From contig JAQIBT010000147.1 in assembly GCA_027858915.1 (NCBI GenBank), positions 1,855-65,854 on the forward strand: 64,000 bases of DNA, in the 5' to 3' direction. This document shows, one piece after another, positions 1 to 64,000 of this stretch (the first letter of the stretch is position 1; every line of letters begins with the position of its first letter). The notes under the pieces were generated by a model. That model searched no databases and was not told the DNA's origin. It was given only the letters and a program-made list of their open reading frames with translations. Made by a program: the position numbers and the translations under genes. This DNA comes from Salinisphaera sp. GTDB taxonomy: Bacteria > Pseudomonadota > Gammaproteobacteria > Nevskiales > Salinisphaeraceae.

Positions 1-744
1 GTGCAGCACGCCCTTGATGTGGGCTATCGCCATATCGATACGGCCCAGATGTACAAGAACGAAGAAGCCGTCGGCCGCGGCATCAAAAACTCCGGGGTAG
101 CGCGCGAGGACATCTTTCTGACTACCAAGATCTGGACCGATCGCTACGCTGACGGTGATCTGCAGACGTCCGTGCAGGAAAGTCTGGATCGGCTCGGTAC
201 GGACTATGTCGATCTTATTCTGCTGCACTGGCCCAATCCTGATATTTCGCTCAAGGAAACATTGGGCGCACTCAACGATGTTCAGGAAAAAGGCCTGGCG
301 CGGCACATCGGCATCAGCAATTTCACCAAGGCGTTGATACACGAGGCCGTCGAAACCTCCGGCAAACCACTGGTCACCAACCAGGTGGAATATCATCCCT
401 ACCTGGATCAGAAGCCGGTTCTGGATGCGCTGTCGGAAACCGGCATGGCCATGACGGCCTATTGTCCGCTGGCGCGCGGCGAGGTATTCAAGGACCCCAC
501 CCTCGAACGCATCGGCAGGCAGCACGGCAAGAATGCCGGGCAGGTAGCGCTGCGATGGCTGATCCAGCAGGGCAACATTATTGCCGTACCGCGCTCGTCC
601 AACCCAGATCACGCAACGTCCAACTTCAACGTGTTCGATTTTGAACTCACGGAAGCACAGATGAGCCAGATCAGCACCCTGAACTCGCCGGAAGGCCGGA
701 TGATCAATCCGTCATTCGCGCCGAACTGGGATACGGCGGCATGA
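1..744 (+). CDS. Aldo/keto reductase, 2,5-diketo-D-gluconate reductase-like (5' end probably outside window)
   Basis: GYRHIDTAQMY, IFLTTKIW, DLILLHWP, IGISNF, NQVEYHP and AQVALRW AKR motifs. The usual N-terminal GLGT segment is absent, so the gene is likely partial. Confidence 0.9.
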   Translation: MQHALDVGYRHIDTAQMYKNEEAVGRGIKNSGVAREDIFLTTKIWTDRYADGDLQTSVQESLDRLGTDYVDLILLHWPNPDISLKETLGALNDVQEKGLARHIGISNFTKALIHEAVETSGKPLVTNQVEYHPYLDQKPVLDALSETGMAMTAYCPLARGEVFKDPTLERIGRQHGKNAGQVALRWLIQQGNIIAVPRSSNPDHATSNFNVFDFELTEAQMSQISTLNSPEGRMINPSFAPNWDTAA

Positions 745-778
745 TGGCAAGCTGACATTTTTAGACTTCGAAAACAAT

Positions 779-812
779 AAGCCGCGCTCGGATCATTGGG
801 CGCGGCTTTTCT
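779..812 (+). terminator. Rho-independent terminator-like hairpin
   Basis: aagccgcgc...gcgcggctt stem followed by a T-run, between convergent genes. Confidence 0.65.
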
Positions 813-888
813 GTGCCCAGCGGACGTAGCCTCCAGCACATTATCGCAGACAAATGTCTTCCGAGCAGAAGACTGAAGTCCGACTCGG

Positions 889-1932
889 CTAACGCCCAGC
901 GGCAATCCGGCTCTTGGCCATGGCCATGGCGGTTTCGGCGGTGGTCTCGCTGTTTTGCTGCGCGGTTTCGAAGATTTCGTCGAGCGTTGTCTCGATGGCA
1001 GCCACACGACGAGCGACACGTTCGGCGTCGTAGCCTGCGGGGTCGATTTCATCCGAGACGTTGATCAGACCGCCGGCGTTGATGACGAAATCCGGCGCAT
1101 AAACGATGCCACGTTCGCTCAGACGCTGGCCATCGGCCGCCGTGGCCAACTGATTGTTGGCCGCACCCGCCACCACACGGCACTGCAGCTTCGGGATGCT
1201 CGTTTCGTTAAGAATGGCGCCAATTCCACAGGGCGCAATCACGTCCACCGGCTGCGCGAGAATGACCTCGTTGTCGACCACCGTGGCGCCGAGCTGCTCG
1301 GCACGCGCTGTGGCTTGAGCGGCGATATCCGATACCAGCACCTGGGCACCGCGAGCCAGCAAGCGCTCGACGACGCCAAAGCCAACATTGCCACAGCCCT
1401 GGACAGCCACCTTGAGCCCCGCAAAATCGCCTGACATACCCGCTGCCTTCAGCGCGGAGCGCATACCTACGATCACACCTTGCGCGGTATAAGGCGATGG
1501 GTCGCCGGAGCCGCCGTCCTCCAGCGCGCGACCGACGGCAAACCGCGTCTTGTCGTTAAGTAGCGCAATATCGGATTCGTTCATGCCCATGTCTTCGGTG
1601 GCGACATAACGCCCGCCGACGCGTTCCACGAAGCCGGCCAGCGCGTGCATGCCGGCGCGACGGTCGGCCGGGAACGGACCCATCACCACAGCCTTGGCGC
1701 CGCCACAGGCGAGCCCAGCGCAGGCGGCCTTGTAGCTCATGGCCTCGGACAGACGCAGCACATCGGTCAGGGCCTCATTGTCGTCGGCATAGTTGCGAAT
1801 GCGCACGCCGCCTACCCCGGGGCCGAGCGCGGTCGAGTGCACGGCCACGATTGCTCGCAGCCCCGTGGCCGCATCGTGAAAGAAACAGACCTGTTCATGG
1901 CCTGCCTTGACCAGTGCTGGAAAAACCGCCAT
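889..1932 (-). CDS. Glu/Leu/Phe/Val dehydrogenase (leucine dehydrogenase-like)
   Basis: GLRAIVAVHSTALGPGVGG, LSEAMSYKAA, GGAKAV, TEDMG, GDPSPYTA, VAVQGCGNVG, VVAGAANNQL and PDFVINAGG motifs. Start set at ATG 1932 (GGAG upstream). Confidence 0.9.
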   Translation of the reverse strand: MAVFPALVKAGHEQVCFFHDAATGLRAIVAVHSTALGPGVGGVRIRNYADDNEALTDVLRLSEAMSYKAACAGLACGGAKAVVMGPFPADRRAGMHALAGFVERVGGRYVATEDMGMNESDIALLNDKTRFAVGRALEDGGSGDPSPYTAQGVIVGMRSALKAAGMSGDFAGLKVAVQGCGNVGFGVVERLLARGAQVLVSDIAAQATARAEQLGATVVDNEVILAQPVDVIAPCGIGAILNETSIPKLQCRVVAGAANNQLATAADGQRLSERGIVYAPDFVINAGGLINVSDEIDPAGYDAERVARRVAAIETTLDEIFETAQQNSETTAETAMAMAKSRIAAGR

Positions 1933-1972
1933 GTATCGCTCCATATGTCTGTGTGTCGAATCGGATTTCAAA

Positions 1973-1988
1973 CGCAATTCTGATGCCG
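1973..1988 (-). promoter_or_regulatory. Putative sigma54 (-24/-12) promoter for the amino-acid dehydrogenase
   Basis: Minus strand reads CGGCATCAGAATTGCG, with GG and TTGC at canonical sigma54 spacing, about 40 nt upstream of the ATG. Confidence 0.5.
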
Positions 1989-2124
1989 CGCAGCACGGCT
2001 GTCGACAGGCAGTGCTTGCAGCCCTTGCGCGCTGAAGCAATACTGGCATAGTCAGTTGGTACAAGATGAAGCGACGCTAGACGGCCAGGTCTCTGCCTTC
2101 GCGCTTCGTTCGGGGGGAGGTTTC

Positions 2125-2577
2125 ATGCGCCTACGCGCGTTATTGCTTGCAGTGCTCGCCGTCTGTTGCGGGCCCGTTTTCGCCCAGGCCGGCGGCGTGC
2201 AGATCGAACTCAACAAGCTGGAACAGGTCAACGGCGCCTGCCGCGCCTATCTGGTGACCCAAAACCTGACCGACAGTGCCTTCGATTCGCTCAAGCTGGA
2301 TGTCGTGATGTTCGACAGCCAGGGGATTGTCGCCAAGCGCCTGGCTGTGCAACTCGGACCCATGCCGGCGGGCAAGACCAGCCTCAAGGTATTCGATATT
2401 CCGGACCTCGCCTGTGACGGCATCGGCCAGCTCTTGCTGAATAATGTACTCGAATGCACATCGCCGCCCAGCCAGCCCACTGCCGACGGCGGCGCGGCCA
2501 ACAAGCCGGTCCAGCGCGACGATTGCTTGTCGCTGGTCTCGGTATCGCAGCGTGGCAAAGTGCCGTTCATCAAATGA
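2125..2577 (+). CDS. Secreted Cys-containing hypothetical protein heading the TonB/ExbBD operon
   Basis: GGAGG RBS, signal peptide (MRLRALLLAVLAVCCGPVFAQA), mature domain IELNKLE..ACRAYL..LKLDVVMFD..GKT..KVFD with four mature Cys. Confidence 0.75.
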   Translation: MRLRALLLAVLAVCCGPVFAQAGGVQIELNKLEQVNGACRAYLVTQNLTDSAFDSLKLDVVMFDSQGIVAKRLAVQLGPMPAGKTSLKVFDIPDLACDGIGQLLLNNVLECTSPPSQPTADGGAANKPVQRDDCLSLVSVSQRGKVPFIK

Positions 2578-2619
2578 TCGGCCTGGCTTGCATGGCGATC
2601 AGCCCACAGGAGCTTATCC

Positions 2620-3330
2620 GTGCTTGACTGGTTGATCGACTCGCTGACCCACTTGAACGACAGCCTGTTGCTGGGCGGGCCCGTCGTGGTGATTCTCATA
2701 CTGATGTCGATCGTGGCGATCATGATCGTCATCGCCAAGATGATGCAGTTTCGAGCGGCCGATATCACCGACCGACGTACCGCCCGCAGTGCCCTTACCA
2801 TCTACCGTACGGGTAATACCGCCGCCGCGCTCGCGGCCGCACGTCGCTCGGACAATGCCGCGGCTCGCGTGGTCGCTCGTACCATCGAACTCAAACAGCG
2901 CCCTTACGTGGATGAGGCCATGCTGCGCGAGGAAATCATGCAGTACGGCAGCGATCTGCTAGACAACCTGCGCTCGCATCTGCGTTCGCTGGAGGTCATT
3001 GCGTCGCTCGCGCCCCTGCTCGGCCTGTTCGGCACCGTGCTGGGCATGATCGAGGCGTTCCGCTCGCTGGAAGCCGCGGGCAGCCAAGTCAATCCAGCGC
3101 TGTTGTCCGGCGGCATCTGGCAGGCGCTGCTGACCACTGCCGTAGGGCTGGCTGTAGCCATGCCCGTAATCGTAGCGCTGAACTGGCTTGAGCGGCTTGT
3201 CGACCGGCAGGCCCAGGAGATGGATAGCGTCGTAACCCGGATCTTCACCGTTGATCTGTCGCGAGCGGCCTCGTATCCCAGCCAGGAACCCTATTACGAC
3301 GGCGATGTCTTTCGCGCCCCCTTCGTGTGA
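2620..3330 (+). CDS. exbB: MotA/TolQ/ExbB proton channel protein
   Basis: LEVIASLAPLLGLFGTVLGMI, GGIWQALLTTAVGLAVA signature; GGAG RBS. Confidence 0.9.
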   Translation: MLDWLIDSLTHLNDSLLLGGPVVVILILMSIVAIMIVIAKMMQFRAADITDRRTARSALTIYRTGNTAAALAAARRSDNAAARVVARTIELKQRPYVDEAMLREEIMQYGSDLLDNLRSHLRSLEVIASLAPLLGLFGTVLGMIEAFRSLEAAGSQVNPALLSGGIWQALLTTAVGLAVAMPVIVALNWLERLVDRQAQEMDSVVTRIFTVDLSRAASYPSQEPYYDGDVFRAPFV

Positions 3331-3465
3331 GGCAGATCAGCATGAGTTCGCGTAGATCGTATTGGCCCGAGCGATATCAACCGAGCGACGGACTCGATAA
3401 ACCAACCATGGTGGAACGCTCACGCCAGCGCAGCCCAGAGTTTGTGGCCGCCGCCCGGCCGTGCC

Positions 3466-3888
3466 ATGCAGACGTTCAGTAAACGCGGCGATCGCCGGCG
3501 ACCGTCGCTGATCAGCCTGACGCCATTGATCGACGTGGTGTTCATCCTGCTGTTGTTCTTCATGCTGGCCTACAGCCTATCGGACGAACACCAGATCACG
3601 CTCGACGCGCCGGCCGCGAGCCAGGGCCAAAACAGCATTCAGGGCGCGGTGCTGGTGGATGTACGCACCGATGGCGTGCGCTATGCAGGGCGTTACATGC
3701 CGCTCGACGTGCTGGTAAAACGGGTACAGGCTGTGGTGCACGGCCATCCTGAGCGCCGGGTTCTGGTGCGTTCGGGCCAGGTTGTTGCCTTGCAGGATAC
3801 GGTTCGTGTACTGGACGCGCTGTCAGCGGCCGGTATTAGCCATATTTCGATGATGGGCAATCCGGCAACCGCCGGAAACGGCGGCTGA
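3466..3888 (+). CDS. exbD: Biopolymer transporter ExbD/TolR (copy 1)
   Basis: SLTPLIDVVFILLLFFML signature with the conserved TM Asp. Confidence 0.88.
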   Translation: MQTFSKRGDRRRPSLISLTPLIDVVFILLLFFMLAYSLSDEHQITLDAPAASQGQNSIQGAVLVDVRTDGVRYAGRYMPLDVLVKRVQAVVHGHPERRVLVRSGQVVALQDTVRVLDALSAAGISHISMMGNPATAGNGG

Positions 3889-3891
3889 ACC

Positions 3892-4314
3892 ATGCACTTC
3901 CGCCGGCCCACTCAGCAGACGCGCAACGAGCGCAGTCTCGACGACGCCATACTGCCCCTCACCAATATCGTGTTTCTGCTGCTGATCTTCTTCATGCTCG
4001 CCGGCCGATTGGCGACACCGGAACCGTTTACGATCCAACCACCGCAGTCAACCAGCAAACATGCAGCCGATACCAGCGGTATTGACGTACAGATCGGCCG
4101 CGATGGCCAGCTGGCGATGGACGGCAAGACGCAGACGATCAGCGATCTGCAGGCTGCAGTTGCGGCCCGGCTGAAGCAATCGCCTGACACCGCGATCCAG
4201 CTGCGCGCTGACGGCTCGACACGAGCCGAGCGCGTCGTCGAGATCATGCAGCGGCTGCATGCCGCGGGCGCCCAGAAGCTGCGCCTGATCACGGTCTCGC
4301 CCGATCGACGTTAA
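3892..4314 (+). CDS. exbD: Biopolymer transporter ExbD/TolR (copy 2)
   Basis: ILPLTNIVFLLLIFFMLAG, IQLRADG..VVEIMQRL. The TM residue normally Asp reads Asn here. Confidence 0.85.
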   Translation: MHFRRPTQQTRNERSLDDAILPLTNIVFLLLIFFMLAGRLATPEPFTIQPPQSTSKHAADTSGIDVQIGRDGQLAMDGKTQTISDLQAAVAARLKQSPDTAIQLRADGSTRAERVVEIMQRLHAAGAQKLRLITVSPDRR

Positions 4315-5201
4315 TGGATATCTCTCGCCGTCAATGGTTTGTGGCGCTCGCAGTGGCGACCGGCCTCCACCTGCTGGTGCTGGCTGCCGTGCATTGGTCT
4401 GGCCCGCCCGCAACGCCGCCGACAGACAGCCCCAAGGGCGTGATGATTACGCTGGACAATCTCGACAGCGGTCCACCGCCGCCGACCAGTATTGACGACC
4501 TGCCGATCGAAAGCCTCAGCGAAAACGCCGAGATCGGCCCGCCAGACGCAACGACCGCAGACACACCGGTCAGCGACACGGCACCGGTAGCGGCCAACGA
4601 GGCCATCAGCGCGAATCCGCCACCAGCGGCCGCGCCGATCGGACCGGCGCCCGCGCTGGACGCGGCCGAACCGGTCATATCCGACACGCCGCCCGCCGCT
4701 ATCGCCAACGCAGGCAGCGGCCCAGAGGCCAATCCGCAGAACATCGCGCCGAATAGCGCCCGCACACCTGCCATCACTGCGGCTGTATCCGTGCGCCCGG
4801 ACACCACGCTTGACGCCAGGCAACCTGACCAAGAGGTGACCGCACGCGACGCGACGCAGCCAGACACAAGCGCGTCGACGCCGCACAACGGCGCCTACGG
4901 GAGCAGCGAGCAAGCCACCAACGACTACGTCGCCACGTTGCGCGCCTGGCTGTCGCGACACAAGCGCTATCCGGAGCAAGCGCGTGCTGCGGGCCGCACC
5001 GGTACGGTCAAACTCTATATCGTCGTTGATGCCTCCGGCCACGTTCTCGAACACCGGATTGCTCAGTCGTCCGGCATAGCAGCGCTCGACCAGGCTGCCA
5101 ACAACATGCTCGCTCGCTCCGAACCATTACCGGCCATGCCCTCAGCGACCGATCGAAACCGGCTGGAACTGGTGATTCCGATCGTATTCACTCTGCACTG
5201 A
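4314..5201 (+). CDS. tonB: Energy transducer TonB
   Basis: N-terminal TM with His (GLHLLVL), Pro/Ala/Thr/Asp-rich linker, and C-terminal TonB domain (KRYPEQAR..GTVKLYIVVDASG..SSGIAALDQAA). Confidence 0.85.
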   Translation: MDISRRQWFVALAVATGLHLLVLAAVHWSGPPATPPTDSPKGVMITLDNLDSGPPPPTSIDDLPIESLSENAEIGPPDATTADTPVSDTAPVAANEAISANPPPAAAPIGPAPALDAAEPVISDTPPAAIANAGSGPEANPQNIAPNSARTPAITAAVSVRPDTTLDARQPDQEVTARDATQPDTSASTPHNGAYGSSEQATNDYVATLRAWLSRHKRYPEQARAAGRTGTVKLYIVVDASGHVLEHRIAQSSGIAALDQAANNMLARSEPLPAMPSATDRNRLELVIPIVFTLH

Positions 5202-5221
5202 GTTCTGGCCGAATTGCGTAG

Positions 5222-6163
5222 TCACCACGGCACCAGTTCCACCCGTCGGTTCTTGGCCCGGCCAATTGCGTTGGCATTGCTGGCACGCGGCGAGGCATAA
5301 CCTACGCCCAGCGGTTTGAGACGCGCCGGATCCACGCCGTACTTGGCGACCAGTGCATCGGTCACGGCCCGGGCACGCTTGAGGGAAAGCGCCTGATTGT
5401 AGGCAAAGCTGCCCTGATTATCCGTATGGCCCACGACCAGCAGCTTCAATCCGGGTTGGTCGTGCAGCAGCTTGGCGATCTCGCCAACCGTGGCGTCCGA
5501 GCCCGGCCGTATCTGCGCACTGTCCGTGCTGAAGAAGATACCGTAGAGCGCAGCACGCCCTGTCTGAGCGATCTGGCGTGCCATTTCGGCAGCGCTAACC
5601 GAGATTGCGCCCACTTCGCGCGGACGTGACTGCACCTGATCGAACTCGAGCGCGAGTTGATCGCCGTGCGGGGCGATCTGATACACCACATAATCGTCGC
5701 CGCGGCTGCCAGTGCGCCGTAACGCGCGGTATATCTGTTGACCGACGCCTTGTGAAAAGCTACTGGACGATGCCCGATAGCCGGGTGACGCGCTCTTGAA
5801 GCGTGCACCGCATTTCGAGCCGACGCAGTGATAGACCGTATCGAAGCCGGCCTGCGACAAGCGCTCGGCCAGTTCGGTGTCCAGCGCGGCGGGCTTTTCC
5901 CCACCGGCCACCCAGTAGCGCCGCTGGATGGCCTGGCCGTCGATGGTGCGGATGGCAGCAATGTTGCCGGCGATGCCGCCGAGCTGAACGATCGGGCCAG
6001 TAATCACCGGATACGTAGTCGCGTTATGCTGGTGCTGGTCGACCAGTGCGGCCTGCGCCGGCATTGCGATCGGTACCGTCTCGGCGCGTGCCACCCCTGC
6101 CGCAGCAATACAGACAATGACTGCGCACAGTATTTTTTGTTGCCAGCCGGCGCTCGTCTTCAT
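5222..6163 (-). CDS. OmpA-family peptidoglycan-binding protein with DUF4892-like N-terminal domain
   Basis: Signal peptide, F.C.G..CG motif, and C-terminal OmpA_C (GIFFSTDSAQI, VVGHTDNQG, NQALSLKRA, NRRVEL). Confidence 0.85.
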   Translation of the reverse strand: MKTSAGWQQKILCAVIVCIAAAGVARAETVPIAMPAQAALVDQHQHNATTYPVITGPIVQLGGIAGNIAAIRTIDGQAIQRRYWVAGGEKPAALDTELAERLSQAGFDTVYHCVGSKCGARFKSASPGYRASSSSFSQGVGQQIYRALRRTGSRGDDYVVYQIAPHGDQLALEFDQVQSRPREVGAISVSAAEMARQIAQTGRAALYGIFFSTDSAQIRPGSDATVGEIAKLLHDQPGLKLLVVGHTDNQGSFAYNQALSLKRARAVTDALVAKYGVDPARLKPLGVGYASPRASNANAIGRAKNRRVELVPW

Positions 6164-6219
6164 GCACGCATACTACCGCCACGACCTGGGCAAAGTCAGC
6201 CGACTGCCGGGATTCGCGT

Positions 6220-6252
6220 CATCGAGCCGGGCGGCGTGATACCGGCTCGATG
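6220..6252 (-). terminator. GC-rich hairpin downstream of fadA (no clear U-tract)
   Basis: Perfect 11-bp stem catcgagccgg/ccggctcgatg, about 20 nt after the fadA stop. Confidence 0.35.
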
Positions 6253-6271
6253 GTCAGGCTTCGGCTTACGC

Positions 6272-7435
6272 TCAGTTGACGCGCTCGATCACCGTGGCGA
6301 TCCCCTGGCCCATGCCAATACACATGGTTGCCAGGCCCATATTGGCGTCCCGGTCCTGGAGGATATGCGCGAGTGCGCCGGTAATCCGGGCGCCCGAAGT
6401 ACCCAGGGGATGTCCGAGTGCGATCGCGCCGCCGCGCACATTGATATGATCCTGGCGATCCTCGATGCCCAGTTCCTTCAGTACCGCGAGGCTCTGGGCC
6501 GCAAACGCCTCATTGAGCTCGATGTAGTCGATATCGGACAGGCTGACGCCGGCATGCGCGAGTGCTTTCTGGCTGGCCGGCACCGGTCCGCGTCCCATCA
6601 CCGACGGATCACAGCCGGCCACGCCCATACCGCGGATTCTGGCCATGGGTTTCAGCCCTAGCTTGCGGGCCTTGTCCGCCGACATGACGATCATGGCGGC
6701 GGCGCCGTCAGAAATGGCCGACGAGTTGCCGGCAGTGACCGTTCCGCCGCGCGGATTGAAGGCCGGGCGCAGCGATCCGAGGCTTTCCATGCTGGCATCG
6801 GCGCGTACGACTTCGTCCGCCGCACACATCATGGCGTGGCCTTTCTCATCGAAGCCGCGTACCGGCACGATCTCGTCGGCAAACTCGCCGTCGACGTTCG
6901 CCCGGTGCGCGCGTTGATGACTGGCCAGCGCGAATGCATCCTGCGCCTCGCGGTCGATCTTATGGATATTGGCCAGCATTTCGGCGGTCAGGCCCATCAT
7001 GGCTGCCGGTTTGGCGACATGTTTCGACAGGGCCGGGGCGATATCGACGTTGTAATCCATCGGCACATGGCCCATATGCTCTACGCCGCCGCAGATGAAG
7101 ATACCGTCGATGCCGGCCGCAAGCGCGCCGACTGCGGTATGGATCGACTGCATGGACGATCCACACAGCCGGTTGACCGTCTGGCCGGCAACCGCATGCG
7201 GCAGGCCGGCAAGCAGCAAGGCATTGCGACCGATGTTCAGGCCTTGTTCCTTGGTCTGCTGCACACAGCCCCAGATGACGTCTTCGATGGTTTCGGGGTC
7301 GATGGCGTCGTTGCGCTTCAGGAGCGCATTCATCAGCTCGGCCGACAGTTCCTCGGCGCGGGTGTTACGGTACATGCCGCCCTTCGAGCGGCCCATGGCG
7401 GTACGCACCGCGTCAACAATAACAATGTCTTGCAT
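6272..7435 (-). CDS. fadA: 3-ketoacyl-CoA thiolase FadA
   Basis: [10 protein letters not shown] catalytic Cys, [26 protein letters not shown]; directly follows fadB. Confidence 0.95.
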
Positions 7436-7480
7436 GACTTATCTCCAATAACAATTCAGATGACGTGTCGGCTATCCAGG

Positions 7481-9634
7481 TCACGACATCTGGAAATAGG
7501 TTTCGCCGCTGGCTGCCATATCGCGCATACGCTCGGTCGGCTCGTAGAGCTTGCCGAGTCGCGCGTACTGGTCGGCTTTGTCGCAGACGGTCTTCAGACC
7601 CAGCGAATCGGCATACTTGAAGGCACCGCCGCGGAACGGCGGAAAACCAAGGCCCATGATCAGGCCCATATCGACCTCGTTTGGTGTCTCGGCAATACCT
7701 TCCTCGAGCGAGCGCGCGGCTTCGATGATCAGCGGGATCATCATGCGGTCGACGATTTCCTCGGCCTCGAAGTCCTTCCAGCCGTCACGCTGCACGGTCT
7801 TGATCAGCTCGTAGGCCTGCGGATCTTCGGACTTCTTCGGACGACCTTTCTTGTCTTTTTCATACTGGTAATAGCCAGAGCCGGTCTTCTGACCGAGGCG
7901 GTTGTTCTCCACCATGACGTCCAGTGACGATTTACCGTCCTGCTTCATTCGATCCGGATAGCCTTCGGCCAGCACCTCCTCGACGTGCTGTGAAGTATCC
8001 ATGCCGACGACGTCCGACAGATAGGCCGGGCCCATCGGCCAGCCAAACTTCTCCATCACCTTGTCGATCTTCGCGAAGTCGGCGCCTTCGGAAATCAGCT
8101 GCTGGAAACCGAAGAAATAAGGGAACAGGACGCGATTGACGAGAAATCCCGGGCAGTCGTTGACCACGATCGGGGTCTTGCCCAGCTTGTGGGCGAAGTC
8201 GACGATCGTAGCGATGGCCTGTTCTGAAGACGCCTTGCCCTTGATCACCTCCACCAGCGGCATCTTGTGTACCGGGTTGAAGAAATGCATGCCAAGGAAG
8301 TTCTCGGGGCGCTGCAGGCCCGCGGCCAGCGAATCGATCGATATGCTTGAGGTATTCGACGCCAGGATGGTCTTGTCGGACACCTTCTCTTCGGTCTCGG
8401 CCAGCACGGATGTCTTGATCTTTGGATTCTCGACCACCGCCTCGATCACCACGTCGACCTCGCCGAATTCGGCATACGACAGCGTCGGACGAATACGCGA
8501 CATCCCTTCGGCCATCTGTGCGGTATCCATCTTGCCGCGTTCGACGCCCTTCGCGAAGTGCTTTGCGGCTTCTTCCAGGCCTTGATCGATCGCTTCTTCC
8601 CGGATGTCCTTCATCAGGGTAGCCACGCCCTTGTAGGCCGACTGGTAGGCAATACCGCCGCCCATGATGCCGGCGCCGAGCACTGCCGCCTGGTTCACAT
8701 CGCGCGCGATCTTCCCGTATTTCCTGCCCTTCTTCTTGATCAGCTGGTCGTTGAGGAAAAGCTGGATGAGTGCGGCGGCCTGCGGGGTCTTGGCAATCTT
8801 GACGAAGCCTTCGGTCTCGACTTTCAACGCCTCGTCTCGCGACATGTGCGCGGCTTGAGCCATACGATCAATCGCTTCGATCGGGGCCGGATAGTTGCCC
8901 TTGGTGATGCCCATCACGTAGCCCCTGGATGTATTGAACACCATCGCAGCTTCGGTACGGTTAAGCTTGAGCGGTCCTTTCTTCTCGGCCTTGCGCGCCT
9001 GCCAGTCGAATTCGCCAGCGATAGCCTTGGCCAGCAGATCACGGGCGGCGGCCTGCAGTTCATCGTCGGCGACCACAGCATCGACCATGCCCACGGCGTA
9101 CGCCTTGTCTGCCGCTCGGGGTTTACCGTCGGCGATCCACTCAATCGCGTTGTCGGCGCCAATCAGGCGCGGCGCACGCACGGTGCCGCCGAAACCCGGA
9201 TAGATACCCAGCTGTGTTTCCGGGAAACCGATCTTCGCGGACGCCGCCATCACCCGATAATCCGTGGACAGACACATTTCCAGACCGCCGCCCAGCGCCA
9301 GTCCATTGATCGCGGTCACGCTCGGATAGCCAAGGTCTTCGATGGCATTGAAAACCGCTAGCGAGGCCGCCGCACCGGCGGCGAATTCGTCGTCGGGCAA
9401 TTTGAAGCGCGCACCAAACTCCATGATGTCAGCGCCGACGATGAACGTGCTCTTGCCCGACGTGACCAGGAGGCCTTTCACGTCGGTCGCCGCGGACAGT
9501 GCGCCAGCGGCTTCTCCCAGTTCGGTCACCGTGGCCTGGTCGAACTTGTTTACCGACTCCTGCCCGGCATCGAAGCACAGCACGGCAATATCACCGTCGG
9601 TCTTGACCGTCAGTTTGGACCCTTCATACAACAT
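7481..9634 (-). CDS. fadB: Fatty acid oxidation complex alpha subunit FadB
   Basis: Crotonase domain (FIVGADI, ALGGGLE) fused to 3-hydroxyacyl-CoA dehydrogenase ([32 protein letters not shown]). Start set at ATG 9634 (717 aa). Confidence 0.95.
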
Positions 9635-9866
9635 GGAACACGCTCCAGCAGGGAAAATTGATGGCGGACGGATACACTGTCCGCTCCGCGATTCATATCG
9701 AGCAATACGGTACCGTACTGTAGAGAGCCTCACAATGAACAATCGCCTTTGTAACAAGCGCTACCCAAGGCGTTGATCTGCACCACTGGAACCCTGTAAA
9801 CTTTTGACTTGCCCGCGCGGGCGTGATTATCTATTCGTCAGATTATTCCTAAGCCGAGTGGCTGGC

Positions 9867-10931
9867 ATGGCACGTTCGAAAAACCCGATCACCAAGATCC
9901 GTAGCGATATCGATAGCCTGCGAAAGACCTACACCGGTGCGTTTGCGTCAGCCAACAAGGCGGTCTACGACGGTATTGAACAGCTGGCGGAACATGAGCT
10001 GTCCGCGATCAGAACCCATTACGAGGAAGCCCTGACAAGCCTGGAGCGGTTGAAACAGGGCGGCGCACCGCGCGATCTGGCGCTGGCCCAGATGCAGCTG
10101 CTGCAGGATACGATCGATCGGATCCTGGGTAATGCGCGCGAGAGCCTGGCTATTCTCGACAATACGCGGCGTGAAATCAGCGCGCAGATCCGCGCCAGCC
10201 TGAGCGGTAGCGAAAAAACGGTAGTAGACGCCGGCGAGCAGGCGCAGGCCGCTGCCAGCCGCGCTGCGGAACGAGCGCGCGCGGAAGCCAGAAAACGGGC
10301 AGGCAGTGGGCAATCGACAGCCGATCAGGCCCTAGACCGCGCGCAACAAAGCGTGACCGGCGCCGTAGACCAGGCAGAGCAACAGGCCCGATCCGTGATC
10401 AGTCGCGTTGAGGACAATGCCAAAGCTGCGGTCTCGACAGCCGGTAACAAGACGGCAGCGCCCAGCACAGCCAAAAAACGCCGCAGCAGCACGTCGTCCA
10501 CGACTACAAACACACGTGCACCCACGGTGAAAAAAACCACAGCCGCAAAGAACGCCACCGCGAGCAGTGCGACAGATTCAAGCACAGCGAACTCTGGGTC
10601 GAGCGCAAAGAAAGCCACTACACCGCGAAAGACGGCTGCCAAACGCTCGAAGACCACCGGACCGTCCAGCAGGAAAGCCAGCACCCCCAGCAAGAGCGGC
10701 ACGACCAAGCGATCCAGCACGAAAAAATCGGCGACGTCAGCCAGTCAGAGCACGGCGAGCAAAAGCCGCGCCGGCAAAGCCAGTAAGGCGACGACCGCAG
10801 CCGGCAAGACGTCGGCCGCGCGCAAGCAAACCACTGCAAGGAAAGCTGCGTCTGGCAACACGCAAAGCAAAACCAGCGAGAGCGAATCGAGCAGCTCAGG
10901 CGGAGCGGATAATTCGTCGACCTCCAGTTGA
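9867..10931 (+). CDS. Phasin-like PHA granule protein with long Lys/Ser/Thr/Ala-rich histone-H1-like tail
   Basis: About 115-aa amphipathic helical N-terminal domain resembling phasins (AFASANKAVYDGIEQLAEHEL..LAQMQLLQDTIDRILGNARE), an Ala/Gln-rich middle, and a basic low-complexity C-terminus. Confidence 0.6.
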   Translation: MARSKNPITKIRSDIDSLRKTYTGAFASANKAVYDGIEQLAEHELSAIRTHYEEALTSLERLKQGGAPRDLALAQMQLLQDTIDRILGNARESLAILDNTRREISAQIRASLSGSEKTVVDAGEQAQAAASRAAERARAEARKRAGSGQSTADQALDRAQQSVTGAVDQAEQQARSVISRVEDNAKAAVSTAGNKTAAPSTAKKRRSSTSSTTTNTRAPTVKKTTAAKNATASSATDSSTANSGSSAKKATTPRKTAAKRSKTTGPSSRKASTPSKSGTTKRSSTKKSATSASQSTASKSRAGKASKATTAAGKTSAARKQTTARKAASGNTQSKTSESESSSSGGADNSSTSS

Positions 10932-10951
10932 TCTTCGATCAAGAGCCGCGG

Positions 10952-10981
10952 AAAGCCGCTCGGCATCGGGCGGCTTTTTAT
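10952..10981 (+). terminator. Rho-independent terminator
   Basis: aaagccgc-tcggcatcgg-gcggctttt hairpin plus T-run after the phasin stop. Confidence 0.75.
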
Positions 10982-11053
10982 TGTCTGGTTGGCTGACCGG
11001 CCCTGCCGTTGGCTCGGCGCAGGTACGCCCTATCCGTCCGTGATGACTTTCTG

Positions 11054-11986
11054 ATGCTCAATCTTGCAGACAGCACGCAGCTACTGCGCCTTCTGGCGGA
11101 GCCGACACGCCTCAGGCTGCTGTTGTTGCTTAGCGAAGAGTCGCTGACGGTAGCCGAGATGACGGCCGTCACACAGCTCACACAAAGCCGTATTTCCACC
11201 CATCTGGCACGCCTGCGCGAAGCCAATCTAGTGGTCGACCGGGCGGTCGCCAACGCCAATTTCTATAACGTCGATATTGACCGCTGGCCGCGCGATATCC
11301 GGCCCATGTGGGGCGCGCTGGCTGATCAGGTAGACGACGCGCAGATCAATCGCGATCGTGAACGGGCGGCAGAGATCGTGCGTCGGCGAGCAAGCCGCGG
11401 CAGCTGGGCCGAATCAGTGGCGGGCCGGATGGAACGACAATACTCTCCCGGGCGAACCTGGGAAGCGATGAGTCGCGCGCTGATCGAGTTGCTGGATCTG
11501 GGCAACGTACTCGACGTGGCATCCGGTGACGGCGTGCTCGCGGAGCTGCTGTGCCGACGCGCGCAACGCGTTACCTGTCTGGATCGGAGCACGGCTGTGA
11601 TCGATGCGGCGCGCGGACGGCTGGCTGACCAAGCCAACGTAGCGTTCCAGGTGGGTGATATGCACGAACTGCCGTTTCCTGACAATCGCTTCGATCAGGT
11701 GTTTCTCCTGCATGCCCTGAGCTACAGTCACGCCCCGGAGCGCGCGCTGACCGAAGCGGCCCGCGTGCTGGTACCCGGCGGCTGTTTGACGCTTGCGACC
11801 ATCGCACGCCATGAGCACCGCGCCACCGTCGCAGCATATGACCACGTCAATCTCGGATTCGACGTCGAGGACATTCAGCGCTGGCTGGAGCAGGCCGGCT
11901 TGAACGTACGGGATTGCGGGCCGCGCTCGCGCGAGACACAACCCCCGTATTTCCGTCTCATCACGGCGAGCGCCGGCAAGTCATGA
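11054..11986 (+). CDS. ArsR-family HTH regulator fused to class I SAM-dependent methyltransferase domain
   Basis: LLAEPTRLRLL..LTVAEM..QSRISTHLARLREANL (ArsR), YSPGRTWE linker, VLDVASGDG and GDMHELPF (SAM-binding). Confidence 0.88.
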   Translation: MLNLADSTQLLRLLAEPTRLRLLLLLSEESLTVAEMTAVTQLTQSRISTHLARLREANLVVDRAVANANFYNVDIDRWPRDIRPMWGALADQVDDAQINRDRERAAEIVRRRASRGSWAESVAGRMERQYSPGRTWEAMSRALIELLDLGNVLDVASGDGVLAELLCRRAQRVTCLDRSTAVIDAARGRLADQANVAFQVGDMHELPFPDNRFDQVFLLHALSYSHAPERALTEAARVLVPGGCLTLATIARHEHRATVAAYDHVNLGFDVEDIQRWLEQAGLNVRDCGPRSRETQPPYFRLITASAGKS

Positions 11987-12717
11987 ACGAGCCCGCCAAG
12001 CGCCATCTGACACGCATCATCATCGGCTGCGTATGGGCAACGCTGTTGCTGGTCGTTATCGCCTGGGTCGTTATCCAAGGCCTGTCCATCCGGCAGATCA
12101 TGCAGTTCATCTACGACTATGTGATCGCCAACCCCATTGCCCCGCTGATCTATATCTGTATATACGCCCTGCGTCCGCTGACGTTTTTCCCGGCGATGTG
12201 GCTGACGATCGCCAGCGGTAGCCTGTTCGGTTTCTATTACGGCCTGCTCTTCGGCCTGATCGGCGAAAACCTGTCTGCGCACACTGCCTACGGTCTGGCG
12301 CGATTCTTTCGTACCGATATCGATGGCGAAAGCAATGCGGATCGCAATCCTCGCATCGCCAAGTTTCGTCGATTGCTGGTAGAACAGGCTTTTCCCACCG
12401 TGCTCGTGCTCCGCGCGTCGTTTCTGCCGTTTGACCTGGTCAACTATGCCTGTGGGCTGCTCCGCGTGCCGTATCCTTCATATACGCTAGGCAGCCTGAT
12501 CGGCATGCTGCCGCCCATGATCACGTTTGTCAGCTTCGGGGCCACGGTGAATCTGCCCAAGCTTTTATCGCGCAAGGGCTTCTCGCCAGAGCAACTGATC
12601 GACCCCAAACAGCTGATGATTTCCGGCGGGCTGCTGGTCGCCAGCGCGGTTATTGCCTATGCCGCCTATCGTCGCCGCAAGACCCTGGCCGCCAATGCTG
12701 CATCTGACACGGATTGA
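11983..12717 (+). CDS. TVP38/TMEM64 (VTT, DedA superfamily) membrane protein
   Basis: LRPLTFFP..IASGSLFG..GENL, VLRASFLPFDLVNYACG, TLGSLIGMLP. Start overlaps the ArsR-MTase stop (ATGA). Confidence 0.85.
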   Translation: MNEPAKRHLTRIIIGCVWATLLLVVIAWVVIQGLSIRQIMQFIYDYVIANPIAPLIYICIYALRPLTFFPAMWLTIASGSLFGFYYGLLFGLIGENLSAHTAYGLARFFRTDIDGESNADRNPRIAKFRRLLVEQAFPTVLVLRASFLPFDLVNYACGLLRVPYPSYTLGSLIGMLPPMITFVSFGATVNLPKLLSRKGFSPEQLIDPKQLMISGGLLVASAVIAYAAYRRRKTLAANAASDTD

Positions 12718-12771
12718 CGCTGGCAGAGCGGTTTCGTAACTTGGTAACATTACTTCTGTTGGGAGATCCGG

Positions 12772-13272
12772 GTGCGCTATCTGCTCGGCCTGCTCGTCGG
12801 GCTGGCCATCCTCTGGCTGGTGCTGTCCGGCCATTACGCGCCGATGTTCCTGGCGTTCGGCCTGGGCTCCTGCCTTTTTACGGTCTGGCTGTGCCATCGC
12901 CTGGGCAGCATTGACGCCGAAGGCGTACCGGTCGATCTGTTGCCCCGGCTGCCCGGTTACATGCTCTGGCTGCTGTGGCAGATACTGAAGGCAAACGTGG
13001 ATGTCGCCGCGCGTATTCTGCGGCCGGGCCGGCATATCTCGCCGACCATGATCACGCTGACAGCACACCAGCGCACCCCGCTCGGGCAGGCCGTGTTCGC
13101 GAATTCCGTCACCCTGACGCCCGGCACAATCACCGTGGGTCTGACCGACGGCCAGGCCGAGGTCCATGCCTTGAGCGAAGCCGGTTCACACGATCTGGAC
13201 GGTGGCGTTATCGATCAGCGGGTACGAGCGCTGGAATCGCGCGTGCGCCATTTGTCGTCGGCGGGCAGCTGA
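12772..13272 (+). CDS. mnhE: Na+/H+ antiporter subunit E (MrpE/MnhE)
   Basis: ANSVTLTPGT signature, LWLVLSGH; GGAG RBS with GTG start. Confidence 0.9.
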   Translation: MRYLLGLLVGLAILWLVLSGHYAPMFLAFGLGSCLFTVWLCHRLGSIDAEGVPVDLLPRLPGYMLWLLWQILKANVDVAARILRPGRHISPTMITLTAHQRTPLGQAVFANSVTLTPGTITVGLTDGQAEVHALSEAGSHDLDGGVIDQRVRALESRVRHLSSAGS

Positions 13273-13273
13273 C

Positions 13274-13561
13274 ATGTTCCTTGCCGCACTGGCCGGCATC
13301 ATCATCACGATGATCCTTCTATTGACCCGTGCGATCGTGGGTCCGACCGTCTACGACCGGATTCTGGCGATCAATGTGTTTGGCACCAAGACGGTCCTGT
13401 TTGTCTCGGTACTGGGCTTCTTCAACGGCCGTCCCGAATTTTTGGATCTGGCGCTGACCTATGCGCTGATCAACTTCATCGGCACCATCGCGGTGCTCAA
13501 GTTCATGCAGTACGGCGATCTCGGCTGGGCCGGCAGCGAAGGCGAGGATTCTGATGTGTGA
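13274..13561 (+). CDS. mnhF: Na+/H+ antiporter subunit F (MrpF)
   Basis: GPTVYDRILAIN..FLDLALTYALINFIGTIA. Confidence 0.88.
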   Translation: MFLAALAGIIITMILLLTRAIVGPTVYDRILAINVFGTKTVLFVSVLGFFNGRPEFLDLALTYALINFIGTIAVLKFMQYGDLGWAGSEGEDSDV

Positions 13562-13612
13562 GCACGCTCAACGACCCTGGGTGGCTATTGAAGGCCCTCG
13601 CGGAGCTGACCG

Positions 13613-13969
13613 ATGATCTGGTTTATCAACAGCCTCAGCTGGGCCCTGCTGGTCGTGGGCGCCATGACCTGCGTGATTGGCGGTTTCGGCATGCTGCGCA
13701 TGCCCGACTTCTATACGCGCACGCACGCCGCATCGATCGCCGATACCGGCGGCATGTTGCTGATCATGTTCGCCCTGATGCTGCAGGCTGGCTTGACGCT
13801 GATCACAGTCAAACTGGTGTTGATCGTACTGTTTCTGATGATCACGAGTCCCACGGCGTCACACGCGCTCGCGCGGGCAGCGCTGCATGACGACGTCAAG
13901 CCACGGTTGAACCACGACAAGCGAATGGGCGCCTCGGGCAGCGCAAACGATCGCCACGACCCGTCATGA
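13613..13969 (+). CDS. mnhG: Na+/H+ antiporter subunit G (MrpG)
   Basis: GMLRMPDFYTRTHAASIADT, ITSPTASHALARAA. Confidence 0.9.
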   Translation: MIWFINSLSWALLVVGAMTCVIGGFGMLRMPDFYTRTHAASIADTGGMLLIMFALMLQAGLTLITVKLVLIVLFLMITSPTASHALARAALHDDVKPRLNHDKRMGASGSANDRHDPS

Positions 13970-14544
13970 CTACGGAGATGCTGCTCAACTATGCGCTGCT
14001 GGTGTTTCTTGTCGTCATCGGCCTCACCATCGCCCGACTGCGTCATCTGTTTCCAGTGGCCATGCTCACGGGTTTGTACAGCCTGGTCTGCGCGAGTCTG
14101 CTGACGCTTCTTAACGCCCCCGACGTGGCGCTCACCGAAGCCGCGGTGGGCGCAGGTGTGACCACCGTGCTGTTCCTGGCCACCTTTGGCCTGACCCGGG
14201 CGCGCGAGAAACCGGTCGAGCCGCAGCGCCAGATTATCGGTCTGATTGTCACGCTGGTGACCGGCGCCGCCCTGTTCTATGCCACGCTCGACATGCCGCC
14301 GTTTGGCGCTGCCGATACCCCGGTACAACAGAGTCCGCTGCGCGAACGCTACCTGGTCGCCGAACAGAAAGAAATCGACGTGCCCAACACCGTGACCGCG
14401 GTGCTTGGGAGCTATCGTGGCTACGATACTTTGGGCGAGACGACCGTCATCCTGACCGCGGGTGTCGGCGTGCTGCTGCTGCTCGGACGTAGCCGTCGAC
14501 GGCGCCCCAGGCCGGGCGACAGCCCCCGCCGGGGCAATAGCTGA
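13966..14544 (+). CDS. Mrp subunit B-related protein (DUF4040 / MrpA C-terminal-like part)
   Basis: APDVALTEAAVGAG, and VPNTVTAVLGSYRGYDTLGE (MnhB/MrpA-C motif). Confidence 0.85.
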   Translation: MTTEMLLNYALLVFLVVIGLTIARLRHLFPVAMLTGLYSLVCASLLTLLNAPDVALTEAAVGAGVTTVLFLATFGLTRAREKPVEPQRQIIGLIVTLVTGAALFYATLDMPPFGAADTPVQQSPLRERYLVAEQKEIDVPNTVTAVLGSYRGYDTLGETTVILTAGVGVLLLLGRSRRRRPRPGDSPRRGNS

Positions 14545-14981
14545 TGCAGGAACATACGGTTCTGCGAATCATTGCCAAACTGCTGATTGCGCCGATCATC
14601 ATCTTTGCGCTGTATGTGCAGTTCCACGGCGACTATAGCCCGGGTGGCGGCTTCCAGGCCGGCGTTATCCTTGCCAGCGCGCTGATTCTTCATGCGCTGG
14701 TCTTCGGCGTGCAAGCCACCCGTCGTGCAGTGCCGCCGGCTGTGCTGCGCGTGACGGCCAGTCTCGGGGTGCTGATCTATGCCGGCACCGGGGTTATATG
14801 CATGCTCAGGGGCGGTGCTTTTCTCGACTATGATTATCTCGCGCACAATCCGGTCCACGGCCAACACTACGGCCTGCTGCTGGTCGAATTTGGCGTCGGT
14901 ATGACCGTGGCGTCGGTGGTCACCGCCATCTTCTATGTCTTTGCCGGCCGTGGCCGGCAACCGGGCGAACATGAAGACTAG
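14544..14981 (+). CDS. mnhB: Na+/H+ antiporter subunit B (MnhB domain)
   Basis: QFHGDYSPGGGFQAG signature, VEFGVG. Confidence 0.9.
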   Translation: MQEHTVLRIIAKLLIAPIIIFALYVQFHGDYSPGGGFQAGVILASALILHALVFGVQATRRAVPPAVLRVTASLGVLIYAGTGVICMLRGGAFLDYDYLAHNPVHGQHYGLLLVEFGVGMTVASVVTAIFYVFAGRGRQPGEHED

Positions 14982-15128
14982 CCTGCGACATCCGTCGCGC
15001 ACGCGGCGGTTACCCGTCAACGCATCGCGCAAGGAATTCGATCTGCGACCTGCCTGTTTACAATCGGCCTCCGCCAGCGGGCCAGGGCCTGTTGCCGCGC
15101 TCATCGCCGTCGAGGTCAGAGCCTTCTG

Positions 15129-15629
15129 ATGCAGATGTTGCTGACCGAAACCATGCCCGGATTGTTCAATTACTGGATCGTCATCGTGCTGATGATGATT
15201 GGCTTTTATACCGTGATCGCGCACGACAATCTGGTGAAGAAGATCATCGGGCTGAATATTTTCCAGACCTCGGTATTCATCTTCTATATCAGTATGGGTC
15301 AGATCACCGGTTCGACGGCGCCGATCCTGATGCATGGCGCCGCGGGACAGCAGGCGGTCTATGCCCATCCGCTACCGCAAGTGCTGATTCTCACCGCGAT
15401 CGTGGTCGGCCTGTCGACCACTGCTCTCGCGCTGGCGCTCGTCGTGCGTATCCACGAAGCCTATGGCTCGATCGAGGAAGACGATATCCTCGCGGCCGAT
15501 TATCAACGCGGCACGCAGGAGTCCCAGAAGGAGCAAGAGCGCATGGCACGCGCCAGAGCGGCTGAGCGACATGCCAGCCGGGACGCCGACGACGGACGAG
15601 AACAAGACGAGGACGCCCCCGACTCATGA
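15129..15629 (+). CDS. mnhC: Na+/H+ antiporter subunit C (MrpC) with charged C-terminal extension
   Basis: NLVKKIIGL, HPLPQVLILTAIVVG signature. Confidence 0.9.
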   Translation: MQMLLTETMPGLFNYWIVIVLMMIGFYTVIAHDNLVKKIIGLNIFQTSVFIFYISMGQITGSTAPILMHGAAGQQAVYAHPLPQVLILTAIVVGLSTTALALALVVRIHEAYGSIEEDDILAADYQRGTQESQKEQERMARARAAERHASRDADDGREQDEDAPDS

Positions 15630-17119
15630 TCGTCCAGTTATTCCATCAGATGCCCGTCCTGGTGGTCATCCTACCGCTGATGGCTGCCCCGCTGTGCGTG
15701 ATCGCACACCGCGCGCTGCCTGCCTGGCTGATCCATACCGCCGTGTCGTGGGTGGTATTCGGGATATCGTTTCTGTTGTTTGTCGAGACCCGGGTGGCGG
15801 GTCGCGTGGTCTATGCACTGGGCGGCTGGGCGCCGCCGTTCGGCATCGAACTGGTCATCGATCGTTTCAGCGCCATCGTGCTGCTGCTGGTCACCGGCAT
15901 GAGTGCGCTGACCAGTCTGTACGCGCGCGCCAGCATCGCCGCCGAACTGCCGCGCGAGCGTGCATATCTGGTGTATGCCGCCATGCTGCTATGCCTGTGT
16001 GGGCTGGTCGGCATGACGGTCACCGGCGACGCGTTCAACCTGTTCGTATTTCTCGAAGTCTCGTCACTGGCCTCCTACAGCCTGATCGCGATGGGGCCCA
16101 GCCGACGCGCCCTGTTGTCGTCGTTCCAGTATCTGATCATGGGCACCGTCGGCGGCACCTTCCTGCTGATCGGCATCGGTTTTCTGTACGTGATGACCGG
16201 CACTCTGAACATGGCCGATATCGCCCAGCGGCTGCAGGGGGTCGCACATACCCACACGGTGGAAGCCGGACTCGCATTCATCGTGGTCGGCCTGAGCCTC
16301 AAGGCTGCGTTGTTTCCACTGCATGCCTGGCTACCCAACGCTTATACCTATGCGCCGTCGAGCGTCAGCGTATTCATTGCCGCGACCAGCACCAAGGTCG
16401 CGGTCTATGCGCTGATCCGCTTCGTGTTCACGGTGTTCGGCGCGGACCTTGCCTTTGACAGTCTGCCACTGGGCGATGTGCTGATCGTGCTGTCGGTAGC
16501 CGCCATGCTGTCTGGCTCGCTGGCCGCCATCTTCCAGACCGACGTCAAACGGCTGCTCGCCTGGTCGAGCGTGGCGCAGATGGGCTATATCGTGCTGGGC
16601 TTCGCCCTGGCTACCGGCGCGGGCCTGACCGCCGCGCTCACGCACATGGTCAATCACGGATTGATCAAGGGCGCGTTGTTCATGGCCGTAGGCGCCATGT
16701 TCTGGCGCATGCAGGCCTGCTCGATCAACGATATCGCCGGGCTGGGCAAACGCATGCCGTGGACTTGCGCTGCCTTCGTGGTTGGCGGCCTGAGCCTGAT
16801 CGGCTTTCCGGGAACCGCCGGATTCATCAGTAAATGGGTGCTGCTGCAGGCGCTGATGGTCGACCACCACTGGCTGCTCGCTGCCGCTATCCTGGTCAGT
16901 TCTTTGCTGGCGGTGATCTATATCGGGCGGGTAGTCGAGTCGCTGTATTTTCGAGAACCGGCCGAAGGTCGTAAAGTAGCACGCGGCGAGGCGCCGGCGC
17001 TGATGCTGGTGGCGACCTGGACCCTGGTAGCGTTGAATATCGCAGTCGGCCTGTTCGGCGCCGCCGAGGTTGACGCCACGCGTCAGGCCGCCATGAGCCT
17101 GCTGGGAGTCGGCCAATGA
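15626..17119 (+). CDS. mnhD: Monovalent cation/H+ antiporter subunit D family (copy 1)
   Basis: DAFNLFVFLEV, KAALFPLHAWLP, TSTKVA, KRLLAWSS, HGLIKGALF, GFISKW. Confidence 0.9.
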   Translation: MIVQLFHQMPVLVVILPLMAAPLCVIAHRALPAWLIHTAVSWVVFGISFLLFVETRVAGRVVYALGGWAPPFGIELVIDRFSAIVLLLVTGMSALTSLYARASIAAELPRERAYLVYAAMLLCLCGLVGMTVTGDAFNLFVFLEVSSLASYSLIAMGPSRRALLSSFQYLIMGTVGGTFLLIGIGFLYVMTGTLNMADIAQRLQGVAHTHTVEAGLAFIVVGLSLKAALFPLHAWLPNAYTYAPSSVSVFIAATSTKVAVYALIRFVFTVFGADLAFDSLPLGDVLIVLSVAAMLSGSLAAIFQTDVKRLLAWSSVAQMGYIVLGFALATGAGLTAALTHMVNHGLIKGALFMAVGAMFWRMQACSINDIAGLGKRMPWTCAAFVVGGLSLIGFPGTAGFISKWVLLQALMVDHHWLLAAAILVSSLLAVIYIGRVVESLYFREPAEGRKVARGEAPALMLVATWTLVALNIAVGLFGAAEVDATRQAAMSLLGVGQ

Positions 17120-18582
17120 ATCCGCTCTGGCTGCTTGCGCTCGTCGTCTGGCCGGCGGTGATGAGCCTGGCGGTGGCCGCCACCGGCCGCTGGCCAAATA
17201 TCCGTGAGACCGTCAGCGTGGCTACCGGTGTCGCCCTGCTGGCCGGCGTCGTCGGCCTGATCGAGCCGATCGCAGCCGGCGAGCGCCCCAGTCTGACGCT
17301 GTTCGAGATTCTGCCAGGGCTGGGCTTCACCTTCACTCTCGAGCCGCTGGGCCTGATTTTCGCGTTGGTGGCGTCTGCGCTCTGGCCGCTGACCACGATC
17401 TACGGCGCCGGCTACATGCGCGGCAACGACGAACACGCGCAGACGCGTTTCTTTGTCTGCTTCGCGCTGGCGATCTCGGCTGCGATCGGCATTGCCATGG
17501 CCGGCAATCTGCTTACATTGTTCGTGTTCTACGAAATGATGACGCTGGTGACCTATCCGTTGGTCACCCACCACGGTGATGCAGAATCGCGCGCTGGCGG
17601 GCGTATTTATCTCGGCATCCTGCTGACGACCTCCATCGGCTTGTTTTTGCCGGCCATCGTCATTACCTGGCTGTTCGCCGGCACGTTGACCTTCACCCAT
17701 GGCGGCATCCTGGCCGGCACCGGGCTGACCGCCTTAGGTGCGATCGCGCTGTACACGCTGTTTGTGTATGGCATCGGCAAGGCAGCGGTGATGCCGTTCC
17801 ATCGCTGGCTGCCGTCGGCGATGGTCGCGCCGACGCCGGTATCGGCACTGTTGCATGCCGTGGCTGTCGTCAAGGCCGGCGTGTTCTCGGTGCTCAAGAT
17901 TACGGTGTATATCTTCGGGCTGGATTTTGCATTCAAGACCGGGGCAACCGAGATCATTCTGTGGACGTCGTCAATCACGATCATTGCCGCGTCGGTGATC
18001 GCGCTGTACTGCGACAACCTCAAGAAACGGCTGGCCTATTCCACCGTGGGCCAGCTGTCCTATATTGTGCTCGGCAGCGCGCTCGCGACCAAACTGGGCG
18101 CGGTGAGCGGCTCGCTGCATATCGTGACCCACGCTTTCGGCAAGATCACCCTGTTCTTTTGCGCGGGCGCGATCTATACCGCCGCGCATCGCAAATACAT
18201 CAGCCAGCTCAACGGTCTCGGCCGTTCGATGCCGTTTACCTTCGGCGCATTCACCATTGCCTCGCTGTCGCTGATCGGCCTGCCGCCCATGGGCGGAGCC
18301 TGGAGCAAGTGGTACCTGATGAGCGGCTCAGCCGGCGTCGAGGAATATGCGCTGCTGGGCGTGCTGGCAGTCAGCACGTTGTTGAATATCGTCTATCTGC
18401 TGGATATTCCGGCGCGGGCCTTCTTTTTGCCGGCCGATGACGACACACCACGCGGCTTTAGCGAAGCCCCGCTGGCCTGTGTGTTGCCGCTGTGCGTCAC
18501 AGCGGCCGGCTGTATCGCCCTGTTTTTCTTTGCCTATCCGATCATCAGCTTTATCAGCTCCGCACTGGGAGAAGGGGCATGA
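17116..18582 (+). CDS. Monovalent cation/H+ antiporter subunit D family (copy 2)
   Basis: LFVFYEMM, KAAVMPFHRWLP, VVKAGVF, KKRLAYST, HAFGKITLF. Confidence 0.88.
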   Translation: MNPLWLLALVVWPAVMSLAVAATGRWPNIRETVSVATGVALLAGVVGLIEPIAAGERPSLTLFEILPGLGFTFTLEPLGLIFALVASALWPLTTIYGAGYMRGNDEHAQTRFFVCFALAISAAIGIAMAGNLLTLFVFYEMMTLVTYPLVTHHGDAESRAGGRIYLGILLTTSIGLFLPAIVITWLFAGTLTFTHGGILAGTGLTALGAIALYTLFVYGIGKAAVMPFHRWLPSAMVAPTPVSALLHAVAVVKAGVFSVLKITVYIFGLDFAFKTGATEIILWTSSITIIAASVIALYCDNLKKRLAYSTVGQLSYIVLGSALATKLGAVSGSLHIVTHAFGKITLFFCAGAIYTAAHRKYISQLNGLGRSMPFTFGAFTIASLSLIGLPPMGGAWSKWYLMSGSAGVEEYALLGVLAVSTLLNIVYLLDIPARAFFLPADDDTPRGFSEAPLACVLPLCVTAAGCIALFFFAYPIISFISSALGEGA

Positions 18583-18908
18583 CTCTGTCCAACGAGCCAC
18601 CTGACCACAAGCCCGGCGTGTTCGAGCGGCCAGGTGTGATCAAGGCCATTGTGGTTGCCCTGTCGATCGTCTGCGGCCTGCTGATTCTGGCCGAATTCTT
18701 CTATGTCAAGCATCCGCACTTCGGTTTCGACGGCTGGTTTGCCTTCTATCCTGCGTTCGGATTTGGCGCTTATTGCCTGATCGTGCTTGGTGCCAAGGCC
18801 CTACGGCCGCTGCTCTGGCGCGGCGAGAATTATTACCACGAAGCCGACGTAGACGTCAGCGATATCGATCCTTCCGAATCGTCGAGCGGGAGCCACCGTC
18901 GTGACTGA
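18579..18908 (+). CDS. Small two-TM membrane protein inside the Mrp operon
   Basis: Start overlaps the upstream stop (ATGA) and the end overlaps the next start. Two hydrophobic segments, KHPHFGFDGWFAFY, ENYY. Confidence 0.75.
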   Translation: MTLSNEPPDHKPGVFERPGVIKAIVVALSIVCGLLILAEFFYVKHPHFGFDGWFAFYPAFGFGAYCLIVLGAKALRPLLWRGENYYHEADVDVSDIDPSESSSGSHRRD

Positions 18909-20616
18909 CTGGCCAAGTGATCTGCTAGGACATCCACTTCTCAGCCCGGCGCTGCTGATGATCGTCGGCGGCTTCGTACTGGCTGCCAGTCCGCGCCAGG
19001 TGCACGGCGTGTGGCTGTTGGCCATACCGGCGGCCGCCCTGGCGCTGCTGTGGCAACTACCGCTGGGCCTGCACGGCGAGATCAGCCTGTTCGGCTTCGA
19101 TCTGACCATGCTGCGGATCGACGGGCTCAGCCGGATCTGGGCCACCATATTCCTGATCGGTTCATTTCTGAGCGGGCTGTATGCGCTGCACGTTCGCGAT
19201 CGTATCCAGCACGTGGCCTCGCTGATCTATGCCGGTGCGGCGATCGGCGCCGTGCTGGCCGGCGATCTGGTCACCCTGTTCATCTTCTGGGAAGGCACAG
19301 CCATCTCGTCGGTGTTCCTGATCTGGGCAAGGCGCACGGTGCGCGCCCATATCGTAGGACTTCGTTATCTGGTGATTCAGGTAACCTCCGGGCTGCTGTT
19401 GATGGTGGGCACCATCATCCACTACCGAGCTACCGGCTCCATTGCCTTCAATCATCTGGGGCTGGAAACTGCCGGCGGCTGGCTGATCTTTCTAGCCTTC
19501 GGCATCAAGGCTGCGTTTCCGCTACTGCACAACTGGGTACAGGACGCCTACCCGGAAGCCACAGTGACGGGCACCGTGGTGCTGTCGATCTTCACTACCA
19601 AGCTGGCGATCTATTCGCTGGCGCGCGGCTATGCCGGCACCGAACTGCTGATCACCGTCGGCGCGGTGATGACGATCTTCCCGATCTTCTTCGCCGTGAT
19701 CGAAAACGATCTGCGCCGTGTGCTGGCCTACAGTCTGAACAACCAGCTGGGCTTCATGGTGGTCGGTATCGGCATCGGTACTAATCTCGCGATCAACGGC
19801 GCTGCAGCCCATGCGTTCGCCCATATTCTCTACAAGGGCCTGTTGTTCATGAGCATGGGCGCGGTGCTGCACCGTGTCGGCACGGTCAAGGCCAGCGAGC
19901 TGGGCGGGCTGTACAAGTCGATGCCGTGGACGGCGGCATTCTGTATTGTCGGCTCGATGTCGATCTCGGCGTTTCCGTTGTTCTCGGGCTTTGTCACCAA
20001 ATCGATGATCCTGACGGCGGCCGCCGAACAACACCACTGGATCGCCTGGACGGCGCTGTTGCTGGCCTCGGCCGGCGTGCTCGATCATTCCGGTATCAAG
20101 GTGCCGTTCTTCTCGTTTTTCCACCACGACGTCGGCTGGCGCGTGAAAGAAGCGCCGCTGAACATGCTGCTTGCGATGGGCGCGGCCGCTTTTCTGTGCA
20201 TCGGCATCGGCGTCTATCCGGCACCGCTGTACGCGATCCTGCCGTTCGCTGTCGATTACTCTGCGTATTCGACGGCGCACGTGATCAACCAGCTGCAGCT
20301 GTTGCTGTTTGCGGCGCTGGCATTCGTGGTGCTGTTCCGCAACGGCTGGTATCCGGCCGAGATTCGCGGCCTGAATCTGGATTCGGACTGGGTCTATCGG
20401 CACGCCCTGCCGGCCATGGCGGCGCGGATCCATCGCGCACTGGTCGCCACGCGCGAACACGCGCGCGCAAAACTGGGCCGGCTAGGCTCGGGCAGCTATG
20501 GCTGGCTGAAGTCGCACTACGGATCTACCGGGGCGCTTTCGCGCACCTGGACTACCGGCGTGATGCTGCTCTGGGCTGGCGTGCTGTTGGCGCTTTACCT
20601 AGTGATCTACTACTGA
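18901..20616 (+). CDS. Na+/H+ antiporter subunit D/A-like (copy 3)
   Basis: LFIFWEG, GIKAAFPLLHNWVQDAYP, FTTKLA, RRVLAYS, HILYKGLLF, FVTKSM. Confidence 0.88.
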   Translation: MTDWPSDLLGHPLLSPALLMIVGGFVLAASPRQVHGVWLLAIPAAALALLWQLPLGLHGEISLFGFDLTMLRIDGLSRIWATIFLIGSFLSGLYALHVRDRIQHVASLIYAGAAIGAVLAGDLVTLFIFWEGTAISSVFLIWARRTVRAHIVGLRYLVIQVTSGLLLMVGTIIHYRATGSIAFNHLGLETAGGWLIFLAFGIKAAFPLLHNWVQDAYPEATVTGTVVLSIFTTKLAIYSLARGYAGTELLITVGAVMTIFPIFFAVIENDLRRVLAYSLNNQLGFMVVGIGIGTNLAINGAAAHAFAHILYKGLLFMSMGAVLHRVGTVKASELGGLYKSMPWTAAFCIVGSMSISAFPLFSGFVTKSMILTAAAEQHHWIAWTALLLASAGVLDHSGIKVPFFSFFHHDVGWRVKEAPLNMLLAMGAAAFLCIGIGVYPAPLYAILPFAVDYSAYSTAHVINQLQLLLFAALAFVVLFRNGWYPAEIRGLNLDSDWVYRHALPAMAARIHRALVATREHARAKLGRLGSGSYGWLKSHYGSTGALSRTWTTGVMLLWAGVLLALYLVIYY

Positions 20617-20694
20617 CGGGGCTGGCGATTTTCGATCGGACTCGTTCGCGTACCCGCATCGAATAGCGGACAGAAGCGGGCAAATCGGTGTCGA

Positions 20695-21417
20695 TCAGCT
20701 CTCGAGCGTACGCCACAGGCAGCGGTCGCCAGAGGCCTTGGCGAGCATGTCGAGGTAGCGATCGTGCGACGCACGCTCGTCGTCAGTGGCGCGCTGCACC
20801 CGCGGGCGGCTCGCAGCCTGCGACAGATGCGTCGCCAGTCCGGCACTGGCCAGGCCCTCGCTTTCCTCACTGTCTTCTCCCAGCAAGCCGATATCGATCT
20901 GGCCACCGGTCATCATCAGATAGACGTCGGCCAACAGCTGAGCATCGAGCAGAGCGCCATGCAACTCGCGGTTGGAATTGTCAATATCGAAGCGCTTGCA
21001 CAGCGCATCCAGACTGTTGCGCTGGCCGGGATACAACTGACGCGCCTCGACCAGCGTATCGATCACCGGGCCACGGCTTTCCAACGTCTGATAATTGTCG
21101 TCGGTGCGCTGAAACTCGCTGTTGAGAAAGCCGAGATCAAACGGCGCGTTGTGGATGATCAACTCGGCACCCTCCAGATACTCGGCCAGCGTCGACGAAA
21201 TCTCGTGAAAGCGCGGTTTGTCCGCCAGATATTCGAGCGTAATCCCGTGCACCGCCTGTGCGCCCTCGTCGATATCGCGATCCGGGTGCAGATAAAGATG
21301 CAGATCGTTGCCCGTCAGCCGCCGGTTAGCGACTTCCACGCAACCGATCTCGATGATGCGATGACCCTGCTCGTGTTCCAGGCCGGTGGTTTCGGTATCG
21401 AGGACGATCTGTCGCAT
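20695..21417 (-). CDS. dnaQ: DNA polymerase III epsilon subunit
   Basis: IVLDTETTG, GHRIIEIG, IHNAPFD, SLDALC, HGALLDA (DEDDh). Confidence 0.96.
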   Translation of the reverse strand: MRQIVLDTETTGLEHEQGHRIIEIGCVEVANRRLTGNDLHLYLHPDRDIDEGAQAVHGITLEYLADKPRFHEISSTLAEYLEGAELIIHNAPFDLGFLNSEFQRTDDNYQTLESRGPVIDTLVEARQLYPGQRNSLDALCKRFDIDNSNRELHGALLDAQLLADVYLMMTGGQIDIGLLGEDSEESEGLASAGLATHLSQAASRPRVQRATDDERASHDRYLDMLAKASGDRCLWRTLES

Positions 21418-21426
21418 GGTTATTCC

Positions 21427-21876
21427 TTACTTTTTCATCTCATCGATGCCGCGATTGGCCAGCACATCGGCCGCCTCGTTGCCAGGGTCGCCGGCGTGGC
21501 CTTTCACCCAGTGCCATTCGATCTGATGACGCTGGCAGGCGTCATCGAGTGCGCGCCAGAGCTCGGCGTTCTTGACCGGTTTCTTCGCGGCGGTCTTCCA
21601 GCCGTTTTTCTTCCAGTTATTCATCCACTGCATGATGCCCTGGCGCACATAGGTGGAGTCGGTATGCAGGTCCACGGTACAGGCGCGCTTGAGCGCGTTG
21701 AGCGCTTCGATGGCAGCCGTGAGCTCCATCCGGTTATTAGTGGTATTGGCCTCGCCGCCGCACAGCTCGCGCTTGGTATCGCCGTAGCTCAGCAGCGCTC
21801 CCCAACCGCCCGGCCCTGGATTGCCACGGCAGGCACCGTCGGTATAAATCGTGACCACTGATTCGCTATTTTTCAT
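21427..21876 (-). CDS. rnhA: Ribonuclease HI
   Basis: [40 protein letters not shown]. Confidence 0.96.
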
Positions 21877-22621
21877 CGCGCGCATGGTAGCCGCGTCGGC
21901 TTGCCTGCGCCAACCCCGGCCGCGACTGTTTTGTGAGGCGCGGCTGGCGGTGGCCCGATTGCGGACGACAGCGGGCGGCTCGCCGCGCCACCAGTACATA
22001 GCCAGGCGCGCTCCACGCCAGCGCTGCCAGCCAGGGCCGGTCGGCACCGTCCTGCCAGGGGCGGCCGAACAACGGAAACCCGCTGCCATGGCGCCAGCAT
22101 TCAAGCGTTTCGATATCCAGTACCCGCAACCAATCGGCCAGCCGTGCCGCACGGGGCGGCGTACTCAGCGGTGAAAAACGCGCGCCGTGGCGCCAGCTCA
22201 AGGATTGGCACGTTGCCCACCAGGACAACGGATTGAAACAGCAGACGACAATCTGGCCACGATCGCTGAGAACCCGCGCGCATTCGCGCACCAGAGCATG
22301 CGGTTCGCCGGTCATCTCCAATCCGTGCAGCAGCACTAGCGCATCCACGCTGCCGGTAGCTAGCGGCAGGTGACGGCCGTCCCAACAGATGTCGGGCCGA
22401 TCATCGGTCGACACGCCGAGTTGCCAGCGGCGCAACGTGCCGGCCCGGTCAAGTACTGATTCCGACAGGGGCCAACCGGTCAGTGCTACACAGCGGTAAC
22501 CCGACAGACCGCTCATAAGCTGGCCTATCAGGCGCGACTCTTGCGCCCGCAGATTTGCCGCGCCCGGCTGTTCAAACCAGCGCCGCACGGACTCCGGATT
22601 GTCTGACAAAAATCGAAACAA
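21866..22621 (-). CDS. YafS-like class I SAM-dependent methyltransferase
   Basis: [32 protein letters not shown]. Conserved position between gloB and rnhA. Confidence 0.75.
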
Positions 22622-22656
22622 TTGATTTTGCCTCAGGCCGTTGGCAACATCCGCAG

Positions 22657-23433
22657 ATGCTCGAAATCAATTACGTACCCGCACTGACGGATAATTATAT
22701 CTGGATCGTCGCCCGACCCGGTAGCCGCTTGGTCGCTGTAGTTGACCCCGGTGAAGCCGAGCCGGTCAAACAGTGGTTGTCGGCGCACGATCTGAGCGTT
22801 GGCGCCTATCTGATTACCCATCATCACGGCGACCATGTCGGCGGGCTCGACGGCCTGCTGGCCGAACATCCAGCGCCCGTCTACGGTCCTGCGACCGAGG
22901 CCGACACAATCGGCCAGGTGGATCATCGACTGGCCGGCGGCGATATGTTTTCGCTGGAATTTCTGGATGCGGCATTCTCGGTGATCGACGTGCCCGGCCA
23001 TACCCTGGGCCATATCGCCCTGGTCACAGGCGATATCCTGCTGGCCGGCGACGCCCTGTTCCGGGGCGGCTGCGGACGCGTGTTCGAGGGAACCCACGCG
23101 CAGATGCAGGCCTCGTTGGCCCGCCTGCGCGCCCTGCCCGAGACCACGCGTGTCTATGGCGGCCACGAATATACGCAGAAGAATCTGGCCTTTGCCCAGA
23201 CCGTCGAGCCGGACAATGCCGCCATCCGCGAAGCGATCGACACCGTCGATGCGCTACGTCGTGAGGGCAAGCCGAGCCTGCCATCGACGCTGGGCGAGGA
23301 AATACGGACCAATCCATTCCTGCGCTGGGACGTCGAACCGGTCCGGCGCGTTGCCAGCCAACGCGCCGGACGCGAGCTAATCAATCCAGGCGAGATATTT
23401 GCCGTACTGCGTGATTGGAAAGATGCCAGCTGA
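22657..23433 (+). CDS. gloB: Hydroxyacylglutathione hydrolase (glyoxalase II)
   Basis: DNYIW, THHHGDHVGG, PGHTLGH, GDALF.GGCGR, HEYT. Confidence 0.93.
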   Translation: MLEINYVPALTDNYIWIVARPGSRLVAVVDPGEAEPVKQWLSAHDLSVGAYLITHHHGDHVGGLDGLLAEHPAPVYGPATEADTIGQVDHRLAGGDMFSLEFLDAAFSVIDVPGHTLGHIALVTGDILLAGDALFRGGCGRVFEGTHAQMQASLARLRALPETTRVYGGHEYTQKNLAFAQTVEPDNAAIREAIDTVDALRREGKPSLPSTLGEEIRTNPFLRWDVEPVRRVASQRAGRELINPGEIFAVLRDWKDAS

Positions 23434-25153
23434 ACATCGCCGCGGCTGTCGCGGCCTGCCGAGTCTCACCCTGGCGATATCGCTGAGTCTTCTAATGGTC
23501 GGCTGTGCCAGTTCGCCGGGCCGGTCGCCGACAGGAACGTCGACTCCGATAGCCAGGAATCGATCGACGCTGCCCGTGACCGACCGCGCCGACAACGTGA
23601 AAATGGCGAAAACAAGCGACCTGGACAAACTTGACCCGCCCACGCCGAAGAACTATGTCCCGCACAAGTGGCCGGCTCCAAGCCAGGATCTATGGTCGCA
23701 GATCCGCGATGGCCTCCAGCTCAAATCCGGCGCCAAGCGCCGCTCTGTGCGCATCTGGACCCAGTACTACGCGACCCATACCAATCATCTGAGCCAGTCA
23801 TTGCAGCGGGCACGGCCGTTCCTGTGGCACGTCGTCAAGCAGGTCGAAAAACGACACATGCCGACCGAGATCGCGCTGCTGCCAATCGTGGAGAGCGGCT
23901 ACGATCCCTCGGCAAAGTCCTACGTCGGCGCCAGTGGAATGTGGCAGTTCATGCCAGGCACCGCCGATTACATGAATCTGCCGCGTGACTGGTGGTACGA
24001 CGGCCGGGACGATCCGATCGCCTCCACGGATGCAGCCCTCAATTATCTACAGTCATTGAATCAGCGATATGACGGCGACTGGCTGCTGGCACTGGCGGCC
24101 TATAACGCCGGCCCGGGCCGCGTCGATAAAGCGATCGCGCAGGCTGAATCCGAAGGCCAGAGCACCAGCTACTGGGATCTCCAACTGCCGCAGGAAACCA
24201 CCGAGTACGTGCCAAAGCTCCTGGCGCTGCGTCGAATTCTGAAAACCCCGGCACGCTTTGGCGTCGACTGGCCGAGTCTGGCGAACAAACCGCGCACAAA
24301 GCTGGTCAAGCTGCCCGGACAGACCGAACTGAAGGTCGCGGCTCACATGCTTGATATGTCGCAAGCAAATCTGCGGCGACTCAATCCCGGCATGCGCCGT
24401 TGGGCCAGTGAACCCGGTGGCCACGATGAATTACTGGTACCCGCCGACAAGGCCGCTGCGTTTCAAGTCAAGCTTGCCCACATCAGCCCGGCTGACCTTG
24501 TCGATTCACGAACGCATACTGTCCACCGCGGCGACGTGCTCGGCCGGATCGCGCATACCTACGGCGTCAGCGTGGCCGCTCTCCGTGAGGCCAACGGACT
24601 TAACAGCAACACCATCCGCGTGGGCCAGCGCCTTACGATTCCGGGCCCCGGCGGCCACGAAAAAGCGCCGCCCGCCGAGCCGACGCAGACCTATGTCGTG
24701 CAGTCGGGCGATACCCTGTGGAACATCGCCGATCGTTATAGCGTGAGCGTGGCCAGTTTGCGACGGGCCAACGGTTCAAGCAGCAACACGCTGCATCCCG
24801 GCGATTCGCTGTCGATCCCGGGCTCGGCGAAGCTGCCGGCGCCCAGCACCTACGTCGTTCAGACCGGCGATACCTTATGGTCGATCGCGCAGACCAACCA
24901 CGTTTCCGTGTCTGACCTGCGGCAATGGAATCGCATACCATCCGGTATGTCGCTCCACCCGGGCCGCACGATCGCACTCGACGGCCCAGCGCCGCTGCCG
25001 GATTATTATGAAGTGGAGCCTGGCGACTCACTGTGGTCGATCGCCAGTCGCTTTTCGATGCAGGTCGCAACCCTGCGCAGCTTGAACGATATGTCGTCCA
25101 ACAGCACCATACAGCCTGGCGAGCGCCTGCGACTTCAGCCATTATCAAGCTGA
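23423..25153 (+). CDS. mltD: Membrane-bound lytic murein transglycosylase D with four LysM domains
   Basis: Lipobox LMVGC, SLT domain (LPIVES, GMWQFM, LALAAYNAG, ETTEYVPKL), and four LysM repeats. Confidence 0.92.
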   Translation: MPAEHRRGCRGLPSLTLAISLSLLMVGCASSPGRSPTGTSTPIARNRSTLPVTDRADNVKMAKTSDLDKLDPPTPKNYVPHKWPAPSQDLWSQIRDGLQLKSGAKRRSVRIWTQYYATHTNHLSQSLQRARPFLWHVVKQVEKRHMPTEIALLPIVESGYDPSAKSYVGASGMWQFMPGTADYMNLPRDWWYDGRDDPIASTDAALNYLQSLNQRYDGDWLLALAAYNAGPGRVDKAIAQAESEGQSTSYWDLQLPQETTEYVPKLLALRRILKTPARFGVDWPSLANKPRTKLVKLPGQTELKVAAHMLDMSQANLRRLNPGMRRWASEPGGHDELLVPADKAAAFQVKLAHISPADLVDSRTHTVHRGDVLGRIAHTYGVSVAALREANGLNSNTIRVGQRLTIPGPGGHEKAPPAEPTQTYVVQSGDTLWNIADRYSVSVASLRRANGSSSNTLHPGDSLSIPGSAKLPAPSTYVVQTGDTLWSIAQTNHVSVSDLRQWNRIPSGMSLHPGRTIALDGPAPLPDYYEVEPGDSLWSIASRFSMQVATLRSLNDMSSNSTIQPGERLRLQPLSS

Positions 25154-25217
25154 TCGACAAACCAGTTGACACCAAGGCGCGCCCGCCGGGCACCACCATC
25201 ATCACTGAGGAGCAGAC

Positions 25218-26009
25218 ATGGGTTTTCTCGAAGGCAAGAAAGCGCTGATCACCGGACTGGCCAGCGAGCGCTCGATTGCGTACGGCGTAGCGCAGGCGAT
25301 GAGCGAGCAAGGCGCAGAACTTGTCCTGACCTACCAGGGCGACAAGCTCAAGGAACGCGTGCAGAAGATGGGCGCAACGCTTGGCGCCACCGCGGTTCTG
25401 CCATTGGACGTCGCGGAAGACGAGCAGATCGACCAGTTGTTCGCCGATCTTGGCCAGCACTGGGAACAACTCGATGTGCTCGTGCACGCCATCGGCTTCG
25501 CGCCACGCGAGGCGCTATCCGGCGGCTATCTGGACAGTATCTCTCGCGATGCGTCGCGCATTGCCCACGACATCAGCGCCTACAGCTTTGCCGCACTGGC
25601 CAAGGCCGCCCGCCCGATGCTCTCAGACACCGCATCGCTGATCACACTCACCTATCTTGGCGCCGAGCGCGTCATGCCGGGCTATAACGTCATGGGGCCG
25701 GCCAAGGCGAGCCTGGAGTCGAACATGCGTTTCATCGCTGGCGACCTGGGCCCTCAAGGTATCCGCGTGAACGCCATTTCCGCCGGCCCGATCAAGACAC
25801 TGGCGGCGGCCGGCATCTCGGGCTTTCGAAAAATGCTGGCCTATACCAAGGAAAGCGCGCCGCTGCGTCGCAACGTCACCCAGGCCGAGGTCGGCAACGC
25901 GGCCGCCTTCCTGGCATCCGACCTGGCCTCCGGCATCACGGGCGAAGTCCTGTACGTCGACGCCGGCTATAACATCATGGGGATGAACCCGGCAGTCGAG
26001 AACGGCTGA
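25218..26009 (+). CDS. fabI: Enoyl-ACP reductase (NADH)
   Basis: [47 protein letters not shown]; GAGGAG RBS. Confidence 0.96.
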
Positions 26010-26013
26010 GGCC

Positions 26014-26286
26014 CTAGGGCCTGTTGCCGTTCCGTGCGAGGCCGCGCCAAGGGCTGTTTTGCGGCAAGACGAGGCGCAGCAAGGGCCGTGTAGTCATTCT
26101 ACATAAACGCGCTGCAACGCTGTATTGCCGCAAAACAGCCCTTGTCCCGAAGGGTTGGGCCTCAAATCGCCCCAGGCGGCGTGGCAAGTCTGGGTCGTGG
26201 CACGCCACGGCCGGCGACTCGCGCCTTGCCTGAGACGATTTGAGGTCTCCAACGCGGCGCTCGCACGAAACGGCAACAGGCCCTAG
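26014..26286. mobile_element. MITE-like non-coding element (273 bp) with terminal inverted repeats and two internal arms
   Basis: 27-nt TIRs ctagggcctgttgccgtt(c/t)cgtgcgag (26014-26040 / 26260-26286, 1 mismatch), CTAG at both ends. Perfect 20-bp internal stem 26048-26067/26125-26144 and 10-bp stem 26160-26169/26236-26245. Confidence 0.75.
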
Positions 26287-26288
26287 TG

Positions 26289-26327
26289 AAAAAAGCCGGC
26301 TGCGGATGGTCCGCAGCCGGCTTTTTT
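26289..26327. terminator. Bidirectional Rho-independent terminator
   Basis: aaaaaagccggctgcgg-atggt-ccgcagccggctttttt between convergent fabI and ppiD. Confidence 0.9.
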
Positions 26328-26388
26328 GTGCCATTCATTATCTTGCCGGCACAGTCGATCGGCCTTGAATACGACGGCACGGCAAGTT

Positions 26389-28284
26389 CTATTGCAACGC
26401 TCCCTTGTGAATATTAACATCGGCCTGATCGCGCAGATAAGTATCCAGCGCAGCGTATTCCAGCTGAGCGTTCAACTGGGTCTGCTGCTGGGTATACTGT
26501 TTGCGCTGCTTGGCTTCCTTGGCCCCTGTCGTGCCACTGTCGCGAGCGTCGCTGACGGCAACCAGCGCCACCTGGCCGTCGCTCGTCGGTGCGACCTGAT
26601 AGCTGTCCTTGCCTTTGGCAGGCAACGGCATCGAAAAGACGACGTCAACGATCCGTGCGTCAGCACTGGAATCCGAACGGCCGATAAAACCGAGCGTCTT
26701 GAGCGCAGCCTTGGGGTCACTTTTGGCGACCGACTCCAGACTGGCACCCGCCTGAATTTTCTTCAGCGCCGCATCAGCTGCGTCCCTGGCCCGGCTACTC
26801 GCCTTCTCTGAAACCAGACGCTGACGGATGTCGTCGCTGACATCGGCCAGCGGCTTGCGCTCGGCCGGCTGCCTATCCGTCACCCGCAGTACGATCTTGC
26901 GTTGCTGGCCAAGGTCAATCACCTCACTGTTGAGCTTGTCCTTGTATACCGCGTCCGAAAACGCAGCCTTTCGTACGGCATCGTACTGGCCGATACCAGG
27001 GCCGGACTGCGGGCTGATCCAATCCGTGTGCTGAATCTTGAGGCCCAGCTTGTTGGAGATGGTCTGCAGATCGTTGGGCGCCTGATAGGCCAGATCGTCC
27101 AGTTGCTGGGCCTGTTTCTTGTAAGCCGCGGCTGTGGCCTGCGATTGCGCCATCGCCTTGAGCTGGGACTGAACCTGGGGCGCGTTGAAGTCGGGCGTGT
27201 TCGCTGGCGTCACGCCAGTCAGACGTGCGAGATACCAGGCATTCTTGCCGCGCACCGGGTTCGACAGTGCGCCCTTGTCGAGGCCAAAGAGGGCCGCGCC
27301 AAGCGCGGAAGGCAGCGCGCTTTGTGTCTGGCTGTCGAGGGTCTGAAAAGCAGCGCCCTTCACGTCGCCCGCGGCCTGCTTCAGCGTCTTACCATGGTTG
27401 GCGGCAGCCGCTACGGCCTGAATACTCTGGCGGGCCGCCGCATCATCGCCCGGGCTGATCGCCACACGAACGACATCGGCACTGCGCTGCTCGGACGTAC
27501 CAAGTTCGTTCTTATGCTGGCTGTAAAGCTTCTGTAGCGTGTCCTCGCTGGGAGCCGGTGGCGAGACGCTGCCGGTATCAAGCGACACATAAGACAGCTT
27601 GACTCGCTGCGGGCTCCGGAACTGCTTGCCGTGACTATCGTAATAGCTCTTTATCTGCGCCGACGTCACCTTGACGTCGCCTTTGAATGTGTTCGGATTG
27701 AACACCAGATAGCGCGTCTTTCGCTGCTGATTGGCCAGACGGTAGGCCTGATCGACCTCGGCAGAAGACGCAAATGCACCAGCCCCGATGACTTGTTGCA
27801 CCTGCTGTGTCAACAGACTGTGACGCAACTCGGCCTCATACTGCGCCGGCTGGATATTCGCCTGGGCAAGCAGTGCCTTGTAACGGTCCGCCGAGAATTG
27901 ACCGTTCTCCTGAAACTGTGGATTAGACCGGATCTGTGCAAGCAGATCAGCATTGGTGACCCGGTATCCGGCATCCCGCGCATAGGCCTGCATGACCGCC
28001 TGATTGATTAAGCCGTTCAGTACATTACGGCGGATTTTATCGGGCGGCATCAGGCTGGGGTCGAAATTCTTTCCGAGCATCTGCCGAATACGTCCATAGC
28101 GCTGATTGAACGCGTTCTGGAGCTGCGAATGAGTGATGTCCGTACCTGCAGCCGATGCCACCACCGGATCAGACGAGGGCGTGAAATAAGAGCCGATGCC
28201 CCAGACACCGAACACCACTGCGATGACGGCAACAACAACATAGGCCAGCGGTCCACTGGCCCCATCACGGATTTTCTGCAGCAT
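26389..28284 (-). CDS. ppiD: Periplasmic folding chaperone PpiD (SurA N-terminal domain)
   Basis: MLQKIR..IAVVFGVWG N-terminal TM, SurA_N region, size (631 aa), and position downstream of hupB. Confidence 0.88.
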   Translation of the reverse strand: MLQKIRDGASGPLAYVVVAVIAVVFGVWGIGSYFTPSSDPVVASAAGTDITHSQLQNAFNQRYGRIRQMLGKNFDPSLMPPDKIRRNVLNGLINQAVMQAYARDAGYRVTNADLLAQIRSNPQFQENGQFSADRYKALLAQANIQPAQYEAELRHSLLTQQVQQVIGAGAFASSAEVDQAYRLANQQRKTRYLVFNPNTFKGDVKVTSAQIKSYYDSHGKQFRSPQRVKLSYVSLDTGSVSPPAPSEDTLQKLYSQHKNELGTSEQRSADVVRVAISPGDDAAARQSIQAVAAAANHGKTLKQAAGDVKGAAFQTLDSQTQSALPSALGAALFGLDKGALSNPVRGKNAWYLARLTGVTPANTPDFNAPQVQSQLKAMAQSQATAAAYKKQAQQLDDLAYQAPNDLQTISNKLGLKIQHTDWISPQSGPGIGQYDAVRKAAFSDAVYKDKLNSEVIDLGQQRKIVLRVTDRQPAERKPLADVSDDIRQRLVSEKASSRARDAADAALKKIQAGASLESVAKSDPKAALKTLGFIGRSDSSADARIVDVVFSMPLPAKGKDSYQVAPTSDGQVALVAVSDARDSGTTGAKEAKQRKQYTQQQTQLNAQLEYAALDTYLRDQADVNIHKGALQ

Positions 28285-28478
28285 AGTTTCTACGAGCTCC
28301 GACTCAGCAAGGCCGCGGCGCGCCGCGTGGCTGATGATCTGGGTTCTTTCAAGGGCGGATTGCGCATTGTGCCGGAGTACGGCGTTCGCATCCATGCTCG
28401 GAGGGCGGATTCAGCGCTGAAAGATCACAACGATTGCGGCGAAGCACGATAGGAACGCCAATCCGCCTGAAAAACAGG

Positions 28479-28507
28479 AAAAAAAAGAGCGCTCTAGGAG
28501 CGCTCTT
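28479..28507 (-). terminator. Rho-independent terminator of the tRNA-Val/Asp transcript
   Basis: Perfect 10-bp stem aagagcgctc/gagcgctctt followed on the minus strand by a T-run. Confidence 0.8.
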
Positions 28508-28545
28508 GGGATGGTCTGTCCGGTTTGTCACCGTCAGACAGACTA

Positions 28546-28622
28546 TGGCGGAGCGGACGGGACTCGAACCCGCGACCTCCGGCGTGACAGGCCGGCATTC
28601 TAACCAGCTGAACTACCGCTCC
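28546..28622 (-). tRNA. tRNA-Asp (GTC)
   Basis: Minus strand GGAGCGGTAGTTCAGCTGGTTAGAATGCCGGCCTGTCACGCCGG...GTTCGAG...CTCCGCCA; anticodon GTC, encoded CCA. Confidence 0.97.
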
Positions 28623-28633
28623 TAAACCAGTTT

Positions 28634-28709
28634 TGGTGGGTGCTGACGGATTCGAACCGCCGACATTCGCCGTGTAAAGGCGACGCTCTACCAACTGAGC
28701 TAAGCACCC
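28634..28709 (-). tRNA. tRNA-Val (TAC)
   Basis: Minus strand GGGTGCTTAGCTCAGTTGGTAGAGCGTCGCCTTTACACGGCGA...GTTCGAAT...CACCCACCA; anticodon TAC. Confidence 0.97.
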
Positions 28710-28751
28710 CGCAAGAGCTTGGGCTGATTGCCTTTGCCCTGCGAAGGAGCG

Positions 28752-29024
28752 CTAGTTTACAGCGTCTTTCAGCGCTTTACCAGCCTTAAATCCAGGAGTT
28801 TTTCCGGCCGGAATCTGAATCGACTGACCGGTCTTCGGATTACGCCCCTGGCGAGCGGCACGCTCGCGCACGGAGAACACACCAAAGCCAACCAGCGATA
28901 CCTTGTCGCCTTCTTTCAGAGCGTCGGTCACCGAGTCGATCATGGCGTCGACGGCGCGCGAGGCATCTGCTTTGGAGAGATCAGCGTCCGCGGCGACGGC
29001 ATCGACTAGTTCGGTTTTGTTCAT
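28752..29024 (-). CDS. hupB: DNA-binding protein HU-beta
   Basis: [43 protein letters not shown]; follows lon. Confidence 0.96.
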
Positions 29025-29238
29025 AGCGTTATTTCCCCTTGGGAATTGAGACAGGATTTTGCGGGTCCGCCGCGGCGGCTCGACTCGTTGTTGCCTTCGT
29101 CTACCTCGTGGGCAACAAGCCGAACGACCGTCTGCATGATGCGTCTGGTCGATCCGTCAGCGGCTTTTATACCAAGCGCCTGTTTCCACCGTCAACAAAG
29201 GTTTTCGGCAAAAACAGGCGTCCGGAAACTGTTGGGCT

Positions 29239-31626
29239 TTAATGGGCCCGCAGTTCGCCCGGCTCGCCCTTGTTCGGCGAATCGGGTTTGGCAGGTCCAT
29301 CAGGCAGCGGTTGAGGTTGGCGAGTCAACGCAATCTCGAGTACTTCGTCGATCGTCTTGACCGGCCGGATATCCAGCTGGTTCTTGATGTTGGACGGTAT
29401 CTCGACGAGATCTTTCGTGTTCTCGTGCGGAATAATCACGATCTTGATACCGCCGCGATGAGCCGCCAACAGCTTTTCCTTGAGTCCACCGATTGGCAAG
29501 ACGTCACCACGCAGTGTGATCTCGCCGGTCATCGCGACGTCCGCACGCACCGGAATATGGGTCAAGGCAGAGACCATGGACGTGCACATGCCAACCCCGG
29601 CCGACGGTCCGTCCTTGGGCGTAGCCCCCTCGGGTACATGGACGTGCAAGTCCGAGCTCTGCATGAAATCGCGCGCAATGCCCAGCGACGTCGCACGCGA
29701 TCGGATGACCGTTAGCGCTGCCTGAATCGATTCCTGCATCACGTCACCGAGCGAGCCGGTATGCAGCGGCTTGCCCTTGCCGGGGACCGCAGCCGACTCG
29801 ATCGACAGCAGCTCTCCGCCGACTTCCGTCCACGCCAGCCCAGTCACCTGGCCAACGCTATCGCGTTCCTCAGCGCGCCCATAGCGGAATTTAGGCACCC
29901 CGAGGTACTTGTCCAGATTGCGCTTGGAAACCTGCACGGTGGCGCGCGAAGTGTCGCTGATCAGCTCCTTAACGACCTTGCGACAGATCTTGCTGATATC
30001 GCGCTCAAGATTACGCACGCCGGCTTCTCGGGTATAACGCCGGATTACGTCGGTCAGGGCGTTTTCGGAAATCGAGATCTCCGTGTCCTTCAAACCGTTT
30101 TCCCTGACTGCCTTGGGCACCAGATAGCGCTCGGCAATATTCACCTTCTCGTCCTCGGTGTAGCCCGCCAGGCGGATTACCTCCATGCGGTCAAGCAGCG
30201 CTGGCGGAATATTGAGCGTGTTCGCCGTGCACACGAACATCACGTGCGACAGATCGTAATCGACTTCCAGATAATGATCGCCAAAGCTGTTGTTCTGCTC
30301 CGGATCCAATACCTCGAGCAGCGCCGAGGCAGGATCACCGCGGAAGTCGTTGGCCATCTTGTCGACTTCGTCGAGCAGGAATAGCGGATTGCGCACGCCA
30401 ACCTTGGCCATGTTCTGAATGATCTTGCCCGGCAATGAACCGATGTAGGTCCGCCGGTGACCGCGGATCTCGGCTTCGTCGCGCACACCGCCCAGGCTCA
30501 TGCGTACGAATTCGCGATTGGTGGCCTTGGCAATCGAGCGTCCAAGCGACGTCTTACCTACGCCAGGCGGTCCGACCAGGCAGAGTATCGGGCCCTTGAT
30601 CTTCTTGACCCGGCTCTGCACTGCCAGATTCTCGATAATACGTTCCTTGACCCGCTCCAGACCGTAGTGATCGGCGTCCAGCGTATTCTGCGCGGCCTCG
30701 AGATCGATCTTGGTCTTCGAGCGCTTCTTCCACGGTACATCGACCAGCCAGTCGAGATAGTTGCGCACCACGGTCGCTTCTGCCGACATCGGGGACATCG
30801 ACTTGAGCTTGTTGAACTCCGCGGTCGCCTTCTTCTTGACCTCCTTCGGCATGCCGACCTTGTCGATCTTTGCCTCAAGCTCTTCCAGATCGTTGGGCGC
30901 GTCGTCGATCTCGCCCAGTTCCTTCTGGATCGCCTTCATCTGCTCGTTGAGATAGTACTCGCGCTGGGACTTCTCCATCTGCTGTTTAACGCGCCCACGG
31001 ATCTTCTTCTCGATCTGCAGGACTTCGATCTCGGCATCGGTCTTGGCCACCACATGCTCGAGACGCGCCTGGGCATCGGCCAGCTCGAGCACATCCTGGC
31101 GCTCGTCCAGCTTGAGGTTCAGGTGTGCAGCAATGGTATCCGCCAGGCGCCCGGCGGAATCCATGCTCGACAGCGAGGGCAGCAGTTCGGCCGGCACTTT
31201 CTTGTTGAGCTTGACGTACGACTCGAAGGTCGACACGGCGTTGCGCATCAGCGCATCCATCTCGGCCGAATCATCCTCGGCTTCGTCAATGGTCGAGTAG
31301 TCCGCGATCAGACGACCGTCGGACTCATGCAGATTCGACAGACGCGCACGATCCGCGCCCTCAACCAGCACCTTGACGGTGCCGTCCGGCAGTTTCAGCA
31401 GTTGCAGAATCGAGGCCAGTGTCCCGACCTCATAGATGTCATCGGCGCCGGGGTCGTCGATGTCGGCCGCCTTCTGGGCAACCAGCAGAATTTTCTTGTC
31501 CTCTGCCATCGCCGCTTCCAGCGCCGTGATCGATTTCTCACGGCCGACGAACAATGGAATCGCCATGTGCGGAAACACCACCACATCGCGTAACGGAAGA
31601 ACGGGAACCAAGGCGTTGTCGGCCAT
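29239..31626 (-). CDS. lon: ATP-dependent protease La
   Basis: [34 protein letters not shown] catalytic Ser, IGGLKEK. Confidence 0.98.
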
Positions 31627-31640
31627 CCGAGCCCTCGTGG

Positions 31641-31671
31641 ATATAAAGCGGCCGGCGATACGCCGGCCGCT
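31641..31671 (-). terminator. Hairpin between clpX and lon
   Basis: 11-bp perfect stem agcggccggcg/cgccggccgct followed by ttatat on the minus strand. Confidence 0.4.
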
Positions 31672-31687
31672 AGTGAATTTAATGTGA

Positions 31688-31714
31688 AATTGCGGCCAAC
31701 CCGCGCGATTTCAA
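31688..31714 (-). promoter_or_regulatory. Possible sigma32 promoter upstream of lon
   Basis: Minus strand TTGAAA-N13-CCGCAATT. The -35 is good, the -10 is only a partial match to CCCCATNT. Confidence 0.3.
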
Positions 31715-31770
31715 TCGCTGGCGGGTTCGACAGGCAATTCCGCCCGGGTCGGGCCGCTCAAGCCTGTGCA

Positions 31771-33048
31771 TTACGCACCTGCCCGGCTGGCATCAGCGTT
31801 CTCGTACACGATGTAGGGTTGTGCATCGCCGTTCACCACGGCCTCGTCCACAACCACCTTGGACACGTTCTCCATTGCCGGCAGCTCGTACATCACGTCG
31901 AGCAGGATGGACTCGAGGATTGTTCTCAAACCACGCGCACCGGTCTTGCGACTCATGGCGCGGCGGGCAATCGCCTTGAGCGCGTCGTCGCGAAGCTCCA
32001 GCTCGCAGTTTTCCATCTCGAACAGTTTGCTGTACTGCTTGACCAGCGCATTCTTTGGTTCACGCAGGATCGAGATCAACGCTTCCTCATCCAGCTCCTC
32101 GAGCGTGGCCACAACTGGCAGACGACCGACGAATTCCGGAATCAAGCCATACTTGACCAAATCCTCAGGCTCAACACTGGCTAGCGTCTCGCCCAGCGAG
32201 CGCTGGTCATCCTTGCCCTTGACCTCGGCCGAGAAACCGATGCCCGAACTGCCGGCACGGCTGGCAATCGTCTTGTCCAATCCAGCGAACGCGCCGCCGC
32301 AGATGAACAGAATTCCGCCGGTATCCACCTGCAGGAATTCCTGCTGCGGATGCTTGCGCCCGCCTTGGGGAGGCACGCTCGCCGTTGTACCTTCGATCAG
32401 CTTGAGTAGTGCCTGCTGTACGCCCTCACCCGACACATCGCGAGTGATCGACGGGTTTTCCGACTTGCGCGAGATCTTGTCGATTTCATCGATATAGACA
32501 ATACCGCGCTGCGCCTTGTCGACGTCGTAGTCACACTTCTGCAACAGCTTCTGGATGATGTTCTCGACGTCCTCGCCGACGTAACCGGCTTCGGTCAGCG
32601 TCGTTGCATCAGCGATCGCGAATGGCACATCCAGCAGACGTGCAAGCGTTTCGGCCAGCAGAGTCTTGCCGCAACCGGTCGGCCCGATCATCAGAATGTT
32701 CGACTTCTGCAGCTCGACCTCGTCCTCGGCCGCTTCGGCATTCAGGCGTTTGTAGTGGTTGTAAACCGCTACCGCCAGAATCTTCTTGGCCGATACCTGA
32801 CCGATGACATAATCGTCCAGCACGCGCCGGATTTCCTGCGGGCTCGGCAGGCCTTTCTTGGCCGGCTTGCTGGTCAGTTCCTCGCGCATGATGTCGTTGC
32901 ACAGATCCACGCATTCATCGCAGATGAATACCGAGGGTCCGGCGATGAGTTTGCGAACTTCATGTTCGCTCTTGCCGCAGAACGAGCAGTACAGCGTGCG
33001 CCCGGCGTTATCCTTGGAGCCGCTATCGTTTTTGCCGTCTTCTGCCAT
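31771..33048 (-). CDS. clpX: ATP-dependent Clp protease ATP-binding subunit
   Basis: CSFCGK..ICDECV zinc finger, [25 protein letters not shown]. Confidence 0.98.
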
Positions 33049-33147
33049 GGGTTGGCACCTCTCCAAACTGGACCTGTCGGATATCTCTTGTATGACACAT
33101 CTGACGGAGCATTGTCACGAGTTGTCGTGAACGATGATCTGTAACCG

Positions 33148-33795
33148 TTACTTGGCTTTATCAGCCATCGCCGCACGAGAACTGAGCACTTTATCGATCA
33201 GGCCATATTCCACCGCCGATTCAGCGGTCATGAAATAATCACGCTCGGTATCGCGCTGCACGCGCTCAAGCGGCTGACCGGTGTGGTGCGCCAGCACCTC
33301 ATTGAGCCGGTCGCGCATATGCAGGATTTCGCGCGCCTGGATTTCGATATCCGACTGCTGGCCCTGAAAACCACCCGACGGCTGGTGAATCATCACCCGC
33401 GAGTTGGGCAGACAAAAACGCTTGCCCTTCGCACCCGCGGCCAGCAACACCGCCCCCATGCTGGCCGCCTGGCCGAGACACATGGTGGCCACATCCGGCT
33501 TGATGAACTGCATCGTGTCGTAGATCGACATACCGGCGGTGATCACGCCGCCCGGCGAATTGATATACAGCTGAATGTCCTTGTCCGGATTATCCGACTC
33601 CAGGAACAACAGCTGGGCCACGATCAGATTGGCCATATGATCGTCGACCGGGCCCACGGCAAAGATCACGCGCTCCTTCAGGAGCCGCGAATAGATGTCG
33701 AACGAGCGCTCACCACGGGCGGTCTGCTCGATGACCATCGGGATCAGGCCCAGGTTCTGGGCGGGCAAGTTCTGATTGTCTGCCATAGCGTTCAT
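33148..33795 (-). CDS. clpP: ATP-dependent Clp protease proteolytic subunit
   Basis: [28 protein letters not shown]. Confidence 0.98.
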
Positions 33796-33834
33796 AGCGT
33801 TCGTTTCCTCTCCGCGAAAGGACGATCTCAAGGA

Positions 33835-35160
33835 TCAGCCCTGCTGGCGGTTAGCGTTCAGGAGCTCGTCGAGCTCGGTTTCCTTCTCGGTAACAGTGGC
33901 GTTCTCTAGCAGCATGTCGACCACCTGCTCTTCCATGACCATCGCCTGCAGACCCTGCATGAGCTGCGGGTTCTGTTGATAGTAGCTCTTGACCGCGTCC
34001 GACTGGTCACCATAGCCGGCTGCGATCTCTTCCATCTTGGTATTGACGCGTTCCTGGTCGAGTTCCAAATCTTTATCGGCAATCACTTCGGCAATCAGCA
34101 GGCCCAGCGCGACACGCTTTTCGGCATTTTCACGCAGCGCCTCGTCGGGCAGCAGTGTCTTCGCCTGCTCTTCGTCGCCCTGCATGTGTTCGGGCATACG
34201 CTGCATGGCTTCCTTCCGCATGCGGTCAATTTCCTGCGCCACCATCGATTGCGGCACTTCAATCGGGTTGGCGGCGTGCAGCGAATCCATGGTCTGAGTC
34301 TTCACGCTGCCTTCGATTGCATGCCTGGCTTCCTGCTCCAGCGACTCGCGGATCTTGTCCTTGAGCGCATCGACACCGCCATCCTCGATACCCATCTGCT
34401 CAAGAAAAGCCTCGTCCAGCTCAGCCGGCTTGGGCTCGTTGACAGTCTTCAAGGTCACGTCAAACACAGCAGCCTTGCCCGCGAGATCCGCAGCGCCATA
34501 GTCTTCCGGAAAGTCCACGTTGACGTCGAACTGCTCACCGCCCTTATGGCCCACCAACGCGCGCTCCATGTCGGGCAGGAACTGCTGTTCGCCCAGGACG
34601 ACTTCGATGTCGTTGCCGGTGCCACCCTCGAACGCCTCGCCGTCGACACGGCCTATAAAGTCCACTACGACCTGATCGCCATCCACGGATTCGCGCTCGA
34701 CCGGTTCCCAGGTCTTGTTCTGATCCCGGATACGCTCGATTGTCTTGTCGATATCGGCTTCGGTAACTTCGACCACCGGCTTTTCAACCGTGATGGCATC
34801 CAGGCCTTTCAGCTCGATCTCCGGATACACGTCCAGCGTAGCCGTGAACGACAGCGGCCCTTGCTCGTCGAACGAATCCAATTCGATCTGCGGCTGACCC
34901 GCCGGGTTCAATTCCGATTTTTCCACGGCTTCCGGATAGACGCTCTGAATCAACTGGCCGAGCACTTCCTGGCGCGCCTGGGCGCCGTAGCGCTGCTGCA
35001 GCACCTTCATGGGCGCCTTGCCGGGACGAAAGCCCGGAATACGCGCATTCTGGCCTACCTGCTTGACCTTGGCGTCTACCGCGTCGTTCACGCGCTCGGC
35101 CGGTATCTGCACTTTCAGCCGTCGTGTCAGGCCACCGGAATTTTCTACGGAGACGTCCAT
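33835..35160 (-). CDS. tig: Trigger factor
   Basis: IPGFRPGKAP ribosome-binding motif, FKBP domain (DFIGRVDGEAFEGG); precedes clpP. Confidence 0.97.
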   Translation of the reverse strand: MDVSVENSGGLTRRLKVQIPAERVNDAVDAKVKQVGQNARIPGFRPGKAPMKVLQQRYGAQARQEVLGQLIQSVYPEAVEKSELNPAGQPQIELDSFDEQGPLSFTATLDVYPEIELKGLDAITVEKPVVEVTEADIDKTIERIRDQNKTWEPVERESVDGDQVVVDFIGRVDGEAFEGGTGNDIEVVLGEQQFLPDMERALVGHKGGEQFDVNVDFPEDYGAADLAGKAAVFDVTLKTVNEPKPAELDEAFLEQMGIEDGGVDALKDKIRESLEQEARHAIEGSVKTQTMDSLHAANPIEVPQSMVAQEIDRMRKEAMQRMPEHMQGDEEQAKTLLPDEALRENAEKRVALGLLIAEVIADKDLELDQERVNTKMEEIAAGYGDQSDAVKSYYQQNPQLMQGLQAMVMEEQVVDMLLENATVTEKETELDELLNANRQQG

Positions 35161-35236
35161 TGTTACCTCGAGTCAATTTCTGTTGTTGTATGCAGGAAGG
35201 CGGCCGCAGAGCACAGCCGCCTTGGAAAGACCGGAC

Positions 35237-35245
35237 AGTATAGCA
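35237..35245 (-). promoter_or_regulatory. Possible extended -10 element of the tig promoter
   Basis: Minus strand TGCTATACT about 80 nt upstream of the tig ATG. Confidence 0.4.
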
Positions 35246-35286
35246 AGCTGTCCGTTGACCGCAGCAGTCGCGGTCATGCCTGACTG

Positions 35287-36279
35287 TCAATCACGCGCCG
35301 GCGGCGCCATGAATTCAGGCCCGACCGGGTCAGTGACGTGGGCGTTGACAATCTTTTCGATTTCCGTACGGGCATCGCTGTCCAGGTGCCAGCCCGGCAC
35401 GTTGGTGACGGCATCCAGCTGGTCCGGCGTCCGTGCGCCCCACAAGGCAAACGAATAATCGTACTGATCGAGTAACCAGCGGATCGCCAGATCAAGCACG
35501 TGCTTGTCGTAGTACTGGTGGGCAAACTGTTCCAATGCCTCGACCGCAGACAGATACTGACCTAGACGCGGCTGCTGGAATTTCGGATCGCTGTTGCGCA
35601 GATCGTCGCCCTTGAACTCACGGCCTGCGTGCATCCGCCCAGACAGCAGCCCACGACACAACGCACCGTAACCGAGCAGGCGGGTATCGTGCTTGCGCAC
35701 CCACGGCAGCAAATCGTCGTCGATCTCGCGCTCGAACAGGTTGTAGGGATTCTGCGCCACATCAATCGCCACGACTGCCGAGAACTGGTCCATCTGCTCG
35801 GGCGAGAAATTGGATACACCGATCGAGCGGATCTTGCCGGACTGCTTGAGCTCATCCATCGCTTCGGCCGTCTCGTGCATGTCCACGGTCGGATCCGGCC
35901 AATGCACCTGCAACACGTCGATCACGTCCGTCTGCAGACGGCGCAGCGAATCATCGGCTTCCTTCAGAAGGCGTTTTCGCGACGCATTTCGTACTACGCC
36001 GCCCTTGTCATCCCATTCCAGCGCGCATTTGGTGGCCAGCACGACCTGATCGCGCAGGCCGCCCTGTTTGATCGCCTTGCCGACGATTTCCTCGGAACGA
36101 CCGAAGCCATAGACCGGCGCGGTGTCAATCAGGGTGACGCCCTTGTCCGGCGCGCTCTGAATGGTGCGAATCGATTCGGCCTCGTCGGTACCGCCCCACT
36201 TCCAACCGCCAATCGCCCAGGTGCCAAGACCAATGCGCGATGCGTGCAGCCCTTGGCCGTTGATATCAATTGTGTCCAT
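35287..36279 (-). CDS. Aldo/keto reductase (general stress protein 69-like)
   Basis: IGLGTWAIGG..WGG, IDTAPVYGFGRSEE, LATKC, QVHWPD, IGVSNFS, QNPYNLFER. Confidence 0.9.
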   Translation of the reverse strand: MDTIDINGQGLHASRIGLGTWAIGGWKWGGTDEAESIRTIQSAPDKGVTLIDTAPVYGFGRSEEIVGKAIKQGGLRDQVVLATKCALEWDDKGGVVRNASRKRLLKEADDSLRRLQTDVIDVLQVHWPDPTVDMHETAEAMDELKQSGKIRSIGVSNFSPEQMDQFSAVVAIDVAQNPYNLFEREIDDDLLPWVRKHDTRLLGYGALCRGLLSGRMHAGREFKGDDLRNSDPKFQQPRLGQYLSAVEALEQFAHQYYDKHVLDLAIRWLLDQYDYSFALWGARTPDQLDAVTNVPGWHLDSDARTEIEKIVNAHVTDPVGPEFMAPPARD

Positions 36280-36415
36280 GCCAACTCCTCTCTTGCCGAA
36301 TGTCACAAGACATGGGATCGGCTGGCCGACATTCAAGCGGCCCAAGCACTGCGCGACGTGTAATCCCTGCGTAGCGCAAGCCGCAGCTGATCGGCCGCAA
36401 TTTCACGCCATCAAC

Positions 36416-36446
36416 AAAAACGCCGACTCGAATTCGAGCCGGCGTT
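36416..36446 (-). terminator. Rho-independent terminator after tRNA-Lys
   Basis: aacgccgactcg-aatt-cgagccggcgtt stem with a T-run on the minus strand. Confidence 0.75.
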
Positions 36447-36460
36447 GATTACGGAATAAA

Positions 36461-36535
<75 letters not shown>

Positions 36536-36565
36536 TGTATGCCATTCAGGCGATGCCATTCGGGA

Positions 36566-36642
36566 TGGGGTGGACGATGGGACTCGAACCCACGACGACT
36601 GGAATCACAATCCAGGGCTCTACCAACTGAGCTACGCCCACC
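36566..36642 (-). tRNA. tRNA-His (GTG)
   Basis: Minus strand GGTGGGCGTAGCTCAGTTGGTAGAGCCCTGGATTGTGATTCCAG...CCACCCCA; anticodon GTG, G-1 present. Confidence 0.97.
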
Positions 36643-37047
36643 ACTGAGATGACAACCTGCAATACGCAGCACGCATCGCAGGCGGCATAGTCTAGCTGGG
36701 ATCGGTGGCGCTTGCCAACGGCATAGCGCGATTTTTCTACGCAGCCGGCTCAAACCGGCGGTCGCTCTTGTGCTGGTTGGCGGCTGAACCCGCGGAAACG
36801 CGCGTTTTAGAGTAGATGGTTCCGTCGCCTCGGCCAATTCGCGGACCCGTCGGTCGCAAGCTGGCTTGGCTCGCTCGCCGGAGAAAGCGGTGATCCGGGC
36901 GGCTCGCCGCGCTGGGTTGGTCAATCGACCAAGTGCGCAATGACGCGATAGCCTTCAGCACGGCAGAATCCTCGCTCTCCAGACGACCCTGCTCACTCAG
37001 GCTGGTCGCCGTTACGCCTGACTTTCGTCAAACAATCCCGGTAAGCC

Positions 37048-38241
37048 ATGACTCGATCTACGCCCCGCTGGCCGTATGCGCTCCTCGCGCTGGCCGCGAT
37101 CGGCTTCATACTGTACGGCTCGCTGTATCCGTTCGAGTTCCGGCATGCCGCTGTCCGTGATCCGCTGGCGGCACTATGGGCCACGCGAGCTTTTTCGCTG
37201 GATCATATGGGCAACCTGCTCGGGAATATCCTGTTCTACATGCCATTGGGTCTGTTCGGTGTGCCTGCACTGCGGACTGCGATACGCGCCCCTGCCCCGC
37301 GTTTGCTCGTAATCGGCGTTATTGGTGCTGTCCTGTCCATCAGTATGGAGCTCAGCCAGTTCTGGATCGTGGGCCGAGTCAGCACGTTCAACGACATCTA
37401 TCCCAATATCGCAGGCGCACTGATCGGCGGCCTGGCGTCGATCGTCATTACGCCACGGCTGGAGCGGCGCGGCGTCGGTGGCCTGTCGAGCGAGCCGGTG
37501 GCAGCTGCGCTGCTCTTGCTATTTCTCGCCTGGCGCCTGTTTCCCTATGTCCCCAGCCTGGACCTTCATCAGTACTGGAGCGCGGTGAAACCCATACTTG
37601 TCTCGCCGCATGTCACCTCCTGGGCAATCGCCAGCTATACCGTACGCTGGCTGGTCGCGGCTGAATTGGTCTCTCAGGCCGCACGACGCGCGTCACTGGC
37701 CCTCTGGCCGGTGGTTGTGGTCATGGCCGGCGTTTTCTTGGCGAAGATCGTGATCGTGCACAACAGTCTGTCGGCTTCCGAGCTCGTGGGGGCCGCTATG
37801 GTGCTGGGCGTATGGTCGATTCCTGGTCCGTCGACCGCCTATGGGCGCCCCAGGTGGCGCACTGCTCTGGTAGCGCTTGCGTTGGCCGTATTCATTGTGT
37901 GCGAGCGACTGCGGCCGTTTGAATTCGCCACCTACGGCCACGATTTCGGTTGGATGCCGTTCACATCACTGCTGCACGGCTCCATGAGCATCAACAGTAT
38001 TGCCCTGCTGGAGAAGAGTTTTCTCTATGGCAGCCTGATCTGGCTGCTGCATCGACTGGGCTGGCCACTGATTAGTGCCGGTGTCGCGGTAGCTCTTGGC
38101 CTGTTCATCACCAGCCTGGCCGAGACCCATCTGCCGGGGCGGTCTGCCGAGATTACCGACACGCTGATTGCCCTGTTGATGACCGCGGCCTTCTGGTTGA
38201 TCGAACGCACTCAGAGGCCGGCTGCCACGCGAGACCGTTGA
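37048..38241 (+). CDS. Polytopic membrane protein with VanZ-like domains
   Basis: LYGSLYPFEF, GNILFYMPLGLFG, SISMELSQFWIVGRVSTFNDIYPN, and a second C-terminal copy (E.HLPGRSAEITD). Confidence 0.75.
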   Translation: MTRSTPRWPYALLALAAIGFILYGSLYPFEFRHAAVRDPLAALWATRAFSLDHMGNLLGNILFYMPLGLFGVPALRTAIRAPAPRLLVIGVIGAVLSISMELSQFWIVGRVSTFNDIYPNIAGALIGGLASIVITPRLERRGVGGLSSEPVAAALLLLFLAWRLFPYVPSLDLHQYWSAVKPILVSPHVTSWAIASYTVRWLVAAELVSQAARRASLALWPVVVVMAGVFLAKIVIVHNSLSASELVGAAMVLGVWSIPGPSTAYGRPRWRTALVALALAVFIVCERLRPFEFATYGHDFGWMPFTSLLHGSMSINSIALLEKSFLYGSLIWLLHRLGWPLISAGVAVALGLFITSLAETHLPGRSAEITDTLIALLMTAAFWLIERTQRPAATRDR

Positions 38242-38259
38242 GGCCCAACGGACAGCGTA

Positions 38260-39294
38260 TCAACGCGACCCGCGCTCGGACAGCACGCCCTCAGCCAGCG
38301 CCCTGATCGACAGCGGTGCGCTGCCCTCTGCCTTGTTGTTGATCGTGACAAACGCCGGCTGACCGGACTTGACCGTGCCGGCGATAACCCGCGCCAGCGT
38401 TGCCCGCGTCTCTGGGTCCGGATCCACCAGCTTGTCGAACGGCGCGTAGTGCTCACGCGCCCGCTCGTAGCCAAAGGCGCCGTGCTTCACGTTGAGGTTC
38501 CAGCGGCACACGAACGGCCCGGGCCACAGCCGACGCAGGATCGGCAACTGCCGGTTGATCGGCGGCATCCGGGGATGCAGGCCAAGGCAATAGGTCGCGC
38601 CGGCATCTTTCAACGCCGCCACGAACGCAGGCACCAACCACTCGGGGTTGCGTACCTCCACCGCAATCACCGCCGTCGGCACATAAGCCCTGGCGTGACC
38701 TACCGCACGCAGCAAGACGCGCAGACGATCGATCAACTCATCGATCCGGCCGAGCCATTGTCCCGGCAAGGGGCTGATCTGAAAGACCAGCGCACCTATC
38801 TTGTCGCCCAGGCCCTGGCACGCCGGCTGCACGAACGATTCCCACGCCAGCTCGGCGTCGAGAAAACGCGGATTTGACTGCTTGCCACGGCCATTCGGTT
38901 GCCGAACCAGCGCGTCCGTCACCCGGCTAGGCGCCTTCACTACAAATCGAAACGACTCGGGTACATCTGCGGCGTAGGAAGCGTACTGCTCGGCCGTCAG
39001 GGGACGATAGAAGCCGCGATCCAGCCCCACCCCGGCCAGTAGCGGATGCTGCGCGTAAGCGGCCAGGCCCTCTCTGGACAACTGCTTGTCGCTATAGAGC
39101 CGATCCCAAACCAATCCTGCCCAACCTGGGAAATGCCAGGACGACGTACCGAGTCATAACCCGCTCGGCAACCGATCGGCTAGCTGCCGAACAGACTCAT
39201 CCCACGCGACTGGGGCGACGCCGCACGGCTTCGTCTGGTCTTCGGGAAATAGAGAGCCGCTGTGCGGCGCTGGTGCAGGACGGTCGGAGGGCAT
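38260..39294 (-). pseudogene. DUF72 family protein interrupted by an in-frame TGA at 39154-39156
   Basis: Frame opens at ATG 39294 (MPSDRPAP...RLPSGL*LGTSSWHFPGWAGLVWD). The stop lies just before the DUF72 GTSSW motif. Downstream motifs (GLDRGFY, FVVKAP, LVFQ, AVEVRN, NNKAEGSAP) are intact. Confidence 0.75.
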
Positions 39295-39744
39295 TGATTA
39301 GGTAAACGAGAGCCGCGGAACCTTATTGTAAATAGGCTACACACCCGAGCGGACTCGCATGCGCAAATTCGCCTCAACTTTCTCGGCGTCCCGTAGTCGT
39401 TGTCGACGGGCTTCCAGCGCCAGCTGAGCCTTTCGCAGTTCGCAACCCCGCCACACCGGCATCTTGATATCGCATACCCGAGCCATTGCCTGATCCGTCG
39501 TGGATGTCTTTGCCTGTATCGGCAATGCGAATGCGGACTATATATTCAAGATCATCAAATATTCCGGATCACCAGTTCATCACATCGCGCTCGGTCTGAC
39601 GCGCTGAATAGATCCAACCTCTCTATAGCCGTCGCGCCGCGCATTCCGAGTCTCGTTCATTCACATCCGCACGGCCTCGCAAAAGGGTTGGACGTAGCGC
39701 CCGAACCGCCGATATAGCGGAACGGGCACGGTTAAACGGCCGTC

Positions 39745-40677
39745 TTATTGACTCTTATTCGACTGGCTGGGTTGGCCGGACTGATTCGACTGACCGGATG
39801 GCGTACCAGGCTGCGAACCATTCATTCCGGACTGCTGCTGATCACCGTTCGCCAGTGATGAGTTGGCACCTGACTGTTCCTGTGCGTTGCTGTTCTGCAT
39901 CTGGTTCGAATCCGACTGCTGTCCCTGCTGTTGATTGCCGCCAGAGTTCTGACTCGCCGAGGGTGCGAAGTTCTCAAGCGTTTGCTTGAATGAGTTCATC
40001 GCCCCTGCCGACTGCATGCTGCCCAGCAATACGCCGCTTGGTGTAGCCGAGGCGCCGTATAAGCCGGCGTTGGCCGACTGGTCGAAGGTCAGCTTCGAAC
40101 CCGACAGATCGATACCGGCATAAAGGCCTTTCTGTGACATCACGTAAGCCACAACCGGCGCGGGGGCGTCAGTAATGGCATGGTTATAACCGGACGGCCC
40201 TGCGGTGACCGCAAGCTGTGACCCGAGCTTGATCTTCGACTGCAGCAGTGCATTCACGCTCTGCTTCGTCTCGAATAAAAGAACGACGCTGCTTTTCTGC
40301 GCACCGGCCTGAAGACCGATGCTGCCGCCGCTGAGCGAATAGACCGCCGGGTTTGCTGACTTAAAGCCGCCAGAGTTCTGTCGACACGTCACCAATCCCT
40401 CGCCGTGATGTCCGCCGACGATCAGGCCGGCCTGGATTATGGAAGGGAATACGGCGATGCAGCGCGCGTTGGCGATCAGCTGGTTTGGAATCCGCTTCGC
40501 ATCGGGTTGCGACATTTGCTGCTGCAGCACGGTATTGGCGTTGCGAGCAATAGTTGCCCCTTCGGTGGCAGTGCTTTCTGAGCTGTTCGATCCGCCCATT
40601 CCCCCCATAGTGCTGCAGCCCGCGATCGCAAGCGTGCTCGATGCAATAGCGAAAGTTCGAAATAGTCGTGCCATCAT
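39745..40677 (-). CDS. Ysc84/SYLF lipid-binding domain lipoprotein with Gln/Ser/Gly-rich tail
   Basis: Lipobox LAIAGC, IAVFPSIIQAGLIVGG..GEG, GGSIGLQAGAQ, GLYAGIDLSG; GGAG RBS. Confidence 0.85.
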   Translation of the reverse strand: MMARLFRTFAIASSTLAIAGCSTMGGMGGSNSSESTATEGATIARNANTVLQQQMSQPDAKRIPNQLIANARCIAVFPSIIQAGLIVGGHHGEGLVTCRQNSGGFKSANPAVYSLSGGSIGLQAGAQKSSVVLLFETKQSVNALLQSKIKLGSQLAVTAGPSGYNHAITDAPAPVVAYVMSQKGLYAGIDLSGSKLTFDQSANAGLYGASATPSGVLLGSMQSAGAMNSFKQTLENFAPSASQNSGGNQQQGQQSDSNQMQNSNAQEQSGANSSLANGDQQQSGMNGSQPGTPSGQSNQSGQPSQSNKSQ

Positions 40678-41000
40678 GAATCTCCTGTGTAACGGTTGAA
40701 AGCAACCTTCGAACAAATGCACGAAGCGCTTCTGCCCAGCCTCGCGCGCGGCGGACTCGAAAACAAGGCGGGAATATACGTAGTCGCTCTACCGCAGCTT
40801 AAGCGCCAGGCGATCGGTACGCGGCTTCCTTGACGCACTTGTCCCTGCTTGCCTGTTCTCTCGACGCGCAGGGCAGACGGCTCTTGGCAAGAAAAAAGGC
40901 GTTTTGCTGTTGCATCCAGCATTGCGCCGGCGGTCGTTTATTCACGTTGACAAGCTGTAGAAGCGTCGTCGTGCCGCGCTATACGAACCAGCGGCGTCGC

Positions 41001-41426
41001 CTACTTGGCGAACAACTGGCCCATATCGGCAAACGCCTTGAACTCCAACGCGTTGCCGCAGGGGTCGAACAGGAACATGGTCGCCTGCTCGCCCGGTTCG
41101 CCCTTGAAGCGGATATAGGGCTCAATCACGAACTGCGTGTCTAGGGCGCGCAGGCGCTCGGCCAGCGCTTCCCACTGTGCCCATTCGAGCACGATGCCGA
41201 AATGCGGCACCGGCACGTCGTGACCGTCGACCGCGTTCGTGTGTGCGCTGTCCTGCGAGGCGGTCTTCGGGTGCTCGTGGATGACAAGCTGGTGGCCATA
41301 GAAATCGAAATCGACCCAGTGATCGCTGGAACGGCCTTCGGCCAAACCGAATGTCTCCCCGTAGAAATGTCGCGCGGCCGGCAGGTCGTGCACGGGAATA
41401 GCCAGATGAAACGGGGAAAGCGCCAT
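41001..41426 (-). CDS. VOC/glyoxalase family protein
   Basis: [42 protein letters not shown]. Confidence 0.88.
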
Positions 41427-41767
41427 GAGTCTGTCTCCTGTTGATCGGGGTGAGCCATTGAAATCCATCATCGAGCAGAACACAAATCCCGTCAGCAAGC
41501 TGCCCGTCACCGCCAAACCAATTGCTCGCGTCCGATTATTTTCCGATAGTTCGCAGCGATTGGCGCCGGAGGCTTCGCTGTGCGATCCAGCCAGGGCCGG
41601 TTGCCCGTTTCATACGACCCCGCGACGACAACCGGCCCTAATGTTGATAAGCGGATCAAATAAGTTCGGATAAGGCATCCGTATTTTTATTTTTCTCGTA
41701 GGTCACCAAGACCATCCAAAGCTTCGCACGATGGCATAAATAAAAATATCAACTCGAAAGGTGAAAT

Positions 41768-42403
41768 ATGATGTCAAGAAAACTCGTCGTACAGGTTGTT
41801 TCTGGGCTGTGTCTAGCGGCAACCGCTGTCTTCTGCACCCAAGCTGTCGCGGCCGACAGCCAAATGGGCAGCATGGGCTCGGACAACACCATGAGTATGA
41901 GTCATTCTGACAGCATGCCCCCGACCATGGTCGGCGGCCACGCCATGTTGCCGAGCAAGAATATCGTTCAGAATGCAGTCAACTCAAACGATCACACAAC
42001 CTTAGTAGCTGCGGTCAAACAAGCCGGCCTGGTCGAGGCGCTCGAGGGCCCCGGTCCTTATACGGTATTCGCCCCCACGAATGCGGCATTCAACGCCCTG
42101 CCCAAGGGCACCGTCGGCACGCTGATGAAGCCTGCCAACAAGGACAAACTGAAATCCATCCTGCTGTACCACGTAGTCAAGGGTCGTTGGACCTACAAGA
42201 AAATGGTCGGACAGATGCTGAAATCAAACAGCGGACAGCTGAAATTGACGACGTTGAACGGCAACCAGCTGACGGCAAAGTTCAACGGCGATCGCAACAT
42301 CGTGATTGTTGACGACAAGGGCGATGTCGCGCACATCTCTACCTATGACGTCTTTCAATCGAACGGGGTCATTCAGGTCGTAGATCACGTACTGCTACCC
42401 TGA
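41768..42403 (+). CDS. Secreted fasciclin (FAS1) domain protein
   Basis: Signal peptide, HTTLVAAVKQAGLVEAL.GPGPYTVFAPTNAAF, LLYHVV, SNGVIQVVDHVLLP. Confidence 0.92.
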   Translation: MMSRKLVVQVVSGLCLAATAVFCTQAVAADSQMGSMGSDNTMSMSHSDSMPPTMVGGHAMLPSKNIVQNAVNSNDHTTLVAAVKQAGLVEALEGPGPYTVFAPTNAAFNALPKGTVGTLMKPANKDKLKSILLYHVVKGRWTYKKMVGQMLKSNSGQLKLTTLNGNQLTAKFNGDRNIVIVDDKGDVAHISTYDVFQSNGVIQVVDHVLLP

Positions 42404-42424
42404 TATTCATTCCTGACGTCTCTG

Positions 42425-42449
42425 CGGGCCGGCGTCTTTAGCCGGCCCG
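42425..42449. terminator. Hairpin between convergent fasciclin and DUF3144-like genes
   Basis: Perfect 9-bp stem cgggccggc/gccggcccg. Confidence 0.45.
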
Positions 42450-42602
42450 TTTCCGAGACTCGGCGTTGCACCGCTATCTTCGGATACGCGATCGCCTACC
42501 GGCACGCATGCTGCGCCGCAACAGTGACGAGAATAACCGGGCTTCGGCGCCATCGCCGAACTCGTGGTGCTTGATCGCCTTCCAGCATGCACGGTGCCGC
42601 AG

Positions 42603-42911
42603 CTACGGCTCGGGCGTCGACCCATCGCGGCGGGTATACCGATTAAAATGCTTGAGGCACTCGTCGATATGGTCCTCGAACATCTTCCGATACTGCGAAG
42701 TGAAATACTCGACGGCATGCGCTCGCTGCGCGGCCAACTCTTCGGCATCGCCCGAGCCGGCTGCCACCTGAAATGCGTTGAAACGCGCGGTCGCATACAT
42801 CGCCGACGCGCTCACCTGCCCGGTCGGCACCTCGTTTGCCTGCCGGTTCAACACGTCGATTACCGTGTCAGCCCGTGCACGAAATTCCGGGGAGAGACCC
42901 TGTTCGCTCAT
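42603..42911 (-). CDS. DUF3144-like small protein
   Basis: F..RAD..I...N.Q...GQVSASAMYATARFNAF..EYFTSQYRKMFEDH pattern. Confidence 0.75.
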   Translation of the reverse strand: MSEQGLSPEFRARADTVIDVLNRQANEVPTGQVSASAMYATARFNAFQVAAGSGDAEELAAQRAHAVEYFTSQYRKMFEDHIDECLKHFNRYTRRDGSTPEP

Positions 42912-43155
42912 GTGTCCTTCTCTAATCAGTCACGATAAAGCACGCAGGATATACAAATCAGGCGGGCGTGTTGCCATTTCATACGACGCCGCGCCGGCTG
43001 AAGCATCGCGAAAGCGAGGCCAAATACGGTATTCGAAAATACAGCACGCGAAGCGGTCTGCAGATCGTGAAATACAGATATCCGTAGCGCGCCCCATATT
43101 ATCCGCTGGCGCATCAACCCGACACCTGACCGAACCTTACAGTTAACAACACGCG

Positions 43156-45351
43156 CTAGATTGGTACGAGCACAACAGCAGCCAGCGGCGGCAGCGTCAG
43201 GGCGATCGAGTGATCCAGGCCGTGAGCCGGCGTTGGCGACGTTTTGACAGTGTCGGCCGGGCCGGCACCGCTACCGCCATAGCGCGCCGCATCGGTATTC
43301 ATGACTACCCGATAGCCCTGCGGCGCCGGCGGCACGCCGATGTCGTAGTCGTAGCGGACTGTCGGCGTGAGATTGAACACGCAGACGGCGATATCTGCTG
43401 CGCCCGGGCCGAGCCGGCGAAACGACATCACGCTCTGGGCGTGATCCTGATGGTCGATCCAGGCAAAGCCGCTCGGATCGCAGTCGCCGTGGTGGAGCGC
43501 GGGCACGTCGCGATACAGTTGATTGAGATCGGCAACCAGCGCGGCCACGCCGGCATGAGAGTCGGCGTCGAGCAGCGCCCAATCGAGCCCGGCGTCGTGG
43601 TCCCATTCGCGCTCCTGCGCGAATTCGTCGCCCATGAACAACAGCTTCTTGCCCGGATGGGTGTACATGAATCCGTAGTAAACGCGCAGGTTGGCAAAAC
43701 GCTGCCAGTCGTCGCCGGGCATACGGCCCAGAATCGAGCCCTTGCCGTGGACGACTTCGTCATGCGAGAGCGGCAGGATGAAGTTTTCGTCGAACGCATA
43801 GACCAGGCTGAAAGTGATCTCGTTCTGATGGTGGGCGCGATACACCGGATCCAGCGTCATGTAATCCAGCGAATCGTTCATCCAGCCCATATTCCACTTG
43901 TAGTGAAAGCCCAGGCCATCGTCTTCCGGCGGTTGAGTCACGCCCGGCCAGGCGGTGGATTCCTCGGCCACCATCATGGCACCCGGCCGCTCGGTGCCGA
44001 TGACGCGATTGAGCTCGCGCAGGAAAGCAATGGCTTCTAGATTTTCGTTGCCGCCGTGTCGGTTGGGCACCCAGTCGCCAGCTTCGCGACTGTAGTCGAG
44101 ATAGAGCATGGAGGCCACGGCGTCTACCCGCAGGCCATCGATATCGAAGCGCTCGAGCCAGTAGAGTGCATTGCCGATCAGATAGTTGCGAACCTCATGG
44201 CGGCCATAGTTGAAGATCAACGTATCCCAATCGCGATGAAAGCCCTGGCGCGGATCGGCGTGCTCGTAGAGATGGGTGCCGTCAAAGCCGCCCAGACCAT
44301 GGTCGTCGGTGGGAAAATGGCCTGGAACCCAGTCCATCAGCACGCCGATACCGGCTTCGTGGCAACGATCGACCAGTTCGCGAAACGCCTCGGGCGAGCC
44401 AAAACGCCGGGTGGGTGCATACAGACCGACCGGTTGGTAGCCCCAGGAGCCGTCGAACGGATATTCCGAGATCGGCAGCAGCTCGATATGAGTGAACCCC
44501 ATATCCAGCACATAGGGCACGAGCCGGTCAGCGATCTCGCGGTAGTCCAGATAGCGGCTCGCCTGATCTTCCGGGCGCATCCAGGAGCCTAAATGCACCT
44601 CATAGAACGAGATCGCGGCATCGCGGGCGTTGGCTTTCGCGCGTGCCCCGTCGATCGGCGCTGCAGATGGCGGCAACTGGGCGACGATCGAGGCCCGCGC
44701 CGGGCGCAACTCGGCGGCGAAACCATAAGGATCGGCCTTGAGCGGCAGCAGCGTGCCATCAGCACCGACAATCTCGTACTGATAGCGCTCGCCCAGGCCG
44801 ATATCCGGCACGAATAGTTCCCACAGGCCGTTGCCGTGGCGAAACCGCATGGGGTGACGACGGCCGTCCCAGAGGTTGAAATCGCCGACCACGCTGACGC
44901 GCCGTGCCCCCGGCGCCCAGACCGCGAACGCCACGCCGACCACGCCGTCCAACGTGCGTGGATGCGCGCCCAGGCGCTCGAAGGGGCGTCGATGGGTGCC
45001 CTCGCCGAGCAGCCAGAGATCGTAGTCCGACAGCACGGGGCCAAAGCGATAAGTATCCTCGAACTCGGCGACATCATCATTCCAGCGCACGCGATACCGA
45101 TAGCGCGTATCGATATCGGCGTGTTCAATCCGGCCCTCGAACAGACCGTCGTCGTGGGCGCGCTCGAGTTCAGCCAACGCATCGCCGGTTTCGGCATCAA
45201 TCGCTGTCACCGCGTCGGCGTCGGGGAACAAGGCGCGCACGATCAGCCCGTTGCCTGCGACACGTGGGCCTAGCACCGAGAATGGGTCTTCGTGACGTGC
45301 CTCGATCAGCGCTTGAATATGATCACGAGAAAGCCGTTCGCTCGAGTTCAT
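43156..45351 (-). CDS. glgB: 1,4-alpha-glucan branching enzyme
   Basis: FAVWAP, YEVHLGSW, SWGYQP, DWVPGHF, GLRVDAVASM, AEEST, LPLSHDEVVHGK. Confidence 0.97.
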   Translation of the reverse strand: MNSSERLSRDHIQALIEARHEDPFSVLGPRVAGNGLIVRALFPDADAVTAIDAETGDALAELERAHDDGLFEGRIEHADIDTRYRYRVRWNDDVAEFEDTYRFGPVLSDYDLWLLGEGTHRRPFERLGAHPRTLDGVVGVAFAVWAPGARRVSVVGDFNLWDGRRHPMRFRHGNGLWELFVPDIGLGERYQYEIVGADGTLLPLKADPYGFAAELRPARASIVAQLPPSAAPIDGARAKANARDAAISFYEVHLGSWMRPEDQASRYLDYREIADRLVPYVLDMGFTHIELLPISEYPFDGSWGYQPVGLYAPTRRFGSPEAFRELVDRCHEAGIGVLMDWVPGHFPTDDHGLGGFDGTHLYEHADPRQGFHRDWDTLIFNYGRHEVRNYLIGNALYWLERFDIDGLRVDAVASMLYLDYSREAGDWVPNRHGGNENLEAIAFLRELNRVIGTERPGAMMVAEESTAWPGVTQPPEDDGLGFHYKWNMGWMNDSLDYMTLDPVYRAHHQNEITFSLVYAFDENFILPLSHDEVVHGKGSILGRMPGDDWQRFANLRVYYGFMYTHPGKKLLFMGDEFAQEREWDHDAGLDWALLDADSHAGVAALVADLNQLYRDVPALHHGDCDPSGFAWIDHQDHAQSVMSFRRLGPGAADIAVCVFNLTPTVRYDYDIGVPPAPQGYRVVMNTDAARYGGSGAGPADTVKTSPTPAHGLDHSIALTLPPLAAVVLVPI

Positions 45352-45473
45352 GGCGTGTCTCCGTTATGGGATGCGACCGCGATCCGACCCGAAAGGCCGT
45401 GGGCGCGGGCCACTTTTTTGCTGGAAAAACCAGACAGGCGCGTCATCGCCAGTTGCCAGATGTCGGGGCTGGC

Positions 45474-46934
45474 TCACAAAGCCGTCTGCTCGGCGGGCAG
45501 GAGCGAGCGATAGAGCTCGATATAGCGCGCAGCCGAGCGTTGCCAGCTGAAGTCTGCGCGCATGGCGCTCTCGCTTACGGTCTGTCGATCTTTCTCACAG
45601 CGATACAGCGCAATCGCACGCCTCAGCGCCTCGTCCATGGCCTCTGGCGTGACATCGGCCAATACGATGCCGGTTGCGCGACCGTCGGCGACGGATTGTT
45701 CTGTGGCGTCGATCACTGTATCGGCGAGGCCGCCGACCTGCGTCACCACGGGCAGCGTGCCGTAACGCAGGCCGTAGAGCTGGGTCAGCCCGCAGGGCTC
45801 GTAGCGCGACGGCACAAGAATGAAATCGGCGGACCCGATCAGGCGATGCGACAAGGCCTCGTCGTAGCCAATGGTTACTGACACGCGCTGTGGATAGCGC
45901 GCGGCCGCGTCTTCCAGGGCGGCCTCGATCGTCGGCTCACCGCTGCCCAGCAGCGCCAACTGCCCGCCGGCCGCGATCAACGCGTCCAGACCGGCCACCA
46001 CCAGATCGATGCCTTTCTGCTCGGTCAGCCGGCTGACCAGGCAGAACAGCGGCGCATCGGGCTCGTCTGCAAGGCCTAGCGCGCGTTGCAGCGCAGCCTT
46101 GTTGCGCGCCTTGGGCCGGGGATGGTCGACGTCGTAGTGTGCCGCCAGCTCGGTATCGGTCGCCGGATTCCAGACATCGACGTCGACCCCGTTGAGAATA
46201 CCCACCAGTTCTCCGGCCTCGCCGCGCCCGGCCAGCAGACCTTCCAGACCGACGCCGGCCGGGGCGGACTGGATCTCGGTGGCGTAGGTCGGACTGACTG
46301 TGGTCAACCGGTCGGCGTAGTACAGGCCGGCCTTCATGAAGCTGGCCTGGCCGTGGAACTCGATGCCGTCGACGTTAAAACAACGCGACGGCAGGCCCAG
46401 TTCCGGGGCCTGCTCGGCCGGCACCAGGCCCTGGAACGCCAGATTGTGCACCGTGAACACGCTGGCCGCCCGCGGCGCGCCGGCCAGCGCCTGCCAGGCC
46501 GGCACCAGACCGGCGTGCCAATCGTGGGCATGCACGACATCGGGCTGCCAGTCGTCGTGCTGGAACCGCGCGGCCGCCCAGCCGAGCAAGGCAAAACGAC
46601 GATGATTATCCGAATAATCCTGCTGGTTCTCGTCCAGATACGGATTGCCGGGCCGATCGAACAGGCCAGGCGCATCAAGTACATACGCCGGCACGCCGGA
46701 ATCGGCCAGACGGCCGGCGAGCACACGCGCCTCGGTGGCGCCGAACGCATCGCCCAGATCGAGGATAGGCTCGGCGTCTGTCAGCCCGTCGAGTATGCCC
46801 GGCAGGCCAGGCAGAAAAAGACGCGCGTCGACGCCGGCGCGAATCAGCGCCGGCGGCAGCGCGCCTACCACGTCAGCGAGCCCGCCGGTCTTGACCCACG
46901 GATAGACCTCGGTGGCCACGTGCAGCACACGCAT
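45474..46934 (-). CDS. glgA: Glycogen synthase
   Basis: KTGGLADV, HAHDWH, TVHNLAFQG, SRLTEQKG, PSRYEPCGLTQ. Confidence 0.97.
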   Translation of the reverse strand: MRVLHVATEVYPWVKTGGLADVVGALPPALIRAGVDARLFLPGLPGILDGLTDAEPILDLGDAFGATEARVLAGRLADSGVPAYVLDAPGLFDRPGNPYLDENQQDYSDNHRRFALLGWAAARFQHDDWQPDVVHAHDWHAGLVPAWQALAGAPRAASVFTVHNLAFQGLVPAEQAPELGLPSRCFNVDGIEFHGQASFMKAGLYYADRLTTVSPTYATEIQSAPAGVGLEGLLAGRGEAGELVGILNGVDVDVWNPATDTELAAHYDVDHPRPKARNKAALQRALGLADEPDAPLFCLVSRLTEQKGIDLVVAGLDALIAAGGQLALLGSGEPTIEAALEDAAARYPQRVSVTIGYDEALSHRLIGSADFILVPSRYEPCGLTQLYGLRYGTLPVVTQVGGLADTVIDATEQSVADGRATGIVLADVTPEAMDEALRRAIALYRCEKDRQTVSESAMRADFSWQRSAARYIELYRSLLPAEQTAL

Positions 46935-48203
46935 TTATCGGCGCCCTGCGGCTTCGGCCAGTGCTGCCAGCATGGGCCGGGTCACCAGCGTCACGCCGTT
47001 GTCCGTGCGCTCGAAACGGGCCCGGTCGTCGTCTGCGTCGTCGCCAATGATCATGCCCGGCGGAATACGACAACCGCGATCAATCACTACGCGCTTGAGT
47101 TTCGATCCCTTGCCGATCTGGACGTCAGGCAGGAGCACGGCTTCATCGAGACTGCTGTCGGTATGCACCACGCATTCAGAAAACAGTACGGAACTGCGGA
47201 TAGAGGAGCCGGTGACGATACAGCCGGCACTGAACACCGAGTGCTGGATCTTTTCGTTGAGCACGAACTTGGCCGATGGCAACTGTTGCTGATAGGTCCA
47301 GATCGGCCAGTTTCGATCATAGAGATTCAGCGACGGCGTGATTTCAGTGAGATCCAGATTTGCCGACCAGTAGGCGTCAATCGTGCCCACGTCGCGCCAG
47401 TAGGGCTCTTCATCCGGCTGACAGCCCACGCAGGAACGCGAGAACGGATGCGCATGGGCATGACCGTCGGCGACCAGGCGCGGGATGATGTTGTGGCCAA
47501 AGTCATGCGCGGATTCGGGATCGGCCACGTCGCGGGCCAGCTCGCCGTAGAGAAATTCGGCGTTGAATACATAAATGCCCATGCTGGCCAGTGCGCGATC
47601 CGGGTTTCCGGGCATGCTCGGCGGCTCGGCCGGTTTTTCCACGAAATCCACAATCTTCAGATCGTCGTCGACCGCCATCACGCCAAAAGCGGTTGCCTCG
47701 GCCAGCGGGGCCTCGATACAGCCCACGGTGCACTCGGCGCCGCTGGCCGCGTGATCAGCCAGCAACCGCGAATAATCCATCTTGTAGATATGATCGCCGG
47801 CCAGAACAACGATGTATTCCGGATCGTGCGAGCGCAGGATGTCCAGGTTCTGGAACACGGCGTCTGCGGTGCCGCGATACCAGGTGTCCTCGTCCACGCG
47901 CTGCTGAGCCGGCAGCAGATCGACGAACTCATTGATCTCGGCGCGCAGGAAATTCCAGCCGTGCTGCAGATGACGCAGCAGGCTGTGCGACTTGTACTGG
48001 GTGACCACGCCGATCCGACGAATGCCCGAGTTGAGGCAGTTGGACAACGCGAAATCGATGATGCGGTACTTGCCACCAAAATAAACGCCCGGCTTGGCGC
48101 GTTTGTCGGTGAGTTGCTTGAGCCGGCTGCCCCGGCCGCCGGCGAGTACCAGCGCCATCGACCGGCGCGTGAGCTCGTGCGAAGAATGGGGATCATATGT
48201 CAT
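46935..48203 (-). CDS. glgC: Glucose-1-phosphate adenylyltransferase
   Basis: [51 protein letters not shown]. Start set at ATG 48203 (GGAG RBS). Confidence 0.97.
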
Positions 48204-48277
48204 GTCTGACTCTCCTCGTCTGTGCGGCGGCCTTGCTTGATTGTGTTCGATGCGTTTGTCGACCGCTGCGGATTGGT

Positions 48278-49882
<1,605 letters not shown>

Positions 49883-51664
49883 CTAGCTGCGCTCATGGCC
49901 ACGCCAACTCTTGAGAAGTTCGGGGTAGGCGACGGTCTTGCCGCTGCCTTCCTCATCGGCGAGCTTCGGTTTCGGCGCGCCCGGGCGATCGAGCCAGATT
50001 TGTGGATCGATGGCGTCGTTGAGCCGCGGCTCGCAGCGTTTCATCCTCTCGTATTGCCCAAGGCGTGCCAGCATGGCGTCCTGAGATTCTGCCAGGTTGT
50101 CCATCACCTCCTGCGGTGTTCCCTGGCCAGTCCGCGCGCTCGCAATCCGCGTCCACCAGAGCTGGGCGAGCCGGCTATAGTCGGGTACCCCGGAACCGGT
50201 CGGCGTATATTTGTGACGCTCTGGGCTGCGATAGAAATCGAACAGGCCGCCGGGTTGAGGCGTGACCTGCTTGAGCGCCTCGGAATTGAGAACGCTTTCG
50301 CGGATCGGTGTGTAGCCGGCCAGAAGCTTTTTAAGAGCCACGCTTTTGCAAGTGGTGAACTGCGCGTAAAGCCAGGCCGCCTGGCGTTGTTTGACCGGCG
50401 TACTGTTCAGAAGCGTCCAGGAACTGCAGTCCTGATAACCCTCTTTCATCCCCGGCTCCCAGTAAACACCGTGCGGCGCCGGTGCGACCCGCCATTTGGG
50501 CGTGCCGTCAGCGTTCATAACCGGCAGACCCGGTTTCAGCAGGTCCGATACGAACGCGGAATACCAGAACACCTGCTGCGCGATATGGCCTTGGCCGGGC
50601 ACCGGCCCCGCGCTGCGGAAATTCATGTTCATTGCTTCTGGAGGCGCGTATTTGCTGACCCACTCCAGATATTTGCGCAGCGCATAGACGGCGGCCGGAC
50701 TGTTGGTCGCGCCGCCTCGGGCCACGCTCGAACCCACGGCATGGCAGTCCTCGACGCGGATGCCCCAGTCGTTGACCGGGCGGCCGTTGGGCAGTCCGGG
50801 ACTGCCGGCGCCAGCCATGGCCAGCCAGGAATCATGCATCCGCCAGCCAAGCGCCGGCGATCGACCGGCGTAGTCCATATGGCCGTAGACGCGCTCGCCG
50901 TCGATCTGCTTGACGTGGTTGGTAAAGAAATCCGCGATGTCTTCGTAGGCCTTCCAGTTGACGGGCACGCCAAGCTCATAGCCGTAGCGCTGGTGAAAAG
51001 CGTCCTGCAGATCGCGCCGGCTGAACCAATCGTGTCGGAACCAGTACAGGGTCGCGAACTGGGTGTCGGGCAACTGATAGAGATCGCCATTGGGTGCGGT
51101 AGTGAACGCCTTGCCGATGAAATCATCGACATCCAGCGTCGGCAGTGTGAAATCACCGCCGTCGCCGTTCATCCAATGGTTGAGTGGCGTGGCGGTTTCG
51201 TAGCGATAATGGGTTCCGATAAAATCCGAGTCGTTGACATAGGCATCGTAGAAATTACGACCGGTGCGCATCTGCTTGAGCAGGCGACGCACCAACTCAC
51301 CTTCGCGGATTACGTCGTGCTGCACACGAATACCGGTCAGGTCGTAAAACGCGCGGGCCAGGATCCGCGATTCGTAAACATGCGTGGGAATGTCTTCGGA
51401 GACCACAAATATACGCTGGCCCCGAAAAGGTCGGGATGCGTTGATGAAAAACGCCATCTCCTGCATCTGCTCGTCGGTGGACAAAGTCGACGGTTTGAAC
51501 TCGCGGGTCACCCAGCGATGCGCGGCGCGCAGGCGCGCCGGATTGGCCTGAGGCGCGGCATTGAGCCGGCCCGCGGCGGCCGCTAATCCGAGCGCGGCGC
51601 CGCCGGCGAGAAACGCACGCCGGGTAACGCCTGGTCCGGCCTTGGGGTTGGATTCGCGACTCAT
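49883..51664 (-). CDS. Tat-exported ABC-type solute-binding protein of the glycerol ABC transporter SBP family (GlpV-like)
   Basis: Twin-arginine TRRAFL signal; EFKPSTLS, YVNDSDFIGTH, LYQLPD.QF, LGVPVNW.AYEDIA, GIAQQ-like QGHIAQQVFWY, VPDY.RLAQLWW. Confidence 0.8.
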   Translation of the reverse strand: MSRESNPKAGPGVTRRAFLAGGAALGLAAAAGRLNAAPQANPARLRAAHRWVTREFKPSTLSTDEQMQEMAFFINASRPFRGQRIFVVSEDIPTHVYESRILARAFYDLTGIRVQHDVIREGELVRRLLKQMRTGRNFYDAYVNDSDFIGTHYRYETATPLNHWMNGDGGDFTLPTLDVDDFIGKAFTTAPNGDLYQLPDTQFATLYWFRHDWFSRRDLQDAFHQRYGYELGVPVNWKAYEDIADFFTNHVKQIDGERVYGHMDYAGRSPALGWRMHDSWLAMAGAGSPGLPNGRPVNDWGIRVEDCHAVGSSVARGGATNSPAAVYALRKYLEWVSKYAPPEAMNMNFRSAGPVPGQGHIAQQVFWYSAFVSDLLKPGLPVMNADGTPKWRVAPAPHGVYWEPGMKEGYQDCSSWTLLNSTPVKQRQAAWLYAQFTTCKSVALKKLLAGYTPIRESVLNSEALKQVTPQPGGLFDFYRSPERHKYTPTGSGVPDYSRLAQLWWTRIASARTGQGTPQEVMDNLAESQDAMLARLGQYERMKRCEPRLNDAIDPQIWLDRPGAPKPKLADEEGSGKTVAYPELLKSWRGHERS

Positions 51665-51679
51665 GGCTTGTCTCGCGGC

Positions 51680-52414
51680 CTAACGGAAATGAATGTTGGT
51701 CGGATTCTTCAGCAGTAAGTACAGGCCGGCGGCCAAGGCCGCGCCGATGAGTGGTCCGACTACCGGAATCCAGGCATAGCGCCAGTCGCTGTCGCGCTTG
51801 CCGCCGGGCATCGGCAGCAGCGCATGCATGATCCGCGGCCCGAGATCGCGCGCCGGATTAATGGCATAGCCTGTGGTGCCGCCCAGAGACAGGCCGATGG
51901 CGAGCACGATCAATGCCACCGGCAGGGCGTCCAGCGAGCCAAGACCGAATGTGGAAACAGCCAGAAACAGGACGCTGAATACCAGTACGAATGTGCCGAT
52001 AATCTCTGAAACAAGATTTAAAAACGGGTTGCGGATCTCGGGCGCGGTGCAGAACACGCCCAGCTTCAGGTCTTTGTCCTCGGTCCGGGCGAAATGGTCG
52101 AAATGCATCAGCCAGACCAGAAAAGCGCCGATAAATGCGCCGATGAACTGGGCCAGAAGGTAGCCGGGAACACGGCTCCAGGCGAACTTGCCCGCAATCG
52201 CCAGACCTAGGGTGACGGCCGGATTGATATGTGCGCCGGAAAACGAGGCTACGACCGCGACCGCGACAAACACCGCCATACCCCAGCCGAAGGTGATAAC
52301 GATCCAACCGCTGCCTTCGCCCTTGGTGCCTTTGAGTAATACGTTGGCAACGACGCCGTCTCCGAGCAGTACGAGCAGCGCGGTACCGATAAGTTCGCCT
52401 AGAAATGGATTCAT
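51680..52414 (-). CDS. glpF: Aquaglyceroporin / glycerol uptake facilitator
   Basis: Two NPA boxes (GAHINPAVT, GYAINPARDLGPR); GGAGG RBS to ATG 52414. Confidence 0.9.
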   Translation of the reverse strand: MNPFLGELIGTALLVLLGDGVVANVLLKGTKGEGSGWIVITFGWGMAVFVAVAVVASFSGAHINPAVTLGLAIAGKFAWSRVPGYLLAQFIGAFIGAFLVWLMHFDHFARTEDKDLKLGVFCTAPEIRNPFLNLVSEIIGTFVLVFSVLFLAVSTFGLGSLDALPVALIVLAIGLSLGGTTGYAINPARDLGPRIMHALLPMPGGKRDSDWRYAWIPVVGPLIGAALAAGLYLLLKNPTNIHFR

Positions 52415-52481
52415 CACCAACCTCCCTCACTATTCAAATCTTTTTTCGCCGTCGTATGTATCCGGGTTGGATCGGCCAGGA

Positions 52482-53306
52482 TCAGTGGGCGTCGATGCGT
52501 CGCAGCAGTTCGTCGGCCTTGTCCTTGAGCAGCGATTGATCGCCGCGAGTTTCCACGTTCAACCGAACGACCGGCTCGGTGTTCGACATGCGCAGATTGA
52601 AGCGCCAGTTACCGAAATTCATCGATAGCCCGTCGACGTGCTCAACCGACTCCGCGGCGTCCCGATAGGCGTTCTCCAGATCAGTCAGCTCGCCGTCCGG
52701 CTCGAATTGCATCCGCTTGATCTTGAGCGGCAGCCGTTTTTCCAGTTCCTGCACCACCAGGCCGGCGCCGCCGTTGCCGGGATTGGCCACAATCGTCAAG
52801 GGTTTCATGCTCTCCGGCTTGATCTGGCCGAGCAGGAAATCGATATAGTCCGCGCGCTGATCCAGCGGCTGGCGTGTGCCGGTGCGCGACGGCTTGGGGA
52901 AATCGGCGTGATAGGCACGTGCCTCGATATCGAACAGGCCGGTATCCGCTGAAATTGGCCGGGCCTGTTCGCGCACGAATTTCAGGCCGTTGTAATCCTT
53001 CGGATTATGGCTGGCCGTGACCATGACGCCGCCGTCGGCCTCCTGCGAAAAAGTCGCGGAGTAGACCTCCTCGGTGCCGCACAGGCCCACGTCCAGCACG
53101 TCGGCACCGCCATCAGTGATGCCGGCGATCAGCGCATCGGCCAGCTCCGGGCTGGACAGGCGCATGTCGCGGCCGACCGCCACGCGCTGGGCGCCCAACT
53201 CCACGACGAACGCCCGGCCAATGCGATAAGCCAGCTCTGCGTCCAATTCGTCAGGTACGCGTGCACGGACGTCATAGGCTTTGAAAAACGGGTAGTGATT
53301 ACCCAC
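52482..53306 (-). pseudogene. Phosphomannomutase/phosphoglucomutase (CpsG/ManB-like) with large in-frame internal deletion
   Basis: FKAYD, VTASHNP..YNG and C-terminal WRFNLR.SNTEP.VRLNVE are present. The DGD.DR metal loop and GE.S.H sugar loop are absent. 274 aa; junction near 52692 (FEPDG|ELTDLE). Confidence 0.8.
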
Positions 53307-53413
53307 GGCTCATGCCTCCTCATTCTTGTTGTAACTGCAGCTTCCTGTCATTGCCAGGAAGAACGACGGATGGCCCGGCTCGCGCTCCCTGCCCATGGCG
53401 GGCGGGCTGCCAT

Positions 53414-54463
53414 TCAGGCGATCGTGACCTCCGAAGATAAGTAGACATCCTGGACCGCGTTCAGGATCTCGATCCCTTCGCGCATGGGCTTCTGGAACGC
53501 CTTGCGTCCGGAGATCAGACCCATGCCGCCAGCGCGCTTGTTGATGACCGCGGTACGCACAGCCTGTTGCAGATCGTTGACTCCCGACGCGCCGCCGGAG
53601 TTGATCAGCCCGGCGCGGCCCATATAGGAGTTGGCCACCTGATAGCGGGTCAGATCGATGGGATGGTCAGACGTGAGCTGGCTGTAAACCCGGTCATGCG
53701 TGTGCCCGAAGCCGATTGCGGTGTAGCCACCATTGTTGGTCGGCAGTTTCTGCTTGACGATATCGGCCTTGATGGTCGCCGCCAGGTGAACCGCCTGCGA
53801 CGTCAGATCCGACGCGGTGTGGTAATCCACGCCGTCTTTCTTGAAATTGTCATTGCGCAGGTAGGACCACAGGACCGTGACCATACCCAGCTCGTGGGCG
53901 CGCTCAAAGGCAGCGGTCATTTCGCAGATCTGGCGGCGGCTGTCGGCAGAACCGAAATAGATCGTGGCACCCACGGCCACGCAGCCCATGTCGTGTGCCT
54001 GCTCGATGCGGGCAAACGGCGTCTGATCGTGCATGGCCGGCAGGGTCAGCGTCTCGTTGTGATTCAGCTTGAGCATGAACGGAATCTTGTGGGCATAGCG
54101 GCGCGCGACAGACGAGAGCACGCCCAGTGTAGACGCGACACAGTTACAGCCGCCTTCGAGCGCAAGTTCGACGATATTCTTTGGATCGAAATAGATTGGG
54201 TTGGGTGCAAACGACGCCCCGGCAGAATGCTCGATGCCCTGATCGACCGGCAATACCGCAAGATAGCCCGTGCCGCCAAGACGACCGTGGTTGAACAAAT
54301 GTTGCATTGAACTCAGCACGTTGGGCGTCCGATCACTATCTGACATCACCCGATCCACGAAATCCGGGCCCGGCAGGTAGAGATCGTCCTTGCTGAATGT
54401 TTCGCAGCGATGTTCAAGCAGGCTTTGTGCCTCGTCGCCAAGCAATTGCGTGATGTCGGTCAT
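53414..54463 (-). CDS. fbaB: Class I fructose-bisphosphate aldolase (DhnA/FbaB type)
   Basis: [40 protein letters not shown] (Schiff-base Lys), [10 protein letters not shown]. Confidence 0.95.
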
Positions 54464-54554
54464 GGGTCAGGTCTCCGTCTGGTCAGATCGCCGTGCGTTG
54501 CGCGTCGCCTGATAGGTGTTTTCGGTTTTTACAGCCTGTTTGTTTGGTCTGTTC

Positions 54555-55577
54555 TCATGAGGCCGGCTCGGCCTCAGCGCATAGGCGTTCGACGCGCTCA
54601 ACCTCGTTTTTCGAGCCGATAATTACCGGGCAGCGCTGGTGCAGATTGTTCGGCTGGATATCCATGATGCGCTGCGTGCCGGTCGACGCCGCACCCCCCG
54701 CCTGTTCTACGATGAAGCTCATCGGATTAGCCTCGTACAACAGCCGCAGTTTCCCGGCCCTGTCGGGATCCCGGCTTTCCCAGGGATAGAGAAAGATGCC
54801 GCTGTTGATCAACAGCCGATAGAGATCGGCCACCATCGAGCCGGCATAGCGCATGCTGAAGTCAAACCCACGCGGGCCGGACCTTCCAGCGATGCATTCA
54901 TCGATATAGCGCTGTATCGGCGCCGACCAGTAACGGCGATTCGACATGTTCACAGCGAATTCTCGGGTATCGCCGGGCACGATGAGATCCGGGGCCGTCA
55001 ACAGATACTCGCCGGTACCCGTATCCAGCGTGAAAGCATTGACGCCATCGCCCGTGGTCAGCACCAGAACCGTGGCCGGGCCGTAGAGCATGAAGCCTGC
55101 GGCCGCCTGATTCGTGCCCGGCTGCAGGAAGTCAGCGTCGGTGAGTTCGTCAGCCTTTTTCGGGCTCGGCAGAATCGAGAAGATCGTGCCTACGCTGCCG
55201 TTGATATCGATGTTTGACGAGCCATCCAGCGGATCGAAAACACAAAGCCATCCGCCTTGCCCGATTGTGTTCCTGATAGCAACCGCATTGTCCATTTCCT
55301 CGGAGGCAAGGCCGGACCAGTGTTCGCTCCAGGTTGTGGCCTCCAGCAACACGTCGTTGGACACAATATCGAGTTTCTTCTGGGTTTCGCCCTGGATATT
55401 CTCGCTGCCGGCCGATCCATGCATGCCAGCGAGGCTGCCTCGCCCGACGAGGTGAGCGATCTTGCGCGAGGCCTGGGCCAGATCATCGATCGCAGACGCC
55501 AGGCCGGAGCCGATCGATTGCGTATGCGAATCGTCGAGGAGAAAGCGTTTTAGCCCAATTGGTGCGCCGGTTGTCAT
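54555..55577 (-). CDS. fbp: Class 1 fructose-1,6-bisphosphatase
   Basis: N.QGE.QKKLD, SEE, FDPLDGSSNID, LYGP, RYAGSMVAD, KLRLLYEANP. Confidence 0.95.
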   Translation of the reverse strand: MTTGAPIGLKRFLLDDSHTQSIGSGLASAIDDLAQASRKIAHLVGRGSLAGMHGSAGSENIQGETQKKLDIVSNDVLLEATTWSEHWSGLASEEMDNAVAIRNTIGQGGWLCVFDPLDGSSNIDINGSVGTIFSILPSPKKADELTDADFLQPGTNQAAAGFMLYGPATVLVLTTGDGVNAFTLDTGTGEYLLTAPDLIVPGDTREFAVNMSNRRYWSAPIQRYIDECIAGRSGPRGFDFSMRYAGSMVADLYRLLINSGIFLYPWESRDPDRAGKLRLLYEANPMSFIVEQAGGAASTGTQRIMDIQPNNLHQRCPVIIGSKNEVERVERLCAEAEPAS

Positions 55578-55650
55578 TGTTATTTACCCGTTGTTGACGT
55601 CGCGATCTTGTCGTCCCGTAGCCACCGCAAAACGAGGCGATACTCTTGCA

Positions 55651-56833
55651 TTACCACTTGAGTGGCCTGGAGGCCGCTGGGTTATCCGCTACGGATTCGT
55701 TGCTCGCGTCCACGACGCAGCGAAGATACTCTGTGCCCTGGATGAGTATTTCTGCCTCGCGGGGATCTTCACGAATGTTTTCCAGCAGGCCGATCGCCTG
55801 TGCGCCGTAGCGCCGCCACAGACGCGCGCTCAGTGGCTCGCTGGAGTGCTCCGACGTGTAGCTGTCGAGCTGCATGAGCCTGGCCTGGTGGAAGAACTCA
55901 TTACGGACCGAGTGCGAGGGTTCGCCGTACCATTTGTAGTTGGGGTAAGGAAGCGGCACGCCCATGCTCTGCACGTGCTGACAGACTTCATCGCCCACGT
56001 TAAGGCAGTCCGTCAGCTTGCCGCCGCAGATGCAGATATGGGCATTTGACGTATCGGCATCGATCTCGTGCTTGCGCGAGAGCTGCAGAAAATCGCGGTC
56101 GCTGCCCGCACCGGCCTTCACGGCCAAGGGGCGCACACCCCAGCGCATGGCGATGACGTCGTCCCGGGTCAGCGTGCGGTCGAGTGTGAGACGCTTGTTG
56201 ATATTGTCGAGGATAAAATCGATGTCCTCGTCGGTTGCCTTGACGTGTGGGTCGTCCACGCGGGTATCAGTGGTGCCGATGCAGGTGCGATTGCCCATGG
56301 GAATCACGAAGAACAATCGCCCGTCGTCGGCGAAGAACGCCAGAACCCGCTTGTCCGGTGTGAGTTGGTCGACAATCAGATGCACGCCTATTGATGATGG
56401 CCTCGGCCTGCTTGATGCTGCGCTTCGAATGCAGCCGCGGCAGCCGCGTGAAACAGTTGCCCATGAACCAGTACAGCCACGTTCCAGCCCAGAGATACAG
56501 CGGGTGATAGCGAAAGCCTTTGGTGATCGTGGTCAGGAAGCGGATCTCCTGAACCGTCGACGGATAGTGCTTCATCAGGTGGTTACGGCTTCGGCACAGT
56601 TTCCTCACGAGCGTGTAGTCGTGCGATTCCATGTACTTGATGCCGCCCCAGGCAAGGTTGGACGAATTCATGCTGGTGAAGCCGGCAAAGTCACGGACAT
56701 CGATAAGCGCCGTACTCACCCCTTTACCAGCGAGTGCGGCTGCAGAAACCGCACCGTTGATGCCGCCGCCGATAGCGAGCACGTCATGAACGCCGTTTCT
56801 GAGCTTATCGATATTACTTTGGCGGAGTTGCAT
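55651..56833 (-). pseudogene. glpD: Glycerol-3-phosphate dehydrogenase/oxidase (GlpD-type), frameshifting internal deletion plus 3' truncation
   Basis: 5' part has IGGGING, DFAGFTS, GGIKY. At about 56390 it jumps out of frame into GVHLIV..DGRLFFVIP..IGTTD, WGVRPL, LSRKH, GGKLT. Homology ends at EYLRC (about 55717). Confidence 0.85.
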
Positions 56834-57191
56834 TACGATCGGCTCCCATCGATTCAGAGGCAACGCCTCTGAATGGCGCATCTAATCCGACATGAAAACT
56901 GGAATCCCTTGAAAAATACTGAGCAGACCTTGACGGTCGGTTTCTGCCTTGTTCTCTTCCGACACTAGCAACTGGCGCACTGTGATTGAAAGTTAACTAA
57001 AGGTCTTATATGGCATTTTTCTAGCAGATCGATAGCTGGACCGGACTTTCGTTAAAAATCCCTCTTCGGATCGTACGGAAAATCCGGAAGATATTTATAA
57101 TCGAGCCGGATTAGCACCGTGTTATTGAACCGGCGCTACAAATCCATAAAAGGCACAGCAAATATCCGTGCCCTTCGCTGAGGTATTCGGA

Positions 57192-57219
57192 GAGAAGAGG
57201 CCGCCCGCTCTGGGCGGCC
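57192..57219 (-). terminator. Terminator-like hairpin after the C45 gene
   Basis: ggccgccc/gggcggcc stem followed by tcttctct on the minus strand. Confidence 0.45.
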
Positions 57220-57289
57220 AACAAACCATGGCTTTCGTCAGAAAGCCCGTAGGGCAAAAGACTGCAATGCGTGTGCGGCCTCGCTTTTC

Positions 57290-58468
57290 TTAGATGCGAG
57301 CAGACCAGTCCGCGGTCGAGGCGCTTTTCCAGTCATCGGCGAACAACATGCCAAACGCCTGCCAGTCGGTCGCGCCGTCGGCATTCCCTGCTAGCCACGT
57401 GTCGAACCGGCCTTGTGATGCGCTCGGCAGGAATGGGCGTACCAGCGCCAGCGTCGCCGCAAGATCCGCCGGTTCCATCGTCTGCTCTGTGTGCTCCTTG
57501 TAGTGCACAAGCCGGCACCCCGGTTTGAAGTCGTCCAGCGTCTGCCGCCAGCGATCGCCTGGCCACAACAGGGTCATGGCGCCGGCGTCAGGGTCGTACT
57601 CGGTAGTGAACAGCGTGCCAAAGCCCTGCGTGTAGCCGCGCTGGAACAGCGGCTCGGCGAGAAAGGCCTCGGCCAGCGCCGTCGGCGAAATCTCGGAAGC
57701 GAAAAGCGATTCCAGATGCGCTTGTCGGGCCAACGTACGGGTAAAAGCCGGCCGGTCGGGCGCTGGGCCATTGTGCTGGTGGTTGGTCGCGATGGACTGC
57801 TCCCGCCGGCGCAGCCCGCCGCCCGGGCGAAGCTCTACCGCGGCTGTCTGGCCGTGGCGGTCTGCCAGCACAAGGTTGTAGGCCATGTGCGACGGCACGC
57901 GCTTAAGCACGGCGAGCGCCTGGTCCACGTCGGCGCAGGTTTCCAGTACATAGCGCAGGATCGTTGTAATGCCAAAGCCTTCGCCCACCGCACCGCTGCC
58001 GCCGTAGGCAAGCGCCACCGAGAGACCGGCGCCGTTGATTCCGTCGGACAGGCCCCAGAGGAATTCCACCATCCCCATGACCGGCATGCCGGTCCATTCG
58101 GTGCGTAGCAGCAACCCCTCGTTCAGATTGGGCGAGAGATCGTAGTTGCGCAGCAGACGCACATCTCCGTCCTCGGCGCGCGCCGCCAGCGAGCAACCGC
58201 CGAGATAGGCTGGCGGACACCAGGTCGAGAGGAACCGTGCGGCGCGGTCGCTGCCGCCAGCAAGCGCGGTCAGGCGCGCGTGGACCGGCACGAGCTCGGG
58301 CATGTGCTTGACCAGCGCTGCTTCGCAGGCTGCGCGCGATGGCCCGGCGTCGCCGCGGGAAGCAACCCACCAGGCTTCATAAGCAGACCAGGAGCGGTCC
58401 CAGCGGGCTTTCCAGGCCGGGCCCGGGCGGGCTTCGGCGACGGCGTCAAACTGTAAGGATAATGTCAT
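57290..58468 (-). CDS. C45 family Ntn-hydrolase / acyltransferase
   Basis: HMPEL, GG|CS autoproteolytic Cys, LLRNYD, DGINGAGL, TNHQ. Confidence 0.8.
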   Translation of the reverse strand: MTLSLQFDAVAEARPGPAWKARWDRSWSAYEAWWVASRGDAGPSRAACEAALVKHMPELVPVHARLTALAGGSDRAARFLSTWCPPAYLGGCSLAARAEDGDVRLLRNYDLSPNLNEGLLLRTEWTGMPVMGMVEFLWGLSDGINGAGLSVALAYGGSGAVGEGFGITTILRYVLETCADVDQALAVLKRVPSHMAYNLVLADRHGQTAAVELRPGGGLRRREQSIATNHQHNGPAPDRPAFTRTLARQAHLESLFASEISPTALAEAFLAEPLFQRGYTQGFGTLFTTEYDPDAGAMTLLWPGDRWRQTLDDFKPGCRLVHYKEHTEQTMEPADLAATLALVRPFLPSASQGRFDTWLAGNADGATDWQAFGMLFADDWKSASTADWSARI

Positions 58469-58500
58469 GGTCTTGTCATCCGGTTAATTGGAAAAAGTTG

Positions 58501-58890
58501 TTACCGAGTTCGGTCGGCGAGCGCGGCCTTGACCTCGGCGCTTGCCTGCAGGCTGCCGAGCACCGCCACGGAGGCAATCGCGGCTCTTGCCAGTTCGGGC
58601 GTTACGTCCGGCGCGATACGGGCAAGGCCAACCACACTCACGTGCAGGGTTCTGTGTTCTTGAATGGCGGTCTCCAACTCGTGGCGCGTGATATCTCGCA
58701 CACCCAGATCGAGGCGGTGACGCTCGATTGAGCGAGCAAGCGGCTCGCGCTCTGCCACGAGCTGGTTACGGATCGCTGTACGAATAAAATCGCTGCGGTT
58801 GGCGTAGAAGCCTTCCTGCACCAGCAGATCAATCCGGCCGAGATCGACTGGGCCGAGATTGATCGTCAGTTTTTCGTTGCCCTTTGCCAT
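58501..58890 (-). CDS. CopG/ribbon-helix-helix transcriptional regulator
   Basis: EKLTINLGPVDLGRIDLLVQEGFYANRSDFIRTAIRNQL RHH signature, with C-terminal V.G...IA.DVTPELA..I.S..VLG. Confidence 0.85.
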   Translation of the reverse strand: MAKGNEKLTINLGPVDLGRIDLLVQEGFYANRSDFIRTAIRNQLVAEREPLARSIERHRLDLGVRDITRHELETAIQEHRTLHVSVVGLARIAPDVTPELARAAIASVAVLGSLQASAEVKAALADRTR

Positions 58891-58894
58891 AAAA

Positions 58895-58920
58895 CATCCA
58901 ATAGCCATCCATGTGGATGG
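58895..58920. promoter_or_regulatory. Palindromic operator candidate upstream of the CopG-like gene
   Basis: CCATCCATGTGGATGG (58905-58920; 14/16 self-complementary) plus an extra CATCCA half-site at 58895-58900. Confidence 0.55.
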
Positions 58921-59102
58921 TATATAGCCACCCGAGGCAGTTTGCAAGCGAATTCCTGATATTCGTTTGCAGCCCGCGATACCGCGGGTTGTTGCCAGCG
59001 GCTACCGAAGGCCGGAGGGGGTGTTGCCCTGCGCAGTTGAATACACTGCATAGTCGGGGCAGTCCGCGCGTTGACCCACGAGACACAAGAAAGGAATTCG
59101 AT

Positions 59103-60575
59103 ATGCCCGGTACCGCACATGGCAACATCCGCGATTTGCAGTCCTTCGACAGCGCTGACGCGGCTCTGGCACGGATCGAGGCGCTCTATGAAGCGGCCCG
59201 CGAACAAATGCGCGATCGGCACCGCCGCTTCGTTGCCGGCGAGCATGAACCGGAACCCCTGCCGGCCGCCTACTACCCTTATGTCGGCATCGAGACCACG
59301 CCGGATCGACTGGTCAGCTCAGCAAGGCCGACCTACGGCTCGCTGCGCAAGGGCGGCGTTCACGGCACCACGGTCACGCGGCCCGATCTTTTCCGCCATT
59401 ATCTGCTCGAACAATTCGAGTTGCTGCTCAACAACCACGGCGCGCCGATCCAGGTTGGCCTGTCTGATCAACCGGTCCCGCTGCCGTTCATGATCGAAGA
59501 AGCGACCGCGGATCTTACGCCGGACGCGGTCCGGGCGATGGAGCGTGCCTTCTATCTGCCAAATCTGGCGAACATGAACGATGCGATTCCCAACAGCACG
59601 CATCGCACGCTGTCCGGGCATCCCTTTCCGCTGGCGCTGTTCGATGCCCAGCGCACTGATCTTGCCTTGCAGCGGCTGGCCCACTACACGGGCACAGACC
59701 CCGCCTGCTTCCAAGGATTCGTGCTGCTAACCAATTACCAGCGGTATGTAGACGATTTCGCCGACTATGCGCGCGAACAGATCGCCAATCACGACGAATA
59801 CAGCGCCTTCGTGTCTCCCGGCGACGTGATCGAGCCGAATACGCGGTTCGAGCACGCAAGCGTCAGTGGCGAAACACCAAAACATCTGCCACCGATGCCG
59901 GCGTACCACCTCACACGCCCAGACCGGCTCGGCGTCACGCTGATCAACATTGGCATGGGCCCGTCGAACGCCAAGACCATTACCGACCATCTGGCCGTGC
60001 TTCGCCCGCATTGCTGGTTGATGATCGGCCACTGCGGCGGCCTGCGCCGGTCCCAACAGTTGGGCGACTACGTCCTCGCCCATGCCTACGTCCGAGAAGA
60101 CCACGTGCTGGATCAGGATCTGCCGCCGTGGGTGCCAGTGCCGCCGATCGCCGAGATGCAGGTAGCACTCGAACAGGCAGTCAGCGGCGTGACCGGACTA
60201 TCCAAGCGCGATCTGAAGAACCGGCTGCGTACCGGCACGGTCGCCAGCACCGACAACCGCAACTGGGAATTCCGCTACGACGAACTCTACGAGCGTTTTT
60301 CGCAGTCGCGGGCGATTGCCATCGATATGGAAAGCGCGACCATCGCCGCCAACGGTTTTCGCCTGCGCGTGCCCTACGGCACGCTGCTGTGCGTCTCCGA
60401 CAAGCCGATGCACGGCGAATTGAAGCTGCGCAGCATGGCCAACGCCTTCTACCAGAGTCAGGTCCAGCAGCATCTGACCATCGGATTGGAAACCCTGCGC
60501 CTGATCCGCGAGTCCGGCGTCGAGGCACTCCATTCACGCAAGCTCAGATCGTTCGACGAGCCGGCATTTCGCTGA
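59103..60575 (+). CDS. amn: AMP nucleosidase
   Basis: TVTRPDLF..YL.EQ, LFTNYQ-like LLTNYQRY, MPAYHL, NIG.GPSNAKTITDH, DMES, LLCVSDKP.HGE. Confidence 0.94.
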   Translation: MPGTAHGNIRDLQSFDSADAALARIEALYEAAREQMRDRHRRFVAGEHEPEPLPAAYYPYVGIETTPDRLVSSARPTYGSLRKGGVHGTTVTRPDLFRHYLLEQFELLLNNHGAPIQVGLSDQPVPLPFMIEEATADLTPDAVRAMERAFYLPNLANMNDAIPNSTHRTLSGHPFPLALFDAQRTDLALQRLAHYTGTDPACFQGFVLLTNYQRYVDDFADYAREQIANHDEYSAFVSPGDVIEPNTRFEHASVSGETPKHLPPMPAYHLTRPDRLGVTLINIGMGPSNAKTITDHLAVLRPHCWLMIGHCGGLRRSQQLGDYVLAHAYVREDHVLDQDLPPWVPVPPIAEMQVALEQAVSGVTGLSKRDLKNRLRTGTVASTDNRNWEFRYDELYERFSQSRAIAIDMESATIAANGFRLRVPYGTLLCVSDKPMHGELKLRSMANAFYQSQVQQHLTIGLETLRLIRESGVEALHSRKLRSFDEPAFR

Positions 60576-60815
60576 TTGCCATCGTGAAAGGATTATTACG
60601 GATATTCTTGTGCGCATCGTTGTCTATACACTCGAATGACAGACTCTTCTATGCGGAAAAGCATAGGTGGAAAGCATCAAGTACTGAAGACTGTTGCTCA
60701 GAAAATATTGGCTCCACTTGGCCTGTCGGCGTCAAGGCGGGCCCATACAGACCTCGGCCGACAACTTGTCGTTTCATTTGAAATCACATCCAGGTTTCAA
60801 TGTCAGGAGAAAACC

Positions 60816-61232
60816 ATGAAAATCAAGCTCAACGCGCCGGCGCTAACCGCTACGGCTTTGATCGGTCTGTCCGCCCTTGCCCTATCAGCTACCGCATTGG
60901 CTGCGGATAACAGCATGTCGAGTAGCGGCAACATGCAGTCGCACAGCGGCATGTCCAAGAGTGGCGACTCGATGATGGCTCACAGTCACATGTCGGGATC
61001 GATGTCGAAATCGAGAGTCATGTCTGTGCAGAAGGCCTTGATGGGAAAAGGCATGAACGTCAAGACCGACGGCATGATGGGTCCGAAGACCGAACAGGCG
61101 ATACGGCAATACCAGAAGAAAAATAACCTGAAAGTTACCGGCCGTCCGGATAAGGCAACCTGCAAAAGCCTTGGCGTCAGCTTGGGCAATGACAGCATGC
61201 TGAATAAAAACAACGGCATGAGCGGCAGTTAA
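60816..61232 (+). CDS. Secreted peptidoglycan-binding (PG_binding_1-like) protein with Met/Ser-rich linker
   Basis: AGGAG RBS, signal peptide (ALA-A), VQKAL..G..DG.MGPKT.QAIRQYQ....L.VTG motif. Confidence 0.8.
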   Translation: MKIKLNAPALTATALIGLSALALSATALAADNSMSSSGNMQSHSGMSKSGDSMMAHSHMSGSMSKSRVMSVQKALMGKGMNVKTDGMMGPKTEQAIRQYQKKNNLKVTGRPDKATCKSLGVSLGNDSMLNKNNGMSGS

Positions 61233-61292
61233 CGACCCGCAACGGTAATCTGAATTTTAGTTCAGCTCGTTTCTGGCTTTGGTAGCTTCCTG

Positions 61293-61322
61293 AAGCGGCG
61301 TACTGATGTACGCCGCTTTTTT
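61293..61322 (+). terminator. Rho-independent terminator
   Basis: Perfect 11-bp stem aagcggcgtac/gtacgccgctt plus T-run. Confidence 0.85.
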
Positions 61323-61448
61323 AGTGCGTCAGTTCCAGCGTTGGCGGACAAAGCGTTGTCGATTTTCCTTCCTCCGTCCGCCGATCCTGAGATGCCGGCA
61401 TCTATGGCATGTCTTCAAAACACCTGCGGTCTCAAGGACGCTGCCTGC

Positions 61449-63098
61449 CTAGAAACGACCTGCCCGCGTGGGCTCCCCGGTCTGCGGATTCAGGATCAAG
61501 CGATGCATGTCACGGCGATGTTCGCCGCGCTCACGCTCGCCATGGTCATGATGACCGTCGCTGAACCGGAACATGCTCATCAGAGAACCGGCCTTGGCGT
61601 CGGCGGAACCGCTGCCCAGACGACCCAGTTTCCAGTTGTCTTCGATGAACCGGAGGATCGAGGACTGGTCGGTCACGCTGTGATCGACGTAGTTGACGCG
61701 GGACCAGGGCGAAACGACCAGCAGAGGCAGACGCGGACCATATCCACAGCGGTCCTGTTGCTGGATGCTGCTCGCTGACGACCCATCCGGCTGGGTGCAG
61801 GTGCCGTTATTGATCAAGGCGTCGTTCTGCTGATCGTTGGACTGGTTGACGATCGGCCCCATGACGTGGTCGTACCAACCATCCGAATCGTCATAGGCGA
61901 TGACCACCGCCGTACTGGCCCACTCGGGCGACTTCTGCAGCCGGTTGATGGTCTGCACCAGGAAATGCTGCTCGTCCAGCGGATCGGAATAGGCAGCATG
62001 GCCATCCTGATAACCGGAGGCCTTGAGGAAACTCACCGCCGGCAGATTGCCGGAATTCACCGCATGCCAGAAATCGGTCAGCGCGTACTGGTGATTCGCC
62101 TGGTCCTGGTGCCCGATCATCGCAACCGATGTCGGCGGCAGATGATGCGGGTTCGAGGTGGACTTGTAGTACTGGAACGGCTCGTGATGCGGAATGTAAT
62201 CCGTCACCTGCACGCCGCCGACGTTGGCGTGCTGGGACCCGCATACGGCCTTGCCGTTGTCCGCCGAAGTCGGCCGGAAGCCGCCCTCGAACCAACCCCA
62301 GGTGATCCCTTTCTTGTTAAGCAGATTGCCCACGTTCGGCCCGTGCATTGAGACCGTCGGATACTTACCTGGCGAACAATCATCGAAGGTGGGGTTCGGG
62401 TCGTTGATGACCGTGCCGATCCCCTGGCCGTTCGTGTTGACCACACCATAGGTATCGGTTGCGGGCTGACTGGAAAGCCCGCCATAGGTCTGACCCGCGA
62501 CCAGATTGAGAGCGCCCGGCGTCGACGGACCGAAGCTCGTACCAAAGGAGTCATCGCTCATCGCAAAGTGCTGCGCATAATTCCACAGCGCGGTGACCGT
62601 GTTGCCGTCGTAGTAATCCATCACCAGACCCGGCTTGCCCACCTCAGGCGCTGCACAGCTGGACCGGTTGGTGTTTTCCACGAAACGATCCATCAGACCG
62701 CCGTCGAATGCCTTCTGCTCCGCCGTGTAACCATGATCCTGGTCGCAGGTCAGCGGTTCACTGTGGCTCAGGCGCTGCGGGTTGTACTGGTTCGGGTTGT
62801 GGTTGAGCAAGTAAGCGTTCAGGCCATTGACCGACGGCGTATCCGCGGCGGCGTGGAACTGCGGCACCCCCGCAGGATTCTTCGCATTCGGATAGGTGCC
62901 AAAGTAATGGTCGAAAGACACGTTCTCCTGAAAGATCACGACAACATGCTTGATCGGTGTCGTCGTCTGGCTCGGCTGGTCGGAATGACCATGGCCGAAA
63001 CGGGCCTGTGAATGCTGCGCCAGCACAGGCGTGGAAACCAGACACGCGGCAAACGCCGCGCTGCCCAGCGACAGTTTCATATTCACTGAATGTTTCAT
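61449..63098 (-). CDS. Secreted phosphoesterase / phospholipase C (AcpA-like)
   Basis: PIKHVVVIFQENVSFDHYFG, DQDHGY, STPGA, HHEPFQY, LPAVSF, YDDSDGWYDH, G.GPR.P, DQSSILRFIE. Confidence 0.88.
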   Translation of the reverse strand: MKHSVNMKLSLGSAAFAACLVSTPVLAQHSQARFGHGHSDQPSQTTTPIKHVVVIFQENVSFDHYFGTYPNAKNPAGVPQFHAAADTPSVNGLNAYLLNHNPNQYNPQRLSHSEPLTCDQDHGYTAEQKAFDGGLMDRFVENTNRSSCAAPEVGKPGLVMDYYDGNTVTALWNYAQHFAMSDDSFGTSFGPSTPGALNLVAGQTYGGLSSQPATDTYGVVNTNGQGIGTVINDPNPTFDDCSPGKYPTVSMHGPNVGNLLNKKGITWGWFEGGFRPTSADNGKAVCGSQHANVGGVQVTDYIPHHEPFQYYKSTSNPHHLPPTSVAMIGHQDQANHQYALTDFWHAVNSGNLPAVSFLKASGYQDGHAAYSDPLDEQHFLVQTINRLQKSPEWASTAVVIAYDDSDGWYDHVMGPIVNQSNDQQNDALINNGTCTQPDGSSASSIQQQDRCGYGPRLPLLVVSPWSRVNYVDHSVTDQSSILRFIEDNWKLGRLGSGSADAKAGSLMSMFRFSDGHHDHGERERGEHRRDMHRLILNPQTGEPTRAGRF

Positions 63099-63660
63099 TG
63101 AATTCCCCAATGTCAGTTGTTGTTGCGGCTCTGCACCAGATGCTGAACAGATCTTAAGTTGCGTCGCCGTTCAGCAATCGATGCGCGCGACGAAGGCCGA
63201 TGCGCCAGCTCGCGAGTGATACCACCTGGCAATAAGCCAGACCTGGCAAGTTAGTCGACTTCTATGACAGTTTGGTGATGCCGGCTCACACGCTTTATTT
63301 GACCCAGACGCACGTCGATATCGCGAGCAAGTCGGCCATAACGCCGACAGCGGTCGAGTCGCTGCCGGAACCACTCACCGCACGAATTCGTGGGCCGCAA
63401 AATCGGCTGTGATGTGCGCGAATGGCTGCTGTCGGCCCACACCGAAAGCGGCAAGCTGGGCATCGTAGTCGGACGTTTCGACCACGACCCGGCGCTGCAA
63501 AGATCGCGCGACCTCGCGGTCAGCGAGTACAGCCATGACGTACCGGCAATGCAAGCAACCCCAACGGCAGCCGTTTCCACCCAGCCCAGCCTTAATTGAG
63601 GCGGCGTGACCATTCTTTGGATATTTAGTCGCCAGAGTAATAATTCTGTATGTGCTACTG

Positions 63661-64000
63661 CTACCAAAAGCTGTAGCGCGGATCATCGGTCATCGCAACG
63701 AGCGGCGTTGTGGCGACAACGCGCGTACCCAGCTTAACAACCAGGTGCCCGATCAATTGCCCCTTCTGGATTGGCGCCTTGATCGAACCGGGCAGCTCCA
63801 CACTCGCTTTCAGCTGCGAATATTGCCCACGTGGCACTGTCGCATAAAGCGTGTGCCGCAGCCCCAAATCAACCTTATCCTTGGCGCCGTGTGCCACGCT
63901 CGCCTTGATCACTGACTGTCCCGCATCGTAGAGCTTGTGCGTGGAATAGAAGCGGAAGCCATAGTCCAGCAACGAACCCGTCACGCGCGCCAGGTTAATG
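63661..64000 (-). CDS. D-alanyl-D-alanine carboxypeptidase, C-terminal part (5' end outside window)
   Basis: LLDYGFRFY..KL, APIQKGQ.IG.L, PLVA PBP5_C features. Confidence 0.8.
   Translation of the reverse strand, partial: INLARVTGSLLDYGFRFYSTHKLYDAGQSVIKASVAHGAKDKVDLGLRHTLYATVPRGQYSQLKASVELPGSIKAPIQKGQLIGHLVVKLGTRVVATTPLVAMTDDPRYSFW

Follow-up and report, generated by a model that had tools for sequence, protein, structure and literature searches.

A co-oriented gene block in a saline-spring gammaproteobacterium that may couple glycerol assimilation to glycogen synthesis

In E. coli the glpFKX operon encodes the glycerol facilitator, glycerol kinase and the fructose-1,6-bisphosphatase (FBPase) GlpX, so that upper gluconeogenesis is expressed along with the use of glycerol (PMC5892879), and both fbaB and fbp are induced on glycerol (PMC3390287). 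Glycerol ABC transporter clusters of the Rhizobium/Ralstonia type contain the genes glpS-glpT-glpP-glpQ-(DUF2160)-glpV together with glpK, glpD and glpR (PMC11223650). Genes of glycogen synthesis are grouped in the bacterial glgC-glgA(-glgB) operons.

The window studied here, a 64-kb stretch of DNA from a deep-branching, uncultured gammaproteobacterium of a saline spring, carries on its minus strand (43156–56833) ten co-oriented genes in the order glpD'-fbp-fbaB-pgm'-glpF-binding protein-glpK-glgC-glgA-glgB, with successive gaps of 73, 91, 107, 67, 15, 99, 74, 0 and 122 nt (Table 1). Genes were called from NCBIfam bit scores, compared with the curated cut-offs, and from Pfam; these matches and the coordinates bore out the gene identities, order and co-orientation given in the original prediction, which had been made from the sequence of the block. 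Eight of the ten genes are intact and full length, those with NCBIfam scores in Table 1 all exceeding the curated family cut-offs, and glpD and pgm are pseudogenes (marked by a prime). Both Pfam FBPase domains (FBPase and FBPase_C) were found in the fbp product, and GlgB_N, CBM_48, alpha-amylase and C-terminal domains in the glgB product.

Table 1. Features of the block and of its leader, in the direction of reading; scores are NCBIfam bits versus curated cut-offs unless Pfam is named.
Feature	Position	Strand	Remarks
Leader upstream of glpD', 456 nt, AT-richer	56834–57289	-	two hairpins ending the upstream gene
glpD' N-terminal piece (FAD-binding part of aerobic glycerol-3-phosphate dehydrogenase)	56267–56833	-	pseudogene
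glpD' C-terminal piece, other frame	55651–56385	-	last ~87 residues missing; pseudogene
fbp, class 1 fructose-1,6-bisphosphatase, 340 aa, intact	54555–55577	-	NF006779 483 vs 349
fbaB, class I (DhnA-type) fructose-bisphosphate aldolase, 349 aa, intact	53414–54463	-	NF006707 635 vs 327
pgm', XanA-type phosphomannomutase/phosphoglucomutase remnant, 274 aa vs ~451	52482–53306	-	pseudogene
glpF, MIP-family aquaglyceroporin, 244 aa, intact	51680–52414	-	Pfam MIP 156; TIGR00861 188.6 vs 171
GlpV-like periplasmic binding protein, 593 aa	49883–51664	-	homology to glycerol ABC operon binding proteins
glpK, glycerol kinase, 501 aa, intact	48278–49783	-	NF000756 832 vs 498; TIGR01311 724 vs 590
glgC, glucose-1-phosphate adenylyltransferase, 422 aa, intact	46935–48203	-	NF001947 667 vs 470; TIGR02091 504 vs 425
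glgA, ADP-glucose-type glycogen synthase (GT5), 486 aa, intact	45474–46934	-	NF001899 659 vs 459; Pfam Glyco_transf_5 250
glgB, 1,4-alpha-glucan branching enzyme, 731 aa, intact	43156–45351	-	NF003811 970 vs 741

As in E. coli glpFKX, an FBPase gene is found in a co-oriented unit with glpF and glpK (PMC5892879). The window enzyme, however, is the class 1 FBPase and not the class II GlpX; the block further includes genes for a class I aldolase and for a binding protein, together with the complete glgCAB set, and neither GlpR nor its operator was found. With glpFKX at the operon level and the glycerol induction of fbaB and fbp at the regulon level, E. coli provides a partial precedent for the block. 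The glgC, glgA and glgB genes are adjacent and co-oriented as in the bacterial glgC-glgA(-glgB) operons, the start of glgA abutting the stop of glgC, but in the window the set comes right after glpK (74-nt gap) and is devoid of glgX and glgP.

The binding protein scored 25.6 bits with Pfam SBP_bac_1, just under the cut-off of 26, and its GlpV-like identity is based mainly on comparison with the binding-protein genes of 98 glycerol ABC operons of the glpSTPQ-DUF2160 type, to which it is 54–63% identical. It carries a twin-arginine-type signal, with the N-terminus TRRAFLAGGAALGLAAAAG. In addition to this homology, the nearest relatives of the window glpK share the context of such glpSTPQ(U)V clusters. 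In contrast to these clusters, genes for an ATPase, a permease or DUF2160 were found neither in the 64-kb window nor at the 35 loci of the clade to which the binding protein belongs, which is separate, monophyletic in a neighbour-joining tree and always linked to glpF. Identity to the glpF-linked copies was 60–72%, and the window glpF was 74–83% identical to the glpF genes paired with the same clade at other loci. Mechanistically, an ABC-less binding protein that always accompanies glpF raises the question of how a channel could make use of it.

The intact 562-residue GlpD of metagenome contig L179, of the same type as glpD', was matched by the latter only over residues 1–147 (N-terminal piece, 71% identity, frame −1) and 248–475 (C-terminal piece, 69% identity, frame −2), residues 148–247 and about 476–562 being absent. 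The NCBIfam GlpD scores of glpD' (59.5 bits for the C-terminal piece, and 77.6 bits) were far under the cut-off of 360, and the N-terminal piece gave only partial matches to the Pfam DAO and NCBIfam GlpD models. The pgm' product aligned solely to residues 23–225 and 405–462 of X. citri PGM (PDB 5bmn), a gap which indicates that about 179 residues were deleted in frame, and every NCBIfam score was far under its cut-off.

A relative of about 97% identity was found in mine-drainage metagenomes. Its contigs cross six of the nine junctions, glpK-glgC included (the listed pieces exclude glpK-binding protein, glpF-pgm' and glgC-glgA), and every junction that they span is kept. The relative has 298 extra nt in glpD at window position 56389, absent from the window copy; window 55649–55782 (the glpD 3' end) is replaced by 10 nt, a further loss of 124 nt, and window 52690–53272 (pgm') by 145 nt, a further loss of about 440 nt. 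Both genes are pseudogenes in the two populations, each with different deletions, and two pathway steps are therefore not encoded in the block. Among the listed differences between window and relative, 34 of 37 in glgC and all three in glpK were synonymous (37 of 40 for the two genes together), and no indels were found in glgA-glgC-glpK. Judged from these substitutions, purifying selection acts on both glgC and glpK. The decay originally proposed for this copy of the block applies to glpD and pgm and not to the rest.

The predicted pathway logic, from uptake through GlpK, aldolase, FBPase, GlgC and GlgA to GlgB, proved sound. In agreement with the same prediction, a survey of about 5.6–61 kb of the window (Pfam gene tables) plus the open reading frame at 61449–63110 revealed none of glgX, glgP, malQ, tpi and pgi. 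As its glpD and pgm are non-functional and it lacks tpi and pgi, the block does not form a self-contained pathway. GlpK also feeds catabolism and lipid synthesis, and aldolase and FBPase are required for any growth on glycerol; for these reasons the description of the block as a dedicated, anabolic-only module is not warranted. The same follows from E. coli, where fbaB and fbp respond to glycerol (PMC3390287) and an FBPase gene lies in glpFKX (PMC5892879). The supply of glycerol by halophilic algae, suggested in the original prediction, is hypothetical.

The ten-gene order in its exact form was not found outside the ~97%-identical relative; it belongs to one species-level lineage, without deep synteny, and a literature search gave no published description of this linkage, as the original prediction had supposed. 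Its premise that glp, gluconeogenic and glg genes normally lie at separate loci also held, since no glp genes were found within 10 kb at any of the 80 nearest glgC loci and glpK was nearby at just 2 of the 80 nearest fbaB loci. The individual enzymes are all ordinary and the arrangement is new.

Parts of the block recur in other lineages. The core formed by glpF and the ABC-less binding protein (SBP) has gained fbp and/or class I aldolase in about nine lineages, and glp genes with fbp and/or class I aldolase were found in varied gene orders at loci L001, L017, L166-168 and L179. The order is glpF-SBP-glpD-fbp-fbaB-glpK in L179, where glpD is intact and a ferritin-like gene comes next, and glpK-glpF-SBP-fbp-fbaB in L001, a Competibacteraceae MAG. 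Both share with the window the glpF/binding-protein clade, the aldolase subfamily (81%) and the FBPase type (63–65%); they differ from it in the permuted gene order and in the lack of a pgm remnant and of glgCAB, and with the exception of fbaB (81%) the shared genes (SBP, glpF, fbp, glpK) are only 56–78% identical to those of the window.

A further arrangement, glpR-araC-glpK-glpD-glpF-SBP-fbp-glgC-fba, was found in Alphaproteobacteria (L032/L187, L407 and L413); in L412 the operons are divergent. One copy of this cluster was flanked by IS110 transposases. As in the window, glycerol genes, FBPase, class I aldolase and a true GlgC are assembled around the same glpF/binding-protein clade; unlike the window, glgA, glgB and pgm are absent, glpD is intact and regulators are present. 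The glgC gene located between fbp and the aldolase gene in these four clusters is non-orthologous to that of the window: the GlgC and aldolase, which in L032/L187, L407 and L413 are linked to glpK-glpD-glpF-SBP-fbp, are 41% and 35% identical, respectively, to the window copies and belong to other subfamilies. Since the same GlgC subfamily was also found standing alone elsewhere, its recruitment to glycerol clusters would have been independent. Sub-linkages of the block recur across lineages, and the exact order is confined to the ~97%-identical relative.

The affinities of the genes are mosaic. Those of glpK, fbaB and pgm are nearest to Halomonadaceae or Salinisphaera: the closest glpK relatives were 84% (Logan contigs), 81% (Chromohalobacter) and 78% (Salinisphaera) identical, those at 84% lying in a glpD/glpK-gap-glpR-ABC cluster of conventional type that has no glg genes, and fbaB shared 82–83% identity with Salinicola FbaB and 81% with its counterparts in glycerol clusters L001 and L179. 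For the binding protein and glpF the closest sequences come from Competibacteraceae and alphaproteobacterial MAGs, and for glgC from Burkholderiales. The nearest glgC relatives pair glgC with glgA, as in L082-L093, which have glgC-glgA without glp genes.

Upstream of glpD', the leader contains terminator-like hairpins at 57247–57230 and 57219–57199 (minus strand), and it probably also holds the promoter or other regulatory sequences of the block. No convincing terminator-like hairpin was detected in any intergenic gap within the block; no such site separates glpF from fbp, which lies 2.1 kb further upstream and is likewise on the minus strand, and a Shine-Dalgarno-like sequence was present at all five gene starts read. 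A metatranscriptome contig, 100% identical over 48169–48464, crosses the 74-nt glpK-glgC gap, and further RNA contigs fall in glgC, glpK, the binding-protein gene and glpD'. These contigs are few, short, low-depth and unstranded, sparse beyond the glpK-glgC gap, and may include DNA carry-over. No glpR homologue was found in the 64-kb window by tblastn, and no match to the GlpR box occurred at three or fewer mismatches, the consensus used being the E. coli-type one, from which the host operator may diverge; control of the block by glycerol is accordingly putative.

On balance, though with considerable reserve, we favour the reading that the block couples glycerol assimilation to upper gluconeogenesis and to ADP-glucose/glycogen synthesis, two known modules having been joined on the chromosome of a halophilic host. 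The first would be a glycerol cluster of glpF and an ABC-less GlpV-like binding protein with glpK and glpD, of a type that has gained class I fructose-bisphosphate aldolase and class 1 FBPase in several lineages; the second would be a glgC-glgA-glgB glycogen-synthesis operon. Transcription is inferred to start in the leader ahead of glpD' and to cover the block largely as a single unit, in which case the availability of glycerol would co-express its uptake and phosphorylation, the conversion of triose phosphate to fructose-6-phosphate and ADP-glucose/glycogen synthesis, and glycerol carbon would flow into glycogen. Fructose-1,6-bisphosphate and fructose-6-phosphate, the products of aldolase and FBPase, are classical allosteric activators of bacterial GlgC. 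Glycerol-3-phosphate oxidation, TPI, PGI and PGM would have to be supplied from elsewhere in the genome.

The closeness of the two modules could also be neutral: a glycerol/gluconeogenic unit may have come to lie beside glgCAB after a rearrangement, with separate promoters and regulation and with the linkage unselected. The mosaic of nearest relatives is consistent with this, as are the existence of the modules singly (L179 and L001 without glg genes, L082-L093 without glp genes), the glpD' and pgm' scars of past rearrangement and deletion in the region, and an arrangement no deeper than the ~97%-identical relative. These points have to be set against a glpK-glgC gap of just 74 nt that contains no terminator-like hairpin and is crossed by an RNA contig, and against the independent recruitment of a different glgC to glycerol/fbp/aldolase clusters in four alphaproteobacterial lineages, an association hard to account for without selection; chance juxtaposition is judged somewhat unlikely. 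The different extra deletions of glpD' and pgm' in the two sampled populations would also suit a decaying, non-functional pathway, its remaining genes being lost or engaged in unrelated housekeeping, but with 37 of 40 glgC and glpK differences synonymous, glgA-glgC-glpK free of indels, the other eight genes full length and RNA contigs detectable, such a relic is improbable.

Glucosylglycerol-phosphate synthase (GgpS) has glycerol-3-phosphate and ADP-glucose as its substrates, and the glpK-glgC linkage, especially the alphaproteobacterial one, might serve compatible-solute synthesis in saline habitats and not storage. Such a route would fit the saline-spring habitat and the dispensability in this lineage of glpD, which would drain glycerol-3-phosphate; it would also fit the alphaproteobacterial clusters with glgC and without glgA and glgB, where ADP-glucose could serve another product. 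However, no GT20/GgpS-like gene was found in the window or at the alphaproteobacterial loci, and in the window glgC is followed immediately by genes for a true GT5 glycogen synthase and for a branching enzyme, which makes the osmolyte route very improbable.

Returning to the coupling of glycerol assimilation to glycogen synthesis, a wider form of it can be put forward tentatively, although it is unlikely to hold as a whole: Proteobacteria of saline and wastewater habitats would possess a "glycerol to ADP-glucose" supra-operon that recurs and is shuffled by horizontal transfer. Built around an aquaglyceroporin and an ABC-less binding protein (possibly a binding-protein-assisted channel, an undescribed mode of uptake), it would wire glycerol into a storage glucan or a solute made from ADP-glucose, and it would be seen most fully in the window, with glgA and glgB. 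In saline systems glycerol is one of the major carbon currencies. Provided that the coupling is real, the layout of the operon would by itself indicate that some halophilic or brine-associated bacteria bank glycerol as glycogen and do not only burn it. This would bear on brine carbon cycling and, through the related cluster in the Competibacteraceae MAG, on wastewater systems fed with glycerol and their glycogen-accumulating organisms; the block would also be a compact natural template for engineering the conversion of glycerol to polysaccharide. Two different glgC genes independently joining glycerol clusters would exemplify convergent operon assembly. As no single enzyme is new, the value of the block lies in regulation and evolution and not in biochemistry.

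The closest intact relatives of pgm' were 451-residue Salinisphaera proteins of the XanA-type PMM/PGM, with 71–78% identity. In Salinisphaera orenii, the one genome checked, the intact XanA-type gene adjoins a GDP-mannose gene and not glg genes, a context that does not support the pathway step originally assigned to pgm'.

The ten genes named in the original prediction were confirmed by the ORF listing and by profile searches as a co-oriented block on the minus strand of the window, within 43156-56833. In transcription order they are separated by 73, 91, 107, 67, 15, 99, 74, 0 and 122 nt, and seven of the eight intact genes scored above the NCBIfam curated cut-offs at full length, the exception being the binding-protein gene. 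In the annotated parts of the window (from ~5.6 kb onwards), no glgX, glgP, malQ, tpi, pgi or glpR was found, nor any ABC genes for glycerol transport. The annotated content is that of an ordinary chromosome (fadAB, an Mrp antiporter operon, rnhA/dnaQ, tig-clpP-clpX-lon-hupB-ppiD and tRNAs); ordinary chromosomal genes also flank the block, and no transposase adjoins it. A plasmid or mobile origin was rejected, since an 8-kb megablast against 72,556 plasmids gave only gene-level matches of 70-74%. The Mrp-type multisubunit Na+/H+ antiporter operon (~12700-20600) is complete, with MnhE, F, G, MbhD/MnhB, a NuoK-like and three proton-antiporter-M subunits, in keeping with a saline habitat.

Coordinates of the block genes (window positions, in transcription order) and of the alphaproteobacterial glycerol clusters containing glgC (positions in each locus)
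Feature	Position	Strand	Remark
glpD'	56833-56267 + 56385-55651	minus	two pieces in different frames
fbp	55577-54555	minus	class 1 FBPase
fbaB	54463-53414	minus	class I DhnA-type aldolase
pgm'	53306-52482	minus	broken copy
glpF	52414-51680	minus	
Binding-protein gene	51664-49883	minus	GlpV-like, periplasmic, 593 aa, twin-arginine-type signal
glpK	49783-48278	minus	
glgC	48203-46935	minus	
glgA	46934-45474	minus	
glgB	45351-43156	minus	
L032 cluster	1534-12515		same as L187
L407 cluster	1913-12751		
L413 cluster	4384-11725		
L412 cluster	2807-12247		

Two of the genes are broken. The window glpD' matched the intact 562-aa GlpD of a comparison locus (L179) only at residues 1-147 (frame -1) and 248-475 (frame -2), so that some 100 residues inside the protein and the final ~87 are missing. 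The product of pgm' aligned to the PGM of Xanthomonas citri (PDB 5bmn) at residues 23-225 and 405-462; going by the standard domain layout of such enzymes, the in-frame loss of ~179 residues takes away the domain II metal-binding loop together with the whole of domain III. Both glpD' and pgm' are pseudogenes. In a relative of ~97% identity present in four mine-drainage metagenomes, glpD contains 298 extra nt exactly at window position 56389, corresponding to the piece missing from the window; as this length is not divisible by three, its loss causes the window frameshift. In the same relative, 134 nt at the 3' end of glpD (window 55649-55782) are replaced by 10 nt, and 583 nt of pgm' (52690-53272) by 145 nt. 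Both genes thus have different lesions in the saline-spring population and in that of the mine drainage, which is the pattern expected if pseudogenes decay independently. The nearest intact relatives of pgm' are XanA-type PMM/PGM; because the nearest one in Salinisphaera orenii, the sole genome checked, adjoins manC, there is no basis for calling pgm' a glycogen-specific mutase.

The short contigs of the mine-drainage relative bridge the glgA/glgB, glgC/glpK, binding protein/glpF, pgm'/fbaB, fbaB/fbp and fbp/glpD' junctions. Over glgA-glgC-glpK, no indels were present in contigs at ≥95% identity, and the 40 best-supported differences fell mostly at third codon positions (36/40, binomial p ~1e-13) and were mostly synonymous (37/40), glpK contributing only three sites, all synonymous. 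Purifying selection clearly acts on glgC.

The window comes from a contig assembled in a metagenome study of a saline spring, three DNA runs of which contain the same sequence. Its Lon (29239-31626) is at most 73% identical to that of any of 185,579 GTDB species representatives, and the best matches come from all over the Gammaproteobacteria (Oceanococcus, Thiohalobacter, Ectothiorhodospiraceae, Steroidobacteraceae and Competibacteraceae); the host is therefore a deep-branching, uncultured and poorly sampled gammaproteobacterium. The block looks mosaic, as its genes have mixed nearest neighbours: glpK, fbaB and pgm are closest to Halomonadaceae/Salinisphaera, the binding protein and glpF to Competibacteraceae and alphaproteobacterial MAGs, and glgC to Burkholderiales. 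An exact database look-up of the window FbaB returned no record.

Contigs 100% identical to the window were found in three small saline-spring metatranscriptomes, in glgC, glpK, the binding-protein gene and glpD', and one of them (48169-48464) bridges the 74-nt gap between glpK and glgC. These few RNA contigs, which are thin, unstranded and possibly affected by DNA carry-over, are consistent with transcription and read-through. No terminator-like hairpins were detected in the gaps inside the block, where folding was no better than that of shuffled sequence. Two G+C-rich hairpins (57247-57199) follow the upstream peptidase-C45/AAT-like gene and open the leader ahead of the dead glpD', an unusually long, AT-richer, non-coding stretch of 456 nt (56834-57289). 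The operator search gave no match to an E. coli-type GlpR box, and sigma-70 promoter matches were no more frequent than in shuffled sequence, which makes the promoter scan uninformative. The leader itself showed neither a recognisable promoter nor a GlpR box.

Conservation of the linkage was examined in five collection scans, four of genomes (with the binding protein, glgC, fbaB and Lon as anchors) and one of metagenomes (binding protein). The block is not conserved as a whole, but parts of the linkage recur elsewhere. The ten-gene order did not turn up a second time in the five scans, and no genome came closer to the window than 65-83% per protein. The 80 glgC loci most similar to that of the window (65-70% identity, mostly Burkholderiales) all lacked glp genes within 10 kb, the conserved pair there being glgC-glgA, and among the 80 most similar fbaB loci (Halomonadaceae, 77-83%) only two had glpK nearby. 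The nearest glpK relatives (84%) belong to a conventional lysR / glpD / glpK-gap-glpR-ABC-DUF2160-SBP cluster without glg genes. Among relatives of the binding protein that are linked to glpF, the glycerol genes have been joined by fbp and/or a class I aldolase gene in several orders. A MAG of Competibacteraceae, a family of glycogen-accumulating organisms, has the closest binding protein (72%) and the order glpK-glpF-SBP-fbp-fbaB, after which comes a second FGGY kinase gene (L001); its aldolase is 81% identical to that of the window, as is that of L179, with the order glpF-SBP-glpD-fbp-fbaB-glpK and then a ferritin-like gene. The orders glpR-glpK-glpD-glpF-SBP-fbaB (L166-168) and glpK, a glpD-like gene and glpF-fbp-SBP (L017) were also found. 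The L001 cluster occupies 11-5813, after which its contig ends.

In the glycerol clusters of four alphaproteobacterial lineages, a true GlgC gene is flanked by fbp on one side and a class I aldolase gene on the other. In L032/L187, L407 and L413, fbp-glgC-aldolase is colinear with glpR-araC-glpK-glpD-glpF-SBP, and in L412 a divergent fbp-glgC-fba operon faces glpK-glpD-glpF-SBP. This GlgC (562 bits vs. a cut-off of 458) is 41% and the aldolase 35% identical to the window proteins, and both are of different subfamilies. The same GlgC subfamily is solitary in Caenispirillum salinarum and in L410/L411. Thus, glgC appears to have been recruited independently at least twice into glycerol/gluconeogenic clusters. 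The L032 cluster, from a Rhodovulum MAG, is bracketed by IS110-family transposase genes (25-762 and 14069-15847), and this version may be mobile as a unit. A 581-aa gene call in L407 (P0142, 10001-11746) combines FBPase_C and GlgC domains in a fusion-like manner; it is most likely an assembly artefact, because the contig is riddled with frameshifts, with glpD, glpF, SBP and fbp all split.

The block is most plausibly the result of joining a glycerol module of the glpF/binding-protein type, which already included aldolase and FBPase, to a glgCAB operon. If co-expressed, the genes would direct glycerol-derived triose phosphate to F6P and then to ADP-glucose and glycogen; FBP and F6P are the classical activators of GlgC. 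Co-regulation of upper gluconeogenesis with glycerol use is established by E. coli precedents, in which glpFKX includes an FBPase (PMC5892879) and fbaB and fbp are induced by glycerol (PMC3390287). The new part is the physical fusion of glycerol genes with glycogen genes, together with its convergent parallel; no published description of such a fusion was found in the literature. The interpretation originally proposed, a dedicated, anabolic-only glycerol-to-glycogen module, is thus partly supported. The block is not self-sufficient, as glpD and pgm are not functional and tpi and pgi are missing, and neither an anabolic-only role nor a supply of glycerol from algae is supported.

Neutral adjacency of two independently regulated units is a plausible, though less likely, alternative. 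The purifying selection makes it unlikely that the whole block is a decaying relic. A glucosylglycerol route, in which GlpK-derived G3P meets ADP-glucose, would suit a saline habitat well, and likewise the alphaproteobacterial clusters, which are devoid of glgA; it is nevertheless very unlikely, since no GgpS-like gene was found in the window or the alphaproteobacterial loci and the presence of glgA and glgB contradicts it in the window.

The most interesting loose end of the block is the ABC-less binding protein accompanying glpF, from which it is separated by 15 nt (49883-52414). It matched Pfam SBP_bac_1 only marginally (25.6 bits vs. a cut-off of 26), and no relative among PDB solved structures and no NCBIfam model were found; it was identified as GlpV-like because it is 54-63% identical to the binding proteins of glycerol ABC operons. 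Its family occurs in two contexts, ABC operons (97 loci, and one also with fbp nearby) and glpF-linked loci without ABC genes (L001-L012, L015-L017, L032, L040, L050, L165-L179, L412 and the window). When 157 homologues were placed in a neighbour-joining tree, the smallest split to include all glpF-adjacent copies had 35 members, none ABC-linked, and the block protein falls within this monophyletic clade. Its members never adjoin ABC transporter genes, and glpF is adjacent or within a few kb wherever the contig extends far enough. A twin-arginine motif was dropped as a marker of the clade, as the search pattern also matches a conserved internal ARRW motif. The glpF partners of the clade are 74-83% identical across alpha- and gammaproteobacterial hosts.
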